DNA from: Atractiella rhizophila | Taxonomy: Eukaryota | DNA length: 57,406 bases | Reading direction: 5' to 3' | Assembly (NCBI GenBank): GCA_021432655.1 | Contig: MU271254.1 | Location: forward strand, 62,001-119,406 | In this document: positions 1-57,406 of the stretch, piece after piece | How the letters are laid out: the number at the start of each line of letters is the position of its first letter | Position numbering within the stretch: the first letter of the stretch is position 1 | The notes under the pieces: generated by a model | What the model saw: only the letters and a program-made list of their open reading frames with translations | Database searches by the model: none | Told to the model about the DNA's origin: nothing | Translations under genes and position numbers: made by a program

Positions 1-814
1 TGGCGTAGATTTTCCGAGGGGTAGCAGCGATGATGCTATCATGGAGAGTAAGTTTAGGGATTCGGAGGTCTTTCGGCGGAGGTAAACCATTGAAAGAAGG
101 CAGAGAGGAGGTGGAACCTGGAGCGGAAGGTGTGATGAGAGGCGGAGCTGATGGAGGATTTGCGCGGGCGCTCTGAGCAGCAAAGGAGTGATTGTTCTCG
201 GAGACTATCTTCAGGGACTTCTCGAACACTTTCCACAACTTGATCGTTTTATCTACACACATGCCGGGTTTCTCTCATCCATGCTCCTTTATGTCAAGAG
301 GTTCGACTCACCGTTCGTACTCAATAAGAAATGGGCTCCACCCGCCCTTTTACACCACTTGATCTTGTTGATCTTCTCCTCGATTTCCAAGCTCTTTAAG
401 TAGTCAAACTCTGGCTCGTGCGATTGAAACTCTGTGTAGAACTTATATTCGCACGCCGCCTTTCTACGCGGAGCAGAGTCCGAGGAAGAAGAGGGTGCGG
501 TGGCCCGTTCGAAAAGTACGACGCGACCTCCCTTGTCACCGGTTGCGAGATAATCTCCTGTGTGATCGAACTGGAAAAGGAATGAGCAGAGATCGCGATC
601 TGAGTAGCAGACATCGAATACGAACCTCGACCGTGGAAATAATGTCGGCTTCTGTGATATCGTCGATGTCACCCTATGGGAGCTCATATCAACTCTTCTG
701 TTCTACCATACCCCGCGAGAGTAACAAGCGAAGCGATCGCACCTTGTCCCCAAAGCATTGTGCGAACTTCCATCCCACAGTTTCCGCATCAACAACAGAA
801 GGTGTAGCAGCCAT
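1..814 (-). CDS. CDC55: Protein phosphatase 2A regulatory subunit B55, 5' part (runs off the window)
   Basis: Spliced translation [62 protein letters not shown]...[25 protein letters not shown] matches B55/PR55 signatures; GT-AG introns at 674-742 and 571-625. Confidence 0.96.
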
Positions 815-1104
815 CCTTTGTTCCCTTGCAATTCAAATCCTGCTTCTCCTATTCTTCTGACGATATTGGACTTCAAACTGCTGCACGATCGAAGCGTATC
901 ACCTGTGTGATTCGCGTTTACGACTGTACAAGTGGTCGTTGTCTTGAGCAGCTGTGGTCATTATGCTCGGTCGGATTTCCCTCTTGATCTCGGGTGGCAG
1001 ATCCAAGATATCCATGCTCCAGGGTACAAGGCACGCTGCACACATTCTATTGGTTACAAGCACGAATTATAAAATTACATGTAAGTGGAAACGTCAAAGC
1101 GCCA

Positions 1105-2673
1105 TCAAGTCTGCTCCGAATTCCGCTGATTAGGAGGAGGGTCGTTGGATGGTCCAACAGGTAACCGGAATCGCCCTCGTTGGTTTGGCTTTTGGCTTGT
1201 GCCGGGGAACACCTCTTTCTGACAGATGGGACAGCGCCCAGAGACAGCAAGCCAAGGATCAAGACAGTCTTTATGGAATCTGCACCAAAGTCAGCTTGCA
1301 GATGGCCAGCAGCTGTAACTTACGTGTGCTTGCAATCTAAGAGACGGAGCGGTTCGTATTCCGTCGTTGCCTCGCTCACGGGCTCGTAATCAATTAGGCA
1401 TATCGAGCAGGTGGCCTAAACATGCATGAGAGAGAAGAATTTGATTTATAGCAAGTGACCAACATTATCCGTATGAATCTCGTGAAAAGGATACGGTGGA
1501 GATTCCACGCTTCCGTTTTCCAGATTTTTATCCGACGAAGGACGTCGCCGTTTTTTGCCCTGGAAAAACCGCATGAAGCGCATAGTCTTCTTATAGCTGG
1601 CCGTAGACGGCCCAACGGTGGAGTTGGAGGGGTGCAAGGAGTCTGTAGTGGGGGGATAAGCCAGCCTATCAGAGGAAGGTTGACCACCGTCCTCGAGTGT
1701 TTGCGAAGATGGGTCACGCATTGGTTTGTATAGGACGAGTGGAATCCTGGCCTAATGGGTCAGAATGGGACAGCGAACTGATTTCAAGGCTTACTTGTCG
1801 ATAAGGTCTTGTGTCAATGGCCCAACACTTGGCTTCTTCTCGTAAAGACCGAAGAAACGAATCCCGATCTGTAACAGTTGAGCTCGACAGCCAGAAGTGG
1901 ACAGAACGTACGATAATCAAAGGCAAGAAGAATATTACACCAAATGCGATCAAGGCGAGCTCTGCGATGTAGAGATAACCGAATAGCAAAGCAGTAAGGC
2001 TGGACCAAAATAGGGTGGGAGAAGTCTGGCGACATGTGTGTGAGCTGAAAAACCAGTAGTTTCCTAGTATTGCACGTCAATGCAGCTCGAAGATTATGCG
2101 ACAGGAACTAACCGATAAGAAAGATAATCAAGGCAGCCAGGGAGCACAAGTCTCCAAAGAACCGAATCCGCGAGTCTAATCGTTCATTCCCGATGATTCG
2201 AACAGGACTTGGGGTAAAATTATTATCGCTATTCCGCCTACAAAAGCATCAGCAACCTGCTCTATCCATCCACCATGAGCAATCACCTTGGCGGTGCCAG
2301 AGCCGTATACAACTTTAGAGGAAAGCTGATGGCCACTCTGCTAAGGTGAATGGCGAGAAAGGTTCGAAGTGGACGATCACAGTCCTGCTTGCTCGTGATC
2401 GCGAGCACGACGATGAAAGCTACGACCTTCGGACCCATTGCACGTCAGCTCATCGGCTGCTCAACACAACGCTGCACTCACTTGAGCAGTTGTAGCCAAG
2501 AATCTCGCAGCTAACGAAAACTTCTTGTTACGAGCCAGAGCGCCAACACCCAGCGCAATCCTCCCAACTGTTCGCCGTGTCGCTAATGCTTCCGAAAGAG
2601 CTCGATGGGCGGCGACTGCATCAGCGGCGATATCTTGCGTCGCGTTATTGGGTGCAGATTGGGCTGTACTCAT
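1105..2673 (-). CDS. Transmembrane RING-H2 E3 ubiquitin ligase (multi-exon)
   Basis: C-terminal exons read TCSICLIDYEP...LRLLDCKH/FHKDCLDPWLAVSGRCPICQK (C3H2C3). Hydrophobic segments (ALIAFGVIFFLPLII) lie upstream. Start MSTAQSAP at 2673 is tentative. Confidence 0.8.
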
Positions 2674-2901
2674 GTAGCAGATGGACTTGTTTCGAAGGTC
2701 TAAAGGATGATATGTCTGGAGATTCTTGACTCCCTCGTCCGTCACGGAGGCACAGGAGGTTAGTTGGCCAGAGTTGTCCCTTTCCAGCATCATCTGCATG
2801 CATCAACCTCTAGTTAATAGTCCAGCAGATAACTAACGGCTGCCTATTTTTTTTCTTCTCAGTTTCGACAGACCACCTTCGTCCAATTGTAAGTATACAG
2901 A

Positions 2902-3908
2902 ATGTCGGCGGTTCAAGCTGTGCCGGAGAGCATCTTGAAGAAGAGAAAGGCTAATGAGCAGACGAAGGAGGCCAAGTTGGCGAAGCTCTCGCAGCTGAAA
3001 AAGGTCTGTCTTTCTTTCGGAAACGGGGCGTTCTTTCGATGATGCACAAACAATATACCCAAATTTCGTAGTTTTCGATGATGAATCATTGACAAAAATA
3101 CCATCTTTCGGGACTGAGACCTGCCTTAAAATTCTATCGAGCTCTGAGCATATTGCTGACGAGTCCCGTATCAGGACCGAAAAGCCAAGCGCCAACTCAT
3201 CTTCAAGCGGGCTGAGTCCTACGTTAACGAGTACAGGAAGAAGGAAAGAGAGGAGATTCGCCTTCGCCGCGTCGCCAAAGCTTCTGGCGAATTTTACGTT
3301 CCTGCGGAGCCCAAAGTCTTCTTTGTGATCAGGCTTCGAGGTATCAATGAAATCGCTCCCAAACCCCGAAAAATCCTCCAACTCCTCCGTCTCCTCCAAA
3401 TCAACAATGGCGTCTTCATCAAGGTCACCAAAGCTACCGCGAACATGCTCCAGATGGTCGAGCCTTACGTTACCTACGGAGAGCCTAACCTCAAGACAGT
3501 TCGAGAGCTTGTTTACAAGAGGGGATACGGCAAGATCAACAAGCAGAGGATTCCCCTTTCGAGCAATCAGATCATTGAGGAGAACCTTGGGAAGTACGGC
3601 ATTATCTCGATCGAGGACGTCGTCCACGAGATCGCAACAGCGGGACCTCACTTCAAGCAGGTCAGTATTTCCTTGTTTGTAGTCTGAGACCTTGGTCGCT
3701 GAACTATTAGCACAGGTCTCCAACTTCCTCTGGCCCTTCAAGCTCAGCAACCCTAACGGCGGTTTCCGCACACGCAAGTTCAAGCACTACGTCGAAGGTG
3801 GAGATACTGGAGACCGACATCAATACATCAACAAGCTCGTCAGGTCCGTTTCCTTCTCATCTGCCCGCATCTTTTACTAATCTACTTTGGGGAAGGCAAA
3901 TGAACTAA
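2902..3908 (+). CDS. RPL7: 60S ribosomal protein L7 (uL30)
   Basis: [16 protein letters not shown].../[30 protein letters not shown]...[14 protein letters not shown]; introns at 3004-3174, 3661-3714 and 3844-3895. Confidence 0.97.
3073..3150 (+). ncRNA. Intronic box C/D snoRNA, snR39/snR39B/snR59-like (LSU rRNA 2'-O-methylation guide)
   Basis: Box C ATGATGA 3078-3084; guide ACCATCTTTCGGG 3100-3112, complementary to conserved LSU CCCGAAAGATGGT; box D' CTGA 3114-3117; box D CTGA 3144-3147. It sits in the unusually long (171 nt) RPL7 intron 1. Confidence 0.85.
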
Positions 3909-4340
3909 GTTGTTGTTGCTCCATTGCTCGCCCTTTCCTACCATGCCTGTCCCTTTACGCCGTTTCATGCATTATGAAATCAAGCTTTCTACATTCTCCC
4001 TGAGCAGATTAGTTCCTTGTTCAGTTCCAAGTCACAAATTCCGCTCCTGCTGTCAGTGGATATGCGGCCCGTTCTCCATCCATCAGCCACACCATTTATT
4101 GTGAGCCGTTACTGAGGCCTTCGGTGGAAGCCCAACCCCATTACATGATGCCAACAGAGAATGGAGAGAATGGGGAACCGAACCCCGAATTTTGGTTTGG
4201 GAGATTGAGATCATCTTCAAATAAAAAGCCGGCACGTTTGATGCGACCACGACGACTCCACCAATTCTCCCGGCTTTTCTCCAGTCCTGCGCCAGCCAAA
4301 AGTACAATGGTGGGCTATCTCCATTCCCCCAACGTTTCGT

Positions 4341-5846
4341 ATGGTTGACGTAGCCCTCTTCCAGCCTTCGCCTGCGCTCTCCAAGCTGCTCACGACGCCA
4401 TCGTTCAGTGGCTCAACGCCAGGCACCCCCAACAAACCTCCAGATGGCGAATCCGCTCCAATTGCTCCTAGCAGATTGCAGACGTCCACCATCGCCATCC
4501 CTGCCCCAGCTCATCATGAACCAGAGTCACCTTACCATCAACCTTTGTCCCCAATCCCAATGACGCCGGTGGATGCGCCAGTTGGGAGCACAAGGCGTAG
4601 AAAAGACTCATGTATGTGAGGTGAGAGGCTGGTGGTGGTTATTGGGTTCTTCTGTGTTTGCTGTTTGAGAGGTTGCGAGCAAATCGCACCTTGCTGCCAA
4701 CAGCTGAAGCTCTACATCATCAGTCGAAGCAGTCGTTGATTTGACTGTGGGAATTGAGTAATTGCTCCTGGGACTGGAGATATTTTGCTCCATCAGGCTA
4801 CTTCCTGAGAGAAGTCGCACCAAAATGGGACAACGGCATTTATCAGACTTCCGTGTTTGATTCAACCCTTTGTACAAGACTAGATCAAAAGCTGAGCCTG
4901 CTCAAGCAAACGTCGTTTCTCTGCAATCACTCAGGGCAGGTATCACGGCCATTATTACTTCCTTGTCCATGTTCATGCGGAATGACATGGTTGCAACGGC
5001 GCATATTGACACTACTTGAATGCAGATCTTGGCATAGGCCTCATCAAAAATTGGACGCCACCAGTCGTCACACCACCTACTACTCTAACTCCAGAGCCAC
5101 CAAAGGCGGCTCAACCGCTGACTATTATCGAATCTGCTAAACGCTTGGCCTCACGCATGGCGGTTGATAATCACATTCGCCCAGAACATCGAGTGATCGG
5201 AATAGGCAGTGGCAGCACGGTGCCCTACGTTGTGGAGTACATTCTCGAAAAGGGCGGGAATGAAAATCGATGGTTCATCCCCACGGGATTTCAGAGCAAA
5301 GAGCTTATTGTGAGGGGAGGCTTGAAATTAGGCGACGTTGGTGCGACAATGTCTTATTTTCCAACTGTCGACCATTCTAATGAGGCAATAGATCAATTTC
5401 CAACCATTGACGTCACAATAGATGTAGGACTTTCCTTTCACAAGGGGTGATTTATGCTGATGAGGTGTATAGGGAGCTGACGAGGTTGATGTACGTTTTG
5501 TGCTCACAAAGCAGGCTCTTGAATTCTGAATATTGACCTGTCCTGCAGCCCAAACTGAACGCCATCAAAGGTGGAGGTGCCTGCCATCTTCGTGAAAAGG
5601 TTCTCGCAGAAGCAGCAGATGAATTCGTAATTGTTGCAGACTATCGCAAGAATTCTCCAGTCCTCGGACGGAGCTGGCGCCAAGGAGTCCCTATCGAGGT
5701 CGCACCGTTCGCATACTCCAAAGTGCTCGGAAACATCCTGCGCATCCCTGGCGCACTCAAGCCCGTTCTGAGGATGGGCAAAGCCAAGGCTGGTCCTGTG
5801 GTCACGGACAACGGCAACTTTGTGATTGACGCACCGTTCGATGAAG
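4341..5846 (+). CDS. RKI1: Ribose-5-phosphate isomerase A with N-terminal extension; last exon falls in corrupted sequence
   Basis: IGIGSGSTV, IDGADEVD (split by introns), IKGGGACHLREK, PIEVAPF and GPVVTDNGNFVID are RpiA motifs. The 5' exons are tentative. Confidence 0.9.
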
Positions 5847-5869
5847 GTTCGTTTTACTTATCACTGTCA

Positions 5870-6235
5870 ACCCCAAAACTAAGAACGGCACAACCCAAAA
5901 GAAGGAACCCCAACAAACTTTGGGGAAAACGAAAAAGGTGAAAAGGGGAAGGGAAAGGGGACTGGTTTGGGGAAAGGCCAAAACCGCATAATTCGGGAAA
6001 GAAAAACGAAAGGGTAACGGAAGGCCCCCCGCCAACAACCCAAGCCCAACCAAAAAGAAAAAGAAAAAAAAACTTAAAAGAACAAGGAACCAAGGAAAAC
6101 AGCAACGCCAAAGGGAAAAGCAACCAAAGGGGGCCCCCAAGCGAAAAAAAGCCCAACCAACCGGCCCGTAAAGGGAACCCCTCACTGAACCCTGGGGCCC
6201 AAAGCCCAAAAAACGGGGAACCCCTTAAGGAATGC
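5870..6235. other. Low-quality, T-depleted homopolymer-rich tract, probably a base-calling artefact over the RKI1 last exon
   Basis: Abrupt switch to A/G/C runs. A garbled trace of the expected RpiA C-terminus (G-L-F-x-G-M-A-K-A-A-Y-F-G) is visible in ggactggtttggggaaaggccaaaaccgcataattcggg. Confidence 0.7.
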
Positions 6236-6333
6236 TTTGCTTGATTTGTATTCTAATAGGTTAGAAGTACTGGAGTGAGATAAGTAATGGAAATTGAGTG
6301 TATTTGTATCAAAGATGACATTGCAATGGACGC

Positions 6334-7413
6334 TTACACCAAACTGAGAGCGAGATACACGGAGGCAGTGACTGGTATCGACGTGAGAAAGGTGACCACG
6401 ACGAAGGCAGCCTTCGTTTTGAGACCGATTTTGTTGTCCATACATATGTAGATCAGAAATCCTGCGGTAGTCATCATAACGTCCCAAGAAATGCTCTGTA
6501 ATGCTGGATGTGATTGCGAAACGTTCCATTCTTGCTTCCATAGGCTGAGGAGTTCAAACGAAGCCAGACGTGCGCGCCAACCCTGCCATTTGGCGATGTC
6601 GCCTGTCCTCCGTAGATGTTGAATAGCCAGAAAGAACGCGGCTACATAATTGAAGAGCCGTAAGTCTTCAAGAAGAAACGTAACATGTGGAGTGAGAAGA
6701 AGGACCGGGAAGACCAAGAGGTGCATGACGAGAAGGTTGCGAAGAAAAGAGTCCGGAATGCTCGTTGGCGTAGTGTATACGAAGCCCAAGGCTGACCCGA
6801 TGCAAAGTGATTGCACCAAAAGTGCCCAGCTCGTGCTTGGTCGTTTCGGATCCTTCTCCCGAATTGGGGTAGAGGCGACCACGGCCAGGAAGAGTCCTGT
6901 TAAGGGATATGAGTTACATCCAGATGCTGTACACTCGCTCACCTTGAGCAAACGATATCGCAACCATTTGCCCCAGCAGCATGTATACCCAGACATTTGG
7001 TATTTTCCGTCTCTGAGCTGCTATAACCGTTAGTTCGAGATACGAATGCTAAACGAAACCTCACTCTCCGAACACAAAAACAGTGTGAAGGGGGCAACCG
7101 TGAAATAGCAAAGTTGCTGGCTAATCCACCATTGCTCCCTTCCGTCCAACACAAGCATCCATGCCTCCTTAAAAAGACTGGTATCCTTAAGCCATAGAGG
7201 CACAGATTGCGCTCCAGAGTTTTGATAAGACCAAACAAAGTAACGAGTCATATAAGTCCATGTCGAAAGCAGTGATAATGCTGCAATGAGCAGGAAAAAT
7301 TGAGATTTCTGGTTACTTCTGGCAGCAATTTTCAGCTGAGGGTAAATCAAAGCCAGAAGAATGAAAATAAGGACCAAATAGCCAGCTAGAGGCAGGACGT
7401 ATACCCACGCCAT
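6334..7413 (-). CDS. Uncharacterised multi-pass membrane protein
   Basis: Two long hydrophobic ORFs (7030-7413 and 6334-6996) joined by short GT-AG introns; no recognised motif. Confidence 0.7.
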
Positions 7414-7491
7414 TGTGGCTTCTTGTCTTCACTAAGCAGATCCCAATTTCAAATGCCATTGACAGCTACACAACGACGAAGAACAATAACA

Positions 7492-8529
7492 ATGGGAATA
7501 GTGGGCATTCTTGCATCTATAGGTATGGTACTTTCCTTTCAGCCTGTTATACTCACGGTTCAAAGGCATGGCCGTTGGTCCACCACTTGCATGTCTTCCG
7601 TTTCTCAGCGCACTCGTCCATTGACAAACGTCTGTCTGCAGGTTTACGTGTGAAGATTTCTCTCTTGCGAAGTCATTTACGCTGAAAGTGACTGCAGGGA
7701 CCAATACCTTTCCATTATCAGGAAAAAAAGTAGTGCTGGGTTTAGCGTAGATGTAAGTCCCTGCTCCATTCACTGTGGTGGGGCGTCAATGTGTTGAAGG
7801 TCTGTGGTGTCCTCCTCTTTGCCAATACCACCCGTATATTCTTCTGGCTGGGAGAAAGATTTGGTACGTTGCTATCTTGGAATCGAATTCCAGGGTTAAT
7901 TGGTCAATACAGAGTTACCCCTGTTGATTCAAAGCATTCTCATGATTATTGCACAATTGGCACTTCTCTGGGTTTGCGTTCGCTACAAACCATCATCAGA
8001 TTATGAAGCTCTATCAACATTGCCGACTGCTTCAGAACCAAGCGGCCTGGAACCGATGGTATCAAGGAAGTTTTGGAACTGGGACAATTACGGCACTTAT
8101 ATTGAGGCACTCGCAGCTTTCATAGCCTTCCAAAGCATGGCCTTTTTATTGCTCTATCGCTGGCGTACATACATAGAGATCTTGGGATTTGTAGCTCTAG
8201 GTGAAGGCTGCCGCTCAAACTGTCGTACTTTGTTCAGCTCACCCCATTTAGGCCTAGAATCGACGCTACCTCTTCCTCAATTAATCACCAACTTTCGCAG
8301 GAAGAGCCTTGAAGGCTTTCGCTGGACCGTTCTTGTTGGGTGGTTCGGGGGTGATTCCTTCAAATTACTTTACTTCCTATTGAAGAAAGCACCAGTCCAG
8401 TTCATTGCTTGTGGTGCTTTTCAGCTCAGTGTAGATATTCTCATTGGTAAGTCTTCTTATAATGACCAGATGCCAACATTGACGTAAAATGGTGCAGTTG
8501 GGCAAGCATTTTTGTATCGTAATAATTAA
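7492..8529 (+). CDS. PQ-loop repeat membrane protein (PQLC1/Any1-like)
   Basis: LESTLPLPQLITNFRRKSLEGFRWTVLVGWFGGDSFK second PQ loop and RIFFWLGERF; several short introns; alternative start at 7453. Confidence 0.82.
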
Positions 8530-8785
8530 CAAGTGGAATGCCACTACGTTCATATCACATTAGAGGCTCCATCAACTGTGTTACAGCTGCAGTTGATACC
8601 ACTGGACTGCAACTCTCTTTTAATCCGCCCGAATTAGGCAGAGATTATTTCGAGACAGGAATGAATGAAGCATTAAACGAACTATATCAACACAGCTATG
8701 ACAATGCACCCAAAAGAAAGATGGTTAAAGTTTCGAACGGCAATCAGGTCAACTCTAGTACACCTGTATGTCTACATTGAGATAT

Positions 8786-10416
8786 TTATGCCTGAGCATA
8801 CGTTCTACGCCATTTTTCGTCACACTTGACGAGGTAATAGGCCCCAGGCCAAATGTTGGAGATCTCGCCATCGGGCTCATAACCGCTAATGTTGTGCTTG
8901 TGCTCTCTCAACTGGAAAAAGGTTAACATCGTCATCTACAAGCTCGAGGAAGCAGGTGACGAACTTTGAGGGCAGCAACGTATTCTTCACAAGGCCTGAC
9001 ATCCATAGCTGCCAGCCTCTCCTTGACCTTCAGGTTCTCCTTAATTTTACTCGTGTCGCCGTCGACCCTAAGGGAGAAAAAGGAGCTCGTCAAGCCACTG
9101 CCGAAGCTGAAGAGTCCTACTCGTTTGCCACGGAGGTCCTCAGTCGATAAGGAGTCGACCAAAGAAGCCAAAGCGCCGTAGAGGGAACCAGTGTACATAT
9201 TGCCTAGACGGCTCTGAGTCTGGGTGGAAGGTCCAACTTTCTCTTTGAAAGTTCCTTTCGAAAGAGTAATGAATGCCTTCTCCACATCCTTATCTTTCAA
9301 TGTCTTCAATGCCGGGATGGACGCCCATTCAGGCTTCACGTTAGCAAACATGGGGTCTGTAGGGTTCGACAGGTAATCGTTGTAAATCTGCATCCTTTTG
9401 TCAACCAGACTCACTTTATGATCAAGAAAGGAGACTGACCATCCGAGCGAAACCTTTTTGTACCATCTTTCCGTACGGACTATGGAAGCAGACATAGTCG
9501 AATGAATCCTTCACTGAAACTGCCCTTCCTTCCCTCTTTTGCACCTTAGCTTTGTAGGTCTGGTACGCCTGATCCAAAGCACCGGTGTATGCTGAAAGAC
9601 TGAGAGGGCCGTCCACTTCGGGATACTCCGAAGCAAGGGCAGGCTTGTAGAAATCCCACACGTTCGCTATGTAGGTCGCTCGAGTAGCTTTGCCATTCTC
9701 TCAACATCTACTACCCTCATATCAAGCAGATGCGTACTGTCGAACACCAACGGCGCATCAGGGCCAATTAGCATGGCTGCAGCCCCAGCTCCTCCGGCAG
9801 GTCGCGCATTACCCTCAGCGTAAACGGCGATATCAGCAGCTACCACTATGGCGTATCTTCCGTCCCAGCTGCTACTCTCAACCCAATTGATAGCGTTGAA
9901 GAGAGCCGCGGTCCCACCGTAGCAAGCGCTCTTGGAGTCAATTCCTTCGATGTCGAAATTGCCAGACTCAGCAAAGAGGTCCATGAGTACCGTTTTGACT
10001 GATTTTGACTTATCAATTATGGTTTCAGTTCCGACGTCCAGGCGACCGATGGACTTTGGATCAATGTTGTATTTCTTGAGCAACGAAGATGTCACTGGGT
10101 CCGATGCATCAATTATGATTATTGAGCGCGGTGGCAAAAGCGTACCGCTGAGCGCAAAAGACTGAATGTCCTCTCTGTCGTCGCAGAAAGCCATGTGGTG
10201 AACATCCAAGCCGATGGTGTATTTTCCAGCAGCTACGCCGTCGAACTTTTCTAAAGCCTCTTCATCGATGCAGCGACGTGGGAAATACACCTCAATAGCG
10301 TCTGGGGTCCTTTCTCAGCTCCCCTCCAAAACCTAACAATGGGATTAATGATTGCATGAAAACTTACGAATTCCGACATTCTTTGCCCTGCCTTCAGCGT
10401 GACCGTTTGCTGCCAT
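8786..10416 (-). CDS. ERG13: Hydroxymethylglutaryl-CoA synthase
   Basis: [19 protein letters not shown], catalytic [21 protein letters not shown] and GNMYTGSLY motifs. Confidence 0.97.
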
Positions 10417-10723
10417 TTCTAACTAGTGTTGTGTGCTCTTTGGGGAACGCGTGGATTGATCGCAGGAGTGATGGTGGTTTTGGGGCAAACTGCAGAAGAG
10501 CGAAAGATCTTTTTATTAGCGCTAGAGTTGATCGCGTGTAAATACTCCGAGCCAAACAATCGGAGTCCCTGCACCTTTCAAATTGCAAGAATTCTTGACT
10601 CAAGTTTCTGATTGCACATTAACCTGTCCCAACTGTATATGCATTTCATGCCCTACTGAAAAGTATGTACACTGATTACAAATTGGCAGGTCTGGCAAGC
10701 TCCGCCAAATGTACCGTGAGACC

Positions 10724-12310
10724 TTAGCGAATCATACCGCCCATTGACATGGGATTCATCCCCATTGGATTCGCCATTCCGCCCATCTGGGGTATGCCCG
10801 CATTGAATCCCATGCCTATACCTCCCATTCCGGCCATCATTTGGAAAGAGGGACTTCCCATTATCAAAGAGATCATCTAATTCGAGGTCAGAGCCTGCAT
10901 CGAAAGAGGGAGGACCTTACCTCTTCGTTCGTCGGAATGTACCCCCATTGTTGTTTGCAAACCCTCGCGACTTTTTCCCAAGACTCCACCGTAGCTGCAT
11001 CAAAGTCGCTGAAGTCCAAATCGTTGTTCTTGTCCTTTTCGTTCACCCCTCCGTCCAACTTCGAGTCCTGATTCGGTTTTCCTGCAGAGGATGACTCCAG
11101 AGGAGGCGGGCTCCGGATTACGGGCTTGTCGACGGCTTCTCTCTCATGTCCTGGTCGTATCTCCCTTCCAAATTCGTCATAGACAGCGCCACCGTTTGCT
11201 GGCACACTAAGTGTGTCCGGAGTCTTTTCATTCGTTGGAGGACTGCGACGTCGCTCAGTAGACGGGCTCATACTTCTCCTCTTGGAAAGAGGGCTAGGCG
11301 AACGCCTGCGAGGAGGAGTGTCTGAGCGTATGGGGGAAGTCGCCTTTCTTCGTCGCTGAGGACTACGACTACGGCTGCGCTCACGCCAAGACGACGACTC
11401 CTTCCTTGTTGATCGACTGTCTCGACGCTCGCGGTCAGGCGAGCGACGCGGCGAATCCCGTCGAGACCGCCGCTCTTGATTCTGTCGCTGGGAAGTTTGC
11501 ACAGGATGTCTACAGTTACCTATGAGCATGGTCACCGAAGACTGGGAGAGCGCGAACCCAGCATTGTCTGAGCTCATGGCGTTGGCAATGATACTGTCTA
11601 CATCAGCTTCTGTCGACGCGGTGTACGCCGGTTTTTCTGTTCCATGACGTAAGTGTCAGAAAGAACCATTGAAGGGATATAAGGAAATAATTACCGGAGT
11701 CCTTGCGGTTACTGTTTTTCGACAGTTTATTGGATATTTGGTGGAGAACGTCCGCCTTGAAAGTGGAAGACTTGATCCATATGTCTAAAACCTTCTTAAC
11801 TTTTTCCTACGAGCTGGTACTCAATCCCCATTCACACAACAGACTGAGAAAGACACACCCGATGGGAAATCTCCCCATTTTCCCAATTTTCATCCAAGAT
11901 CCGTTCCAGTACAAACTCAAGCTTGTTCAAAAAGCTTTGAAAGGTCCCATTCTCACTGCTGCCCTTATTATTGGACCTTTTCGCTTGTGCTCTACTCTCT
12001 CGAGCAATGGCATCAATTAAATAAAGGGACGAGAGCTTTTGCGAAGGGGTTGCATTTCGATGAACTCTAAAAAGCGTAGATACCATATGCGCGTCATTCT
12101 GTCCAAAACTTGAGGCAGAGCGACAAACGGACGACAGAACGCACCTCTATGTTTTTCATGGCCAATGCGGTCACGCTTTTAACCTTTGAAGCAGACAGTC
12201 GACTCCCTTCTACCAAGTCTAGAACGGAATTATCGAACTCCTTTCCAGCTGCGTCAGTTCACATCGAACAACAAAGCAGTGAGAGCTACCTGTGAAAGAT
12301 TGTTAGCCAT
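10724..12310 (-). CDS. RNA Pol II CTD-interacting domain (CID) protein with RS-rich region
   Basis: N-terminal [19 protein letters not shown]...[13 protein letters not shown]...[11 protein letters not shown] (Nrd1/Seb1-type CID), then an RSRSRSP tract and a Met/Gly-rich tail. 3' end tentative. Confidence 0.78.
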
Positions 12311-12504
12311 CCTAACTTCTCCTATGTCGTGCTGCCTGTCCAACTTCTTGTCTTGTCGTCTGGTCGTCGAAGGAAAGTGGATCAGAATTAGCCCCCAAGG
12401 TCAACACGCTTCATGCTCTGCTTCTGCTTTCATAAGGTCACCAAGTCGAAGTTGCTGTGGCGTTCTGGTACCTAATACAGCATTCGCTTGCCAGAAATCC
12501 TACG

Positions 12505-14683
12505 ATGGACCCCTCAAATTTCGCGCCACCATATCATGTCGGTTTCAGCGATGGTCTCAGTCAGGCGCCAGCTCCGGTCTTCCCGAATCCCAACGTCTCC
12601 AACAATCCCCATATCTAGTAAGTCATTTCAACGCCCGAAATGTGCACTTAGGCTGGACGCCAATTAGTATGGCTGTCTATTCCTCCGTTCCTGTCTACGA
12701 AATGATGGTGAGAGGTGTCGGGGTGATGAGACGAAGAAGCGACAGCTACATGAACGCGACTCAGATTCTCAAAGTTGCAGGCGTGGACAAGGGAAAGAGG
12801 ACGAGGATCTTGGAAAAAGACATAAATTTGGGTGTACACGAGAAGATTCAAGGAGGTTACGGAAGGTATCAAGGAACATGGTTTGTCTGGCTCTCCATTT
12901 CCGTTCTTGTGACAATACGGGTATGAAGGATTCCTTTTCACCGGGCGGTCGATTTGGCGAAGGAGTTTGGCGTTGACAAGCTACTCGAACCTCTGCTAGA
13001 ATATACTCCTCCTCCAGGTGTGATACCCGGCGCACCTCCAATTCAGCGCCACCAAAACGGTTTGAAACGTCAACACGATGATGATTCTCCTATCAATTCG
13101 AAGCGGCAGAGGCTTGCGACCGAGGACCACGAGTCTGTCTATGATATGTCTGCTTTTGCAGGTTCGCGCCTCGAAACCGTTCCTCAGCACCTTCGCATTC
13201 TCCACTCGACAAAACATCCCAACGATTCTTCAATTGGCGACGATATTGTCCGCACCGAAATGCATCGAAATCTCCTTGCAAGAATCTTCGCTCCCGTCGG
13301 GGTTGACAGCTACGCGCTTGGGGGATTGACCGATGTTAGCAGTGTTCTGCCGGCTGACATTGACCCCGATACCCCAATCGACGATCAGAAACACACGCCA
13401 ATGCACTGGGCTGCGGCTTTAGCGCGACTACCATTGGTTGCATCTCTTACAGGTATGGGTGCAGACGTCTGTCGAGGAAATGCGCAAGGGGAAACACCTC
13501 TCATGAGAGCTGTCCTTTCCGTCAACAACTACGATGCAGATTGTTTTCCCATCCTTCTCGAATCGTTAGGGAGAAGTATTCGAACGTGCGACGATGCAGG
13601 ACGGACTGTCCTACACCATATTGCTCTAATTGCTGGAGTGAAAGGCAGAGCCCCTACAGCGCGGTATTACATAGAAGGTGTCCTCGAATATGTGGCAAGA
13701 CATGAAGCTGGCAATTTCAAAGAACTTGTCGACTATCAGGATGTCAACGGTGATACTGCCCTCAACATTTCTGCTCGAGTAGGAAACAGGATTCTTGTCA
13801 AAGCTCTGCTGGATATCGGGGCGAACAAGATGATAGCAAACAAGTTGGGACTAAAACCTGGTGATTTCGGCATCGAAGAACAAGTATGCATCCCTCTCCA
13901 CGTGGCTGTCGATGCATTGATTAATTGTGACGCCAGGACCTCAAAGTGACTCCAGGAGAAGATGCGATAGCGAACATTCGTGGTGGCGTATCCTCCTCTG
14001 TCCCTGTACAAAAGTCCCGGGATGTCACGGCCAACATTACTGCTATGATTGACTCTTTCTCCGCCGACTTCAACCTCGAAATCAAATCCAAATCGGAAGC
14101 ACTGGAGCGCGTGCGAGTACATCTTCGCTCCGCGACGCGAGAGCTTTCGGAACAGCGAAAGCAGCTTCAGAGTTGGAAGTCGAAGTGCGACGAGGTTGAA
14201 CTTCGCCAGCAAAGGATCCGAAATCTTGAAAGAGCTTTGCGAGAGGAAGAATCGGTCGATTACACAGGTCGAACGGAAATTGACGGCACCCCATCAGTGG
14301 GAGAACCTTCTTTTGCTTATCGCGGACCAAACTCGATCCTAGGAGGTTTACCCCGACTCCAAAGTGGAATCAGCATTGAACATGATCCTCCTGAGCCTTC
14401 CATGGAAGATGACACCACCAGATTTATACATCTGCAGAGGCTGGAGAAGTGGTATCGTCGAATTCTCCTGCTACTCTCTCAACGTATCCAAATCGCCCAA
14501 GACTCCAACTCGGACAAGGAAAGTCGCTATAGAAGCGTAATATCCCGGTTTGGGGGTTATCAGCCAGACGAAGTAGATGGGAAGCTGGAGGGTCTGGCAA
14601 AGGCTCTCGAAACGGATCAGAACAGTGCAATGGGTCAAGTGTCATCTTTTGTCTCCAAAATCAACGCGAATACGTACAGCTGA
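12505..14683 (+). CDS. MBF/SBF-family G1/S transcription factor (APSES/KilA-N plus ankyrin; Mbp1/Swi4/Res-like)
   Basis: [11 protein letters not shown]...[20 protein letters not shown]...[15 protein letters not shown]; ankyrin repeats [16 protein letters not shown] and [11 protein letters not shown]-terminal coiled coil. Confidence 0.93.
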
Positions 14684-14847
14684 TTGTTTGTGAGCTGTAA
14701 TGCTTTGTATCAATTATTTTGTATAGTTTACCCTTCATCGCAGCTTGAAATGCTACCAGTTTATCACTTCCTTTCCTTCACTAGCATGTGTTGTGCAAGT
14801 CACCAGTTTGCCGGCACGGTACTATTCCTTTTGTAGGTAGCTGTACT

Positions 14848-14881
14848 CTGTCTGAGTTAGGGCACTGTCTGAGTTAGGGCA
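14848..14881. repeat. 17-bp tandem duplication (CTGTCTGAGTTAGGGCA x2)
   Basis: Two exact adjacent copies. Confidence 0.9.
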
Positions 14882-15069
14882 CCATTCTCCTCGTTCTAGG
14901 TAGACTGCCTCACACTCTCACTCCATCAGGTGCCATTCGTCCAACATGACATGGAATCCCAAAACATTGGCGTCCACCAAGGGGGTATGGGATAATGATC
15001 AATGAGAGGGGACAATTGTACAAGTGCAGCTTCAGCATGACTCTAGCCGGTGAGAGGCAGGCAGACTAT

Positions 15070-15129
15070 GCAGAATCTGATGCAGAATCTGAAGCAGAAT
15101 CTGATGCAGAATCTGAAGCAGAATCTGAA
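15070..15129. repeat. 12-bp minisatellite GCAGAATCTGAW x5
   Basis: Five adjacent units ending T,A,T,A,A. Confidence 0.9.
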
Positions 15130-15384
15130 GATAATGCGACTGACGCATGGAAGCTAGCGAACGTCACGTACTGGTACGTACCCGTGATGGACATGATGCA
15201 TTTGCTCAATATGACGTAGTTGACATTCGTGTTGTCCAAGCTTCTGCTGCACTGACGTCCCAAGCCAAGTCTCGGAAACCATGGCATGAAACCATGCTAT
15301 AAAAGCCTTACTTTGTTCGGTTCATGTTTCCAACAACTCTACGATCTGCAACGATTTACAACGAACGCTTTTTGAACGACTATC

Positions 15385-16778
15385 ATGAGTAGTAAGTTTT
15401 CATGAATCATTCAAGAACTCTGCTGAAAGGTAATTAATAGGGCAAATTCTGTTCCTGACGCTTTGGTCTCTGGTGGCATCTCAGAATGTTACCTGGACAA
15501 ACGCGGTCCTCAACAGAGTTGAGTCTAGGTTGAGATCCTCCGCATCGAAATCGTGAGTGTTCTATCTTCAAGGTCACTTCTGATTAGAATGACCTCTGGT
15601 GTTTAGATGGGAGTTGGGCACCGCAGCTGAGGTATTAACGGAGTACCATACTCCAAACTTTGCTGTCTACGACTCCGGCGCTGTTCCTCCATCGCATGAT
15701 GCACCCAGCTCACTTGACGCGGCATTGGACATCGCGAAAAAGGTGGTATCTCGTCGGCAGGATGGCCAACCCCTTATGCAAGAAGAGAATGTCGGTGATC
15801 CGCCATCCATTGGGGTCTCTGTCCTCGTAGCCAATATTACGAACTACGACAAAGGCGGACCAGAATATGGAAGTGCAGCAGATGACCAGCTCCAATTCAC
15901 CCTCACCCGAGTACCAAGGACTCAAGATGGAGCGATTTCTCACCACCAGAGCGAAGTTTCGTTATGGTCAGATTCGGTCTACATGACCCCTCCCTTCATA
16001 GCCTACTACGGTGCCCTGCGGGACAACGCGACCCTACTCCAAGAAGCCTACGATCAGTGTCGTCTGTATCGCCAGTACCTACAAGACAACTCAACTGGTG
16101 GCATTTGGAGGCATATCGCTTTTTCAGGCTCGGACTCTGGACACTGGACGACGGTAAGTTTGCTACTTGGCAATGATACCGTTCTTAAACGCGACACAGG
16201 GCAACGGTTGGGCGGCCAACGGCCTGTTACGGACCTATGCCACTATCAAACATTCTTCCGAATCTGGTGACTTTGAGCAACAAACGGACGAGCTGCTGTC
16301 CTGGGCCGGAGAGATCCTAACAGGGATCTATGCCTTCTATTCGAACGGGACTCTCTTTCGAAACTATGTCTCGGACTCTGGCTCTTTTGAAGACGCCGCA
16401 GGTACTACCGCCATTGTCGCAGCAACATATCGATACGCCGCCCTGTCCGGAAACAAAACCTATATTCCTCAAGCTGACTCCTTGCGAGCTCTGTTAGCGA
16501 ACCATGTCGACAAAGACGGATGGCTCCAGCCTGTCGTGGACCCCTATTCTTATACAGAGCAAGGGTCCCACTCGTTAGTCGTCTCTTTCTCTTAGTTCCC
16601 TCATTGACGCGCTTTGAACAGCCCCGAAGCCCAAGCCTTTGTTTTGGCTATGCAAGCAGCCTATGTTGCGAACGGTGGAAACGGCCCATCAGATTCTCCC
16701 GCGTCTCCAGCAGCTACGATCAACATGATGACCCTCACCTTTGCGTTGATCATTTCCTTTACATTTATGAGTCTGTAA
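15385..16778 (+). CDS. Secreted six-hairpin glycosidase, GH105/GH88-like, with a possible GPI signal
   Basis: SWELGTAAE, GDPPSIG, DGAISH, LWSDSVYMTPPFIAYYG and WTT/GNGWAANG motifs; hydrophobic N- and C-termini. Confidence 0.8.
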
Positions 16779-17188
16779 CGTGAGATAGATGATGGATCAG
16801 TCAGACAGTAGACGATATACATGTAGCGTCCACAACGGTAGACCACTACTGCTAGAATAATAAGATTTGGATTGTATGCAGAAGTGTTTGAACATTCCAG
16901 TGTAAATAGCCTTGAATATAATTCATTGACATGGTTAATACTGTATCAGTATTTTATAGATGGCAGTACCAGTGGCTCCTGAACACAAACTGATCAGGAT
17001 CCACTGAGGTTCAGTTCTAGTCTTAGTAGGGTTAGGGTTGTAATGAACCAGGCTTCGTTGATCATCTTCGTCCCCTGAAACCTTTCTGAATCTTTAGCTT
17101 CGATATTATACAGAAAGCCCAGTTCAGGTGAGTCTCAAGTCTCTTTCCGCGCAGAAACTGAGAGCCTTTCACAAGCCAGCAGTGATCG

Positions 17189-18443
17189 ATGTCGTCCTAT
17201 CCATATTATCCTTATGCTTACCCCCCAGGCTACGGGCAATATGCCTCAGTGCCACCCCAGCAATCGAGAGTTCCAGTATGGGGTCAACTACCGCCTGCAG
17301 GTCGAGGATTCTCCACCGGCGGTCGAACTCAGGCTAGAGGCATCAAACCCACTTTCAAAAACAGATCTCTTGTCTTGAACAATGGGTCGAAAGCATCGAC
17401 AGCTTCCTTGTCTGCTCCGCCTAAAGATCTCCCCATGACCGAAGAGGTTGAGATGGAGATGGAGGAAGGGCAGATCGAGGAGAGTCCTGACAGTGGGAAA
17501 GGGAAAGAGAAAGAGCCCCTTTTTGTTCGTCGGACGTCGAATAGCATCGTGTCTGAGGAACTGGCACGCAAGATCGCTAAACGGAAACTTCAACTCCAAA
17601 TGAACAAACAGTACAATGTGAAGAAGAGTGCTGCATTCGGAGCAAGGTCAGCCCTTTTCTTCCCCGCGAAAAAGGCTAGACTTTTGCCACCGGACAGCAT
17701 CAATTCGTGGAAACCAAAAACTAGGACTCCAACAACCAATCTGCGACAGCGAATAGACAAACAATGCGCTCACTTTTCCAAGACTGGTGAGTCACTCGTT
17801 CATTCTCCTGACATGGACGACCCCCATCAAGACTGGTGGGTGAAACCGCCTTTTTAATCCGCACCTCTTTTGTCCTCTGATAGGAATCTGCACTCGAGCC
17901 AACATTTGCCCATACAATCACGACTCGTCAAAGGTGTCGATATGCCAGAAATCACTACGAAACAAGTGTCCACATTCCTCCTCGGATTGTACTCTGTCCC
18001 ACACGCCAAACGAGTATCGCATGCCGCATTGTCGTCATTTCCCCAATTGCACGCGACCTCAGTGCCCATATCCGCACGTCAAACTTTCTGATGGTGCTAA
18101 AGTCTGCAAAGACTTTGCGTCTCTAGGTTATTGTGAAAAGGGGACACGATGTACGGAGCAACACACCTGGGAGTGTGAAGAATTCGCAGAGAAAGGGACT
18201 TGCACGGCGAAAGCCTGCTCGAAATCGCATGTAATCCGAAGAGCGCCACCAAAAGAAGAAATTGCTCAGGAGGAAGCGCCGCAGATGGAGGTGAATCCGC
18301 CACGGCCGGTGCCCGAGGAACAGTTGAAGTTGAAAACTGGGGATGCGATTGTGGACAATGAGGATTTCGTCGGGTTTGTATTTGACTCTGAAGGTGACGA
18401 TGCTGAAGATGAAGACGGTGACGAAGAGGATGAGAGCGAATAG
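17189..18443 (+). CDS. Tandem CCCH zinc-finger protein (ZC3H3/Red5-like)
   Basis: Five CCCH-type fingers (e.g. CKDFASLGYCEKGTRCTEQH) and an acidic tail; intron starts at about 17787. Confidence 0.85.
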
Positions 18444-18691
18444 TCCTCATGCATTACGTTTCCCATTTTCGAATTTCATACTTGTTTTCATTCATCCCTC
18501 AAGATTATAACGAATTCTGTTCCCAACTTTTGTAGATTAATAAGCACTCTGAAAATGACTGTTGTTATCTCAAATGCGATACGCGATACTTCAGACGTTT
18601 GGTCAAGATATAAACATCATTAGTTCCATAGAGATATGGTAACACATGGGGCGGCAAGCATGACAAGGTATGTCGAGTTCGAGCAAGTAAG

Positions 18692-19809
18692 TTAAAATCC
18701 AAAAATGAAATCCGAAGCAGCTATACACCCCTTTTCAGTGTAGTACAGAGCTTAGCAAGGAAAGAACGCACTTTTGAGAAGTCCCCCACCGCCTGAATTT
18801 TGATTCACGAACAGCTTGGCGTTCGGATCGCTTGTCTCTCCCTTCGCCACCACTTTGATTCCTCCTGTATTGCTCTTGAACACACCGCCGGAATGAACGG
18901 TCACAGGTGTCCCTCGCAACTCCCGCTCTTTTGGAGCTAGCGCAAAGATGTTGTGCTCCTCCGTAGAAATTGGAGTACTGACTTCCTGTCCCCCTTCTTT
19001 CTCTCTTTCTAAGATGGACAGCGTGTGTTCTGGCTCCAGTATGCCGACAAGACCAACAGCAGGGAGAAGGACGAAGGCTCCATTGTGAGCTGAACGGACA
19101 GCAGCCTCTTTGGAGGACTGGTCATCGAACGTTATGAGAATGGCATTAGGAAGTGGTATCGGAGATGGAGAGGATGTCAGAGAGCCGAATGTCTGAAAAT
19201 AAGCTGTTACGGTGTTGTTGAAAGACGGAGCGAAGCCGAACAGGAGGAGAGAGGACGAGGATCTGGAGAATTGGCGGGGAGCTGAGGTCGAGGCTGGTGC
19301 GGTTGTCGATTTGGGAGCGAATGTTTTTCTGCACTTTCAGTAAGCACAAGAAAAGTTTTACAAAGGAGAAACGAGCGCTAATGGAGTGCTTGAAGACATC
19401 TGCTAGCTCATTCAATGATCGCCCGTACGTAGAATCAAGGACAGACCGGTAATCTCCCAAGATGTGGATTATGAGCAGAAGCATGAGAACTCATTGGAGG
19501 GTTTTGCAAGTCTACATCCATCAAACTGACGACGGGGGGAGCATCCTCGTCCACCAATCCAGTTGGCCCTTTGTCGCTTCTCCTTGTTGATTGGTAGCCA
19601 CCAAAAAGTGTTCGAGTTAGTGTGTGACTTGGCGAGGTGCCTCCCATTCTCGAGCTAGATTCTTCATCGGACTGCTGATAGGGATTTGAGGTGAATGGCG
19701 AGCTGGTGAGAGAGTTGGACGACAGGTAACCTGGCAAGTAGGTCTTTGTAGGGGTTGCAGTAAACGATTCCGCTGTCTGAGCGTTGGGAAATTGGTTGTT
19801 GCTGAACAT
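18692..19809 (-). CDS. NUP53: Nup53/Nup35-like nucleoporin
   Basis: N-terminal YLPGYL and DEDAPPVVSLMD segments, a degenerate RRM-like middle, and C-terminal amphipathic SDFIFGF-stop. Confidence 0.6.
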
Positions 19810-19974
19810 CGCCTGAACTGTTGGGATTGTGCTGCTGATTCGCTGAGTGCCAGTACTTCGTGCTCGTTCCCATTCAACTTGAACTGGGAAATATCGGCCA
19901 TCACGTGCCATTGACGCGTCACAAGAGAACAATAAACGGCCAACACTCGAACAGCAACACCATTTTCATGCAGC

Positions 19975-22900
19975 ATGAATGTGCCCATGGAAACTCCCTC
20001 GCGAATCCTCCGAAGGATCAAGGCAGACTACAACGAGTCTATCGACTCACTCCCTCCGCCAATCGATGAAGATTCACACGAATTCTCTGATCTTCAGTCA
20101 ACAAACGACTTGTCCAGGCACTCCAGCAGAGGGAATGTTTCAGCATCCACCTCCCAAAAAGAGCCATCCTTTATATCCACGACGCACTCAAAGTCGGCAG
20201 AGAAATCAAGATCAACAATCCTCTCCAACCCCACGACTCGGCACTCCCCCATCGCTCCTCCATCAAACTCCAGGCAGCGAGTGAGACTGGCGATGCGTAG
20301 TGGAGATGAAAATGTCGAGCCTGACTCAAAAATAGAAGAGAGAAAGGAGGATGCGAGAGCGCTGCAAAGTGCAGACGGTAAAGGAGGAGAAAGCGATATG
20401 GAACTTGTTGAGCCTGAACTGGAGGAAGGTGATACAGCCGTGAGTTTTCTGACTCAATATGCTATTGGTGCAAATACCCAGTGTTTTGTTATCGGAAAGT
20501 CCATACCCTCCATATCTCTTGACCAGACACAGAACTCTGCTTCGACCATGGCGATTTCTCGAGTCCTCTCCCCGGCAGCTGCACCATCTACAGTCCGAAA
20601 CAACTCGCGTCGAGTATCGCCCGCGTTTTCAAGCCCGTCGGTGGCACGTGGAGCCAGTGCACGCTCTCAGACTCCAATGTCGGCACTCCGCTTCGATACC
20701 TCGTCTCCGCCAGTGTCCATGATACTGTCACCGCAAGGCTCCCCTGGTGTTTCGCGAAATCTATCGGCCGAACGAAAGAGATTGCTCTCTCCTTCCGCAT
20801 CCTCCGCACCCATGGAGGAAAAAGATCTCAGAACCCCGGCTCGATTGTCTCCGTCCGAGGACAACAGCACAAGATCGCGAGCAGCGCACCTTCTTTCGAC
20901 TCTCCGAGCCACTGCACCTCGAGCTCCCTTTAGTACTAACAGAAGAAGTCGAATCGCTGCACTCAAATCAGACCCTTCCCTCTCCGATGGCAATGTCAGC
21001 GCTACCTCGAATTCATCTTTGGACCTTACCACGCGTCCTCGAGGATTAGGGAATACCTCACTTCCAAATGGGCTCTCTGTCCTTCGAACCGCTGGCACCG
21101 TAGTTAGAGGCCAAGATCCACAGACTCGGTTCAACAATCTCAAGCTCAACACCTACCTTCACAAGATAAACACGGAGCTGACAAAAGAGAACGCAGAGTT
21201 GGTTGAAGAATTGGCTGAAAAAGAGAGAGAAGTGGAGATTTGGAAGCGAAGGGCGTTAGGCGAAAAAGGAGGTTCATGGGGAGAAGGAGAGCAGAGCGTG
21301 AATGAGGAGCGACTGGAGAGTATACGGGATGGCATGCGGAGCATTGGAGAAGTCCAAGGAAAGATTGTGGATGAGCTCTTGGCCAATCAAAGCCACGATG
21401 ACTTGAAGACGGAGGTCGAAGGGCTCAGGAAGAAGACAGAGGAGCAGGAGCAGGAAATGAACGAACTCCGCGAAGAGTTGTTGCAGGAACGACAGAGCAA
21501 GACATCCTCATCCTCTCTCGTTGGCGATCTGCAACGCACCGTCTTCCAGCTTAAGGACAGTCTAGCTGCAAAAGCAGACATCGAGGGTCAATTGCGAATT
21601 GAACGAGAAAGAGTCGACGAACTCCTCTCTCAGCTTGAAGACAAAGACAGGGAATTAGATGAGGCGCGCGTCGAGATTGGTAATTTAGAGAGCGACTTCA
21701 GCGAGAAGATGCACCAGTTGGAACTGGATCTCCTCCAAATCGTCGAGGACCTTGAGGAGCAGCTGAAACAAGTAAAGGAGAGCGAGGAGGAAAAGCAAGA
21801 AGAGATTGAGCAGCTTAATTCGCGCTTGAAGGATCTGTCGAAACAGAAGCCAGGGACTAGTGGGGAAGAAGAAGTGTTGCGCAGCCAAATCAAGGACCTT
21901 AAGAGCGCAGACGCGGAAGCCAAGCGCAATCTCGTCACCCTGAAGAAACAAATGAATGATCTTGAGGAAGCTTTGGATGAGTCTGAAAGGCAAATGGTCG
22001 CTTACGAAGAGGATATTGCCAACCTGAAACAAGACATCAAATCTCGAGTAGCCGAGGTGGAGAGCGTCAAACGAGAGCTTATACGTGTTCAGAGGGAGTC
22101 ACAGTATGCTTCTACACGGTCGAATTCACCGCCCACCAAGATTACAGAACGAGATGTTGGTAGTCAGTTTCAAGAGAACCAACTACTTCAACTCCGCCAA
22201 AAGCTGGAAGCTGCTGAAGTCGAACTGGACCGGTTGCGAGACGAGTCGCCTATCACAGTCCAACTGAAGAGAGAGCTTCACATCAAGGACATGGAAATTG
22301 AAAACCTTCAAAAGATGAAGGAAGAGCTTGAAAACCGGGTGGCGACGCTCAAACAGCAGACGGAAAGCACCCTCTTGAAGGGCGGCGCCATTGACAGCGA
22401 TAGTTCCGCTCAACGCAATCAAACTTCTTTCTTCCTGCGGTCGATTCGAGGCATCAGGACACCGAAAACTCCGGGCCATTATATGAGCCACGTACATCCT
22501 TTACTTCCACCTGTGCCAGGGGCTGATATTTTCTAGATATCTGTGAACGCAACAGGTTCAGCTGACGCCACCATCAGCCCTTTGCTTCAACAAATAGAGG
22601 TCATGGAGCAAGAGATAGAAGAATTGAAGGATCAACTAGGTAAAGCGAACGAGCAGGTAGACGACAAGCTGTCAAAGCTCGAAAATGCCGGATTCGCGAC
22701 ATTGTCCATATCCACTCAACTTTTGATCGCAAAAGACCGGATATCTCATCTCGAAAACAAGCTAGAAACATTTATTGGTAAGAAAGGACTCGTGGAGAAC
22801 TTGAAGAACTTGAAGTGCCCAAACTGCAGTGAATTTGTAAATTTGGCCAGCACTGTTAAACTTCTGACCGCGGAGTAAGTCAAGCTTTCTGTCTTATCCT

Positions 22901-23890
22901 TCGAAGTGGTTGACACTCTATGCAGAGCATCCCTGCGTAACATGCCCATGACGGACGAGGTTCAAACCGCCTTCAACAAGGCTCAGAACGATCTCAACAA
23001 ACTGAAAGCTCAGTGGGAGAACGAACGGACATATCTCGCATCCCAGTCACAACAAAACTTGGACAACAGAATCTCCGAAATTCAGAGGCTGAAATCAAAT
23101 TTCAGCTCGAAGCACCTTGAACTTCAGGAGCTCACAGATGAAAATCGTAGGCTGTCGGAGGAAAAGGAGGAGATTGTCGGTGAAGTTGAGGAGCTACGAC
23201 GCGACTTAGAAAGAGTCAAATTCAAAGCTGCCCGACTGGGTGATGATTTGGCTCAAACTCGCTCCCAACAAGACACTGCAGCAACAATGGAACAGCTTGA
23301 GGACGTTCGAGGAAAATTGAGACGCTTGGAGAATGAAAGGGCCAATCATGTCTGCCAAATGTGCGTTTACACTTATTTCACTTTCACTACTGACCATGCC
23401 ACGATAGGGGAGAAAACGACACGATTCGACACAAGGATGAATCAAAGGGATTATTGGCCATGATACATTACCTAAAGCTGAAGTTCGGTCGTGAAGCTTA
23501 CTTTCGGGCAGATTTAGCACACCAAAAGACTTATATGATCTTGATGCTGGATCAAAAGCAAGCAAAGTATGGAATTTCGTAATTCTTCGTGATGTCACGG
23601 CTCAGTGGGAGTGGGAGCATAGGATTGATTCTACGGTTGCAACTTTGGCAGAGTTTGGCTTCAAGCTGCCACGGGTTGCGAGCGATACACCTCGCTCGTT
23701 TAAAGTAGTAGCAACAGCTGTCCTTGCAACTTGCAGAATGAGGTTCGTTCATCCTTGACGTGTTGCATGTGAAGCTGATGACGAAAGCAGCATGCTTCTA
23801 CGGCAATGGAAAGCACAGTGCGAGGTCAAGAAACAACTCCTATCTGCTTACCATATTACGAGAGGGAGACCATATCCATCGAATTCTTGA
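19975..23890 (+). CDS. Long coiled-coil spindle-pole-body protein with C-terminal PACT domain (pericentrin/Pcp1-like)
   Basis: 853-codon first exon with extended coiled coil. Last exons give HKDESKGLLAMIHYLKLKFGREAYFRADLAHQKTY...RSFKVVATAVLATCRM (PACT/calmodulin-binding-like). Confidence 0.8.
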
Positions 23891-24059
23891 ATATGTTTCT
23901 GATATGTCCTTTATTCCCTGCTTCGACTTTCCATGTTGTATCATCTCGTATTGGAGTCAATACCAGTTTAGCTTGTCAGTGTCAATCAAAGAATGTGCCA
24001 TGCCATTCGCGCAGGTGTCTCAAATCAGAATCCTACAAAGAAGATGCTCGCAAATGCTA

Positions 24060-25380
24060 TCAGAAAGCAAGCTCTTTTGCTCGGGGAGCCGTTTCCATCT
24101 CCTTTTCGTACTCAATCTCCACACGCTTCGGTCCTGCTCTCAAATCAATGAATAGGAGTTGTTTGATACGAAGTGGAATAAACGGACTCTTCTTATTGCG
24201 TTTATCGTGAGAGGCCGCCTTTGCCTCCCGTTTCCGTTTCCCTTTGGTAGGCTCGGGTTCCGGCGAATCGCCATGTGATAGCTCAACATCTTCTTCATCC
24301 GACCCCTCTTCGTCGTTTGAATATTCAGTGAGATCCTAGCCACGGGTTAAAATACCGAGGAGCTGAGCGCTGTGAGCACACCTGTTCCCTGAGCCATTCT
24401 TCAAGGTCCTCTTCCTCCTCTTCCAGATCACTGACAAACTCCCGCTCATCCAACTCTTCCATCTCGGCAGAATCGTCGCTTTCCATTTGCAAGTCCAAAT
24501 CTTCTTCTGCTTCTACATCTTCTCCACGCTCCTTTCGTAGTTTTCGATCTTCTACTCGCCGTTCCCGATCTAACACGCGTTTCCAGACGTCTTCGTTAAC
24601 ATTCAAGGGCATTTCTCCATAGGCCCGATTGCGCAACCGTGAAAGAAGCTCCTTCTCCAGGTTGCGTTCAATCTGGGCGGCATTCAAGGCTTTCGCCTCC
24701 CTAGCTCTCTCGCGCCGTTCTAACTTTGGTTTGATTCCCACGAGCAGTGGTCTGCACATACCAAAAGTGATCAACAGTGATGACAGCAAACAGGAGGTAC
24801 TGACGAGTCTTTCTTAAATGATTTTTGTATCCGTATGAGGTACTGTGTTATCTTTGTTAAACGCTGCTTGCACTTGTGTTTCAGAAACTCCGGCCAGTAA
24901 AGTAATTCTTCATCGATCTAAATGCTTTCAGCACCTTTGCCGAGTGTGCTCGCTTGACAAACCTGTGCCAGTGCCTTGCCGTAATCGCGAGAGAGCGTGA
25001 CTTTCTCCCACATGTGTTTTGGAGAATGAGATCGTTCCGCTGTTTTCACAAACAAGTACACCGTTCCTAAACATCTCACATCAGAATCTGTTTCAGTAGA
25101 GAAGCACAAACCTTCGATTTCTCGCACAGTCGCATATCGCGCATTTGCCAATGGGCAGCTCATACGATTGCACAGACCAGAAACATTGTATTCGTTCCTG
25201 CAGAAGTTCTGCGTAGGAGTCCTGCCGTATGAAATCATGAGCAGATGGAGCTCAGCGGAGGGAACACCGACTTGATCTTGTACGAGCAGAACTGCACTTT
25301 TGCCTCAGCCTCCTGCTTTGAGGTAAGAAAGGGCTTACTTGATTATTGATTATCGACCAAATAACATCGTCGCTCTGCAT
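24060..25380 (-). CDS. MAK16: 60S biogenesis factor Mak16
   Basis: [47 protein letters not shown]...[13 protein letters not shown]...VEIEYEKE. Confidence 0.95.
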
Positions 25381-25542
25381 TATGAAGTTTCACTCCACTG
25401 ACAACCTCCGTCACTTCGCTTGGTTTGGTTATCAAGAAAGAGTGTTGTTACTGCCGTACCCGTCCCAAATTTTTTTGTAGTGTCGAACTACAAGGTTGGG
25501 TAGTGAGGAGACATGCGAACATTTGCAGCCAGATTCTTCGCC

Positions 25543-26328
25543 ATGGCACAGTCATTCACGGTACCTCCAGCCAAAGCCAGAGGTCCCATAGTTGTATGCG
25601 GCCCTTCAGGCTGCGGCAAATCCACTCTGCTCAAACGACTGTTCGAGGAATTTCCAGATACTTTTGCCTTCTCCGTTTCTCGTCAGTAGATCGCTAAGGT
25701 GCTATTCAGTTGCTGATGCTGTAAATTTAAGACACTACACGGGTTCCTAGACAGGGCGAAGAGGATGGAAAGCACTACCATTTTGTGACGGTCCAGGAGT
25801 TTGAAGATCTAATCGCGGATAATGCGTTCATCGAGCACGCCAACTTCTCAGGTAACAGATATGGGACGACTGTCAAAGCCGTCGAAGCTGTCGAGCTGCA
25901 GGGTAAACGATGTGTGCTCGATATCGATACCCAGGTACCTGCATTACCTCTTTTTTCCATGTCGGTTCTCATACTTTGTCAAGGGCGTGCGAACAATTCA
26001 TGCAATTCACCCACCTCTATCTGCAAGAACCCTCTTCACATTTCTTTCTCCACCTTCCCCTGCTCTCAAAAGCTTGCACTCGCGTCTTTCTGGCCGCGGA
26101 ACAGAATCATCATCCTCCCTTAGGTCGCGATTACTTGCAGCCCAAGGTGAGCTGGAATACGCGGCTCAAGAGGGGAGCTTCGATGTCGTGGTTGTAAATG
26201 ACAATGTCGACGTTGCCTATCAAAAGCTGAGAGCATTAGCAGTGGAAGGAGTGGTCACTGGAGCGGAAGGTGGAGACCCTTTGCCAGACATCTCAAAAGA
26301 GGAGGACATATCCGCACTGTTAGACTAG
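25543..26328 (+). CDS. GUK1: Guanylate kinase
   Basis: P-loop [41 protein letters not shown] and CVLDIDTQG. Confidence 0.95.
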
Positions 26329-26417
26329 GATCTGGTGTAGAACATAGTGAAGCAAATTTCAGCATCTTAAGACTAGGATCTGGTGTAGAACATAGTGAAG
26401 CAAATTTCAGCATCTTA
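26322..26417. repeat. 48-bp exact tandem duplication over the GUK1 stop and 3' UTR
   Basis: AGACTAGG...CAGCATCTTA occurs twice here and once in copy B. Confidence 0.92.
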
Positions 26418-26583
26418 GCTCAGCCGATTGTCACTTTCCTCCCTCCCAGTTACCTATTTCCCACAGATATCCAGCGAGTCCTCCCCATCTACTCGAGCAG
26501 CTGCCAAAGAATAAGCATGACTCAACTGCAAATAGAGTTCATGCGCTCAGTTGTCCAAATGAAACTGGGTCGAAACAACGAAA

Positions 26584-27447
26584 ATGACTAACGATAGAGG
26601 ACGGTCGACGTCTCCAAAGCCGGTAGGAAGGAATTCGCCGGATAGGAGAGGCAGGAGTATCTCGAGGAGTAGGTCCAGGTCAAGGTCCAGGTCCAGGAGT
26701 CCAAGTAGAAAGCGGGCATATTCTGCCAGTCGTAGTCGCTCCAGAAGCCGGTCGTATTCTCCTCGTTCGAAGAGGTAAGACAGAGACAAGGATCTATGGG
26801 TCATATGAGACTGAGGGTCGAATAGGTCGCGAAGCTTGAGTCGCTCAAGGTCCAGGTCCCGCTCCTTCACTCCGCGCAGGAGGACTCGCTCGCTTTCACG
26901 ATCGCGTTCTCGTTCACGATCACGCGAGCGTGGAAGTCCCATTATTGTGGTGTCAAGGCTTACAAAGAACGTTACTCAAGACCATTTGCGAGAGATTTTT
27001 GGGAATTATGGAGACGTCTCTGACATTGACCTTCCGATCGTGCGAAAACGTGGGTATCCGTGTCCGTACCTCTACAAAACAAGCACTGATCTGTGTGAAG
27101 TGGGAACTCATCGTGGTACGGCTTACATCACTTATGCCTCAGCGTCATCCGCTGCAAAAGCTGTCTCGCACATGGATCGTGGGCAGTTGGACGGTTCCTT
27201 GATTTCAGTGTCATTCAAGGCAACGGACCCACCACCTAGGAGAAGGTATGGGAGGAGTCCTTCACCCCCTAGGAACAGACCGTACGCGCGGAGGCCTTCC
27301 CGTTCGAAGTCTCCACCCATCCGCCGTAGTGGCGCTCAAAGGAAGTCGCCCGATTATGGACCTCGAGGCCGCAGCCGGAGTGATGCTTCAATGAAAAGTG
27401 GTAGTAGCTACTCGAGCCGCGGGACCAGCAGGAGTAGGAGCCGCTAG
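26584..27447 (+). CDS. RNPS1: RS-rich RRM protein, RNPS1-like (copy A)
   Basis: RS tracts flank an RRM (IVVSRLTKNVTQDHLREIFGNYG...HRGTAYITY...AVSHMDRGQLDG); two introns. Confidence 0.8.
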
Positions 27448-27550
27448 CCGAAGAGACAGTGTCAGCCTCAAACTTGTGACTCTACTCCAGTTTTTGTAAC
27501 ACAGTTTTAATCCTTCAATTCATGCATGATCACTTTCAAAGTACAACACT

Positions 27551-28934
27551 TCATACAACCGGAACAACCGATCTAGAAGATCTGGTCAGCCGTGGCCCTC
27601 TAGTTCATCCGACTGACCTCGTGTCCCATACAACAAGACGTCCGTCCACCCCACTGGTACTGACCTGGGCAACAGCTTCCCTGGTTCCAGAGTAAAATTT
27701 CACCGCTGTAATCGTGTTCTGATGTGTTGTGGCCAATGCGGTCTCCTCAGGCGCAGCATACATATTAGCTCCTCTGCTGTCTGCGCTCTTGAACAGGTTG
27801 AAAGCTTCGTTATTCAGCCTTCCGGCTGCAGCAGTACGCGCTCCACCACTCTTGGATTGGTTCACATCCAAAGTCCCCGCCAAAGTCCAAGTGTAATTCG
27901 CGTCGGCTTGGAACAAATATGGCTGACAGTCATGACCGGCACCAACAAGAGACGTCTCTGTCACGAAAACAAGAGACAAGACGGGCAATGAGTGTAGGTC
28001 GACCACTTGAACGCCACCACCAGCGTAAGCAATCGAGATGGTGGAGTCGTGACCTGGTGAAAATGTTCAGTCAGCAGTTCCGCGATTGAAATGAACGGTT
28101 ACCAGTGAATGCAAGAGCTTCGCCACTGGGCGAGAAAGCTACCCCATGGACCCAACCGCCAGATGGGGTCGAATATTCCGCGCAAAGGGTATGGAAGGGC
28201 AATTTATCTCCCCAGTTTGTAGGAGCTGGCCTGTATGATGTCAACTACCACTCGTGCACACAAATGAGCAACAGACTTCTGATCTGATCCTTTCAAGAAA
28301 GCGGAAAATACCCTCGCTTTCGAATCTGCGCTAGCAGTAGCGAGCAGGATCGAGTTGGGATGCCAATCCAAAGCTAACACGGTACTCCTGATGGGTTTCT
28401 TGATGTGCCTAGCGACCCACCAATCGTTTTCCGTATCGTACTGGCATACCGCTACGGTGCGGGCGCCCGAAGCGACTGCGAACTTCTCCTCGTTAGGAGA
28501 CCACTGAACATAGGTAGCCGAGCGGTTGAGACGGAGCAAGACAAGGGATGGAGACCATTTTTGTTGGCCAGTAGCCGGGTCGACAACGGGATTCCAAACA
28601 TAAGCATTTCGATCCTGGGAGCAAGTCACAATGCGATTGGTATGCGGAGCCCAGTCCACAGAGGTGATAAGTTTGTCATGCTGCGGGACCGTTGATTAAA
28701 TCGTGTCCAATCATTATGTGGCAGTACGCACTTCGGTTAAGGTATCGGCAAGAGTCCAACCGTTACCAGACTTTCTATGGATCTGCAACTCATCTGAATT
28801 GCTGCTTATAGCGACCACTGTCCAGTCCGGTGAGCAAGTCCAGCGGCTGAGGATAACAGAAAATCGAACGCACTGGAATGATCGGCGTTGAAGGCATGAG
28901 TCGTTAAGGGACTAAAGGAGAATTGGTGTTCCAT
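27551..28934 (-). CDS. ARPC1: Arp2/3 complex 41 kDa WD40 subunit (copy A)
   Basis: [49 protein letters not shown] and HQNTIT...STSGVDG. Confidence 0.94.
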
Positions 28935-29170
28935 GATGAGACGTTTCAATGGAGCGGATTAGCAATCTACACTCCTTATAAGCTCCTTTGGTTGAAGTGT
29001 TTGCAGCTAACTCGTGAGCGGACGGGACAGGGCGCTTCCGCTAGTCTTGTGCACGTACCTCTGGCGCCGTATGTTATCGACTTTGAAGCTTGAAAGACGC
29101 GGTGACGATAGGGAGGAGCTTAGAATCGCTTCATAGACGAGCTACTCAGCGTACTCGCCGCTAAGACAAG

Positions 29171-29872
29171 ATGGGGATTCAAGGCTTATTGCCCATGCTC
29201 AAGGCATGCTCTTCCTAACCAGTGCATGGTATTTGACTGCCAAATAGGAAGCGCAAAATCCGGATCACGTTAAGAATTACAAAGGAAAGACTCTTGGAAT
29301 TGATGCTTATGTCTGGCTTCACCGAGGAGCCTACGCATACGCCCAGTCGATAGCATTAGGCGAATCGAACACTCGTTACATTAACTACGCCATTCACAGG
29401 ATCCGCATGTTACAACACTACGGAGGTGAGTAACCTAGATTGAGCAGACGGACAAAGGTGATCAGACCACGTAGTGACGCCTTACGTTGTTTTTGATGGT
29501 GGACTCTTGTCGGCTAAGAAAGCTACTGAGAGCGATCGAGATCGGTCAGTCTTGGAAGTTGCAGTGTCACATTGCTCATTTTCGGACAGGCGACGCAAAG
29601 AAGCACTCGCTGCCGGGAAGAAGGCACTCCAAGAGGGCAAAAAGAGTTTAGCACGAGACTATTTCATCAAAGCTGTAGACGTCACTCCTGCCATGGCTTT
29701 TCAACTTATCAAGGTGACAAAGTGCCTGCCCACACCTGATTAAGCCGACATTGATCTACAGGCGCTCCGTAAAGACAACATTCGATACGTTGTGGCACCT
29801 TTCGAGGCTGATGGTAAGTGGCTCGTGCTGCAGGTTTATACACGTACAGATAGTAGGATTCAGCTCAGCTCG
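29171..29872 (+). pseudogene. EXO1: 5' fragment of exonuclease 1, truncated by the duplication junction
   Basis: MGIQGLLPMLK...GIDAYVWLHRG...VFDG...APFEADAQL, then an abrupt switch to GUK1 3'-end sequence. Confidence 0.88.
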
Positions 29873-30100
29873 ATATCCGCACTGTTAGACTAGGATCTGG
29901 TGTAGAACATAGTGAAGCAAATTTCAGCATCTTAGCTCAGCCGATTGTCACTTTCCTCCCTCCCAGTTACCTATTTCCCACAGATATCCAGCGAGTCCTC
30001 CCCATCTACTCGAGCAGCTGCCAAAGAATAAGCATGACTCAACTGCAAATAGAGTTCATGCGCTCAGTTGTCCAAATGAAACTGGGTCGAAACAACGAAA

Positions 30101-30959
30101 ATGACTAACGATAGAGGACGGTCGACGTCTCCAAAGCCGGTAGGAAGGAATTCGCCGGATAGGAGAGGCAGGAGTATCTCGAGGAGTAGGTCCAGGTCAA
30201 GGTCCAGGTCCAGGAGTCCAAGTAGAAAGCGGGCATATTCTGCCAGTCGTAGTCGCTCCAGAAGCCGGTCGTATTCTCCTCGTTCGAAGAGGTAAGACAG
30301 AGGGATCTATGTGTCATATGAGGCTGAAGGTCGAATAGGTCGCGAAGCTTGAGTCGCTCAAGGTCCAGGTCCCGCTCCTTCACTCCACGCAGGAGGACTC
30401 GCTCTCTTTCACGATCGCGTTCTCGTTCACGATCACGCGAGCGCGGAAGTCCAATTATTGTGGTATCAAGGCTTACAAAGAACGTTACTCAAGACCATTT
30501 GCGAGAGATTTTTGGGAATTATGGAGACGTCTCTGACATTGACCTTCCCATCGTGCGGAAACGTGTGTATCTGTGTTCGTGGGTCGACAGACAAGCACTG
30601 ATTTGTGTGAAGTGGGAACTCATCGTGGTACGGCTTACATCACTTATGCCTCAGCGTCATCCGCAGCGAAAGCTGTCTCGCACATGGATCGTGGGCAGTT
30701 GGACGGTTCCTTGATTTCAGTGTCATTCAAGACAACGGACCCACCACCTAGGAGAAGGTATGGGAGGAGTCCTTCACCCGCTAGGAACAGGCCGTACGCG
30801 CGGAGGCCTTCCCGTTCGAAGTCTCCACCTATCCGCCGTAGTGGCGCTCAACGGAAGTCGCCCGATTATGGACCTCGAGGCCGCAGCCGGAGTGATGCTT
30901 CAATGAAAAGTGTTAGTAGCTACTCGAACCGCGGGAGGAGCAGGAGTAGGAGCCGCTAG
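30101..30959 (+). CDS. RNPS1: RS-rich RRM protein, RNPS1-like (copy B)
   Basis: Same exon structure as copy A, with a few amino-acid changes. Confidence 0.8.
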
Positions 30960-31063
30960 CCGAAGAGACAGTGTCAGCCTCAAACTTGTGACTCTACTCC
31001 AGTTTTTGTAACACAGTTTTAATCCTTCAAATTCATGCATGATCACTCTCAAAGTACAACACT

Positions 31064-32446
31064 TCATACAACCGGAACAACCGATCTAGAAGATCTGGTC
31101 AGCCGTGGCCCTCTGGTTCATCCGACTGACCTCGTGTCCCATACAACAAGACGTCCGTCCACCCCACTAGTACTGACCTGGGCAACAGCTTCCCTGGTTC
31201 CAGAGTAAAATTTCACGGCTGTAATCGTGTTCTGATGTGTCGTGGCCAATGCGGTCTCCTCAGGCGCAGCATACATATTAGCTCCTCTGCTGTCTGCGCT
31301 CTTGAACAGGTTGAAAGCTTCGTTGTTCAGCCTTCCAGCTGCAGCAGTACGCGCTCCACCACTCTTGGATTGGTTGACGTCCAAAGTCCCCGCCAAAGTC
31401 CAAGTGTAATTCGCGTCGGCTTGGAACAAATATGGCTGACAGTCATGACCAGCACCAACAAGAGACGTCTCTGTCACGAAAACAAGAGACAAGACGGGCA
31501 ATGAGTGTAGTTCGACCACTTGAACGCCACCACCAGCGTAAGCGATCGAGATGGTGGAGTCGTGACCTGGTGAAATGTTCAGTCAGCAGTTCCGCGGTTG
31601 AAGTGAAAGGCTACCAGTGAACGCAAGAGCTTCGCCACTGGGCGAGAAAGCTACCCCATGGACCCAACCGCCAGATGGGGTCGAATATTCCGCGCAAAGG
31701 GTATGGAAGGGCAATTTATCTCCCCAGTTTGTAGGAGCTGGCCTGTATGATGTCAACTACCACTCGTGCACACAAATGAGCAACAGACTTCTGATCTGAT
31801 CCTTTCAAGAAAGCGGAAAATACCCTCGCTTTCGAATCTGCGCTAGCAGTAGCGAGCAGGATCGAGTTGGGATGCCAATCCAAAGCTAACACGGTACTCC
31901 TGATAGGTTTCTTGATGTGCCTAGCGACCCACCAATCGTTTTCCGTATCGTACTGGCATACCGCTACGGTGCGGGCGCCCGAAGCGACTGCGAACTTCTC
32001 CTCGTTAGGAGACCACTGAACATAGGTAGCCGAGCGGTTGAGACGGAGCAAGACAAGGGATGGAGACCATTTTTGTTGGCCAGTAGCCGGGTCGACAACG
32101 GGATTCCAAACATAAGCATTTCGATCCTGGGAGCAAGTCACAATGCGATTGGTATGCGGAGCCCAGTCCACAGAGGTGATAAGTTTGTCATGCTGCGGGA
32201 CCGTTGATTAAATCGTGTCCAATCATTATGTGGCAGTACGCACTTCGGTTAAGGTATCGGCAAGAGTCCAACCGTTACCAGACTTTCTATGGATCTGCAA
32301 CTCATCTGAATTGCTGCTTATAGCGACCACTGTCCAGTCCGGTGAGCAAGTCCAGCGGCTGAGGATAACAGAAAATCGAACGCACTGGAACGATCGGCGT
32401 TGAACGCATGAGTCGTTAAAGGACTAAAGGAGAATTGGTGTTCCAT
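31064..32446 (-). CDS. ARPC1: Arp2/3 complex 41 kDa WD40 subunit (copy B)
   Basis: ORFs 31716-32171 and 31118-31519 are essentially identical to copy A. Confidence 0.94.
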
Positions 32447-32682
32447 GATGAGACGTTTCAATGGAGCGGATTAGCAATCTACACTCCTTATAAGCTCCTT
32501 TGGTTGAAGTGTTCGCAGCTAACTCGTGAGCGGACGGGACAGGGCGCTTCCGCTAGTCTTGTGCACGTACCTCTGGCGCCGTATGTTATCGACTTTGAAG
32601 CTTGAAAGACGCGGTGACGATAGGGAGGAGCTTAGAAGCGCTTCATAGACGAGCTGCTCAGCGTGCTCGCCGCTAATACAAG

Positions 32683-34915
32683 ATGGGGATTCAAGGCTTA
32701 TTGCCCATGCTCAAGGCATGCTCTTCCTAACCAGTGCATGGTATTTGACTGCCAAATAGGAAGCGCAAAATCCGGATCACGTTAAGAATTACAAAGGAAA
32801 GACTCTTGGAATTGATGCTTATGTCTGGCTTCACCGAGGAGCCTACGCATACGCCCAGTCGATAGCATTAGGCGAATCGAACACTCGGTACATTAACTAC
32901 GCCATTCACAGGATCCGCATGTTACAACACTACGGAGGTGAGTAACCTAGATTGAGCAGACGGACAAAGGTGATCAGACCACGTAGTGACGCCTTACGTT
33001 GTTTTTGATGGTGGACTCTTGTCGGCTAAGAAAGCTACTGAGAGCGATCGAGATCGGTCAGTCTTGGATGTTGCAGGGGTGCATTGCTAATTTTCGGACA
33101 GGCGGCGCAAAGAAGCACTCGCTGCCGGAAAGAAGGCACTCCAAGAGGGCAAAAAGAGCTTAGCACGAGACCATTTCATCAAAGCTGTAGACGTCACTCC
33201 TGCCATGGCTTTTCAACTTATCAAGGTGACAAAGTGCCTGCCCACACCTGATTAAGCCGACATTGATCTACAGGCGCTCCGTAAAGACAACATTCGATAC
33301 GTTGTGGCACCTTTCGAGGCTGATGGTAAGTGGCTCGTGCTGCAGGTTTATACACGTACAGATAGTAGGATTCAGCTCAGCTCGCCTTTCTGGAGAAGGA
33401 GGGATTGTGCGATGGAATCATTACGGAAGATTCGGACCTCCTCGTCTATGGATGCAATCTGGTACTATTCAAAATGGACAACTTCGGCAACTGTGTCTCA
33501 ATCGCTCGAGCAGACTTTGCACGATGTACCACAGTGGACATGCACAGCTGGTCAAACAAAGAGTTCAGGCATATGGCCATTCTTTCCGGTTGCGACTATC
33601 TTCCGTCAATAAAAGGGATAGGACTGAAAACTGCTGCGAAATTATTGAAAAAACATAGGACAGTGGAGCAGGTTAGTTGCTCCCTATCAAACGAAGTTCG
33701 CCCATTGATGAAGCCTCCAGATAATCGACTCACTTCATCGGCAGGGATTCGGAAATCTCATCCAGGACTATCTGCCGAAATTTCGACGAGCTGATTTTAC
33801 ATTTCTTCATCAGCGCGTTTTTGATCCTGCTTCGAAGAAACTCGTCCACCTCAATCCCTTACCACCACACATTGACGCTTCTTATCTGGAATACACTGGC
33901 AACGAGCTTCCACAAGACATCGCGCTTGCGATAGCCGTCGGAGATCTTGACCCGATCAATCTGAAGCCATTTATTGATTTTGAACGCGGCGACGGACAAA
34001 AGCATCAATCTAGTTCTAAAACACTATTGAGCTACTTTTCAAATATGGCAACCCCCAAAGTGACACGCCCTCGAGAAGGTACAAAACGCTTGAAGAAACT
34101 AGACGCTAACAGTCCTACTGGGCCTGTTGTTGCGTCTAATGCCCAGACAACAACTAGCAAATATTTCAAGACTCCCATTCCGCCTGGACGAAAACAAACA
34201 ATTCAAGCTACAGTAGTCCTGAACGCGACCGAAACTTCATTGATGAATACCGTTGTGGACAAAGCGACCGATGGACTGGAGAAAGAAGAGTCGAAATGGA
34301 TCCTAGAGGAGAGCGTGGAAAAGGAAACTGTAGCATTTGAGCAGGAGAATGCGCGTCTAGAAGAAGATCTCAGTGAGCGCGAAATATCTATCAGTCCGTT
34401 TCGTCCTCCACACCGCACGTCACCAGCAAATTCCGATAACATCACTGACCCTGATGTCTCATCACCTTCAACGCCAACAGCCAAGCGAAAACGAGCACAC
34501 CGGACTGTTAGTCCCACCGATTTCATTAACAGTCCCACTGCATCCCAGCCCTTGAAACGTCGCAAGATTCTGTGTGACGGCTCAGGCGAGACGTCTGCCG
34601 ACAACATTTCGTCCCCAATCCTCGAAGAACGATCTTCACTTGTTGACCAGTCACGAACTGCTGTAGCAAGAGGCTGGCGAGAAAAATTTATCGCTCCGAT
34701 GTCCTCCAAGGTACTTATGAACTGATCGGGAATACAGTGCAAGGGCTGACAGAATGTAGGTACGCAAGGTAGCTCTTCAACCAACAACGCAACTGGCCAC
34801 TCCAACTCTCAGTCGAATCAACAATAAGACGCGGAGGAACGACAGTACCATCAAGATGTCTACCCGTCCGATGGTCAGACCACTAGATCTGGAAATTTTT
34901 CGCCATCCTGCATGA
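32683..34915 (+). CDS. EXO1: Exonuclease 1 (XPG/FEN1 family), full length
   Basis: XPG-N and XPG-I motifs EADAQLAFLE, IITEDSDLLVYG, ILSGCDYLPSIKGIGLKTA and FLHQRVFDP; long disordered C-terminus. Confidence 0.94.
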
Positions 34916-35245
34916 TTATCCGGTTTCATTCATTGCGCTCTTGTTTCTTCCCATTTCCTCCCCTTTCTACTTTGAGTCGGTCCACTTTGCATTCCGTGAT
35001 CAGTTTGTCATTGCCTTGCACTCTATAGGAGCGATGTTGCATTTATTTCAATCAAATTATATGGTGTACATTATCCAATCATATCAAATAATGCCCTAAT
35101 TATCTGATTATATATATCTGTGCTGGCAGTTTCGGTTTGGTAGTGCAGAGTGATTATGTAAACTATTATGCACCACACGGCCCGCAAATAGCTGGTGTAA
35201 TAGGGAATTCAGGCGACCACAACGGGGTATTGCACTTATGTTGTT

Positions 35246-36430
35246 ATGTCACTCTTGGACGAACTTGACCAGCCAGATCACCTGCAGCATTCTAGAGATA
35301 GCTCTCAGGCTCCCGATGTGGACAATGTGACTTTTGGGGATTTTGTCTCTGCAGCTACCCCTGAACAAGACGATTGGCTAGAGCCAGCTGAGCCTTCTCC
35401 CCTCCAACCCAACAACCAAGAGGAACCACAAGCACCACATTACTTATCACACCAATCAATTACCCGCACAGAGTCTATCTCTAGCATCAGTTCGCTGAAA
35501 CGTAGCTTCGCGTCTCTATTCTCCGCGATGCAAGACCAGGATGTCTCAACACGACCCAGAATACCGCCAAAAGGTGTGTTTTCCTATGTACTATTCTCAC
35601 CACCGCTCATGAGTGGCAAGGTGCTCCAAGCTTTCGAAACGATGAGGGTTGGAACAAGAACTGGGATTTTGATGCTCAGGATTCCATTGGGGGATCCATC
35701 CAGCTGCGAGGCCTCAAAGCTGGTGTTCGCACGGTCATGGACGAGGACCTTGCCGACGCTGTAAGTTTACCGTGATCCTGCTGCAGCTCAAGCTCAAAAC
35801 AACTCAGATTCGCCCAAACTTGCCAGGGCGGTCACGTCTTGAGCGCGATTGGACCATAGTCTACTCATCTGAGCAACATGGCATTTCTCTGCATACGCTT
35901 TACAATCGAGTGAAGAGCGAAACTCGGAACGACGGTCAGGGCAACGGTTTGGTCCTGGCAGTCCGAGATACCTCTGAGCATGTGTTCGGAGCTTTTGTTA
36001 ATGAAGGATTCAAGCTATCACGCGACTACTATGGGAACGGGGAGTGGTGCGTCAGGACCTTTCAACCGGACTTCTGACATGATTGTCTCAGCTTCTTGTG
36101 GAAAGCTGTTCCATTCGATTCCAAAGACTTCCGTGTTGGGTCAAGCGTGAAGTGCTTTCGATGGACAGGACATAATGACTACATGATCCTTTCTGACAGC
36201 ACCATGTTGAGCATCGGTGGAGGGTGAGCTTTTAGTTCATCATTCTGCTTATTTTGCTAAATTTCATTAGGGATGGGAAATTTGGCCTTTGGGTCGACTC
36301 CAATTTTGATAAGGGATTCACAGCGACGTGTCCATGCTTCAACAATGAGGTCTTATGTGCCGTTGGCTCTGAAGCCCCGTCTCAGAGTTCATTCGACATT
36401 TTGCAGATGGAGCTATGGAATATCGGTTGA
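35246..36430 (+). CDS. OXR1: TLDc-domain oxidation resistance protein
   Basis: WTIVYSSEQHGISLHTLY, VFGAFVNE, YYGNGE, SIGGG/DGKFGLW and CPCFNNEVL. Confidence 0.88.
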
Positions 36431-36552
36431 CCATCTCTCCAGGTTCAGACCCTGCACATCATCACATTCATTTGTACATGTTCAAGACGGTAACTAGTAT
36501 TACAATACGAAGAGTTGTGAAAGGATATTGTACACATGTATCAGATGTAGCA

Positions 36553-37163
36553 TTAACGTCGTGCTCCGTTTCTCAGCATGAAAAGAGCCACAGCACCTAT
36601 GGCTGCGGCACCGCCGGCTATCGCAAGCCCTAAATAACCATCCCGCTGCACGCCTTTCTCAATCAAGTCTGCTAGAGACTGAGCTTGCAGATTTTTCGGT
36701 TCTTTTTCCAGTAAAAGTTCTGTGATGACAGTAAGAACGCACTGACAACCGAAAAAGGTTACTGCACCGTTGAATCTTCGAGCCTCCGTCCAATTTTGGA
36801 GCTTGTAATGTCCGAGTGCAAGATAATATAGGCATTCTCGCCGTCTAGGAGCGTCCGTTCTGTAGATGTCTACGAGCAAGATCAACCAGAGCCAGAACAT
36901 GTGTTTATGAAACAGAGGTACCCATCAGCAATGACACACCCTCTTCGATTTCAGCCTTATTCTGCGATTTGACTAGACCCCAGGCGAGGTTGAACTTTGT
37001 CTGTGTTGACACAAAGCCTGCCAGAATATCCTCAATTTGCAAGGAAGGTCTCGTTAGGTAGTGGCGTACCTTTCTCTCCCTCAATCAAGTACTGATTTCT
37101 GAGTACCCTTAACTCAGCCTCCGAGATGGATTCCAGGGAATCCGCCACCATTGGATACTGCAT
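36553..37163 (-). CDS. FIS1: Mitochondrial fission protein Fis1
   Basis: ELRVLRNQY, STQTKFNLAWGLVKS, RRRECLYYLALGHYKL, EPKNLQAQSL and a C-terminal TM anchor with basic tail. Start tentative. Confidence 0.93.
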
Positions 37164-37339
37164 GAAGAGCCAACTGTTAGAGTGCTGGTGCAATGGTAGC
37201 CACTTGGGAAACAAGCCCCTGAGCCAACCTAAGCTTTGTTGGGGGCTTCTTTTCACAGGACAGCCCTAACCCCGAGGGAAACAACCGCGAACAGCCTGCT
37301 TGACACGCTCTCTCCAACCTCCAATCCTTTTCTCACAAC

Positions 37340-40300
37340 ATGTCAGGCAAAAGAGTACCTGGGCTCCCGCCAAGCTTTGCTAACAGCGTAAATATCCCTT
37401 TACTTTGAAAATGGCAGCTGAACGTACTTGCGCAGTTTTGGACGACAGACTACAGGAGAGGTCTCGCTACGTTGCACACCAAGCTTGTAGCTGGTATTGC
37501 TGAAAACGATGAAATTGTTCAATTTATCAGAGTACTGCCCTCGTTTATCCCTTCGCTTGCGCTAACAAAGTTCTCCCACACAGGCCAGGGCAAGCCAAGA
37601 GCAAGCCTTCGCAGCCAGTCTAATGAGCCCGCAAGGCTTGTCCGGCGATGGGTTTGGGTTCGATGATGGTGCCGCTTTACGAAACTTCTTCGTTTCACTC
37701 CAGGCCACTTCAGAACAAGAGGGGAGGGAAAGAGAGAAGCTTTCGAAAACGCTCGAGGTCGGCATTGCGGACGGCTTCGAGGACTGGACCGAACAGTGGA
37801 AGCTCAGGGTGGCTGAGGGAGCTGACGAGGTCGGGAAATGGTTGGAGGAGTACGAGGCTGCAAAGTATCAGGTCGAGCACATGAAGAAGCTTTATGAAGA
37901 AAAGACGAGGTTATCAGATGAGGCAAACGAAGACGCTCGCTTCGCGGGTATGAACTCGCCTCCTTCTTCTCTTACAAGCTTCCCAACAACCACCTCTTCA
38001 CCCAAATCAAACGGCATAAAACCTTTGAACATTCTGCCCGCACTTTCCATCAACGGGGCAGAGAAGTTTCGAAATGACGGGCCACGAAGCGCGAGGGAGT
38101 TCGGAGGCATTATAGCTGCCAAAGGTGGTTTCAAAGCGTTCACCGATCGAGTTCGAGGTCAAGCTGCCAAAGTCAACAGCATTATGGTGCCCAACGAGAA
38201 GCTGTTTTCGGATGAAGAGGAAGATGACGGTGTAAAACGTGCAACAAAGGAAGAAAAGGGGAAAGGGAAGGAAAGAAAAGAGGATGAAAAACCGAAGGAT
38301 TTGCTGGAAATTGCAGGGATTGTGAAAACGTCCGAAGAATGGAGCCACATTTTTCAGAATGCGAGGGATTTAGTGGTAAAACAAGAGTGAGTTTTTGCCT
38401 TTATTCCGTGCAGATTCGCAAGTAGTAATAGTTTTGGTTAGTATCACTGTCCCGTTGCTGGGAAAATATGAGAACGTCCACTCCGGAGAGGATCTGCTGC
38501 ATCATTTCAAAGAGTATGTGCTTAGTACTCATTTGAGGCGAGAAATAACTGGCCAGCAGGAATTTAATCGGCCTTGACGATTCTGTTGACAAGGCCTACG
38601 AGTTCTGCCGGCAACTAGTAGAGGAAATGAGCATTCTTCGTTTGGTTGGTATGTATATTCATGCCGGTCGTCTGATGTGCACACGCTAATCCCATGCAGG
38701 CGAGCTTGGAAACAAATTTTACGACACTCATGAAAACTTCTACATGTGGAAACCCGTCGCTTTTGAATTACACCATCAAGCGCGCCCCCTTCAACAATCA
38801 ACCACGAGTAGTCTTACGTCTCCTCCTATTAGTGCAACTTCATCGGATGTGGGGTCACCCACAAGGTCTGCCAGTGCTGTGTCCTCTTGGTATTCTGTTG
38901 TCTCGAACGTTACAAAGGCCATGGGACCACAGCAGGAAAAGGAACCAAAACACGAGAAAGCAGCCAGAGAGGCGGAAATGGCAGAGAAGGAGTATAGAGA
39001 TGGTGTTGCAAAGTTGGATAAGACAAGGTGAGAAAAAACTAGATGTTTTGACTTTATTCACGACGGCGCCAGGCTCTTCTTGGAAGAGAAGATTGCCGAT
39101 CATCTTTCTTACATGCAGAGGTTGGAATTGGATCGTTTACGAGCTGCCAAATCCGGTAGGTACCAATCAATACCCGTTAAATGGCAGTCTCATGTCAACT
39201 GACTTTGTTGGTCAGCTTTGCAAGCATATTCTTCAGCCATATCGTCTTTGGTTACGGTACAGCAAACCTCGAGGGATCAATGCAAACTCATGGAAGATGT
39301 TTGCATGCCTGAGAACGACATCGCTGCCTTGATCGAGCGTTACAAAACTGGTAACTTCAGACCCAAAGCTTACATTTTTGAGAATGTCTATCACGAGTAC
39401 GTCCTTGCAGACTTATGCATAGTGTACGAACTATCTTTCTAGGAGCGTCAATGTCTACTATGGCATCAATCTCCTGCGCTGGTCGGAGACAAAAGGCTTC
39501 ACTAACCCATTCGCCCCTGTGACTGCCAATGGTCCTCAGCGTAATGTTGGAGAAATCCCTGCGATCGTTCCAGCCATGCTGGAGACTCTGAAAGAAGGAT
39601 ATTCCAAACTTGCGTCAGATACAGGTGAGTTAAGGCTTCACTTTAGTCGAGCAACCTAATCTCCACTTGTTAGAGCGCCGCAAAGTCTGGATCTATGAAG
39701 GCAAGCTCAAGGCTGAATTTCTGGTATATTTTGACTTGGTTGTTTAGTTCCCCTCGTTTCGACACATCACGTCCGTGAGACCGTCAATGACGTTAATTCT
39801 GCCGTCCCTCTCAAGGAGGCCCTGACGAAGTACGATCTTCCCGTCGTAGCAAGCGCCTTAAAGGTTTGATTTCTCAGCTTTAAAGGTTTTGTCATCTCAA
39901 AACGACAATTAGTTGTATTTGCTGGAAATGGACCCTCCTTTGGTTCTGTATGCTGCTTATGACGACGTAAAACGCGTATATCCCAATGGTACGCTTTACT
40001 CCCATCAGCCACATACAAGCTTACCTTGGACATAGTTGGTGCCGAAGCTCAAGGCAATCGAGTTGAAGCAGTCCGCAAGGTCATTGCCAAACTACCTAAG
40101 GTTCACTTGATGGTGCTGGACGCTGTTGTGGCTCACATTGGCGAGCTGCTTGAAACCACTAAAACCGACGAAGATGATGAGACCTATCTGCTCAAACTCG
40201 GTTTCTCGATTGGCAGAAGTTCGTTCATACCCAATCTTGTCGATTCCAGGCTGACCTTTTCTCCAGCCATTGTACGACCGAAACATGAGAGCGGCATTAC

Positions 40301-41012
40301 GGTGAACGATCGGTTTCCGGCACTCTTCTTTGCGGACCTAGTCAAACATCGAATTGAAATCATGCCCAACCTGATCGAACACAAAACAAAGACAGAAACT
40401 GAGCAACGCAAAAAACCGATCAGACAAAGGACCAAGCTGGTAGATGCTCGAATTTCGCGCTCGAGGTTGGGTTTCGAAGGTGCCGTCCCTGATCACAACG
40501 CCCGCGGGGCCCTTCTCGCAGAAAGGGTACAAAATCAATTGAATCCCACCAAGAGTCCTCCTGCTGCCGAACCACTCGTCGAGACTCCCATCCAAACCGT
40601 GTCGTCACCGGTAGGTGTTGAACCGGATTCAACCCAGGATTCAACGCATCCCCCGACGGAAGAACGATCAAAGTCGAGTGACGAATCAAAGGTGGAGCCG
40701 TCTGAGGAGCCCATAAAAGATGACGATGCTGGTGCCGTTACCTCCAAAGAAGGTGGAAAAGATGAAGATCCACCCCTAGAACCTTTCACTCCGCCTACCA
40801 AAAAACCTACTATCAACACAACTACCCTGCTCAGACGAGAAAGCGACCGAAAGGGTAAACTGAAAGGACCAAGGCCCATCACGCCAACGGTGACAGCATC
40901 ACCGATGACATTTGACGGAGAACTCCCTTCAGGCAAAACGGCCAGGCGTAATTCTTTTAGTAGAACGGTGTCAGAGGAAGGCCCTGCAGTATCAACGGAG
41001 GCGACATCCTAA
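37340..41012 (+). CDS. F-BAR/FCH (plus DEP-like) RhoGAP, Rgd2/Rga8-like
   Basis: PSFANS/FWTTDYRRGLATLHTKL FCH start; LIERYKTGNFRP; ERRKVWIYEVPL...VVASALK...LLEMDPP GAP domain; many short introns. Confidence 0.82.
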
Positions 41013-42399
41013 AGCAAGCTCGGATACTCGTAGGTGGGTTATCTGACGGACCATACTTGTTTGATGACTTAATGATATTTGGGCTGCTCTAAATGTCATA
41101 AAATTGACTGTTGCTTTCAATGTTGGAATTGGAGTGCTCTGGATGTGGTTTGAAATGAATACTGCTTTCCATATTGGATGAGTGGCCATGTTCACCAGCA
41201 GCCTTTAACTGCTCCAGTCCGACAGTCTATTGATCGAATCGGAACAAGTGCTGAATCACAAGCGGTACATCTCGCAATTGTACATCAGAGTAAGCAGCTG
41301 CAAGGTATAAATGCCTCGTGATGATGATTGTCTGCAGTGCAATATTTTATCTCTTTCTACATCAAACAGCGGCAAGTCGTTCTTGCTCCAATTTGGCATA
41401 GAAAGCCTCTCGCTTCCTTACTGATAAATGGAGTCAGCGAAAGTACAAGAGGTACACAGGAGGGAGAACATACCTGCCGGAATGTGGTATCCATACCTGT
41501 TTTCTCTCATGGTCAGACACGCGAGACAAAATTTAACGATACGAACCAGTAAGCATATGCGGCGACTACCCCACTACCGATAGAGAAGGAAAGGTCGAAT
41601 ATAAGACGTTTCTAACAAAACAGGCAAGGTCACCACAGAAAAAGGCAACCTCGCACGCATACCTTGAGTTTTCCTGTCACCATATTCAGTAATCCAAAAG
41701 GAGTTGCAGAGCTGCAAAACATACCAGTGATTGGAGCGATGGGCATTGTAACTACTTCTTTCTTTCTCTTCGTGGTTTCTTGGGTGCCGGTGCTGTAACT
41801 TCGGTTCCGGTTCGGGTCCTATTGCTTCCGACCGCAATAGCTTGAAAGCTCGACCTCAACTCATTACATTGTGTTATTAACGGATGGATCGCTATGTAGG
41901 TCTTCAATTCTAATGCAAATTGACACGAGTCGGTTCCTCGACCTATAACCACCGCTTCCCTGGTCAATTCCGTCAGTGCTGCACTGAAGACAAGGACCAA
42001 AGAAGCCGACTGATGCTACTCCTGTCATGCCACCGCTTCTTCTGTTGTTGAATGCCCCTATCAACAGATGTGATTTCAGTTCCTAAACTAGCAGATTGAG
42101 ATGGGCATCATCATCGGATGCCTACAACACATCAGTCTGCCTACCTATTTATTGATAAAAGCTAGACACATGAATAAAGATATTGCTAGAAGAACATAAC
42201 AATCTTTGATACATATGTAGCTGAGTTTTTCTTCCATAGTTGATCAGCAGGCAACTGGTTGAATGCTCAGTTCAACAGTAACCTTCCTCTCTCCTGCTAT
42301 CAGCAACCTAGCAGAGAGATGGTCTATCCACATTCGAGCTCATTGTCTGCTGAATCAGAGGAGAACTGTCTTGATGTGCACAAGCGACCATATGCTTGA

Positions 42400-43018
42400 A
42401 GGCAGTGCTACATTATGTACAGTCGCTGGTGGTTGATGTGTCTGTAGTTGAGATGAACCTGAGTATGAAATATAACAAGATACTAACCTGTAGAGGAGAT
42501 GAACCTAAGAGAATACTCTAAGGTTATTATTTCATGATTTATATATAAGTGCAAGGCACTGCCATAAATTGTAAAGAGGGTTGCATAAAACATGGAGGAT
42601 GACTAAATCAAGTAATGGATATAATCAGGAATAAGTTATAAGGGGAGGAACAGCATGAAACGAGAACAAGAAAGATGCAAAGTGGTGCTGAATCTGCAGA
42701 GTGGCAAACTGCACTGGAGGATTCAGGGCAGCAAACTGCATAGGAGGATGTAAGGCAGCGAATAGCTCAGTGCTGACCAGCAAAATGGGAAGAAGGTCAC
42801 ATGACCCAGATGAGTGTCAGAGTTTGGCAGCGTTTTAAGCTACATTTGTGCCACTGTCATTTGTGGCTCTAGTTTTCTTTCCCCTTTGCCGTTTCTCTCA
42901 TTTTGCCGAGTTCCTCAAGGTATAAAACGCCCACTATAACTTCATTGTAATGTATTCCTTTAGACCCTTGGAATCAACAATGAGTACATTTCAGTAATTC
43001 GTGAGAGCAAGCCTGACA
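42400..43018 (-). mobile_element. Degenerate solo LTR of the gypsy family, interrupted by a 165-bp insertion
   Basis: Aligns with 52881-53299 and 43609-44013 (actaacctgtag...gagaatactct; end gcaagcctgaca). Left end eroded. Confidence 0.8.
42815..42979. mobile_element. 165-bp TG...CA element (short solo LTR) with ATGAG target-site duplication
   Basis: ATGAG|TGTCAGAG...AATCAACA|ATGAG. Removing it restores collinearity with the LTR at 43609-44013. TATAAAA near 42921. Confidence 0.85.
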
Positions 43019-43608
43019 ACACCCCCAAATTTCTAGCCAGAGCAGGTGAGTCAGGTGACTATTCTTTGTCTGGTCGATTTCATCATACACACACCCAACA
43101 TCTATCAAAAAACAGTTCTTTGATTTTGTGTTGGAAAACAATGATAGGAAGGTAAGTACAGCTTATTGGGACCTGAAGAAGGTGAAGGAGGCAACCTTCT
43201 GGCAATTCGCCGTATGTTGGAATGGAGAAGAAGTGATACTTCCGTATAATATCAAGCCCACTCTCTGATGTTGACTTTGTTTACATCCTCATTGACACTG
43301 GTACAGTACAAGCAGCATAGGATCTCATGAAGGGTTTAGAAATAAGTGCATGCTGCCACAGTTACATTTAGCGGAAATGGAGGCATTAACTCTGGCAATA
43401 GGTAGATAAAGTGACAATTGTTGATAAAGAAGCCATAAAACACAGCTTTCGGCCATATGAATTGATGCAGATGTATCTTACAAAGGAAGGAGCAAGAGAT
43501 ATTTTGGTTGACCTAAAAATGAAGCTTGTGAGAAGAGAGAAAATAAGGATTGGAAATGAAATGACATGCAGCAGATGAGAATTCAAGGACACAAAGATTT
43601 AAACATGG

Positions 43609-44013
43609 TGTTAGGGCTGACACTATGTACTGTCACAAACCAGTGATGTGTCTGTATTAGAGATAAACCTAAGAATATCATAACATGAAGTGACTAACCT
43701 GTAATGGGGATAAGCCAAAGAGAATACTCTAATGTCATCACCACTACATCACAATTTATATATATGTGTGTAAGGGCAACAAAGATATGCTAAGAAGAGC
43801 AATACAAAGGGATGTCAAGACAAAAACTGTGATGGTGCAGACTGGCGAATTCAATGGGATTTACTGAGCTCTGACCTGTACATTGAGACACAATGCGGCA
43901 GAGAGTGTGGCAGGTGCAAAGTGGTGCTTGGTAAGAGCATGAACTTGTGAAGTAGGAAAGTAGGTCATGTGACCTAACTTAGTGCATTTCAGTAATGTGT
44001 GGGAAGCCTGACA
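43609..44013 (-). mobile_element. Solo LTR of the gypsy family (405 bp)
   Basis: TGTTAGGGCTGACAC...AGCCTGACA termini; 5-bp TSD CATGG/CGTGG (4 of 5 match). Confidence 0.9.
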
Positions 44014-44781
44014 CGTGGTAGCAAAGGACCCTGAGGTAGGAGTAGTGAGAATGCTGTCAGACTATGTGACACCTATTACTTTTATCTTGCCTTTCTTATC
44101 AAAAGATCAATATTCATTCGCTGGTATGTCTGTCGCCAAATTCATTGTATATGACTGGAAGATGTAAGTTGGTGACAAGTAGCTTAATGCAGCGAAATAT
44201 CATTATTTTTAACCCAGACAACAAGAAGCATACTCTCATGCTACAGCAGATATCAAATTTGGATAAATTGGATCTAGAATTGGGTATCATTAAATCTCAG
44301 GCTAATCCACACATTCCCTCCACTGTGACAAGCATAGGAACACAGCATTGCAGCAATTGTATAGGGATAAACCTAACAGCACTGGTCAAAGGGGCAAAGA
44401 AGAAAGTGGACGCTGATATCGATCCTTAAGCATGCAATATACTGCTGGACAAGTTGGTACAGTGTTTGCACATATTGCCATAGTTCTCACAAAAGGTGTA
44501 TGGACCTTTTCTTGGAACACTTGAGAGAGTTTTCTGTGCTCATTGTAATGTCAACATCTTTCTATCATAAACGTATAAGCAGTGGGAAGAAATGTCCATT
44601 GGCACCTATGGAGAGCAGATACACTGTGGATGTCTTTTCTAGGAAAGAGGTGTGATGTAAAACAATAAGAAACAGTAATAAATTGGGATAAAGCAATGAC
44701 TTACTGGTAATTTCCGGAAAAGATACAGGATTGGAGAACATGAAATATCCACATGCCATGGAGGAGAATACAGGAATCAGA

Positions 44782-45040
44782 TGTCAGGGCTGACATTCTG
44801 TAAGTAGAGGCTGCCAAGTAGAGTGGATATCCTGGGTATTATTATAATGATAGAAGAGAGATACTAACCTGCCAAGTAGAGTGGATATCACAAGAGTATT
44901 TATATACAGACAGCCACAAGTCCAGAATGTTCCAGCATATTCCACTGTTAACTCTATTTGCCACATGCCCAACAGAACCTTTTAGACCATTTGTTATATA
45001 TTCCAGAACATGAGTCATGCTTCAGAAGTGAACCCTAACA
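44782..45040 (-). mobile_element. Solo LTR of a second family (259 bp)
   Basis: TGTCAGGGCTGACA...CCCTAACA with perfect TSD TCAGA. It shares only the terminal ~14 bp with the main gypsy LTR. Confidence 0.9.
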
Positions 45041-45154
45041 TCAGAAACCTCTTTCAACTGGGATATCCACCTGTTTTTAACTGGAATAAGGTGCATTCAA
45101 GATTATCGGGCTGTCTAAATTAGCGCTGTTTGTACAATATACATATCACTTGTA

Positions 45155-45220
45155 TGTACAGGAAGTGAATTGTTTATGTACAGGAAGTGAATTGTTTATG
45201 TACAGGAAGTGAATTGTTTA
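45155..45220. repeat. 22-bp tandem repeat x3 (TGTACAGGAAGTGAATTGTTTA)
   Basis: Three exact copies. Confidence 0.92.
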
Positions 45221-45563
45221 AATTGAGCTCATGAGCTCAAACAATAACAAAACTATAAAGGAATGGCATATCTCAGTTGGACCTGGACAAGAATCATTCA
45301 TACTCTCACCCATACTATCCTCTGAACTATGCTCCTTCTCCTGGACCTCAACCTCATCATCCATCCGATTGACAGCTCATGGGTTCCCATTCCCTCGAAT
45401 GCGCGATACCATTGTTTTAGTCCTTGTCATTGCTCCTTATGTGGTATAGGCATCCTTTGTTGTTGTCATTCCATCACTGCCATTAGTGAAGGTGTTTGTG
45501 TTAGGGCTGACACTGCCTGTCAAAGCAGCGAAAAAGAAAGCCAAGGGCGACAATGACTCTTAG

Positions 45564-46279
45564 GTGTGCGACTTTTCTGCTGGGCATGTCGCAACTGCGT
45601 TCGGTCGCGTCTGCTCGCGCTGTCACAGTTCTCGCAAAAGGTGTGAGGTTTTGCCCTTGGGGTATCTGTGAGAGCTTTCGATGTTAGTCATAATGTCAAC
45701 TACGTTCCATCCTAAACGTGTTGGCGACGGGAAAAAACGACCTTCGGCTTTGGTCGAGAGCAACTACGAGAATATTTCGGACGGCGACGAGGAATCTCCC
45801 GCACAATCGATGTTGAGCGCCGCTCAGTTGTACTCTGAAGCATTTAGCCTGGATTTTGCGCAAACTATGCTCGCAGCCGCTAGGTTAAATGCACAAGCGG
45901 CGGCGGAGGCTCTCAAGGCCACCGAATTGCAAATGGAGTTGTACAAGAGGAGGCAGGATGATCGTGCCGCTGAGGATGGGGCTAGCGAGGGTTCTGTGGT
46001 GGAAGGTATGATCGCTGACGTGACCGGTAGGGTAAGTTCATCCATTTTTCGGCGATCTGTCTGACTATCTAGATGTTGTTTAGGCATCGTAGGGCACCTG
46101 ACCCATCGCCAGCTGCAGAAAATGTGTCGTATCGGCGAAATTGAGTTTCGACTGGGCGACTTAAACCCTTCGTTGGCCCAAGAGGCCTATGATAATTCCA
46201 ATTATGATGCATATTCTGTTTCTTCTTCGAGCAGTAGCGATAGTGAGGAGTCCGTCCAGAGTGGTGGTTTTGATCTCTG
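45564..46279 (+). pseudogene. Antisense accessory ORF in the retroelement 3' region (Cys cluster plus coiled-coil-like segment), probably spliced
   Basis: VCDF...CSRCHSSRKRCE is in frame with ORF 45681-46064 across one TGA (45669). Candidate intron 46006-46083 opens a 65-codon second exon ending at TGA 46279. Confidence 0.5.
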
Positions 46280-49200
46280 AAATGTATGCGTTTTGCGTCT
46301 CCGTATTAGCGGCGAATTGCCGGGCGGCGACAGATGTAAATTTGTCGTAGTGGCAAAAGAACGCGTAGTGAGTGGGGAGAACAATGGCAAGGAGGGTGAT
46401 ACAGGACTCACACTCCCCTGTCTAGGGGAGGACCCTCAGGCGTTCCTCCCACTAGCTACCCAAGCTTATTTTGGAGCTCGCAACCAAACAGGCCTGGGCC
46501 ACGCGCTCGTGGACACAACGCGCAGTATAACGGGTCGGCGATTTGCGTGCTCGTCGCCGGTCTGCCTTCTTCGTGGAAGAATGTGTTGTCGAGCGAACAA
46601 GCATGGGGAAGCAAAGGTAAAAGCAAAAAATAGGAAACAATAATCATCAAAACCAGAACAGAGTGTAGGATGAGGGGAAGCAGTTGTGTACCTCACAATT
46701 GAGGGATTTTTGAAGTTTGACCGGTATTGTTTTGGTGCAGTAAGCAACTGTTCGTGGAAATGGGGCGAGTAACTCACCGACAAACCGGTCGCCGATCTGT
46801 CCATTGAGGAACAGACCGGCGCCTCGCCTAGACCTATGTTCAACAATGTGACTAGGGATTCACCCAGCGAGGCGTGTAGAGGAGTAGGACCTCTTAAAGT
46901 GAGGGGGAGGGGACCTCGCGATTGAGGATAATTTTCGTAAATGCGACATTGGTGATGGTGCGAGAACGCAATGAGCATTCGTCTTTGACGGGCGACGAAT
47001 GGACTCACCGACGACCAAGTCACCGACTTGTCCGTTGAGCAACAAGTCGGCACCTTGCCTTGACCTAAGTATCAAAGACTAGGATTTCACCCGGCAAGGC
47101 ATATAGGGGTGTTGGACCCCTTAAAGTGAGGAAGACCCTTCAGCATGTTTTCGTCGAAGGTTACGAAAACGCGCATTTGGGCGATTTTTGGCGGAGTTCG
47201 GTATGGAATCGGGACGAACTGCGAGAGGGTGTGCAGTGTGATAGTCTTTTACGGCATCCTGTGAGTTTTCGAGATCCGTGATGTTGATCCACTCGTCCTC
47301 AGATGGTGAATACCCTTTGTATCCAACGCGATATTTGAAAACTCTATTTCGGGTACCGAACCATTTCCTGTCAACAATTTTTTCTACTTCCCATTCCTCA
47401 ATTCCATTCACCAATTCTGGAGGTGGTTTGGGCAACTGGACTCTGCCAGGGATGTCGTCTTCGTTGACTTTTCGTATTAGGCCCACATGGAACACTGGAT
47501 GTATCTTCCAGAGGATGGCAACTCGAGTTTAAGGTTGAGGGGACCCAAAACTTGCAAAACGCGAAAAGGGCCATGCCATTTGTCGTCCAACTTTTTGACA
47601 GGTCTCGTCGATTTGATGTTTTTCGCGCTCAACCAGACGAAATCGCCGACATGATATTCGGGCGCCGGTGCGCGTTTTCTGTCATAATGTTTTGCCATGA
47701 GATCTGCTGCTTGCTCGAGTGCCGCTTGTGCTTCCCGGTCGGCGATTTGCATCTTTTCGACGAATTGTGCCGCCGCGGGAACGTCCTCGTCGGAGATGGG
47801 TTCAAAGGCCATGCGTGGATGTTGACCACAGTCGAGCGAAAATGGAGTTACGCCCGTCGCCGAACTGACGCGATTGTTGAGTGCAAATTCTGCATTGGGG
47901 AGTCCTTCCACCCAATTATCCTGAAGGTGGTTGCAGAAAATGCGCAAATATTGTTCAACCTCTTGGTTCATACGTTCAGTTTGACCATCAGTCTGCGGGT
48001 GATAGGCTGTCGATGGTGAACCTTTGATACCTAATAGGCGAAAAAGTGCAGATGTGAATTTGGACACGAATTCTTTGCCTCGATCGAAAATTGCGACATC
48101 AAAAAGTCCATGTAACTTCCATACGTGATCGCGAAAAAGTCTTGCAAGGCCTTCTGCATCCATCGTCGAATGGGTGGGGATGAGATGGGTGCGTTTTGAG
48201 AGTCTGTCTACTATGACGAAAATTGTGTCAAAACCCCCCAGATTCTGGGAGTGGTCCAACCAAGTCCATGCTGACAATTTGCCAGCGACGTGTGGAATGT
48301 TATTTGGTTGCAAAAACCCGACAGGTGGGGAAGGAAAGTTTTTCGTTCTGTGGCAAGTGTGACAGGCGCCGACATAGCGGCGAACGTAATGCGCTAAACC
48401 TGGCCACCAATAGTACCTTTTTTACTAGAGCTGTTGTCGATTTTACGCCTGGATGACCGGCGATTTGCGAATCGTGCAGGTCTTGCAAAATCGAGCGGCG
48501 AATTTCGTCGTCTTGGGAATGTAGAGTTTTCCACGAAAATAGACAGCGCCATCGACTTCTTGCCACTCCCGTCGGCGAATTGCATCGACTGGTTCGTCTA
48601 GGATTTCTCTCAAGGCTTTGACTACTTGTTCTTCCCGTTCAGGTACCTTTTTCACACGTTCCAGTATACTCAACTCCGACATTTGTCTAGTGAGCGCAAC
48701 CGCGCTCCAGTCGCGTTGATCGTGATACGATCCGTGTTGAAAAACGTTCTGGGAGTAATACTACGTCAAAGTTGTCGCAAGTCGCCGGTTTGTGATCCGG
48801 TCGCCGACTGAGCGCATCTGGTTTTGCGGAGTTCCGCCCAGGACGGTGTAAAAGTGTGAAGTTGAAGGATGCAAGTTCGGTGATCCAGCGTGCCTGTCGG
48901 CGATTCAACTTCTGCGGCATTCTGAAATACTCGAGGTTTTTTGTGATCGGTCAGGATCAGAAATGGCTCATCAGTACCTTGTAGAAGGTGTCTCCATTCT
49001 TGCAGTCCCCGCATAATCGCGAGCATTTCTTTGTCGTAGGTGTCATAGTTCCTCTGGGCAGCGTCGAGCGATTTTGATACGAAACCGAGAGGATGAAACT
49101 TCCCATCTGGTTTCATTTGTGACAAAATGGCCCCTGTCGCGAAATTTGATGCATCGACTTCGAGCAAAAATCGTCCTATTTGTTCGGGATGTGCCAAAAC

Positions 49201-50564
49201 GAGCGCCGAAGTCATGAGCTGCTTTAAAGCGGCGAACGAACGTCGTTCGTCTACCCCCCAGACCCAGGAAATCTCCTTTTTGGTCAGTTCGTATAAAGGT
49301 CTTGCAATGTGACTAATTCTGTCGCAAAAACGGCAATAGAAATTAGCGAAACCAAGGAACATTTGGACTTCCTTCATGTTTTTTGGTTCCGGCCAATCCA
49401 TCACTCCTGCAACCTTTACTGGATCCGGTTCGATCCCTCTGCTGGTAATGATCAATCCTAGATACTCTACTTCACTTTGACACCAGACACATTTCTGTAA
49501 GTTAACATAAAGCCCATTTTCGCGCAAAATTTGACAAACTTGTCGAACGTGTTCCCAGTGTTCTTCTTCAGTTTCTGTCGCAATTAGGAAGTCGTCTATG
49601 TATATGAAGATGAACGCGGCGGCGATCATAGCGCGGAAAATAGAGTTCAGGAAAGCTTGGAAAGTCGCCGGTGAGTTGCAGAGTCCGAAATACATTACCA
49701 ATGGTTCGAAAAGTCCTCAATTTGTGCGAAACGCAGATTTGTGTTCGTCTCCCTCTTTGATACGGACGTTGTTGAACCCTTTCCTCAGATCAATCTTGCT
49801 GAAAAACTTCTTACCAGAAACCATGGAAAAGAGGTCAGCTTGAATGGGGAGTGGGGTCTTGTCTTTGACTGTGGCTTCGTTCAGCTTTCGATAATCGAAA
49901 AGGGGACGAAGTTCGGAGGAGTCTTTTTTGTGCGTGAAAAAAACAGAAGCTCCATGTTCACCTGTGCTAGGACGTATACGACCGGCGCTTAGTTCGGCGT
50001 CAATGAATTGGTCGAGCGCCGCTTGTTCGTCTCTTTTCAAGGGGTAGACCGGGCCCGCATATGGTCGTGATTCGGGTATGAGGTTGATCACGTGATCCCA
50101 AGGACGTCGGGGAGGAAGAGAAGTTTTGAACTTTTCGTCGTCGAAAATGTCCGCAAAATCGGCGATTTGCGTTGGTATTTCGACGACATTTTTTGGTCTC
50201 ATCGCCGCTGCGTCTTTTGCCAGTTTCTGCGATTTTGTCATAGCGGCTCGTATCGAGGTCGACGATGGCGGGAAGTGTTCGCGAGTGGTAGACACGTCAT
50301 CTGCATTGCAACTGGTAGGGCAACGAGAGAACTCAACTTTCCCTGAGTCCCAGTTGATCTCTGGGTTATGGTGTCTTAGCCAGTCATGGCCCAGAATCAT
50401 GTCGACAGTCCCTAAGTCTGCTACAGCGAATTGCCAAACCTCGTGGTGAGCGGCGATCGAAATGGGCAAGTAAGTGGCAGAATGGATGGATCCACCTTGA
50501 TTAAGAGATCCGTCGATGTTATAAACAGGTACTGGGGAAGGAAGTTGAGTGACAGGTAGGTTGT

Positions 50565-51171
50565 TGTCAGGTTTGGATCTTACGCAAATCGGCGCCCGTT
50601 CGCCGGATTGCGTCTCCTATCGCCCCATTTGCGTTCCGTGCGAATCGGCGCCCGTCGCCACTGCGTCTCCCGTCGCCACTGCGTCTCCCGTCGCCACTGC
50701 GTCTCCGTCGTCACTGCGTCTCCCGTCGCCACTACTCGGTCACTGCGTCTCCCGTCGCCACTGCGTCTCCCGTCGCCACACTGCGTCTCCCGTCGCCACT
50801 GCGTCTCCGTCGCCACTCGCGTCTCCCGTCGCCTATTTGCACGCAGTGCAAATCGGCGCCCGTTCGCCCATTTGCGCCTACATCACCACTTAGCCCAATT
50901 GTGCCTATCCTCCTCTTATTAACTCCGCGTAATCCCACTGTCACTTCCCCTTCTAGTTCTCTTACATGTTTCATCTGCTCTCCTCTACGCTCTGTGGCAG
51001 TGTTATTCCGCTTGTATATTATAGATCAGAGAGTAGTGGAGGTGACCTCAGAGTATTCTCTTAGGTTTATCTCCACTACAGGTTAGTCTTCATGTCATAT
51101 CATGCTCTTAGGTTTATCTCCACTACAGACGCATCGCCCGTCGGCGACCGCACATAGTGTCAGCCCTAACA
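50565..51171 (+). mobile_element. Solo LTR of the same gypsy family (607 bp), inserted in inverted orientation in the protease ORF
   Basis: GTTGT|TGTCAGG...AGCCCTAACA|GTTGT perfect TSD. Excision restores ...VSAYN-LPVTQLPSPVPVYNIDGS in frame. Confidence 0.95.
50650..50833. repeat. ~18-bp GC-rich minisatellite (CCCGTCGCCACTGCGTCT)n in the LTR U3
   Basis: About 9-10 variable units, bracketed by the direct repeat GCAAATCGGCGCCCGTTCGCC. Confidence 0.9.
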
Positions 51172-51486
51172 GTTGTATGCAGAAACGAGTTTTGGAGAAA
51201 TAAAAGAAGTAGTTGCGCCGCTGTCAACGAGCGCCGACGTGGCGTGCCGGCGATGGGAATGTGGATGGTGGAATGCGGTTCTGAGCTTCGTCTTCGAACT
51301 GACAAGAGATGCTGTTGTCGAGCGTAAGTGGACTTTGTCGTACATTTTTGCGACTTCTGCGCATCTTTGCCTCCAGGAGGGAAAACGCAATTTCGGGAAT
51401 GGGGAGTCTTGTTCAGATGGGGGGAATACTATGCTGGGCGGCATCTTGTTGGAAGTGATTTTTGATGACGTAAATGAATTGCAAGT

Positions 51487-51531
51487 CGGCGATGGGGACA
51501 CTTCTTCCACCCACCGCCGTCCTAAAAATCC
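51487..51531 (-). promoter_or_regulatory. Putative -1 ribosomal frameshift signal at the gag/pol junction
   Basis: G GAT TTT TAG at the gag end; pol is in the -1 frame; 10-bp stem CGGCGGTGGG/CCCATCGCCG 5 nt downstream. Confidence 0.75.
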
Positions 51532-52839
51532 TCCTCAAGATCTTTTGATTGGGTAACACTCGTTTTCGGTGACTGGTCGGCGAATTGTCCAATTTGTCGT
51601 TCTTGGTGCATCATTTTTGAATCAAAATATTCCCCTTGAGCTCGGAGATATTGCTCTTTGTTCATAGTCGTTCTACATTCTCTCTCCCGATGTCCTATCT
51701 TTTTGGCATCGTCTGCAACGGGGAGGTCTAGATTTTGTCGCATCGACTTCCATGTCATCGGGGTCCTTGGCTCTATGAGCGTGTATAGCGGCGTTTGGTG
51801 ACGGATTGGCGACCGGTGACAAAGTGGCGCTCGGTCGATACGGTACGGATGTTCTGCTCTCTCTGTGCTTTGATGATTTTGAGCTGTCTCTCTTGGCAGA
51901 AAACGTATTTTGGGATCCATCTTTTGCCGATAGGATGTTTCGAAAGAAGGTTGAATGAGCAGATTCTTCAGCGTCAATTCGCCGAGATTTTTCTTTCCAG
52001 TCTTCCAGCGATTTTGGGAACTCTCCTTGGGTTACTTTGAGATGTAGGGCAGGATTGAGTCCTCGTTTGAAGAAAAAATGAGGGCTTCATCATCAAAGTC
52101 AGCTTGATTTGCCAATTCTTCAAACTTGATGGTGTAGGTTTCTAGGTTACCTTTTTGCTGGAGGGAAGATATTTTTGTCTGTGCAATGAGCTTGTGGTCT
52201 GTCTTGCAGAAACGCGCTCTGAACTCTGACAAAAATTGTTCCCACGAAATTCGTTCCTCGTTTTCAACAAGTCGGCGCAAAATCCCAGCGGCGAATTTTT
52301 CCGCATCTCCTTCTTTCATGTAAGAAAGGGTAAATAGGATTTTCGATTTTTCGGTCGGGAATTGGCCTGGAACGGTAGAGGTGTAGACGTAAATTTCACG
52401 TAAAAATGTCGGAGCTGTTTTAGGCGCTCCTTTGAAGATTGAAGGTGGAGCGAGCTTGATACCTGCATACGGTGCTACTTGGGCAGTCTGGGATATAGCT
52501 GGAGGAGAATAAGTTTGAGGTATTGGGTCTGTTCGCGATAAGAAAGGAGAGGTGGTTCCACTGTCTCTAGGAGGGGGCAGTCTGGAGTCCAATAATTGCA
52601 AAATTCGGTCGTTTGTGTTTTGGACGTGGACGTCGAACCTCAGTTGCGCAATTTCGTTCGCATTCTGGGAGGTTTGCACATTTTGTTGGTTGAAGCTCGT
52701 TATGAGGTCTTGTTCGAGTTTTTTTGAATTGCTTTTCAGTTGTGAGGTGTAGAGTTTGGAACATCCTTTCTAGGTGCTGGATGCGTTCTTCGCTCGTCGG
52801 CGGTTCGCGCGTTTCCATATCTCCCCAAACCTCCGACAT
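51522..52839 (-). pseudogene. Gypsy gag (frameshifted in this sequence)
   Basis: KLAPPSIFKG...FPTEKSKILFTLSYMKEGDAEKFA...WEQFLSEFRARF (retrotransposon gag), with a remnant zinc knuckle near the C-terminus; ends EEDF-stop. Confidence 0.88.
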
Positions 52840-52868
52840 TTTTTAAGTTTGGTTTTGAAAATAAGGGG

Positions 52869-52878
52869 AGAGTATTCT
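52869..52878 (-). promoter_or_regulatory. Self-priming primer-binding site (AGAATACTCT)
   Basis: 2 nt inside the 5' LTR end; exactly complementary to LTR 53004-52995, which lies about 27 nt downstream of TATATATA. Confidence 0.75.
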
Positions 52879-52880
52879 TC

Positions 52881-53299
52881 TGTTAGGGCTGACACTATGT
52901 GCGGTCGCCGACGGGCAACGCGTCTGTAGTGGAGGTAAACCTAAGAGAATAGCATGGCATGAGGAGACTAACCTGTAGTGGAGGTAAACCTAAGAGAATA
53001 CTCTGAGGTCACCACCACTACATCTCGATGTATATATACATATGTAAGGGCACTGCCATAAACTGTAACATACGTTTCTTGAAACATGTAAGATAGCTAG
53101 ATCAGGAAAGCAACAAAGGGAATACTCGGAAATAAGGCATACTGAGCAGTACAAGTGAGAAAGGACAATAAAGTAATAATAGAGACGGTGCAGACCGGCG
53201 AAATGTGCAAGGTTTGCTGAGCGGCGATTCGTGTGAGATAGGGAAAGCGGCGATCAGCGCGAACGTGAGCAAAGCGGCGATGGGGAGGCACGTGACCTG
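52881..53299 (-). mobile_element. 5' LTR of the gypsy element (outer ~40 bp of U3 missing)
   Basis: Same U5/R as 50565-51171; TATA at 53031-53038. Confidence 0.9.
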
Positions 53300-53691
53300 T
53301 GGTGGAGATAAACCTAAAGAGAATACTCCAAGGTCATCGCCACTACATCTTGGTTTATATAATGTGTAGGGTATTATTAGCATGAAATATAAAGTATGTT
53401 GTATGAAACATGTGTCATAGCTAAATCAGGAAGGTAATAAAGGAAATAGTTAGAAGTAAGTTATGGAAAGAGGAATAATATGAAAGGATGGTAAGATGAA
53501 ACAACAGTAATGTAGACCAGCAAAATGAACGGGTGTACTGAGCGGTGAACTGCATGTGAAGACACAAAGCGGCAAAGAGTATGGGAAGGGGCAAAGTGGT
53601 GAGTGATAAAAGCACTGATTAGTGAATTAGGAAAGCAAGTCACATGACCTGAACAAAAGCATTTTGGTAATGTGTAGGAGCAAGCCTATCA
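53295..53691 (-). mobile_element. Older partial LTR of the same family (R/U3 only), fused to the 5' LTR
   Basis: acctgtggtggagataaacctaaagagaatactcc...gagcaagcctatca aligns to the other copies. Confidence 0.8.
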
Positions 53692-53899
53692 TCAGAATGG
53701 AACAAGATGTAATAGGCCACTGAAATTGGAGAAGCAACTCAGTTGAATGCTCCTTTAAAAGATGGGCCATCCAGATATTGATGAGCAGGATGTGGAGGAG
53801 CTCTATCAATGGTACTATGGATCAGCTAGAGTAGATAAGGATGCAGGTGGTGAGATCAACTGTTTAGGTATGCATTTCCTCTGTATTGATATTTTTATT

Positions 53900-55230
53900 T
53901 CTGTTTCAAGGTAAGTGTTACCTCGCTTCAGCTGAGAAAGATTCCCTAAAAGCTTTCAATCTTTTCAAAAAAGCTTGAATAACTTGTTAATGTTTTAATA
54001 TATTGCAAGACATATGACTAGATAGGCTGAGATTGCAAGCCCGCCTAAGCTTGTACAAAAACTTGAGAAACTTGCTGACCTGCGAGCAGAGGGTTTGAAA
54101 GCTGCATAAACTCACATGCCAATTTTAACTGCCCTCTGTATGAGGGCTATCAGCCGTGCCCATACTGCAATAAGCCTCTTTATGACAGTGTTGGGGGGCT
54201 AACAAAGGACTGGAAATATTTCCACTTATTGCACACCTTTGAGCTATTACAGGGAATACAGACATAGGGAAACCATCAAGTCCTGTCATAAGAGCAATGG
54301 CTTGCTTTCTCATTCCTGGCCTAAAAGCTCTAAAGGATATTGATTAGTTCCTTCATCCTCTTTATGAGGAAGCAATTGAGATGGTATAAGGATTTCCCTC
54401 CAGTCCTCAGAGACAAAAACTGAATTCATTCAGCGTACATACTTCATCTTTGTATTAGCCACAGACAAGCCACTAAGAAATTGATGAACATGAAAGGCTT
54501 AAATGAAATTCTGTGCTGCTGCACTTGTGAAGCTTGAGGGATCTACATGGCAGAACCTACTACTGCCCTCGTCAACCACTGTGAATATCCCTACAACTTG
54601 AAACTAAGGACCTGTCCCAAAAACAAAGCATTAGATCCTCCCATTATGAAGCGACCAAACCTTTCACTTACAGGCAAGGGAAGGAGGCAGCTTAAGAACC
54701 TTTGAAGTAGTCTCTAAGGCTCGCAGGATCAATAGAAATTGCATTTGGTTGAAAATTCCATGAATTTTTTCCTTAACCCCGCTTCACATTTTATGTGCCT
54801 TGCCATCAAAACATGATTAAGAATTTAGTCATATTCTGAAGAGGGAATGTAAGGAGTTTGATAAGAAAGAAAGAGTAGGTATGTGATTTCAAAGAAGGAT
54901 TGGCAGGTAATGGGAAAGAAATCAAAGAGGCAGCCGAGATGACTCTATCCCCAGTTGAAATGCGCTTCCGCAAACTTGATAATGACCACTTAAACCTCAC
55001 AGCCGAGGATTTCTCAAATTTGTAATTTTCTTACTACCAGCATTTCTTGGATTGGGGAAAGGTCATTGTCTCTTGTGTCCAGTACTCGATGGCAAAGGAG
55101 GATCGATCTTATGGATCGAGGGAGCAATCTGTAAATTGGGTGGAGAAAGAACTTTACCACCAGTACAGGTACAGCCATCTTTCCAACTGCCCCAGCCTTG
55201 TTTACTCTGTCCTTTATATTCCTGACTATC
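53900..55230 (+). mobile_element. Decayed CACTA/CMC-EnSpm (Tnp2/Transposase_21-like) transposase
   Basis: Remnants CPYCNKPLYD, FLIPGLKALKDID*FLHPLYEE, KLMNMKGLN..CCTC and LYHQYRYSHLSNCPSLVYSVLYIPD, with many stops. Confidence 0.7.
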
Positions 55231-55438
55231 TGTTAGTTGTAGTGTGTTGTTTTGGTCATCTGCCTGTTATGACTCGTATGAGTCATCACTATACCTATAG
55301 TTTAGTTCTGCCTAGGAGTGTTGGTGCTCATTATTGACCACCAACCACTCCCCAGGTATGTGTCTCTATACTTCTCTAATATCTCATTATTGACCACCAA
55401 CCACTCCTAGCCTTAGATCCTTACATGGTAGCAAGAGC
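55231..55438 (+). mobile_element. 5' LTR (55231-55425) plus tRNA-type PBS of a copia-like element A
   Basis: TGTTAG...CCTTACA followed directly by TGGTAGCAAGAGC. Sequence similarity to the LTR at 55534-55738. Confidence 0.72.
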
Positions 55439-55533
55439 TGGTGGCTAAGATTACATTTGGTCACACCTATCACCTAACCCCTCCTCCAGACCACAATTTT
55501 CACCCTCCCACACTCAAATTTGAGAGAATCTGA

Positions 55534-55738
55534 TGCTGGATGGAGCTAGGGGACAGAGATTGGTGGTCAAAGATGATGACATTGATAGGAAAACACATAC
55601 CTAGGGGACAGAGATTGGTGGTCCAGGATGATGACCGCCTAAACTGCCCCCTAGGGGGCTAAAACTCCGAAGTGAAGCAAACAACACTGAGGTGGCTGAC
55701 CATACAAATATAACAGAAATATAACACCTAATCCAACA
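55534..55738 (-). mobile_element. 3' LTR of copia element B (205 bp)
   Basis: Minus strand: purine tract AGGTGGGAG, then TGTTGG...CCAGCA; lies downstream of the RNase H ORF. Confidence 0.8.
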
Positions 55739-55965
55739 CTCCCACCTGGGCAGCCGCCTCTTGAAGCTCCCACTAAATCCGAGAACCATCCAGAATAACC
55801 ATCCAATGAATCTCCCACCGAATGAAGGCATCATGAAGTGACATCGCACAAAGAAAACATATTAGTTAAATGTCTAAAACCAGTAGAGAGATCCTCGTAC
55901 CGCTTAAAGCGGCGTCTTATAACCCCTAGAAGGAGGACAGAGTTTTATTGTGCCCCATAACTGCC

Positions 55966-57406
55966 TCATACACTTGGGTAGGGGCGCAGACCCATCATTT
56001 CTCGGAATTTTGCAACGCCAGCAACTGGGAAGGCCTTGGTGAGGAGGTCTGCAGGCATAGACTCGCCAGGGCAGAAGGCTGGGGTGATGAGTCCAGATTT
56101 CTACTGTGTCCCTGAGCCAGTAGAAGCGAAGATCCAAGTGCTTCATGCGTCCATGGTGCTCAGGATTCTTGCTGACTTGCAAAGTGCTGTTGCTGTCCGT
56201 ATAAAGTGTTGTCGAACCTTTTGGAGCGAAGCCAATCTCTTGCAGAAGACTTCTGAGCCAAACCACCTCTTGTCCTGCTGATACCCCTGAGATGTACTCA
56301 GCCTCCGTGGTTGAGAGTGCCACAAGAGACTGCAACTTGCTACTCCAGCTCACTGCTCCTCCTCCGACAGAGGTATCCTCCAGTAGACCGGCCAGTATCC
56401 TTGCAACCCGCAAAGTCCGCATCACAATATGCCTTGAATGGTTGAGAGATATCAAAATCTGAGGCAGAGTACTCGATGCACATGTCCTGAGTGCCCTTGA
56501 GATAGCGCATGAGGTGTTTGGCAGCTTCCCAGTGCCTCTTGCCAGGATTGGACAGGAATTTTCCGGGACAGAGACAGTGTGTGCAATGTCAGGGCGTGTA
56601 GCAACTGCAAGGTACATGAGAGAGCCGACGACATGGCTGTAGGAAATGGTTCGCATCTGTTCTTCATCTTCCTTGGTCTGAGGACAGTCTTGCCTCGATA
56701 AACCGTGGCCAACACTGAGGGGAGTGAGCACAGGCTTGCAGCTATCCATCTTCTGTCGAAAGAGAAGGTCCTTAACGTATTGCTCCTGATCCAACCACAT
56801 CTTCTTCTGCTTCCTATCCCGCCTAATCCTCACTCCAAGCAAAAATTCCGTCGCTCCAAGGTCCCTCAGCTTGAATCTCTTTCCTAACTCCTTCTTGAAC
56901 TCCTCCACAGCGCGTCTGGACGTGCTTGCAATCGTTATATCGTCCACAAAGACTGGGACAATCACCTTGACTTCACCATTCGAGTAGATCCAGAGACTGC
57001 TGTCACACTTGACTTTGGTGAAGCCCATGGACACGAGCTCCCTGTCCAGTTTCTTCTGCCATTGACGTCCTCCTTGCCTGGTGCCATAGATTGCTTTGAG
57101 GAGTTTGAGAGCGTATTCTGGAGGACCTTGAGGGTGACCTTCTGGCTGCTTGGCATAGACTTCAGCGTCCATTTCTCCGTTCAAAAACGCAGTTGAGATG
57201 TCCACTGATTCCAGTTCCATGTCCAGGACACAGGCAAGCGAAAGAATGGTTCTGAGAGTGGCCCATTTGACTGTGGAAGCAAAGGTGTCGAAGAAGTCAA
57301 AGCCAGGACGTTGAGAGAAGCCCTTGATGACGAATCTAGCCTTATAACGCTCAATTGAGCCATCAGACTTCTTCTTGATAGCAAACACCCATCTGGATCC
57401 AATGAC
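55966..57406 (-). pseudogene. Ty1/copia pol 3' part (RT plus RNase H), frameshifted, runs off the window
   Basis: RYKARFVIKGFSQ, VDISTAFLNG, KAIYGTRQ, FVDD, TRPDIA, VALSTTEAEY, KHLDLRFYW and ADLLTK (shifted frame). Confidence 0.95.

Follow-up and report, generated by a model that had tools for sequence, protein, structure and literature searches.

All seven complete LTRs in the analysed window, a stretch of 57,406 nucleotides from Atractiella rhizophila, contain a candidate intron of 46-58 nt that is preceded by a short sequence, X1, and ends with a second copy of it, X2. This X-intron-X layout occurs in both Ty3/gypsy and Ty1/copia LTRs and has no further example in the window. It probably represents a new LTR variant, for which a mechanism is proposed here from the sequence alone; a literature search found no description of an X-intron-X LTR architecture. 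It is proposed that the LTR mini-intron with its X repeat is regenerated by minus-strand transfer onto X2, a reading that is held tentatively and whose probability is put just short of even.

The X repeats and host-like splice signals

On the LTR sense strand, X-AG followed by GT(T/A)(A/T)GT...X-AG was read at all seven sites examined, as claimed in the original prediction, which had also described X as exact in the copies at 51082, 52924 (28 nt) and 44811 and as matching at 33/35 positions in copia B; all of this was recovered on re-reading (Table 1). The donor is GTTAGT in five copies and GTATGT in two, and the acceptor is CAG in five and TAG in two (n=7). In the two old copies, the last 21 nt of X1 and X2 agree at 16/21 (copy 43652) and 18/21 positions (copy 42442). 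Exact direct repeats of at least 14 nt with a spacing of 30-90 nt were sought on both strands of the whole window, and the scan yielded five LTR X pairs and two tandem arrays, with no such repeat in the first 44.8 kb. Because only about 0.01 such pairs are expected by chance (our own arithmetic), a chance origin of the X pairs is excluded. The spacers between the repeats are 20-37 nt long, unlike between families and, within this window, confined to LTRs.

Other origins of the unit were considered and rejected. An introner, or another inserted element with a target-site duplication, is at variance with a spacer found only in LTRs within the window and with a "duplication" whose length varies from 21 to 35 nt. 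A full tandem duplication of the Rogers type is at variance with the sequence after X2 (ACGC.., CCTC.., CCTT.., CTCC..), which is unlike the spacer start, a distinction already drawn in the original prediction.

Table 1. Features of the LTRs and their elements, in positions of the window (X given as X1 / X2).
Feature	Position	Strand	Details
Old LTR D	42410..43020	-	Ends approximate and decayed; candidate intron 42442-42487
Old solo LTR C	43609..44013	-	Target-site duplication CATGG / CGTGG; candidate intron 43652-43698
LTR2, distant relative of gypsy LTRs	44782..45512	-	Candidate intron 44811-44868 (58 nt); X 44869-89 / 44811-31, exact common suffix 21 nt
Tandem array, 22-nt unit	45153-45220		Repeat scan
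Gypsy internal region	47477..52842	-	gag PF03732, RT PF00078, RNase H PF17919, integrase PF00665, PF24626 SH3_Tf2-1
Solo LTR A, gypsy family 1	50565..51171	+	607 bp; within pol region of gypsy element
Tandem array, 18-nt unit	50641-50835		Repeat scan
Predicted exon 1, LTR A	51050..51081	+	Self-primer AGAGTATTCTC (51050-60) and 21-nt X core
Candidate intron A	51082..51128	+	47 nt, GTTAGT...CAG; X 51058-81 / 51105-28, exact common suffix 24 nt
Predicted primer-binding site AGAATACTCT	52869..52878	-	2 nt past LTR B end; complementary to nt 1-10 of predicted exon 1
LTR B, 5' LTR of gypsy element	52881..53296	-	U3 start absent, fused to LTR E
Candidate intron B	52924..52972	-	49 nt; X 52973-53000 / 52924-51, exact common suffix 28 nt
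Predicted exon 1, LTR B	52973..53004	-	Self-primer 52994-53004 and X1 52973-53000
LTR E, diverged eighth copy	53297..53691	-	Ends exactly after X1-CAG; joined to LTR B GTCACGTG
Copia A 5' LTR	55231..55425	+	195 bp; candidate intron 55356-55410, ending 15 nt before LTR end; X 55327-55 / 55383-410, 25 nt, then single indel ahead of AG
Copia B 3' LTR	55521..55726	-	206 bp; candidate intron 55546-55600, ending 25 nt before LTR end; X 55601-35 / 55546-80, 23 nt exact; contig joints and loose ends at 55521
Copia B pol (RVT_2)	55904..57406	-	Continues past window end

As a yardstick for host introns, the gene for a 452-aa HMG-CoA synthase was reconstructed within the window; once its five introns are removed, the product is identical to a protein recorded for Atractiella rhizophila at NCBI, and the host is thus identified by sequence as a basidiomycete. 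The five verified introns are 50-66 nt long, and their donors are all GTNNGY (GTAAGT, GTACGC twice, GTCAGT and GTTCGT), a pattern into which GTTAGT and GTATGT of the LTR units fit. Since lengths and donors agree in this way, the LTR units (46-58 nt, YAG acceptor) look host-like, as had been predicted. In addition, GTTAGT begins ORF-joining candidate introns of 44-49 nt at 3/14 host occurrences versus 36/1121 overall, and ranks third among the GTNNGN classes by the fraction of ORF-joining candidates.

With regard to branch points, copia X2 holds ATTGAC or TTTGAC, 17-22 nt from AG, which is similar to the host branch TTGAC. The gypsy copies offer only the near-consensus CTTAG, 18 nt from AG, versus TTGAC, TTAAC and TTGAG in the host, in line with the weakness noted earlier; the only candidate in LTR2 is CTCTAC. 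Conceivably, the signals could be those of the opposite strand, where the reverse complement of GTTAGT gives the branch consensus ACTAAC, followed by CTGTAG, such that ACTAACCTGTAG of the gypsy copies would supply a branch site and acceptor in antisense. However, the copia donor GTATGT becomes ACATAC, which is no branch site, and the antisense donor GTAAAC exists in copy B only, where A, C, D and E have GATAAAC or similar. This reading, and likewise mere coincidence, which the whole-window repeat scan excludes, is considered extremely improbable.

Transcript start and element classes

The gypsy domains follow the order PF03732, PF00078, PF17919/PF17917, PF00665 and PF24626 on the minus strand, the last of which (Tf2-type integrase C-terminus) matches at 37.6 bits against a cut-off of 30. 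Stops or frameshifts break up the internal region, as does solo LTR A, whose target-site duplication is GTTGT (50560-64 and 51172-76); DNA contigs (3+2+1) with the joint 50559>51172, in which 612 are skipped, represent the empty LTR A site in other copies. The seven sites listed in the original prediction are extended by the eighth copy, LTR E. That prediction had counted three unrelated X families; LTR2, its second family, aligns with the gypsy LTRs and has the termini (TGTCAGCCCTRACA) and part of X in common with them, and hence the independent lineages with X-intron-X are probably two, gypsy and copia.

The gypsy family is, as judged from its sequence, self-primed in the manner of Tf1. AGAGTATTCT pairs with the primer-binding site AGAATACTCT over 10 nt, a length attained in none of 5000 shuffles, and the predicted 5' RNA end forms this pairing in spliced and unspliced folds alike. 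Moreover, the sequence after the LTR is GAAGAATAC and not a tRNA-type TGG. Self-priming of this type allows the transcript start to be placed: predicted exon 1 consists of the 11-nt primer and the 21-nt X core, with a TATA box 34-35 nt upstream of the predicted start (TATATATA in LTR B, 34 nt before the primer start), and X1 would thus sit at the inferred start of the transcript. X1 and X2 are identical at 21/21 positions from predicted exon nucleotide 12, that is, over the rest left after removal of the 11-nt primer, and at 9/15 further left. X identity reaches into the predicted primer by 7 nt in LTR B and 3 nt in LTR A, so the X boundary lies close to the predicted RNase H cut but does not coincide with it. 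The sole TATA-like run of LTR2 is 17 nt ahead of X1, a distance too short to make X1 a full exon 1.

The copia elements are assigned to Ty1/copia by RVT_2 (PF07727, E = 6.7e-52 for the pol profile match) and by their short TG..CA LTRs, which run TGTTA...CA. Directly 3' of the copia A LTR, at 55426-38, stands TGGTAGCAAGAGC, which we take to resemble the usual initiator tRNA-Met-type primer-binding site TGGTATCAGAGC.

Joint change of X1 and X2 and the proposed cycle

Among LTRs A, B, C and D, the primer (66/66) and the donor (36/36) are identical throughout, and identity is 0.83 in the X1 core, 0.87 in the X2 core, 0.50 in the spacer interior and 0.62 from TATA to start, a conservation profile that looks like that of an intron. 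LTRs A and B are about 80% identical over 261 nt and differ at one X site, with the same change in X1 and X2, and copy D has a private X variant (TTC) that is likewise present in both; concerted change in the gypsy family comprises these two sites only. The LTRs of copia A and B are 73% identical, and several substitutions plus one 3-nt indel separate their X sequences, while within each element X1 nearly equals X2. The two positions at which X1 and X2 of copia B disagree are variants of that copy alone, the contigs of a DNA run showing the X2 state in 24/24 at 55624 and 23/24 at 55626. The spacers of copia A and B show moderate homology, with the first 8 nt identical and a loose match beyond. 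By these comparisons, X1 and X2 change jointly from one diverged copy to another, in gypsy and copia alike, which is what would be predicted if X2 were rewritten from X1 in each cycle.

The same homogenisation could arise with no splicing at all. Retroviruses are well known to lose direct repeats while being reverse-transcribed, and X-spacer-X might be a direct repeat in R, deleted in the leader by template switching of reverse transcriptase before transfer onto X2, with GTWWGT binding U1 snRNP, acting in 3'-end control or having no role. The DNA outcome would be the same as with splicing, and the weak gypsy branch sites and an exon 1 of only about 32 nt fit such a view. On the other hand, the donor hexamer is invariant in 4/4 gypsy copies, both copia LTRs carry another consensus donor, always straight after X1, and lengths and acceptors match verified host introns; slippage should also yield one or three X copies, which none of the seven complete LTRs has. 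We regard this explanation as rather unlikely.

In the proposed cycle, every LTR would hold a promoter-proximal spliceosomal mini-intron of 46-58 nt, whose last 21-35 nt (X2) would duplicate the entire short first exon (X1), the R region of the element. Transcription would begin at X1, about 34 nt past the TATA box, and the leader would then be spliced, whereby the spacer with its upstream ATGs is removed and minus-strand strong-stop DNA comes to carry the X complement directly linked to U5. If the intron stays in the RNA at the 3' LTR, the strong-stop DNA could anneal to X2 there and extend through the spacer, X1 and U3. X1-spacer-X2 would thereby be rebuilt, and X2 overwritten with the X1 sequence in every generation. 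In favour of such a leader, the two ATGs ahead of the gag ATG in the unspliced leader of LTR B both lie in the spacer, and the predicted spliced leader has none. Within this cycle, four elements are inferred: that the leader is spliced, that the 3' copy is not, where poly(A) is added and that the transfer lands on X2. Short fungal introns are recognised by intron definition, so splicing should be as efficient in the 3' LTR copy as in the 5' one unless the RNA is cleaved ahead of the acceptor; no recognisable poly(A) signal favouring such cleavage was found.

A real intron might also be kept in the retroviral manner, with spliced RNA translated, unspliced RNA packaged and copied, and no regeneration; X would then be a relic of intron origin, such as a partial tandem duplication around AG/GT, or have another role. 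This requires only known biology and no extra step. The ATGs in the spacer, of which that of intron A also holds two, would fit a division between a translated spliced RNA and a packaged unspliced one. Separate spliced and unspliced RNA pools are described for retroviruses and BARE (PMC3735527). Such retention, however, leaves unexplained why X1 equals X2 while orthologous copies diverge, and why the exon-1 repeat ends exactly at the acceptor in both superfamilies; in addition, X as a neutral relic should have decayed as far as the interior of the spacer (0.50 identity versus 0.83-0.87 for X). It is likewise given a low, but not negligible, probability.

The regeneration model of the original prediction is partly supported, and indirectly so, by the architecture with its host-like units and splice signals, a donor that is invariant against a spacer of 50% identity, the position of X1 at the inferred start, and the joint change of X1 and X2. 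More doubtful, and clearly short of even probability, is the wider proposal that the unrelated superfamilies gypsy (self-primed Ty3) and copia (tRNA-primed Ty1) have converged on an R that is exon 1 of a promoter-proximal intron and is repeated at the intron 3' end, so that a fully spliced leader still regenerates the intron in each new LTR. Basidiomycete mRNA accumulation depends on introns, as described in PMC3744415 and PMC5851062, and the original prediction agrees with them here. If the model is true, a self-regenerating retroelement intron would permit intron-dependent expression without intron loss, and the X repeat may let elements retain the intron through reverse transcription.

Comparison with known systems

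In Cryptococcus, poorly spliced transposon transcripts feed RNAi (Dumesic 2013 as summarised in PMC5851062). As far as that summary goes, basidiomycete transposon RNAs there also carry introns and splicing efficiency matters for their fate; unlike here, it does not put those introns in LTRs. Introns inside LTRs have been reported in maize, in spliced LTR-contained transcripts that are non-coding RNAs from long LTRs with introns averaging 1303 bp, and the authors regard this as the first such evidence to their knowledge (bioRxiv 10.64898/2026.05.08.723830). The candidate introns described here share that location, whereas the maize account, in the text accessible to us, has no exon-end repeat or regeneration (bioRxiv 10.64898/2026.05.08.723830).

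Tf1/Tf2 of fission yeast are self-primed Ty3/gypsy elements (Levin 1995 as cited in PMC5341516). From what is given there, the gypsy family resembles them in a predicted RNA 5' end complementary to a site 2 nt past the 5' LTR; it also resembles them in a Tf2-type integrase SH3 domain and the order gag-RT-RNase H-integrase. To our knowledge, neither an intron nor an R-like repeat has been described in Tf1/Tf2 LTRs, whereas here a 46-49-nt GT-AG unit lies between the self-primer exon and U5.

In HTLV-1 and foamy viruses, the major splice donor lies in R, the acceptor is far downstream, and the unspliced RNA is the genome. The candidate 5' splice site is likewise inside the LTR here, and hence in both LTR copies of the RNA, but the LTR also encloses the rest of the candidate intron, including the acceptor, and the 3' part of that intron repeats the exon. 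In the Rogers model, an intron is gained when a segment containing AGGT is duplicated in tandem; in common with it, a repeated exon end in AG makes the acceptor and splicing would restore a single copy, whereas here no second copy of the intron's 5' half follows X2, and the two X copies, far from drifting apart, change together. In SpIREs (spliced integrated L1 copies) and intron-losing retrocopies, the leader is copied after splicing and so loses its intron, which is the usual outcome. In contrast, 7/7 complete LTRs here keep the candidate intron, and the X repeat offers a route by which it could be rebuilt.

Retroelements and LTR copies

The retroelements considered here are ordinary Ty3/gypsy (Tf1-like, self-primed) and Ty1/copia members, whereas one feature of their long terminal repeats (LTRs) is not ordinary. 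Their coding regions and LTR copies are collected in the table, where A to E are gypsy LTR copies, LTR2 is the second family of the original prediction, copia A and B are Ty1/copia LTRs, X1 is a short first-exon repeat just before a candidate donor, and X2 is its copy at the end of the candidate intron.

Features of the retroelements and of a host gene, with the X repeats and predicted splice junctions of the LTRs
Feature	Position	Strand	X1 / X2	Repeat	Predicted junction	Remarks
HMG-CoA synthase gene model	8789-10416	minus				protein-guided; five introns
Ty3/gypsy gag	52032-52769	minus				Pfam
Gypsy RT, RNase H, integrase with Tf2-type SH3 domain	47477-50616	minus				Pfam
Ty1/copia pol	55904-57406					Pfam; runs off the window
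LTR A	50565-51171	plus	51058-81 / 51105-28	24 nt exact	51081/51129	solo LTR inside gypsy element; target-site duplication GTTGT
LTR B	52881-53296		52973-53000 / 52924-51	28 nt exact	52973/52923	gypsy 5' LTR
LTR C	43609-44013			16/21 across last 21 nt		old solo LTR, repeat decayed
LTR D				18/21 across last 21 nt		older than C, decayed
LTR E	53297-53691					diverged copy; cut directly after X1-CAG, fused to B
LTR2	44782-45512		44869-89 / 44811-31	21 nt exact	44869/44810	aligns with gypsy LTRs
Copia A	55231-55425			25 nt exact, then one-base indel preceding AG	55355/55411	5' LTR, followed by TGGTAGCAAGAGC
Copia B	55521-55726	minus		23 nt exact, 33/35 overall	55601/55545	3' LTR of the copia whose pol leaves the window

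The empty site of LTR A is bridged by contigs from DNA runs (joint 50559>51172, skip 612), with three, two and one such contigs in the runs labelled X1, X2 and X3, respectively. Contig depth in the DNA runs is 13-48 at single positions of these LTRs, and the LTR families are therefore multi-copy. In alignment, LTR2 has the gypsy LTR termini and part of the gypsy X, so that the three unrelated X families originally proposed (gypsy, second, and copia) are probably reduced to two independent lineages, gypsy and copia.

Several other features were observed in the same regions. The U3 of solo LTR A contains an 18-nt tandem array of about ten units (CACTGCGTCTCCCGTCGC, 50641-50835), in which joints from the DNA runs skip 144-244 nt; the unit number thus varies between genomic copies. 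In the U3 of LTR2, a 22-nt unit is repeated exactly three times in tandem, with two bases more (TATGTACAGGAAGTGAATTGTT, 45153-45220). Gypsy-type LTR ends form a near-palindrome (TGTCAGCCCTGACA or TGTCAGCCCTAACA, e.g., 44782-44795 and 52881-52894), whose CCTAAC is predicted to pair with the TTAGG opening the X core when the spliced leader is folded. A 130-codon ORF on the plus strand, opposite to the gypsy element (45672-46064), has no Pfam match, and a decayed second copy of it lies on the far side of LTR2 (44476-44603). The G+C content of the old transposon copies (42000-45500 and 53300-55200) is 0.41-0.43 versus 0.47-0.52 elsewhere, and most of their differences from younger copies are transitions (28:18 and 35:18 in comparisons with LTR B); in the DNA runs, too, the changes C>T, G>A, A>G, and T>C predominate. 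The low G+C content and the transition excess suggest a deamination-type decay of repeats. Elsewhere, among the host genes, ~3.5 kb have been duplicated in tandem (26308-29872 and 29873-33384, 97.9% identical), a segmental duplication that doubles a WD40-repeat gene and neighbouring ORFs.

The X-AG/GT..X-AG unit and its evolution

Stretches 42000-45200 and 50600-56000 were read, and seven sites were extracted on their sense strands. The form proposed in the original prediction, X-AG / GT(T/A)(A/T)GT ... X-AG, is present at all seven. When both strands of the whole window were scanned for direct repeats that match exactly over at least 14 nt at a spacing of 30-90 nt, two tandem arrays and five LTR X pairs were the entire output, with no such repeat in the first 44.8 kb. 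The pattern is real, LTR-specific, and not a product of chance. In all LTRs, the unit of X1, spacer (the candidate intron sequence up to X2) and X2 is close to the 3' end; X2 stops 43 nt short of the LTR end in gypsy, 29 nt in LTR2, 15 nt in copia A, and 25 nt in copia B. This is the region occupied by R and U5 in any LTR element. An origin by chance or an antisense reading is very improbable; an antisense intron (ACTAAC with CTGTAG) was rejected, and so was the idea that the spacer is an inserted element which produced a target-site duplication.

Host introns provide a reference for the splice signals. An ORF with HMG-CoA synthase domains matches the 452-aa protein named Atractiella rhizophila HMG-CoA synthase at NCBI, and its remaining close matches are all from basidiomycetes; the host is itself a basidiomycete of the Pucciniomycotina. 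The gene model rebuilds the 452-aa protein exactly, which assigns the window to this species or a very close relative, and verifies introns of 66, 51, 50, 52, and 53 nt, with donors GTAAGT, GTACGC, GTACGC, GTCAGT, and GTTCGT (GTNNGY). Their acceptor is CAG in four cases and AAG in one, and the branch-like motif is TTGAC, TTAAC, TTGAG, or CTGAG. An ORF-joining scan of GTNNGN donors in the 41.9-kb host part ranked GTTAGT as the third donor class by fraction, with 3 of 14 occurrences giving candidates of 44-49 nt versus 36 of 1121 across GTNNGN. With a length of 46-58 nt, a GTTAGT or GTATGT donor, and a CAG or TAG acceptor, the LTR units fit the verified introns, as had been claimed. The copia X2 also holds ATTGAC or TTTGAC, properly spaced from AG. 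The caveat already attached to the gypsy branch sites stands, since the only branch-like motif is CTTAG in the gypsy copies and CTCTAC in LTR2.

Conservation was expressed as the identity between pairs of the LTRs A, B, C, and D, averaged over all pairs. The self-primer (the 11-nt start of the predicted gypsy RNA) and the donor hexamer are invariant (66/66 and 36/36 identical), followed by the X2 core (0.87), the X1 core (0.83), the U5 part (0.74), the TATA-to-start segment (0.62), and the spacer interior (0.50). An invariant donor beside a free-running interior is the intron mode of evolution. Each spacer of A, B, and C contains two ATGs; those in B are the only ATGs preceding the gag ATG, and splicing would therefore clear the leader.

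The two X copies evolve in concert. Over 261 nt, LTRs A and B share ~80% identity, and 0.64 within the spacer interior; X1 equals X2 exactly in each, and the single X site that distinguishes A from B is changed in both copies (TTTATC vs TTTACC); similarly, the variant TTCATC is private to D and occurs in both its X1 and X2. The copia LTRs are 73% identical, with several substitutions and a 3-nt indel between their X sequences, near-identity of X1 and X2 inside each, and spacers that have GTATGTGT in common and then a loose likeness. Both X1/X2 mismatches of copia B are private to the window copy, as the X2 state is read by 24/24 contigs at 55624 and 23/24 at 55626, and the copia family consensus therefore has X1 equal to X2 over 35 nt. 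For X1 and X2 to stay identical while orthologues diverge, one must be copied repeatedly over the other. It is on this point that a real intron, kept because the unspliced RNA serves as the genome and with X as a relic, fails as an explanation, and we consider it unlikely. Template switching by reverse transcriptase between the repeats would homogenize X with no splicing at all; however, it leaves invariant consensus donors in two superfamilies unexplained and predicts LTRs with one or three X copies, found at none of the seven sites, so that it too is rather improbable.

Self-priming, and the proposed splicing and strand transfer

No tRNA-type primer site was found after LTR B. Two nucleotides past this LTR lies AGAATACTCT, which is complementary to AGAGTATTCT, located 34 nt after a TATATATA box; the 10-nt complementarity was reached by none of 5000 shuffles, and the predicted RNA 5' end pairs with AGAATACTCT in modelled folds of spliced and unspliced RNA alike. 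The gypsy family has the same self-priming layout as Tf1/Tf2, whose reverse transcriptase was reported to cut the primer from the RNA 5' end and to copy U5 and R (PMC5341516). The predicted gypsy exon 1 of 32 nt comprises the 11-nt primer and 21 nt over which X1 equals X2 at 21/21 positions in A and B, compared with 9/15 over the 15 nt leftward. The fit to the predicted primer cut is close, not perfect, because the exact run enters the primer by 3 nt in A and 7 nt in B. Copia A has a TATA-like run 31-37 nt before X1; the sole TATA-like run of LTR2, 17 nt before X1, does not fit. An AT-rich run in the LTR2 spacer was not accepted as a poly(A) signal, since it likewise resembles this TATA-like run.

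According to the original prediction, the leader would be spliced, the strong-stop DNA would end in the complement of X joined to U5, and the intron would be kept in the 3' copy of the RNA. Transfer of the strong-stop DNA onto X2 would then rebuild the unit and overwrite X2 with X1. This single set of assumptions would account for all the observations above. RNA 5' ends would be expected at AGAGTATTCTC in gypsy and at the start of X1 in copia, and 3' ends in or just beyond X2 with the intron retained. If the RNA ended slightly past X2, the strong-stop DNA would match X2 and the start of U5 and prefer X2 over X1. In a self-primed family the rewritten tract should start after the primer, which roughly matches the observation; X1 should equal X2 at insertion, and single-X LTRs should be few. 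We regard this scheme as possible, at somewhat less than an even chance. The observation is confirmed, and its interpretation draws partial support from indirect evidence in the sequence.

The unspliced 3' copy is the weakest step of the scheme. Short fungal introns should splice wherever present unless cleavage precedes, and no poly(A) signal that would support cleavage before splicing was identified. Four DNA runs were placed on 42000-57406 at 80% likeness, and no skip of 46-58 nt at a candidate intron occurs among the 15 of 129 joints and 12 of 127 indels listed, a result that speaks neither for nor against the model.

The fusion of LTRs E and B (53296/53297, minus strand) reads ..CCACCACAG/GTCACGTGCC.., exactly at the X1 donor. 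This junction (CCACCACAG/GTCACGTG) was not accepted as a fossil of splicing from that donor, GAG being a poor acceptor. Intact copies read GGAG/GTCACG on the B side (loose ends in the DNA runs); this puts the junction on a shared AGGT, which allows a microhomology deletion equally well. The junction could represent such a deletion, a template switch of reverse transcriptase, or a splice-like event.

Comparison with known systems

Searches for relatives gave no candidates. A 20-nt LTR-end pattern had no match in viral_contigs, and no relative was found there with the pol protein. A degenerate LTR-end pattern hit eight loci in metagenome_contigs; neither LTR likeness nor an X repeat was seen at any of them, and two (L003 and L007) showed only an unrelated GC-rich repeat. 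An Rfam gathering scan of 41000-57406 gave no matches.

Because the genome of a retroelement passes through processed RNA, its sense-strand introns are expected to be lost. The LTR architecture is probably a new variant, and the replication mechanism proposed for it is testable and potentially novel. If true, an LTR design able to carry a well-placed intron through reverse transcription would amount to a new replication strategy and to a clear example of gypsy and copia elements evolving convergently, and would offer a natural system for the coupling of splicing, 3'-end formation, and strand transfer. It would also provide a sequence signature (X-AG/GT..X-AG close to the 3' end of the LTR) with which further fungal genomes could be scanned. 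Even without splicing, a homogenized repeat in R would want explaining. Conceptual relatives include retroviral donors in R, the Rogers duplication model, spliced L1 copies, and the disputed Ty1 lariat model.

It was reported that many basidiomycete genes need an intron for mRNA accumulation (PMC3744415) and that poorly spliced transposon RNAs feed RNAi (PMC5851062). Searches of a literature that left most subscription journals outside found no account of LTR mini-introns that repeat the end of the exon, and absence from print is not established. In a 2026 maize preprint, the authors claim, to their knowledge, the first evidence of introns inside LTRs (bioRxiv 10.64898/2026.05.08.723830). As described there, however, the maize introns are kilobase-sized and derive from non-coding LTR transcripts, unlike the candidate introns of 46-58 nt in Atractiella rhizophila.

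Follow-up and report, generated by a model that had tools for sequence, protein, structure and literature searches.

A hairpin over the presumed U3/R boundary of LTRs in Atractiella rhizophila and its possible role beside a putative LTR intron

LTR copies and the putative intron inside them

The DNA analysed here (the window) is a stretch of 57,406 nt from contig MU271254.1 of the Atractiella rhizophila assembly GCA_021432655.1 (positions 62,001-119,406, forward strand), and all coordinates below are counted within it. Between 42 and 54 kb, the window holds one gypsy LTR in five diverged copies sharing about 70-84% identity. The LTRs that enter the argument, and the coding region of the gypsy element, are as follows.

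50915-51171, plus strand: gypsy LTR copy 51k
53136-52881, minus strand: gypsy LTR copy 53.0k, a 5' LTR, followed on the minus strand by a Retrotrans_gag ORF
53460-53295, minus strand: gypsy LTR 53.3k, a partial internal duplicate (duplicated promoter segment of the 53.0k LTR)
43778-43609, minus strand: older gypsy LTR copy 43.7k
42610-42410, minus strand: gypsy LTR copy 42.5k, the most diverged
50616-47121, minus strand: gypsy pol domains RVT_1, RT_RNaseH_2 (7.1e-30), rve, SH3_Tf2-1 (2.4e-09) and Chromo (7.2e-09)
44782-45040, minus strand: solo LTR 44.8k, with the 5-bp target duplication TCTGA
55232-55427, plus strand: 5' LTR of copia A
55546-55655, minus strand: 3' LTR module of copia B, a copia element with RVT_2 (6.7e-52)

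The ORFs of the gypsy element are split across several frames, and the element downstream of the LTR at 53136-52881 is, to judge from its domains, a Ty3/gypsy chromovirus with broken reading frames. A DIRS-like element with inverted terminal repeats, to which the inverted orientation of the 51k and 53k LTR copies might point, was set aside, as the pol has an integrase and the LTRs are separate. The gypsy LTR family clearly appears as many repeats among the contigs of one sequencing run, from which 2536 contig pieces aligned to positions 50900-53480 at a likeness of at least 80%; when the contigs of four sequencing runs were compared with the same interval, 212 letter differences were recorded.

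In the 51k LTR, a 24-nt word (X1) stands directly before a candidate splice donor and returns a short distance downstream (X2), at the end of what may be an intron. The same arrangement is found in the 53.0k LTR.

51058-51081, plus strand: X1 of the 51k LTR, the word CTCTTAGGTTTATCTCCACTACAG, with its CAG end directly before the donor GTTAGT
51082-51128, plus strand: putative 47-nt intron of the 51k LTR, starting with GTTAGT and closing with X2 (51105-51128), which has a CAG end
51129-51171, plus strand: segment past X2 that contains a GC hairpin as well as the conserved LTR end GTGTCAGCCCTAACA
52924-52972, minus strand: putative 49-nt intron of the 53.0k LTR, with X2 at 52951-52924

In the 51k copy X2 starts 47 nt downstream of the start of X1, the two words being identical at 24 of 24 positions, and in the 53.0k copy they match over 28 of 28. 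The donor (CAG/GTTAGT) lies inside the LTR, 32 nt past the predicted start of the RNA and about 90 nt before the LTR end. A strict scan for this layout, demanding a 16-mer before GTNNGT that recurs with an AG end 15-110 nt downstream, returned five matches in the window versus none in 20 shuffled windows. The matches are three gypsy copies, the 44.8k solo LTR and the 3' LTR of copia B, with donors GTTAGT or GTATGT, acceptors CAG or TAG and intron lengths of 46-58 nt; in the gypsy copies the X1-X2 interval takes the intron form at 46-49 nt. A crude ORF-joining scan of host genes gave candidate introns of 46-120 nt with the donors GTTAGT, GTAAGT and GTGAGT. By its boundaries, its consensus donor and its host-like length, the X1-X2 interval fits the form of a spliceosomal intron, and we refer to it as the putative intron. 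The layout itself, i.e. X1, then GT(T/A)(A/T)GT, then X2 ending in AG, is, as read from the DNA, common to at least four LTR families. Among the 12 joints listed from the comparison of contigs with positions 50900-53480, none jumps 47 or 49 nt from X1 to X2, and such contigs cannot show absence.

The two words carry a record of their history. Both X words of the 53.0k copy have the substitution TTTAC and both words of the 42.5k copy have GGTTCA, and in the older gypsy copies X1 and X2 decay independently. The identity of the words in young copies, taken together with the shared lineage-specific substitutions, suggests that X1 and X2 evolve in concert.

The gypsy hairpin and the predicted start of the RNA

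X1 is at the same time the right arm of a hairpin whose left arm reaches back towards the TATA box. The features of this region in the gypsy copies, including the primer-binding site (PBS) that follows the 53.0k LTR, are listed here.

51015-51023, plus strand: TATA box TATATTATA of the 51k LTR, beginning 35 nt before AGAGTATTCT
51033-51049, plus strand: left (anti-X) arm, which takes up the interval from the TATA box to the predicted start; presumed U3
51050-51059, plus strand: AGAGTATTCT, inner stem and TATT loop; predicted RNA 5' end and self-primer
52973-53038, minus strand: module of the 53.0k LTR, with the TATA box at 53038-53031, left arm at 53022-53005, self-primer at 53004-52995 and X1 at 53000-52973
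53300-53347, minus strand: third hairpin copy, in 53.3k, with no intron or X2 downstream
43701-43747, minus strand: fourth hairpin copy, in 43.7k
42442-42525, minus strand: module of the 42.5k LTR, where the inner stem alone remains; X1 ends at 42488 and X2 at 42442
52869-52878, minus strand: PBS AGAATACTCT, starting two bases past the LTR end (52881)

An earlier note, made from the letters of the window, had placed a hairpin at 51033-51081 with X1 as its right arm, and its pairings can be read directly in the sequence. The outer stem is formed by GTAGTGGAG (51033-51041), the reverse complement of CTCCACTAC (51071-51079), and the inner pairs are ACCT (51045-48) with AGGT (51063-66) and AGAG (51050-53) with CTCT (51058-61), around a TATT loop; the right arm is indeed the word at 51058-51081 whose exact copy lies at 51105-51128. 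The structure is imperfect and about 48 nt long, or about 60 nt when an outer helix of 3-4 bp is counted, and the stem stops 2 nt short of the donor. Folded as RNA, 57 nt of the 51k LTR reach -28.9 kcal/mol against a shuffle mean of -13.6 (z -5.77, with 0/200 shuffles as good). The note had also located hairpins at 52974-53022 and near 53298-53348, and both are recovered: the 53.0k copy (53022-52974, minus) folds at -28.2 kcal/mol (z -5.10, 0/200 shuffles) and the 53.3k copy (53347-53300, minus) at -20.2 kcal/mol (z -2.84, 1/200). The fourth copy, in 43.7k (43747-43701, minus; -18.2 kcal/mol, z -2.53, 1/200), was absent from the note's list, and the 42.5k LTR gives z -1.32, with 22/200 shuffles as good.

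The pairing was also assessed by a duplex test, in which X1 was set against its own 60 upstream bases and the energy was compared with 500 shuffles and 1000 random genomic 60-mers. None of either control reached the observed energy for the 51k and 53.0k copies (0/500 and 0/1000 each); the corresponding counts are 2/500 and 15/1000 for 53.3k, 1/500 and 37/1000 for 43.7k, and 59/500 and 526/1000 for 42.5k. The hairpin of the gypsy family is solidly beyond chance, and it counts once, because all gypsy copies descend from one ancestor. An Rfam search of the whole window gave 0 matches. A spliced-leader RNA gene was set aside on this ground and because the word lies within LTRs that bear target duplications beside gag-pol. 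A hairpin serving as a Dicer substrate is possible, but an element is unlikely to retain one across three families.

The start of the RNA can be placed at the hairpin loop on the strength of the TATA spacing and of the complementarity between the PBS and AGAGTATTCT. The TATA box begins 28-35 nt upstream of AGAGTATTCT in all five gypsy copies, in which GAGTATTCTC is likewise invariant (5/5). The PBS AGAATACTCT is the reverse complement of AGAGTATTCT (53004-52995) over 10 nt, a match with a single occurrence in the LTR, and a 10-nt complement was reached by six of 5000 shuffles of the 20 bases that follow the gypsy 5' LTR. The stretch after the 53.0k LTR has no TGG start, unlike a tRNA-type site. 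When the leader is folded from AGAG onwards, the minimum-energy fold joins the 5' end with the PBS and, enclosing a GC stem-loop, brings CACUA in X together with UAGUG in U5. In self-priming of the Tf1 type, RNase H cleaves the duplex between the 5' end and the PBS, giving a primer of about 11 nt. The gypsy element looks self-primed in this Tf1-like manner, and its RNA probably begins at about 51050, i.e. in the hairpin loop. In the gypsy copies the X repeat would then start at nt 5-11 of the RNA.

The outer stem, together with the 3-4 bp outer helix proposed by RNAalifold, lies 5-22 nt past the TATA box. As the outer arm lies in the spacer between the TATA box and the start, the outer stem of 9-10 bp would form only in RNA that reads through the LTR, i.e. 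in its 3' copy, provided that the start is TATA-directed. The claim of the earlier note that the left arm lies mostly upstream of the start is supported for the gypsy LTR, by the TATA spacing in 5/5 copies and the 10-nt PBS complement, whereas the starts of copia A and copia B are unanchored.

The same palindrome might instead be an ordinary element of the R region or of the promoter, either a TAR-like hairpin that forms at each end of the RNA, the start being upstream of it, or a palindrome in the DNA to which a dimeric factor binds at the initiator. It is centred on the predicted start, the arm of a copia LTR could be downstream of the start, and stem-loops in R are frequent among retroelements. 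However, both arms of a TAR-type hairpin are downstream of the start, and the left arm of the gypsy LTR takes up the stretch from the TATA box to the self-primer; the extended gypsy arm starts about 5 nt past the TATA box, too near for a TATA-directed start upstream of it. Moreover, a 5'-terminal hairpin would bury the self-primer, and a palindrome of 48-60 nt with G.U pairs, bulges and unrelated sequence in three families is unlike a protein-binding site. We regard an ordinary R or promoter element as very unlikely.

Copia LTRs, covariation and the accessibility of X1

The comparison extends to two copia LTRs and the 44.8k solo LTR, with the following features.

55308-55410, plus strand: copia A module, its X1/X2 layout having CCAG and TAG ends, with the arm at 55315-55326, an extension of the arm at 55308-55313 and X1 at 55327-55355
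55356-55410, plus strand: putative 55-nt intron of copia A, holding X2 (55383-55410)
from 55428, plus strand: tRNA-type PBS of copia A, TGGTAGCAAGAGC, starting with TGG
55546-55655, minus strand: copia B module, with the arm at 55655-55644, X1 at 55635-55601 and a putative 55-nt intron at 55600-55546 that contains X2
44889-44869, minus strand: X1 of the 44.8k solo LTR, followed by GTTAGT and by X2 at 44831-44811, with no significant anti-X arm

The PBS of copia A is presumably of the initiator-tRNA type; no tRNA genes were found in the window. The layout of X1 and X2 is present both in the self-primed type of LTR (gypsy) and in the tRNA-type one (copia A), which suggests that its role is independent of the mode of priming. 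The copia A hairpin folds at -26.8 kcal/mol (z -4.32, 0/200 shuffles) and that of copia B at -34.0 kcal/mol (z -4.05, 1/200 shuffles). In the duplex test, copia A was equalled by 4/500 shuffles and 49/1000 genomic 60-mers, and copia B by 24/500 and 52/1000, so against random genomic 60-mers the copia hairpins are marginal and as a pair they stand moderately beyond chance. The extension of the copia A stem pairs the donor bases AGGUA, and the copia B stem reaches donor G+1. The earlier note had seen the same design in the copia LTRs: the layout and the arms it gave are present there, with moderate support for the arm. It had also called the inverted match in the LTR at 44782 weaker, and this match proves no better than chance (hairpin z +0.95, with 165/200 shuffles as good; duplex test 185/500 shuffles and 267/1000 genomic 60-mers). 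The 44.8k solo LTR keeps the layout while lacking the arm, which the layout therefore does not require.

Two properties of the copia A LTR bear on how an arm could act. The minimum-energy fold of its 3'-type RNA joins the arm with X2, not X1. Since X1 equals X2, the arm can pair with either, and it tells X1 from X2 only by distance and order of synthesis. The copia A arm begins 27-34 nt past a TATA-like motif and could therefore lie inside the transcript.

Covariation, which the earlier note had put forward as a check on the hairpin, was assessed on the five gypsy copies from the window. In their alignment, 86% of cells pair, a figure that falls to 43-54% if the partner is shifted by 1-3 columns. 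Two of 20 pairs are changed on both sides, a number reached by 40/500 shuffles, and the covariation score is reached by 216/500. Covariation is weak and not significant overall, as only five copies were available; one compensatory path can be followed at columns 21/50, where three copies have A-U, one has G.U and one has G-C, the C of the last pair being found also in the X2 of the same copy. RNAalifold, run on three gypsy copies, proposes an outer helix of GAGA/UCUC and GUGA/UCAC, weaker in 51k, which leaves the donor AGGUUA bulged and has two pairs changed on both sides (anecdotal at n=3). In four of the six LTRs the sense strand gives a better fold than the antisense strand, and in the other two the strands are equal.

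These data bear directly on the possibility that the arm has no function of its own, being a neutral inverted duplication or a by-product of reverse transcription that gypsy copies share by descent and the copia LTRs have by coincidence. The lack of significant covariation and the common ancestry of the gypsy copies are compatible with it, as are the marginal copia signals against genomic controls and the existence of the X1/X2 layout without the outer arm in both 42.5k and 44.8k. Against it, the geometry of arm, short loop, X1 and donor recurs in three unrelated sequences, with z no higher than -4 in each, folding favours the sense strand in 4/6 LTRs, and there is the A-U to G.U to G-C path. 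We consider a functionless arm unlikely.

To see what the arm would do to its surroundings, we computed the ensemble cost of forcing a segment open in RNA that begins at the predicted start (5' context) and in RNA that begins 60 nt upstream (3' context). The costs, in kcal/mol and from the 5' to the 3' context, are the following.

Gypsy 51k: X1 from 4.7 to 17.0; 9-nt donor site from 2.0 to 2.5
Gypsy 53.0k: X1 from 8.2 to 19.5; 9-nt donor site from 4.0 to 6.4
Gypsy 43.7k: X1 from 7.4 to 10.8; donor from 2.8 to 3.5 (site window off by one base)
Copia A: X1 from 4.5 to 7.2; 9-nt donor site from 5.8 to 5.2
Copia B: X1 from 9.4 to 15.7; 9-nt donor site from 3.7 to 6.0

The U3 arm thus raises the cost of opening X1 by up to about 12 kcal/mol, and that of opening the donor by 0.5 to 2.4 kcal/mol, or lowers it by 0.6 in copia A. 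As the cost rises strongly for X1 and by at most 2.4 kcal/mol for the donor, the structure acts, in thermodynamic terms, on X1 rather than on the donor. That the arm would hide X1, as the earlier note proposed, is borne out in silico, most strongly in 51k and 53.0k. The note's further suggestion that the stem abuts the donor and blocks it fares less evenly: the stem does end 2 nt before the donor, but the computed opening cost of the latter changes by only -0.6 to +2.4 kcal/mol.

The same calculation weighs on two other explanations. One is that the hairpin sequesters AGAGUAUUCU in the 3' LTR, leaving only its 5'-terminal copy to pair with the PBS and be cut by RNase H. The self-primer does coincide with the inner stem and loop of the hairpin, and by computation the 5' context leaves it free and the 3' context buries it. 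Masking of the self-primer, however, leaves X2 unexplained, as well as the hairpin of copia A, an element that looks tRNA-primed from the TGG at the start of its PBS TGGTAGCAAGAGC, and we find it distinctly improbable.

The other explanation is discrimination between RNA ends of the kind known from foamy viruses, where U1 snRNP bound to the donor would suppress 3' end formation at the 5' LTR, and the U3 arm would refold the 3' LTR so that the donor goes unrecognised and polyadenylation follows, or the 3' intron stays unspliced. The same logic has been shown for a donor located in R, where the fold is altered by 13 nt of U3 (PMC3694450). The stem ends 2 nt from the donor in the gypsy LTR, includes AGGUA in copia A and extends to G+1 in copia B, and in three gypsy copies the outer helix encloses AGGUUA as a bulge. 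On the other hand, the opening cost of the 9-nt U1 site changes by only +0.5, +2.4 and +0.7 kcal/mol in the gypsy copies, +2.4 in copia B and -0.6 in copia A. No poly(A) signal was recognised downstream of the donor, in particular in the 43 nt (gypsy) or 17 nt (copia A) that lie between X2 and the LTR end, and suppression of polyadenylation by U1 has, to our knowledge, not been established in fungi. We judge such foamy-type discrimination to be unlikely as an account of these LTRs.

A possible mechanism and its place among known systems

Retroelements normally lose introns when spliced RNA is copied, and their LTRs, though identical, have to play different parts at either end of a single RNA. 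The reading that we tentatively favour, knowing that it may well prove wrong, is that the hairpin at the U3/R boundary clamps X1 only in the 3' RNA and thereby biases strand transfer to X2. The 5' arm of the hairpin would correspond to the spacer between the TATA box and the start, and the loop and 3' arm to the first ~30 nt of the transcript, made up of the self-primer AGAGTATTCT and X1. Since the outer arm would not be transcribed from the 5' LTR, the hairpin could form only where the LTR undergoes read-through, which is at the genomic RNA's 3' end, and two RNA copies of the same LTR sequence could in this way behave differently. At the 5' end, X1 would be free to pair with U5 and the PBS, and the donor would be usable; at the 3' end, the copy of X1 would be locked by the clamp.

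On reverse transcription of the spliced RNA, the strong-stop DNA would end with the complement of X. Landing on X1 of the 3' LTR, it would give rise to new LTRs without the intron. Landing on X2 and the sequence that follows, it would be extended through the intron, X1 and U3, the intron would be back in both LTRs, and X2 would be rewritten from the parental X1. The clamp on the 3' X1 would shift the choice towards the unclamped X2, and the rewriting would account for the concerted evolution of X1 and X2 and for the start of the repeat by nt 11 of the predicted RNA. Such steering requires a poly(A) site beyond X2. The RNA start, the splicing of the intron, this poly(A) site and every step of strand transfer are parts of the scheme that we infer. 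The mechanism as set out in the earlier note is plausible, coherent, partly supported and unproven. A wider version, in which gypsy and copia LTRs carry a convergent, self-regenerating spliceosomal intron, with X2 restoring the intron and the anti-X arm in U3 enforcing the choice, seems to us rather doubtful.

The symmetry of the LTRs is broken in a simple manner if a U3 arm enters the RNA at the 3' end alone. We know of an experimental demonstration of this so far only in foamy viruses, for the choice of poly(A) site. In the window the same trick would be found beside a putative mini-intron with a duplicated exon end, in unrelated LTR families of one genome. If the mechanism is true, it explains how LTR elements keep an intron in the 5' leader, which would be useful in hosts with introns that boost expression, and it gives a testable role to the interval from the TATA box to the start of the RNA; in its wider version, it would constitute a general, convergently evolved route for keeping an intron through reverse transcription. 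Even if the model fails, the hairpin aids annotation by marking the U3/R boundary and the self-primer.

Searches for relatives added little. The 11 loci returned by a metagenome scan with the conserved 18-nt LTR end were set aside as chance matches, being alike over 18-21 nt with the rest of the LTR unmatched. Among viral contigs, a protein search with RT/RNase H gave three pattern matches and no relative, and a 33-nt X1 pattern gave 0 matches; a 24-nt pattern gave 0 matches among prokaryote genome contigs. In a partly cursory survey of the literature, no paper was found on an intron inside an LTR or on intron regeneration by strand transfer, nor on an exon-end duplicate at the 3' end of an LTR intron or a U3 arm directed against such a word.

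Among retroviruses, the TAR and poly(A) hairpins of HIV-1 are stable stem-loops at the start of R that affect 3' end formation and strand transfer. Hairpins of this kind lie wholly in R and form at both RNA ends, whereas the one in the gypsy LTR has one arm upstream of the predicted start. The RexRE of HTLV-1, which bridges the poly(A) signal in U3, belongs to the same group (summarised in PMC3694450).

The closest precedent, by analogy, is the U3-dependent refolding around the splice donor of foamy viruses. Mutants and SHAPE showed there that U3-dependent refolding around the major splice donor in R governs poly(A) choice via U1 snRNP (Schrom et al. 2013, PMC3694450). In both systems the donor sits inside the LTR past the start, and thus at both RNA ends, and a few U3 nucleotides before +1, present in the 3' copy only, alter the local fold so that the copies are treated differently, which in our case is a prediction. 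The two differ in that the computed effect in A. rhizophila concerns the exon word X1 rather than the donor, and in that the donor here heads a complete putative LTR intron of 46-58 nt, which closes with a duplicate of the exon end.

In its priming, the gypsy element resembles Tf1, Tf2 and Tj1, in which self-priming is recognised by a PBS that complements the 5' end of the element itself (PMC4600332, PMC5341516). The likeness includes a pol of the chromovirus type, a PBS just behind the 5' LTR with complementarity to the first bases of the transcript, and a predicted duplex between the 5' end and the PBS with a U5 stem-loop; the complementarity spans 10 nt in the gypsy element, whose RNA 5' end is predicted. 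In the passages on Tf1 and Tj1 that were consulted, no LTR intron, X1/X2 duplication or U3 anti-primer arm was found described (PMC4600332, PMC5341516). U3-dependent refolding of a donor is known from foamy viruses and self-priming from Tf1 and its relatives, and the literature survey gave no precedent for the putative LTR intron with a duplicated exon end and an anti-X arm in U3.

Duplication and variation in the gypsy-family LTRs

Within the 5' LTR of the minus-strand element of the gypsy family (diverged Ty3/gypsy chromovirus LTR copies), about 325 bp are duplicated (53460-53295 versus 53136-52971), and the duplicated unit repeats the promoter, the hairpin and X1, the word that forms the right arm of the hairpin and precedes the GT donor. 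The first unit (53460-53295) ends exactly at the CAG of X1 and is joined there to GTCACGTG of U3. Sixteen contigs of a sequencing run, itself designated X1 and distinct from the word, diverge from the window at 53294/53295, and the duplication junction is thus probably specific to this copy. Over 50900-53480, most of the differences that contigs of this run show from the window are transitions (A>G 43, C>T 40, G>A 38 and T>C 37, with all transversions together amounting to 35).

Just upstream of the core of the plus-strand LTR, GC-rich tandem repeats with a CGTCTCCCGTCGCCACTG-like unit of about 18 nt occupy positions 50560-50833; none of the other gypsy-family LTR copies in the window has these repeats, which possibly constitute a part of the U3 of the plus-strand LTR. 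Elsewhere in the window, about 3.5 kb are duplicated in tandem (26370-29872 and 29887-33384, 97.9% identity), with an exact 48-bp tandem repeat (26322-26417) at the left edge.

Solo LTR and other LTR arrangements

44782-45040, minus strand: solo LTR, 259 bp, target duplication TCTGA
55904-57406, minus strand: copia B RT

The termini of the solo LTR, TGTTAGGG...GCCCTGACA, are similar to those of the gypsy family, and a third, partial copy of the shared word X (CCTCTACTTACAG) directly follows X2, the repeat of X1 that ends in AG. A further LTR terminus, TGTTAGGGCTGACAC / GTGTCAGCCCTAACA, occurs at 45499. No promoter, hairpin or X module can be recognised beside it, and it may represent the decayed 3' LTR end of the minus-strand element.

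The stretch 55232-55737 holds two LTRs in head-to-head orientation, the plus-strand 5' LTR of copia A, with its PBS, and the minus-strand 3' LTR of copia B. The copia B arm belongs to the perfect palindrome CCCCCTAGGGGG (12 nt, 55658-55647).

Pairing partners of X and a self-priming signature

Besides the U3 arm, i.e. the left arm of the hairpin, U5 (51129-51171 and the other copies) is also complementary to X, with CACUA predicted to pair with UAGUG, and UUAGG with CCUAA at the LTR end. Because X is complementary to both, the U3 arm partly mimics the U5/PBS side.

In the minus-strand gypsy element, the 10 nt located two bases past the 5' LTR (52869-52878, minus strand) correspond to the reverse complement of 52995-53004, a word at the putative RNA start. 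This complementarity is a self-priming signature like that of Tf1.
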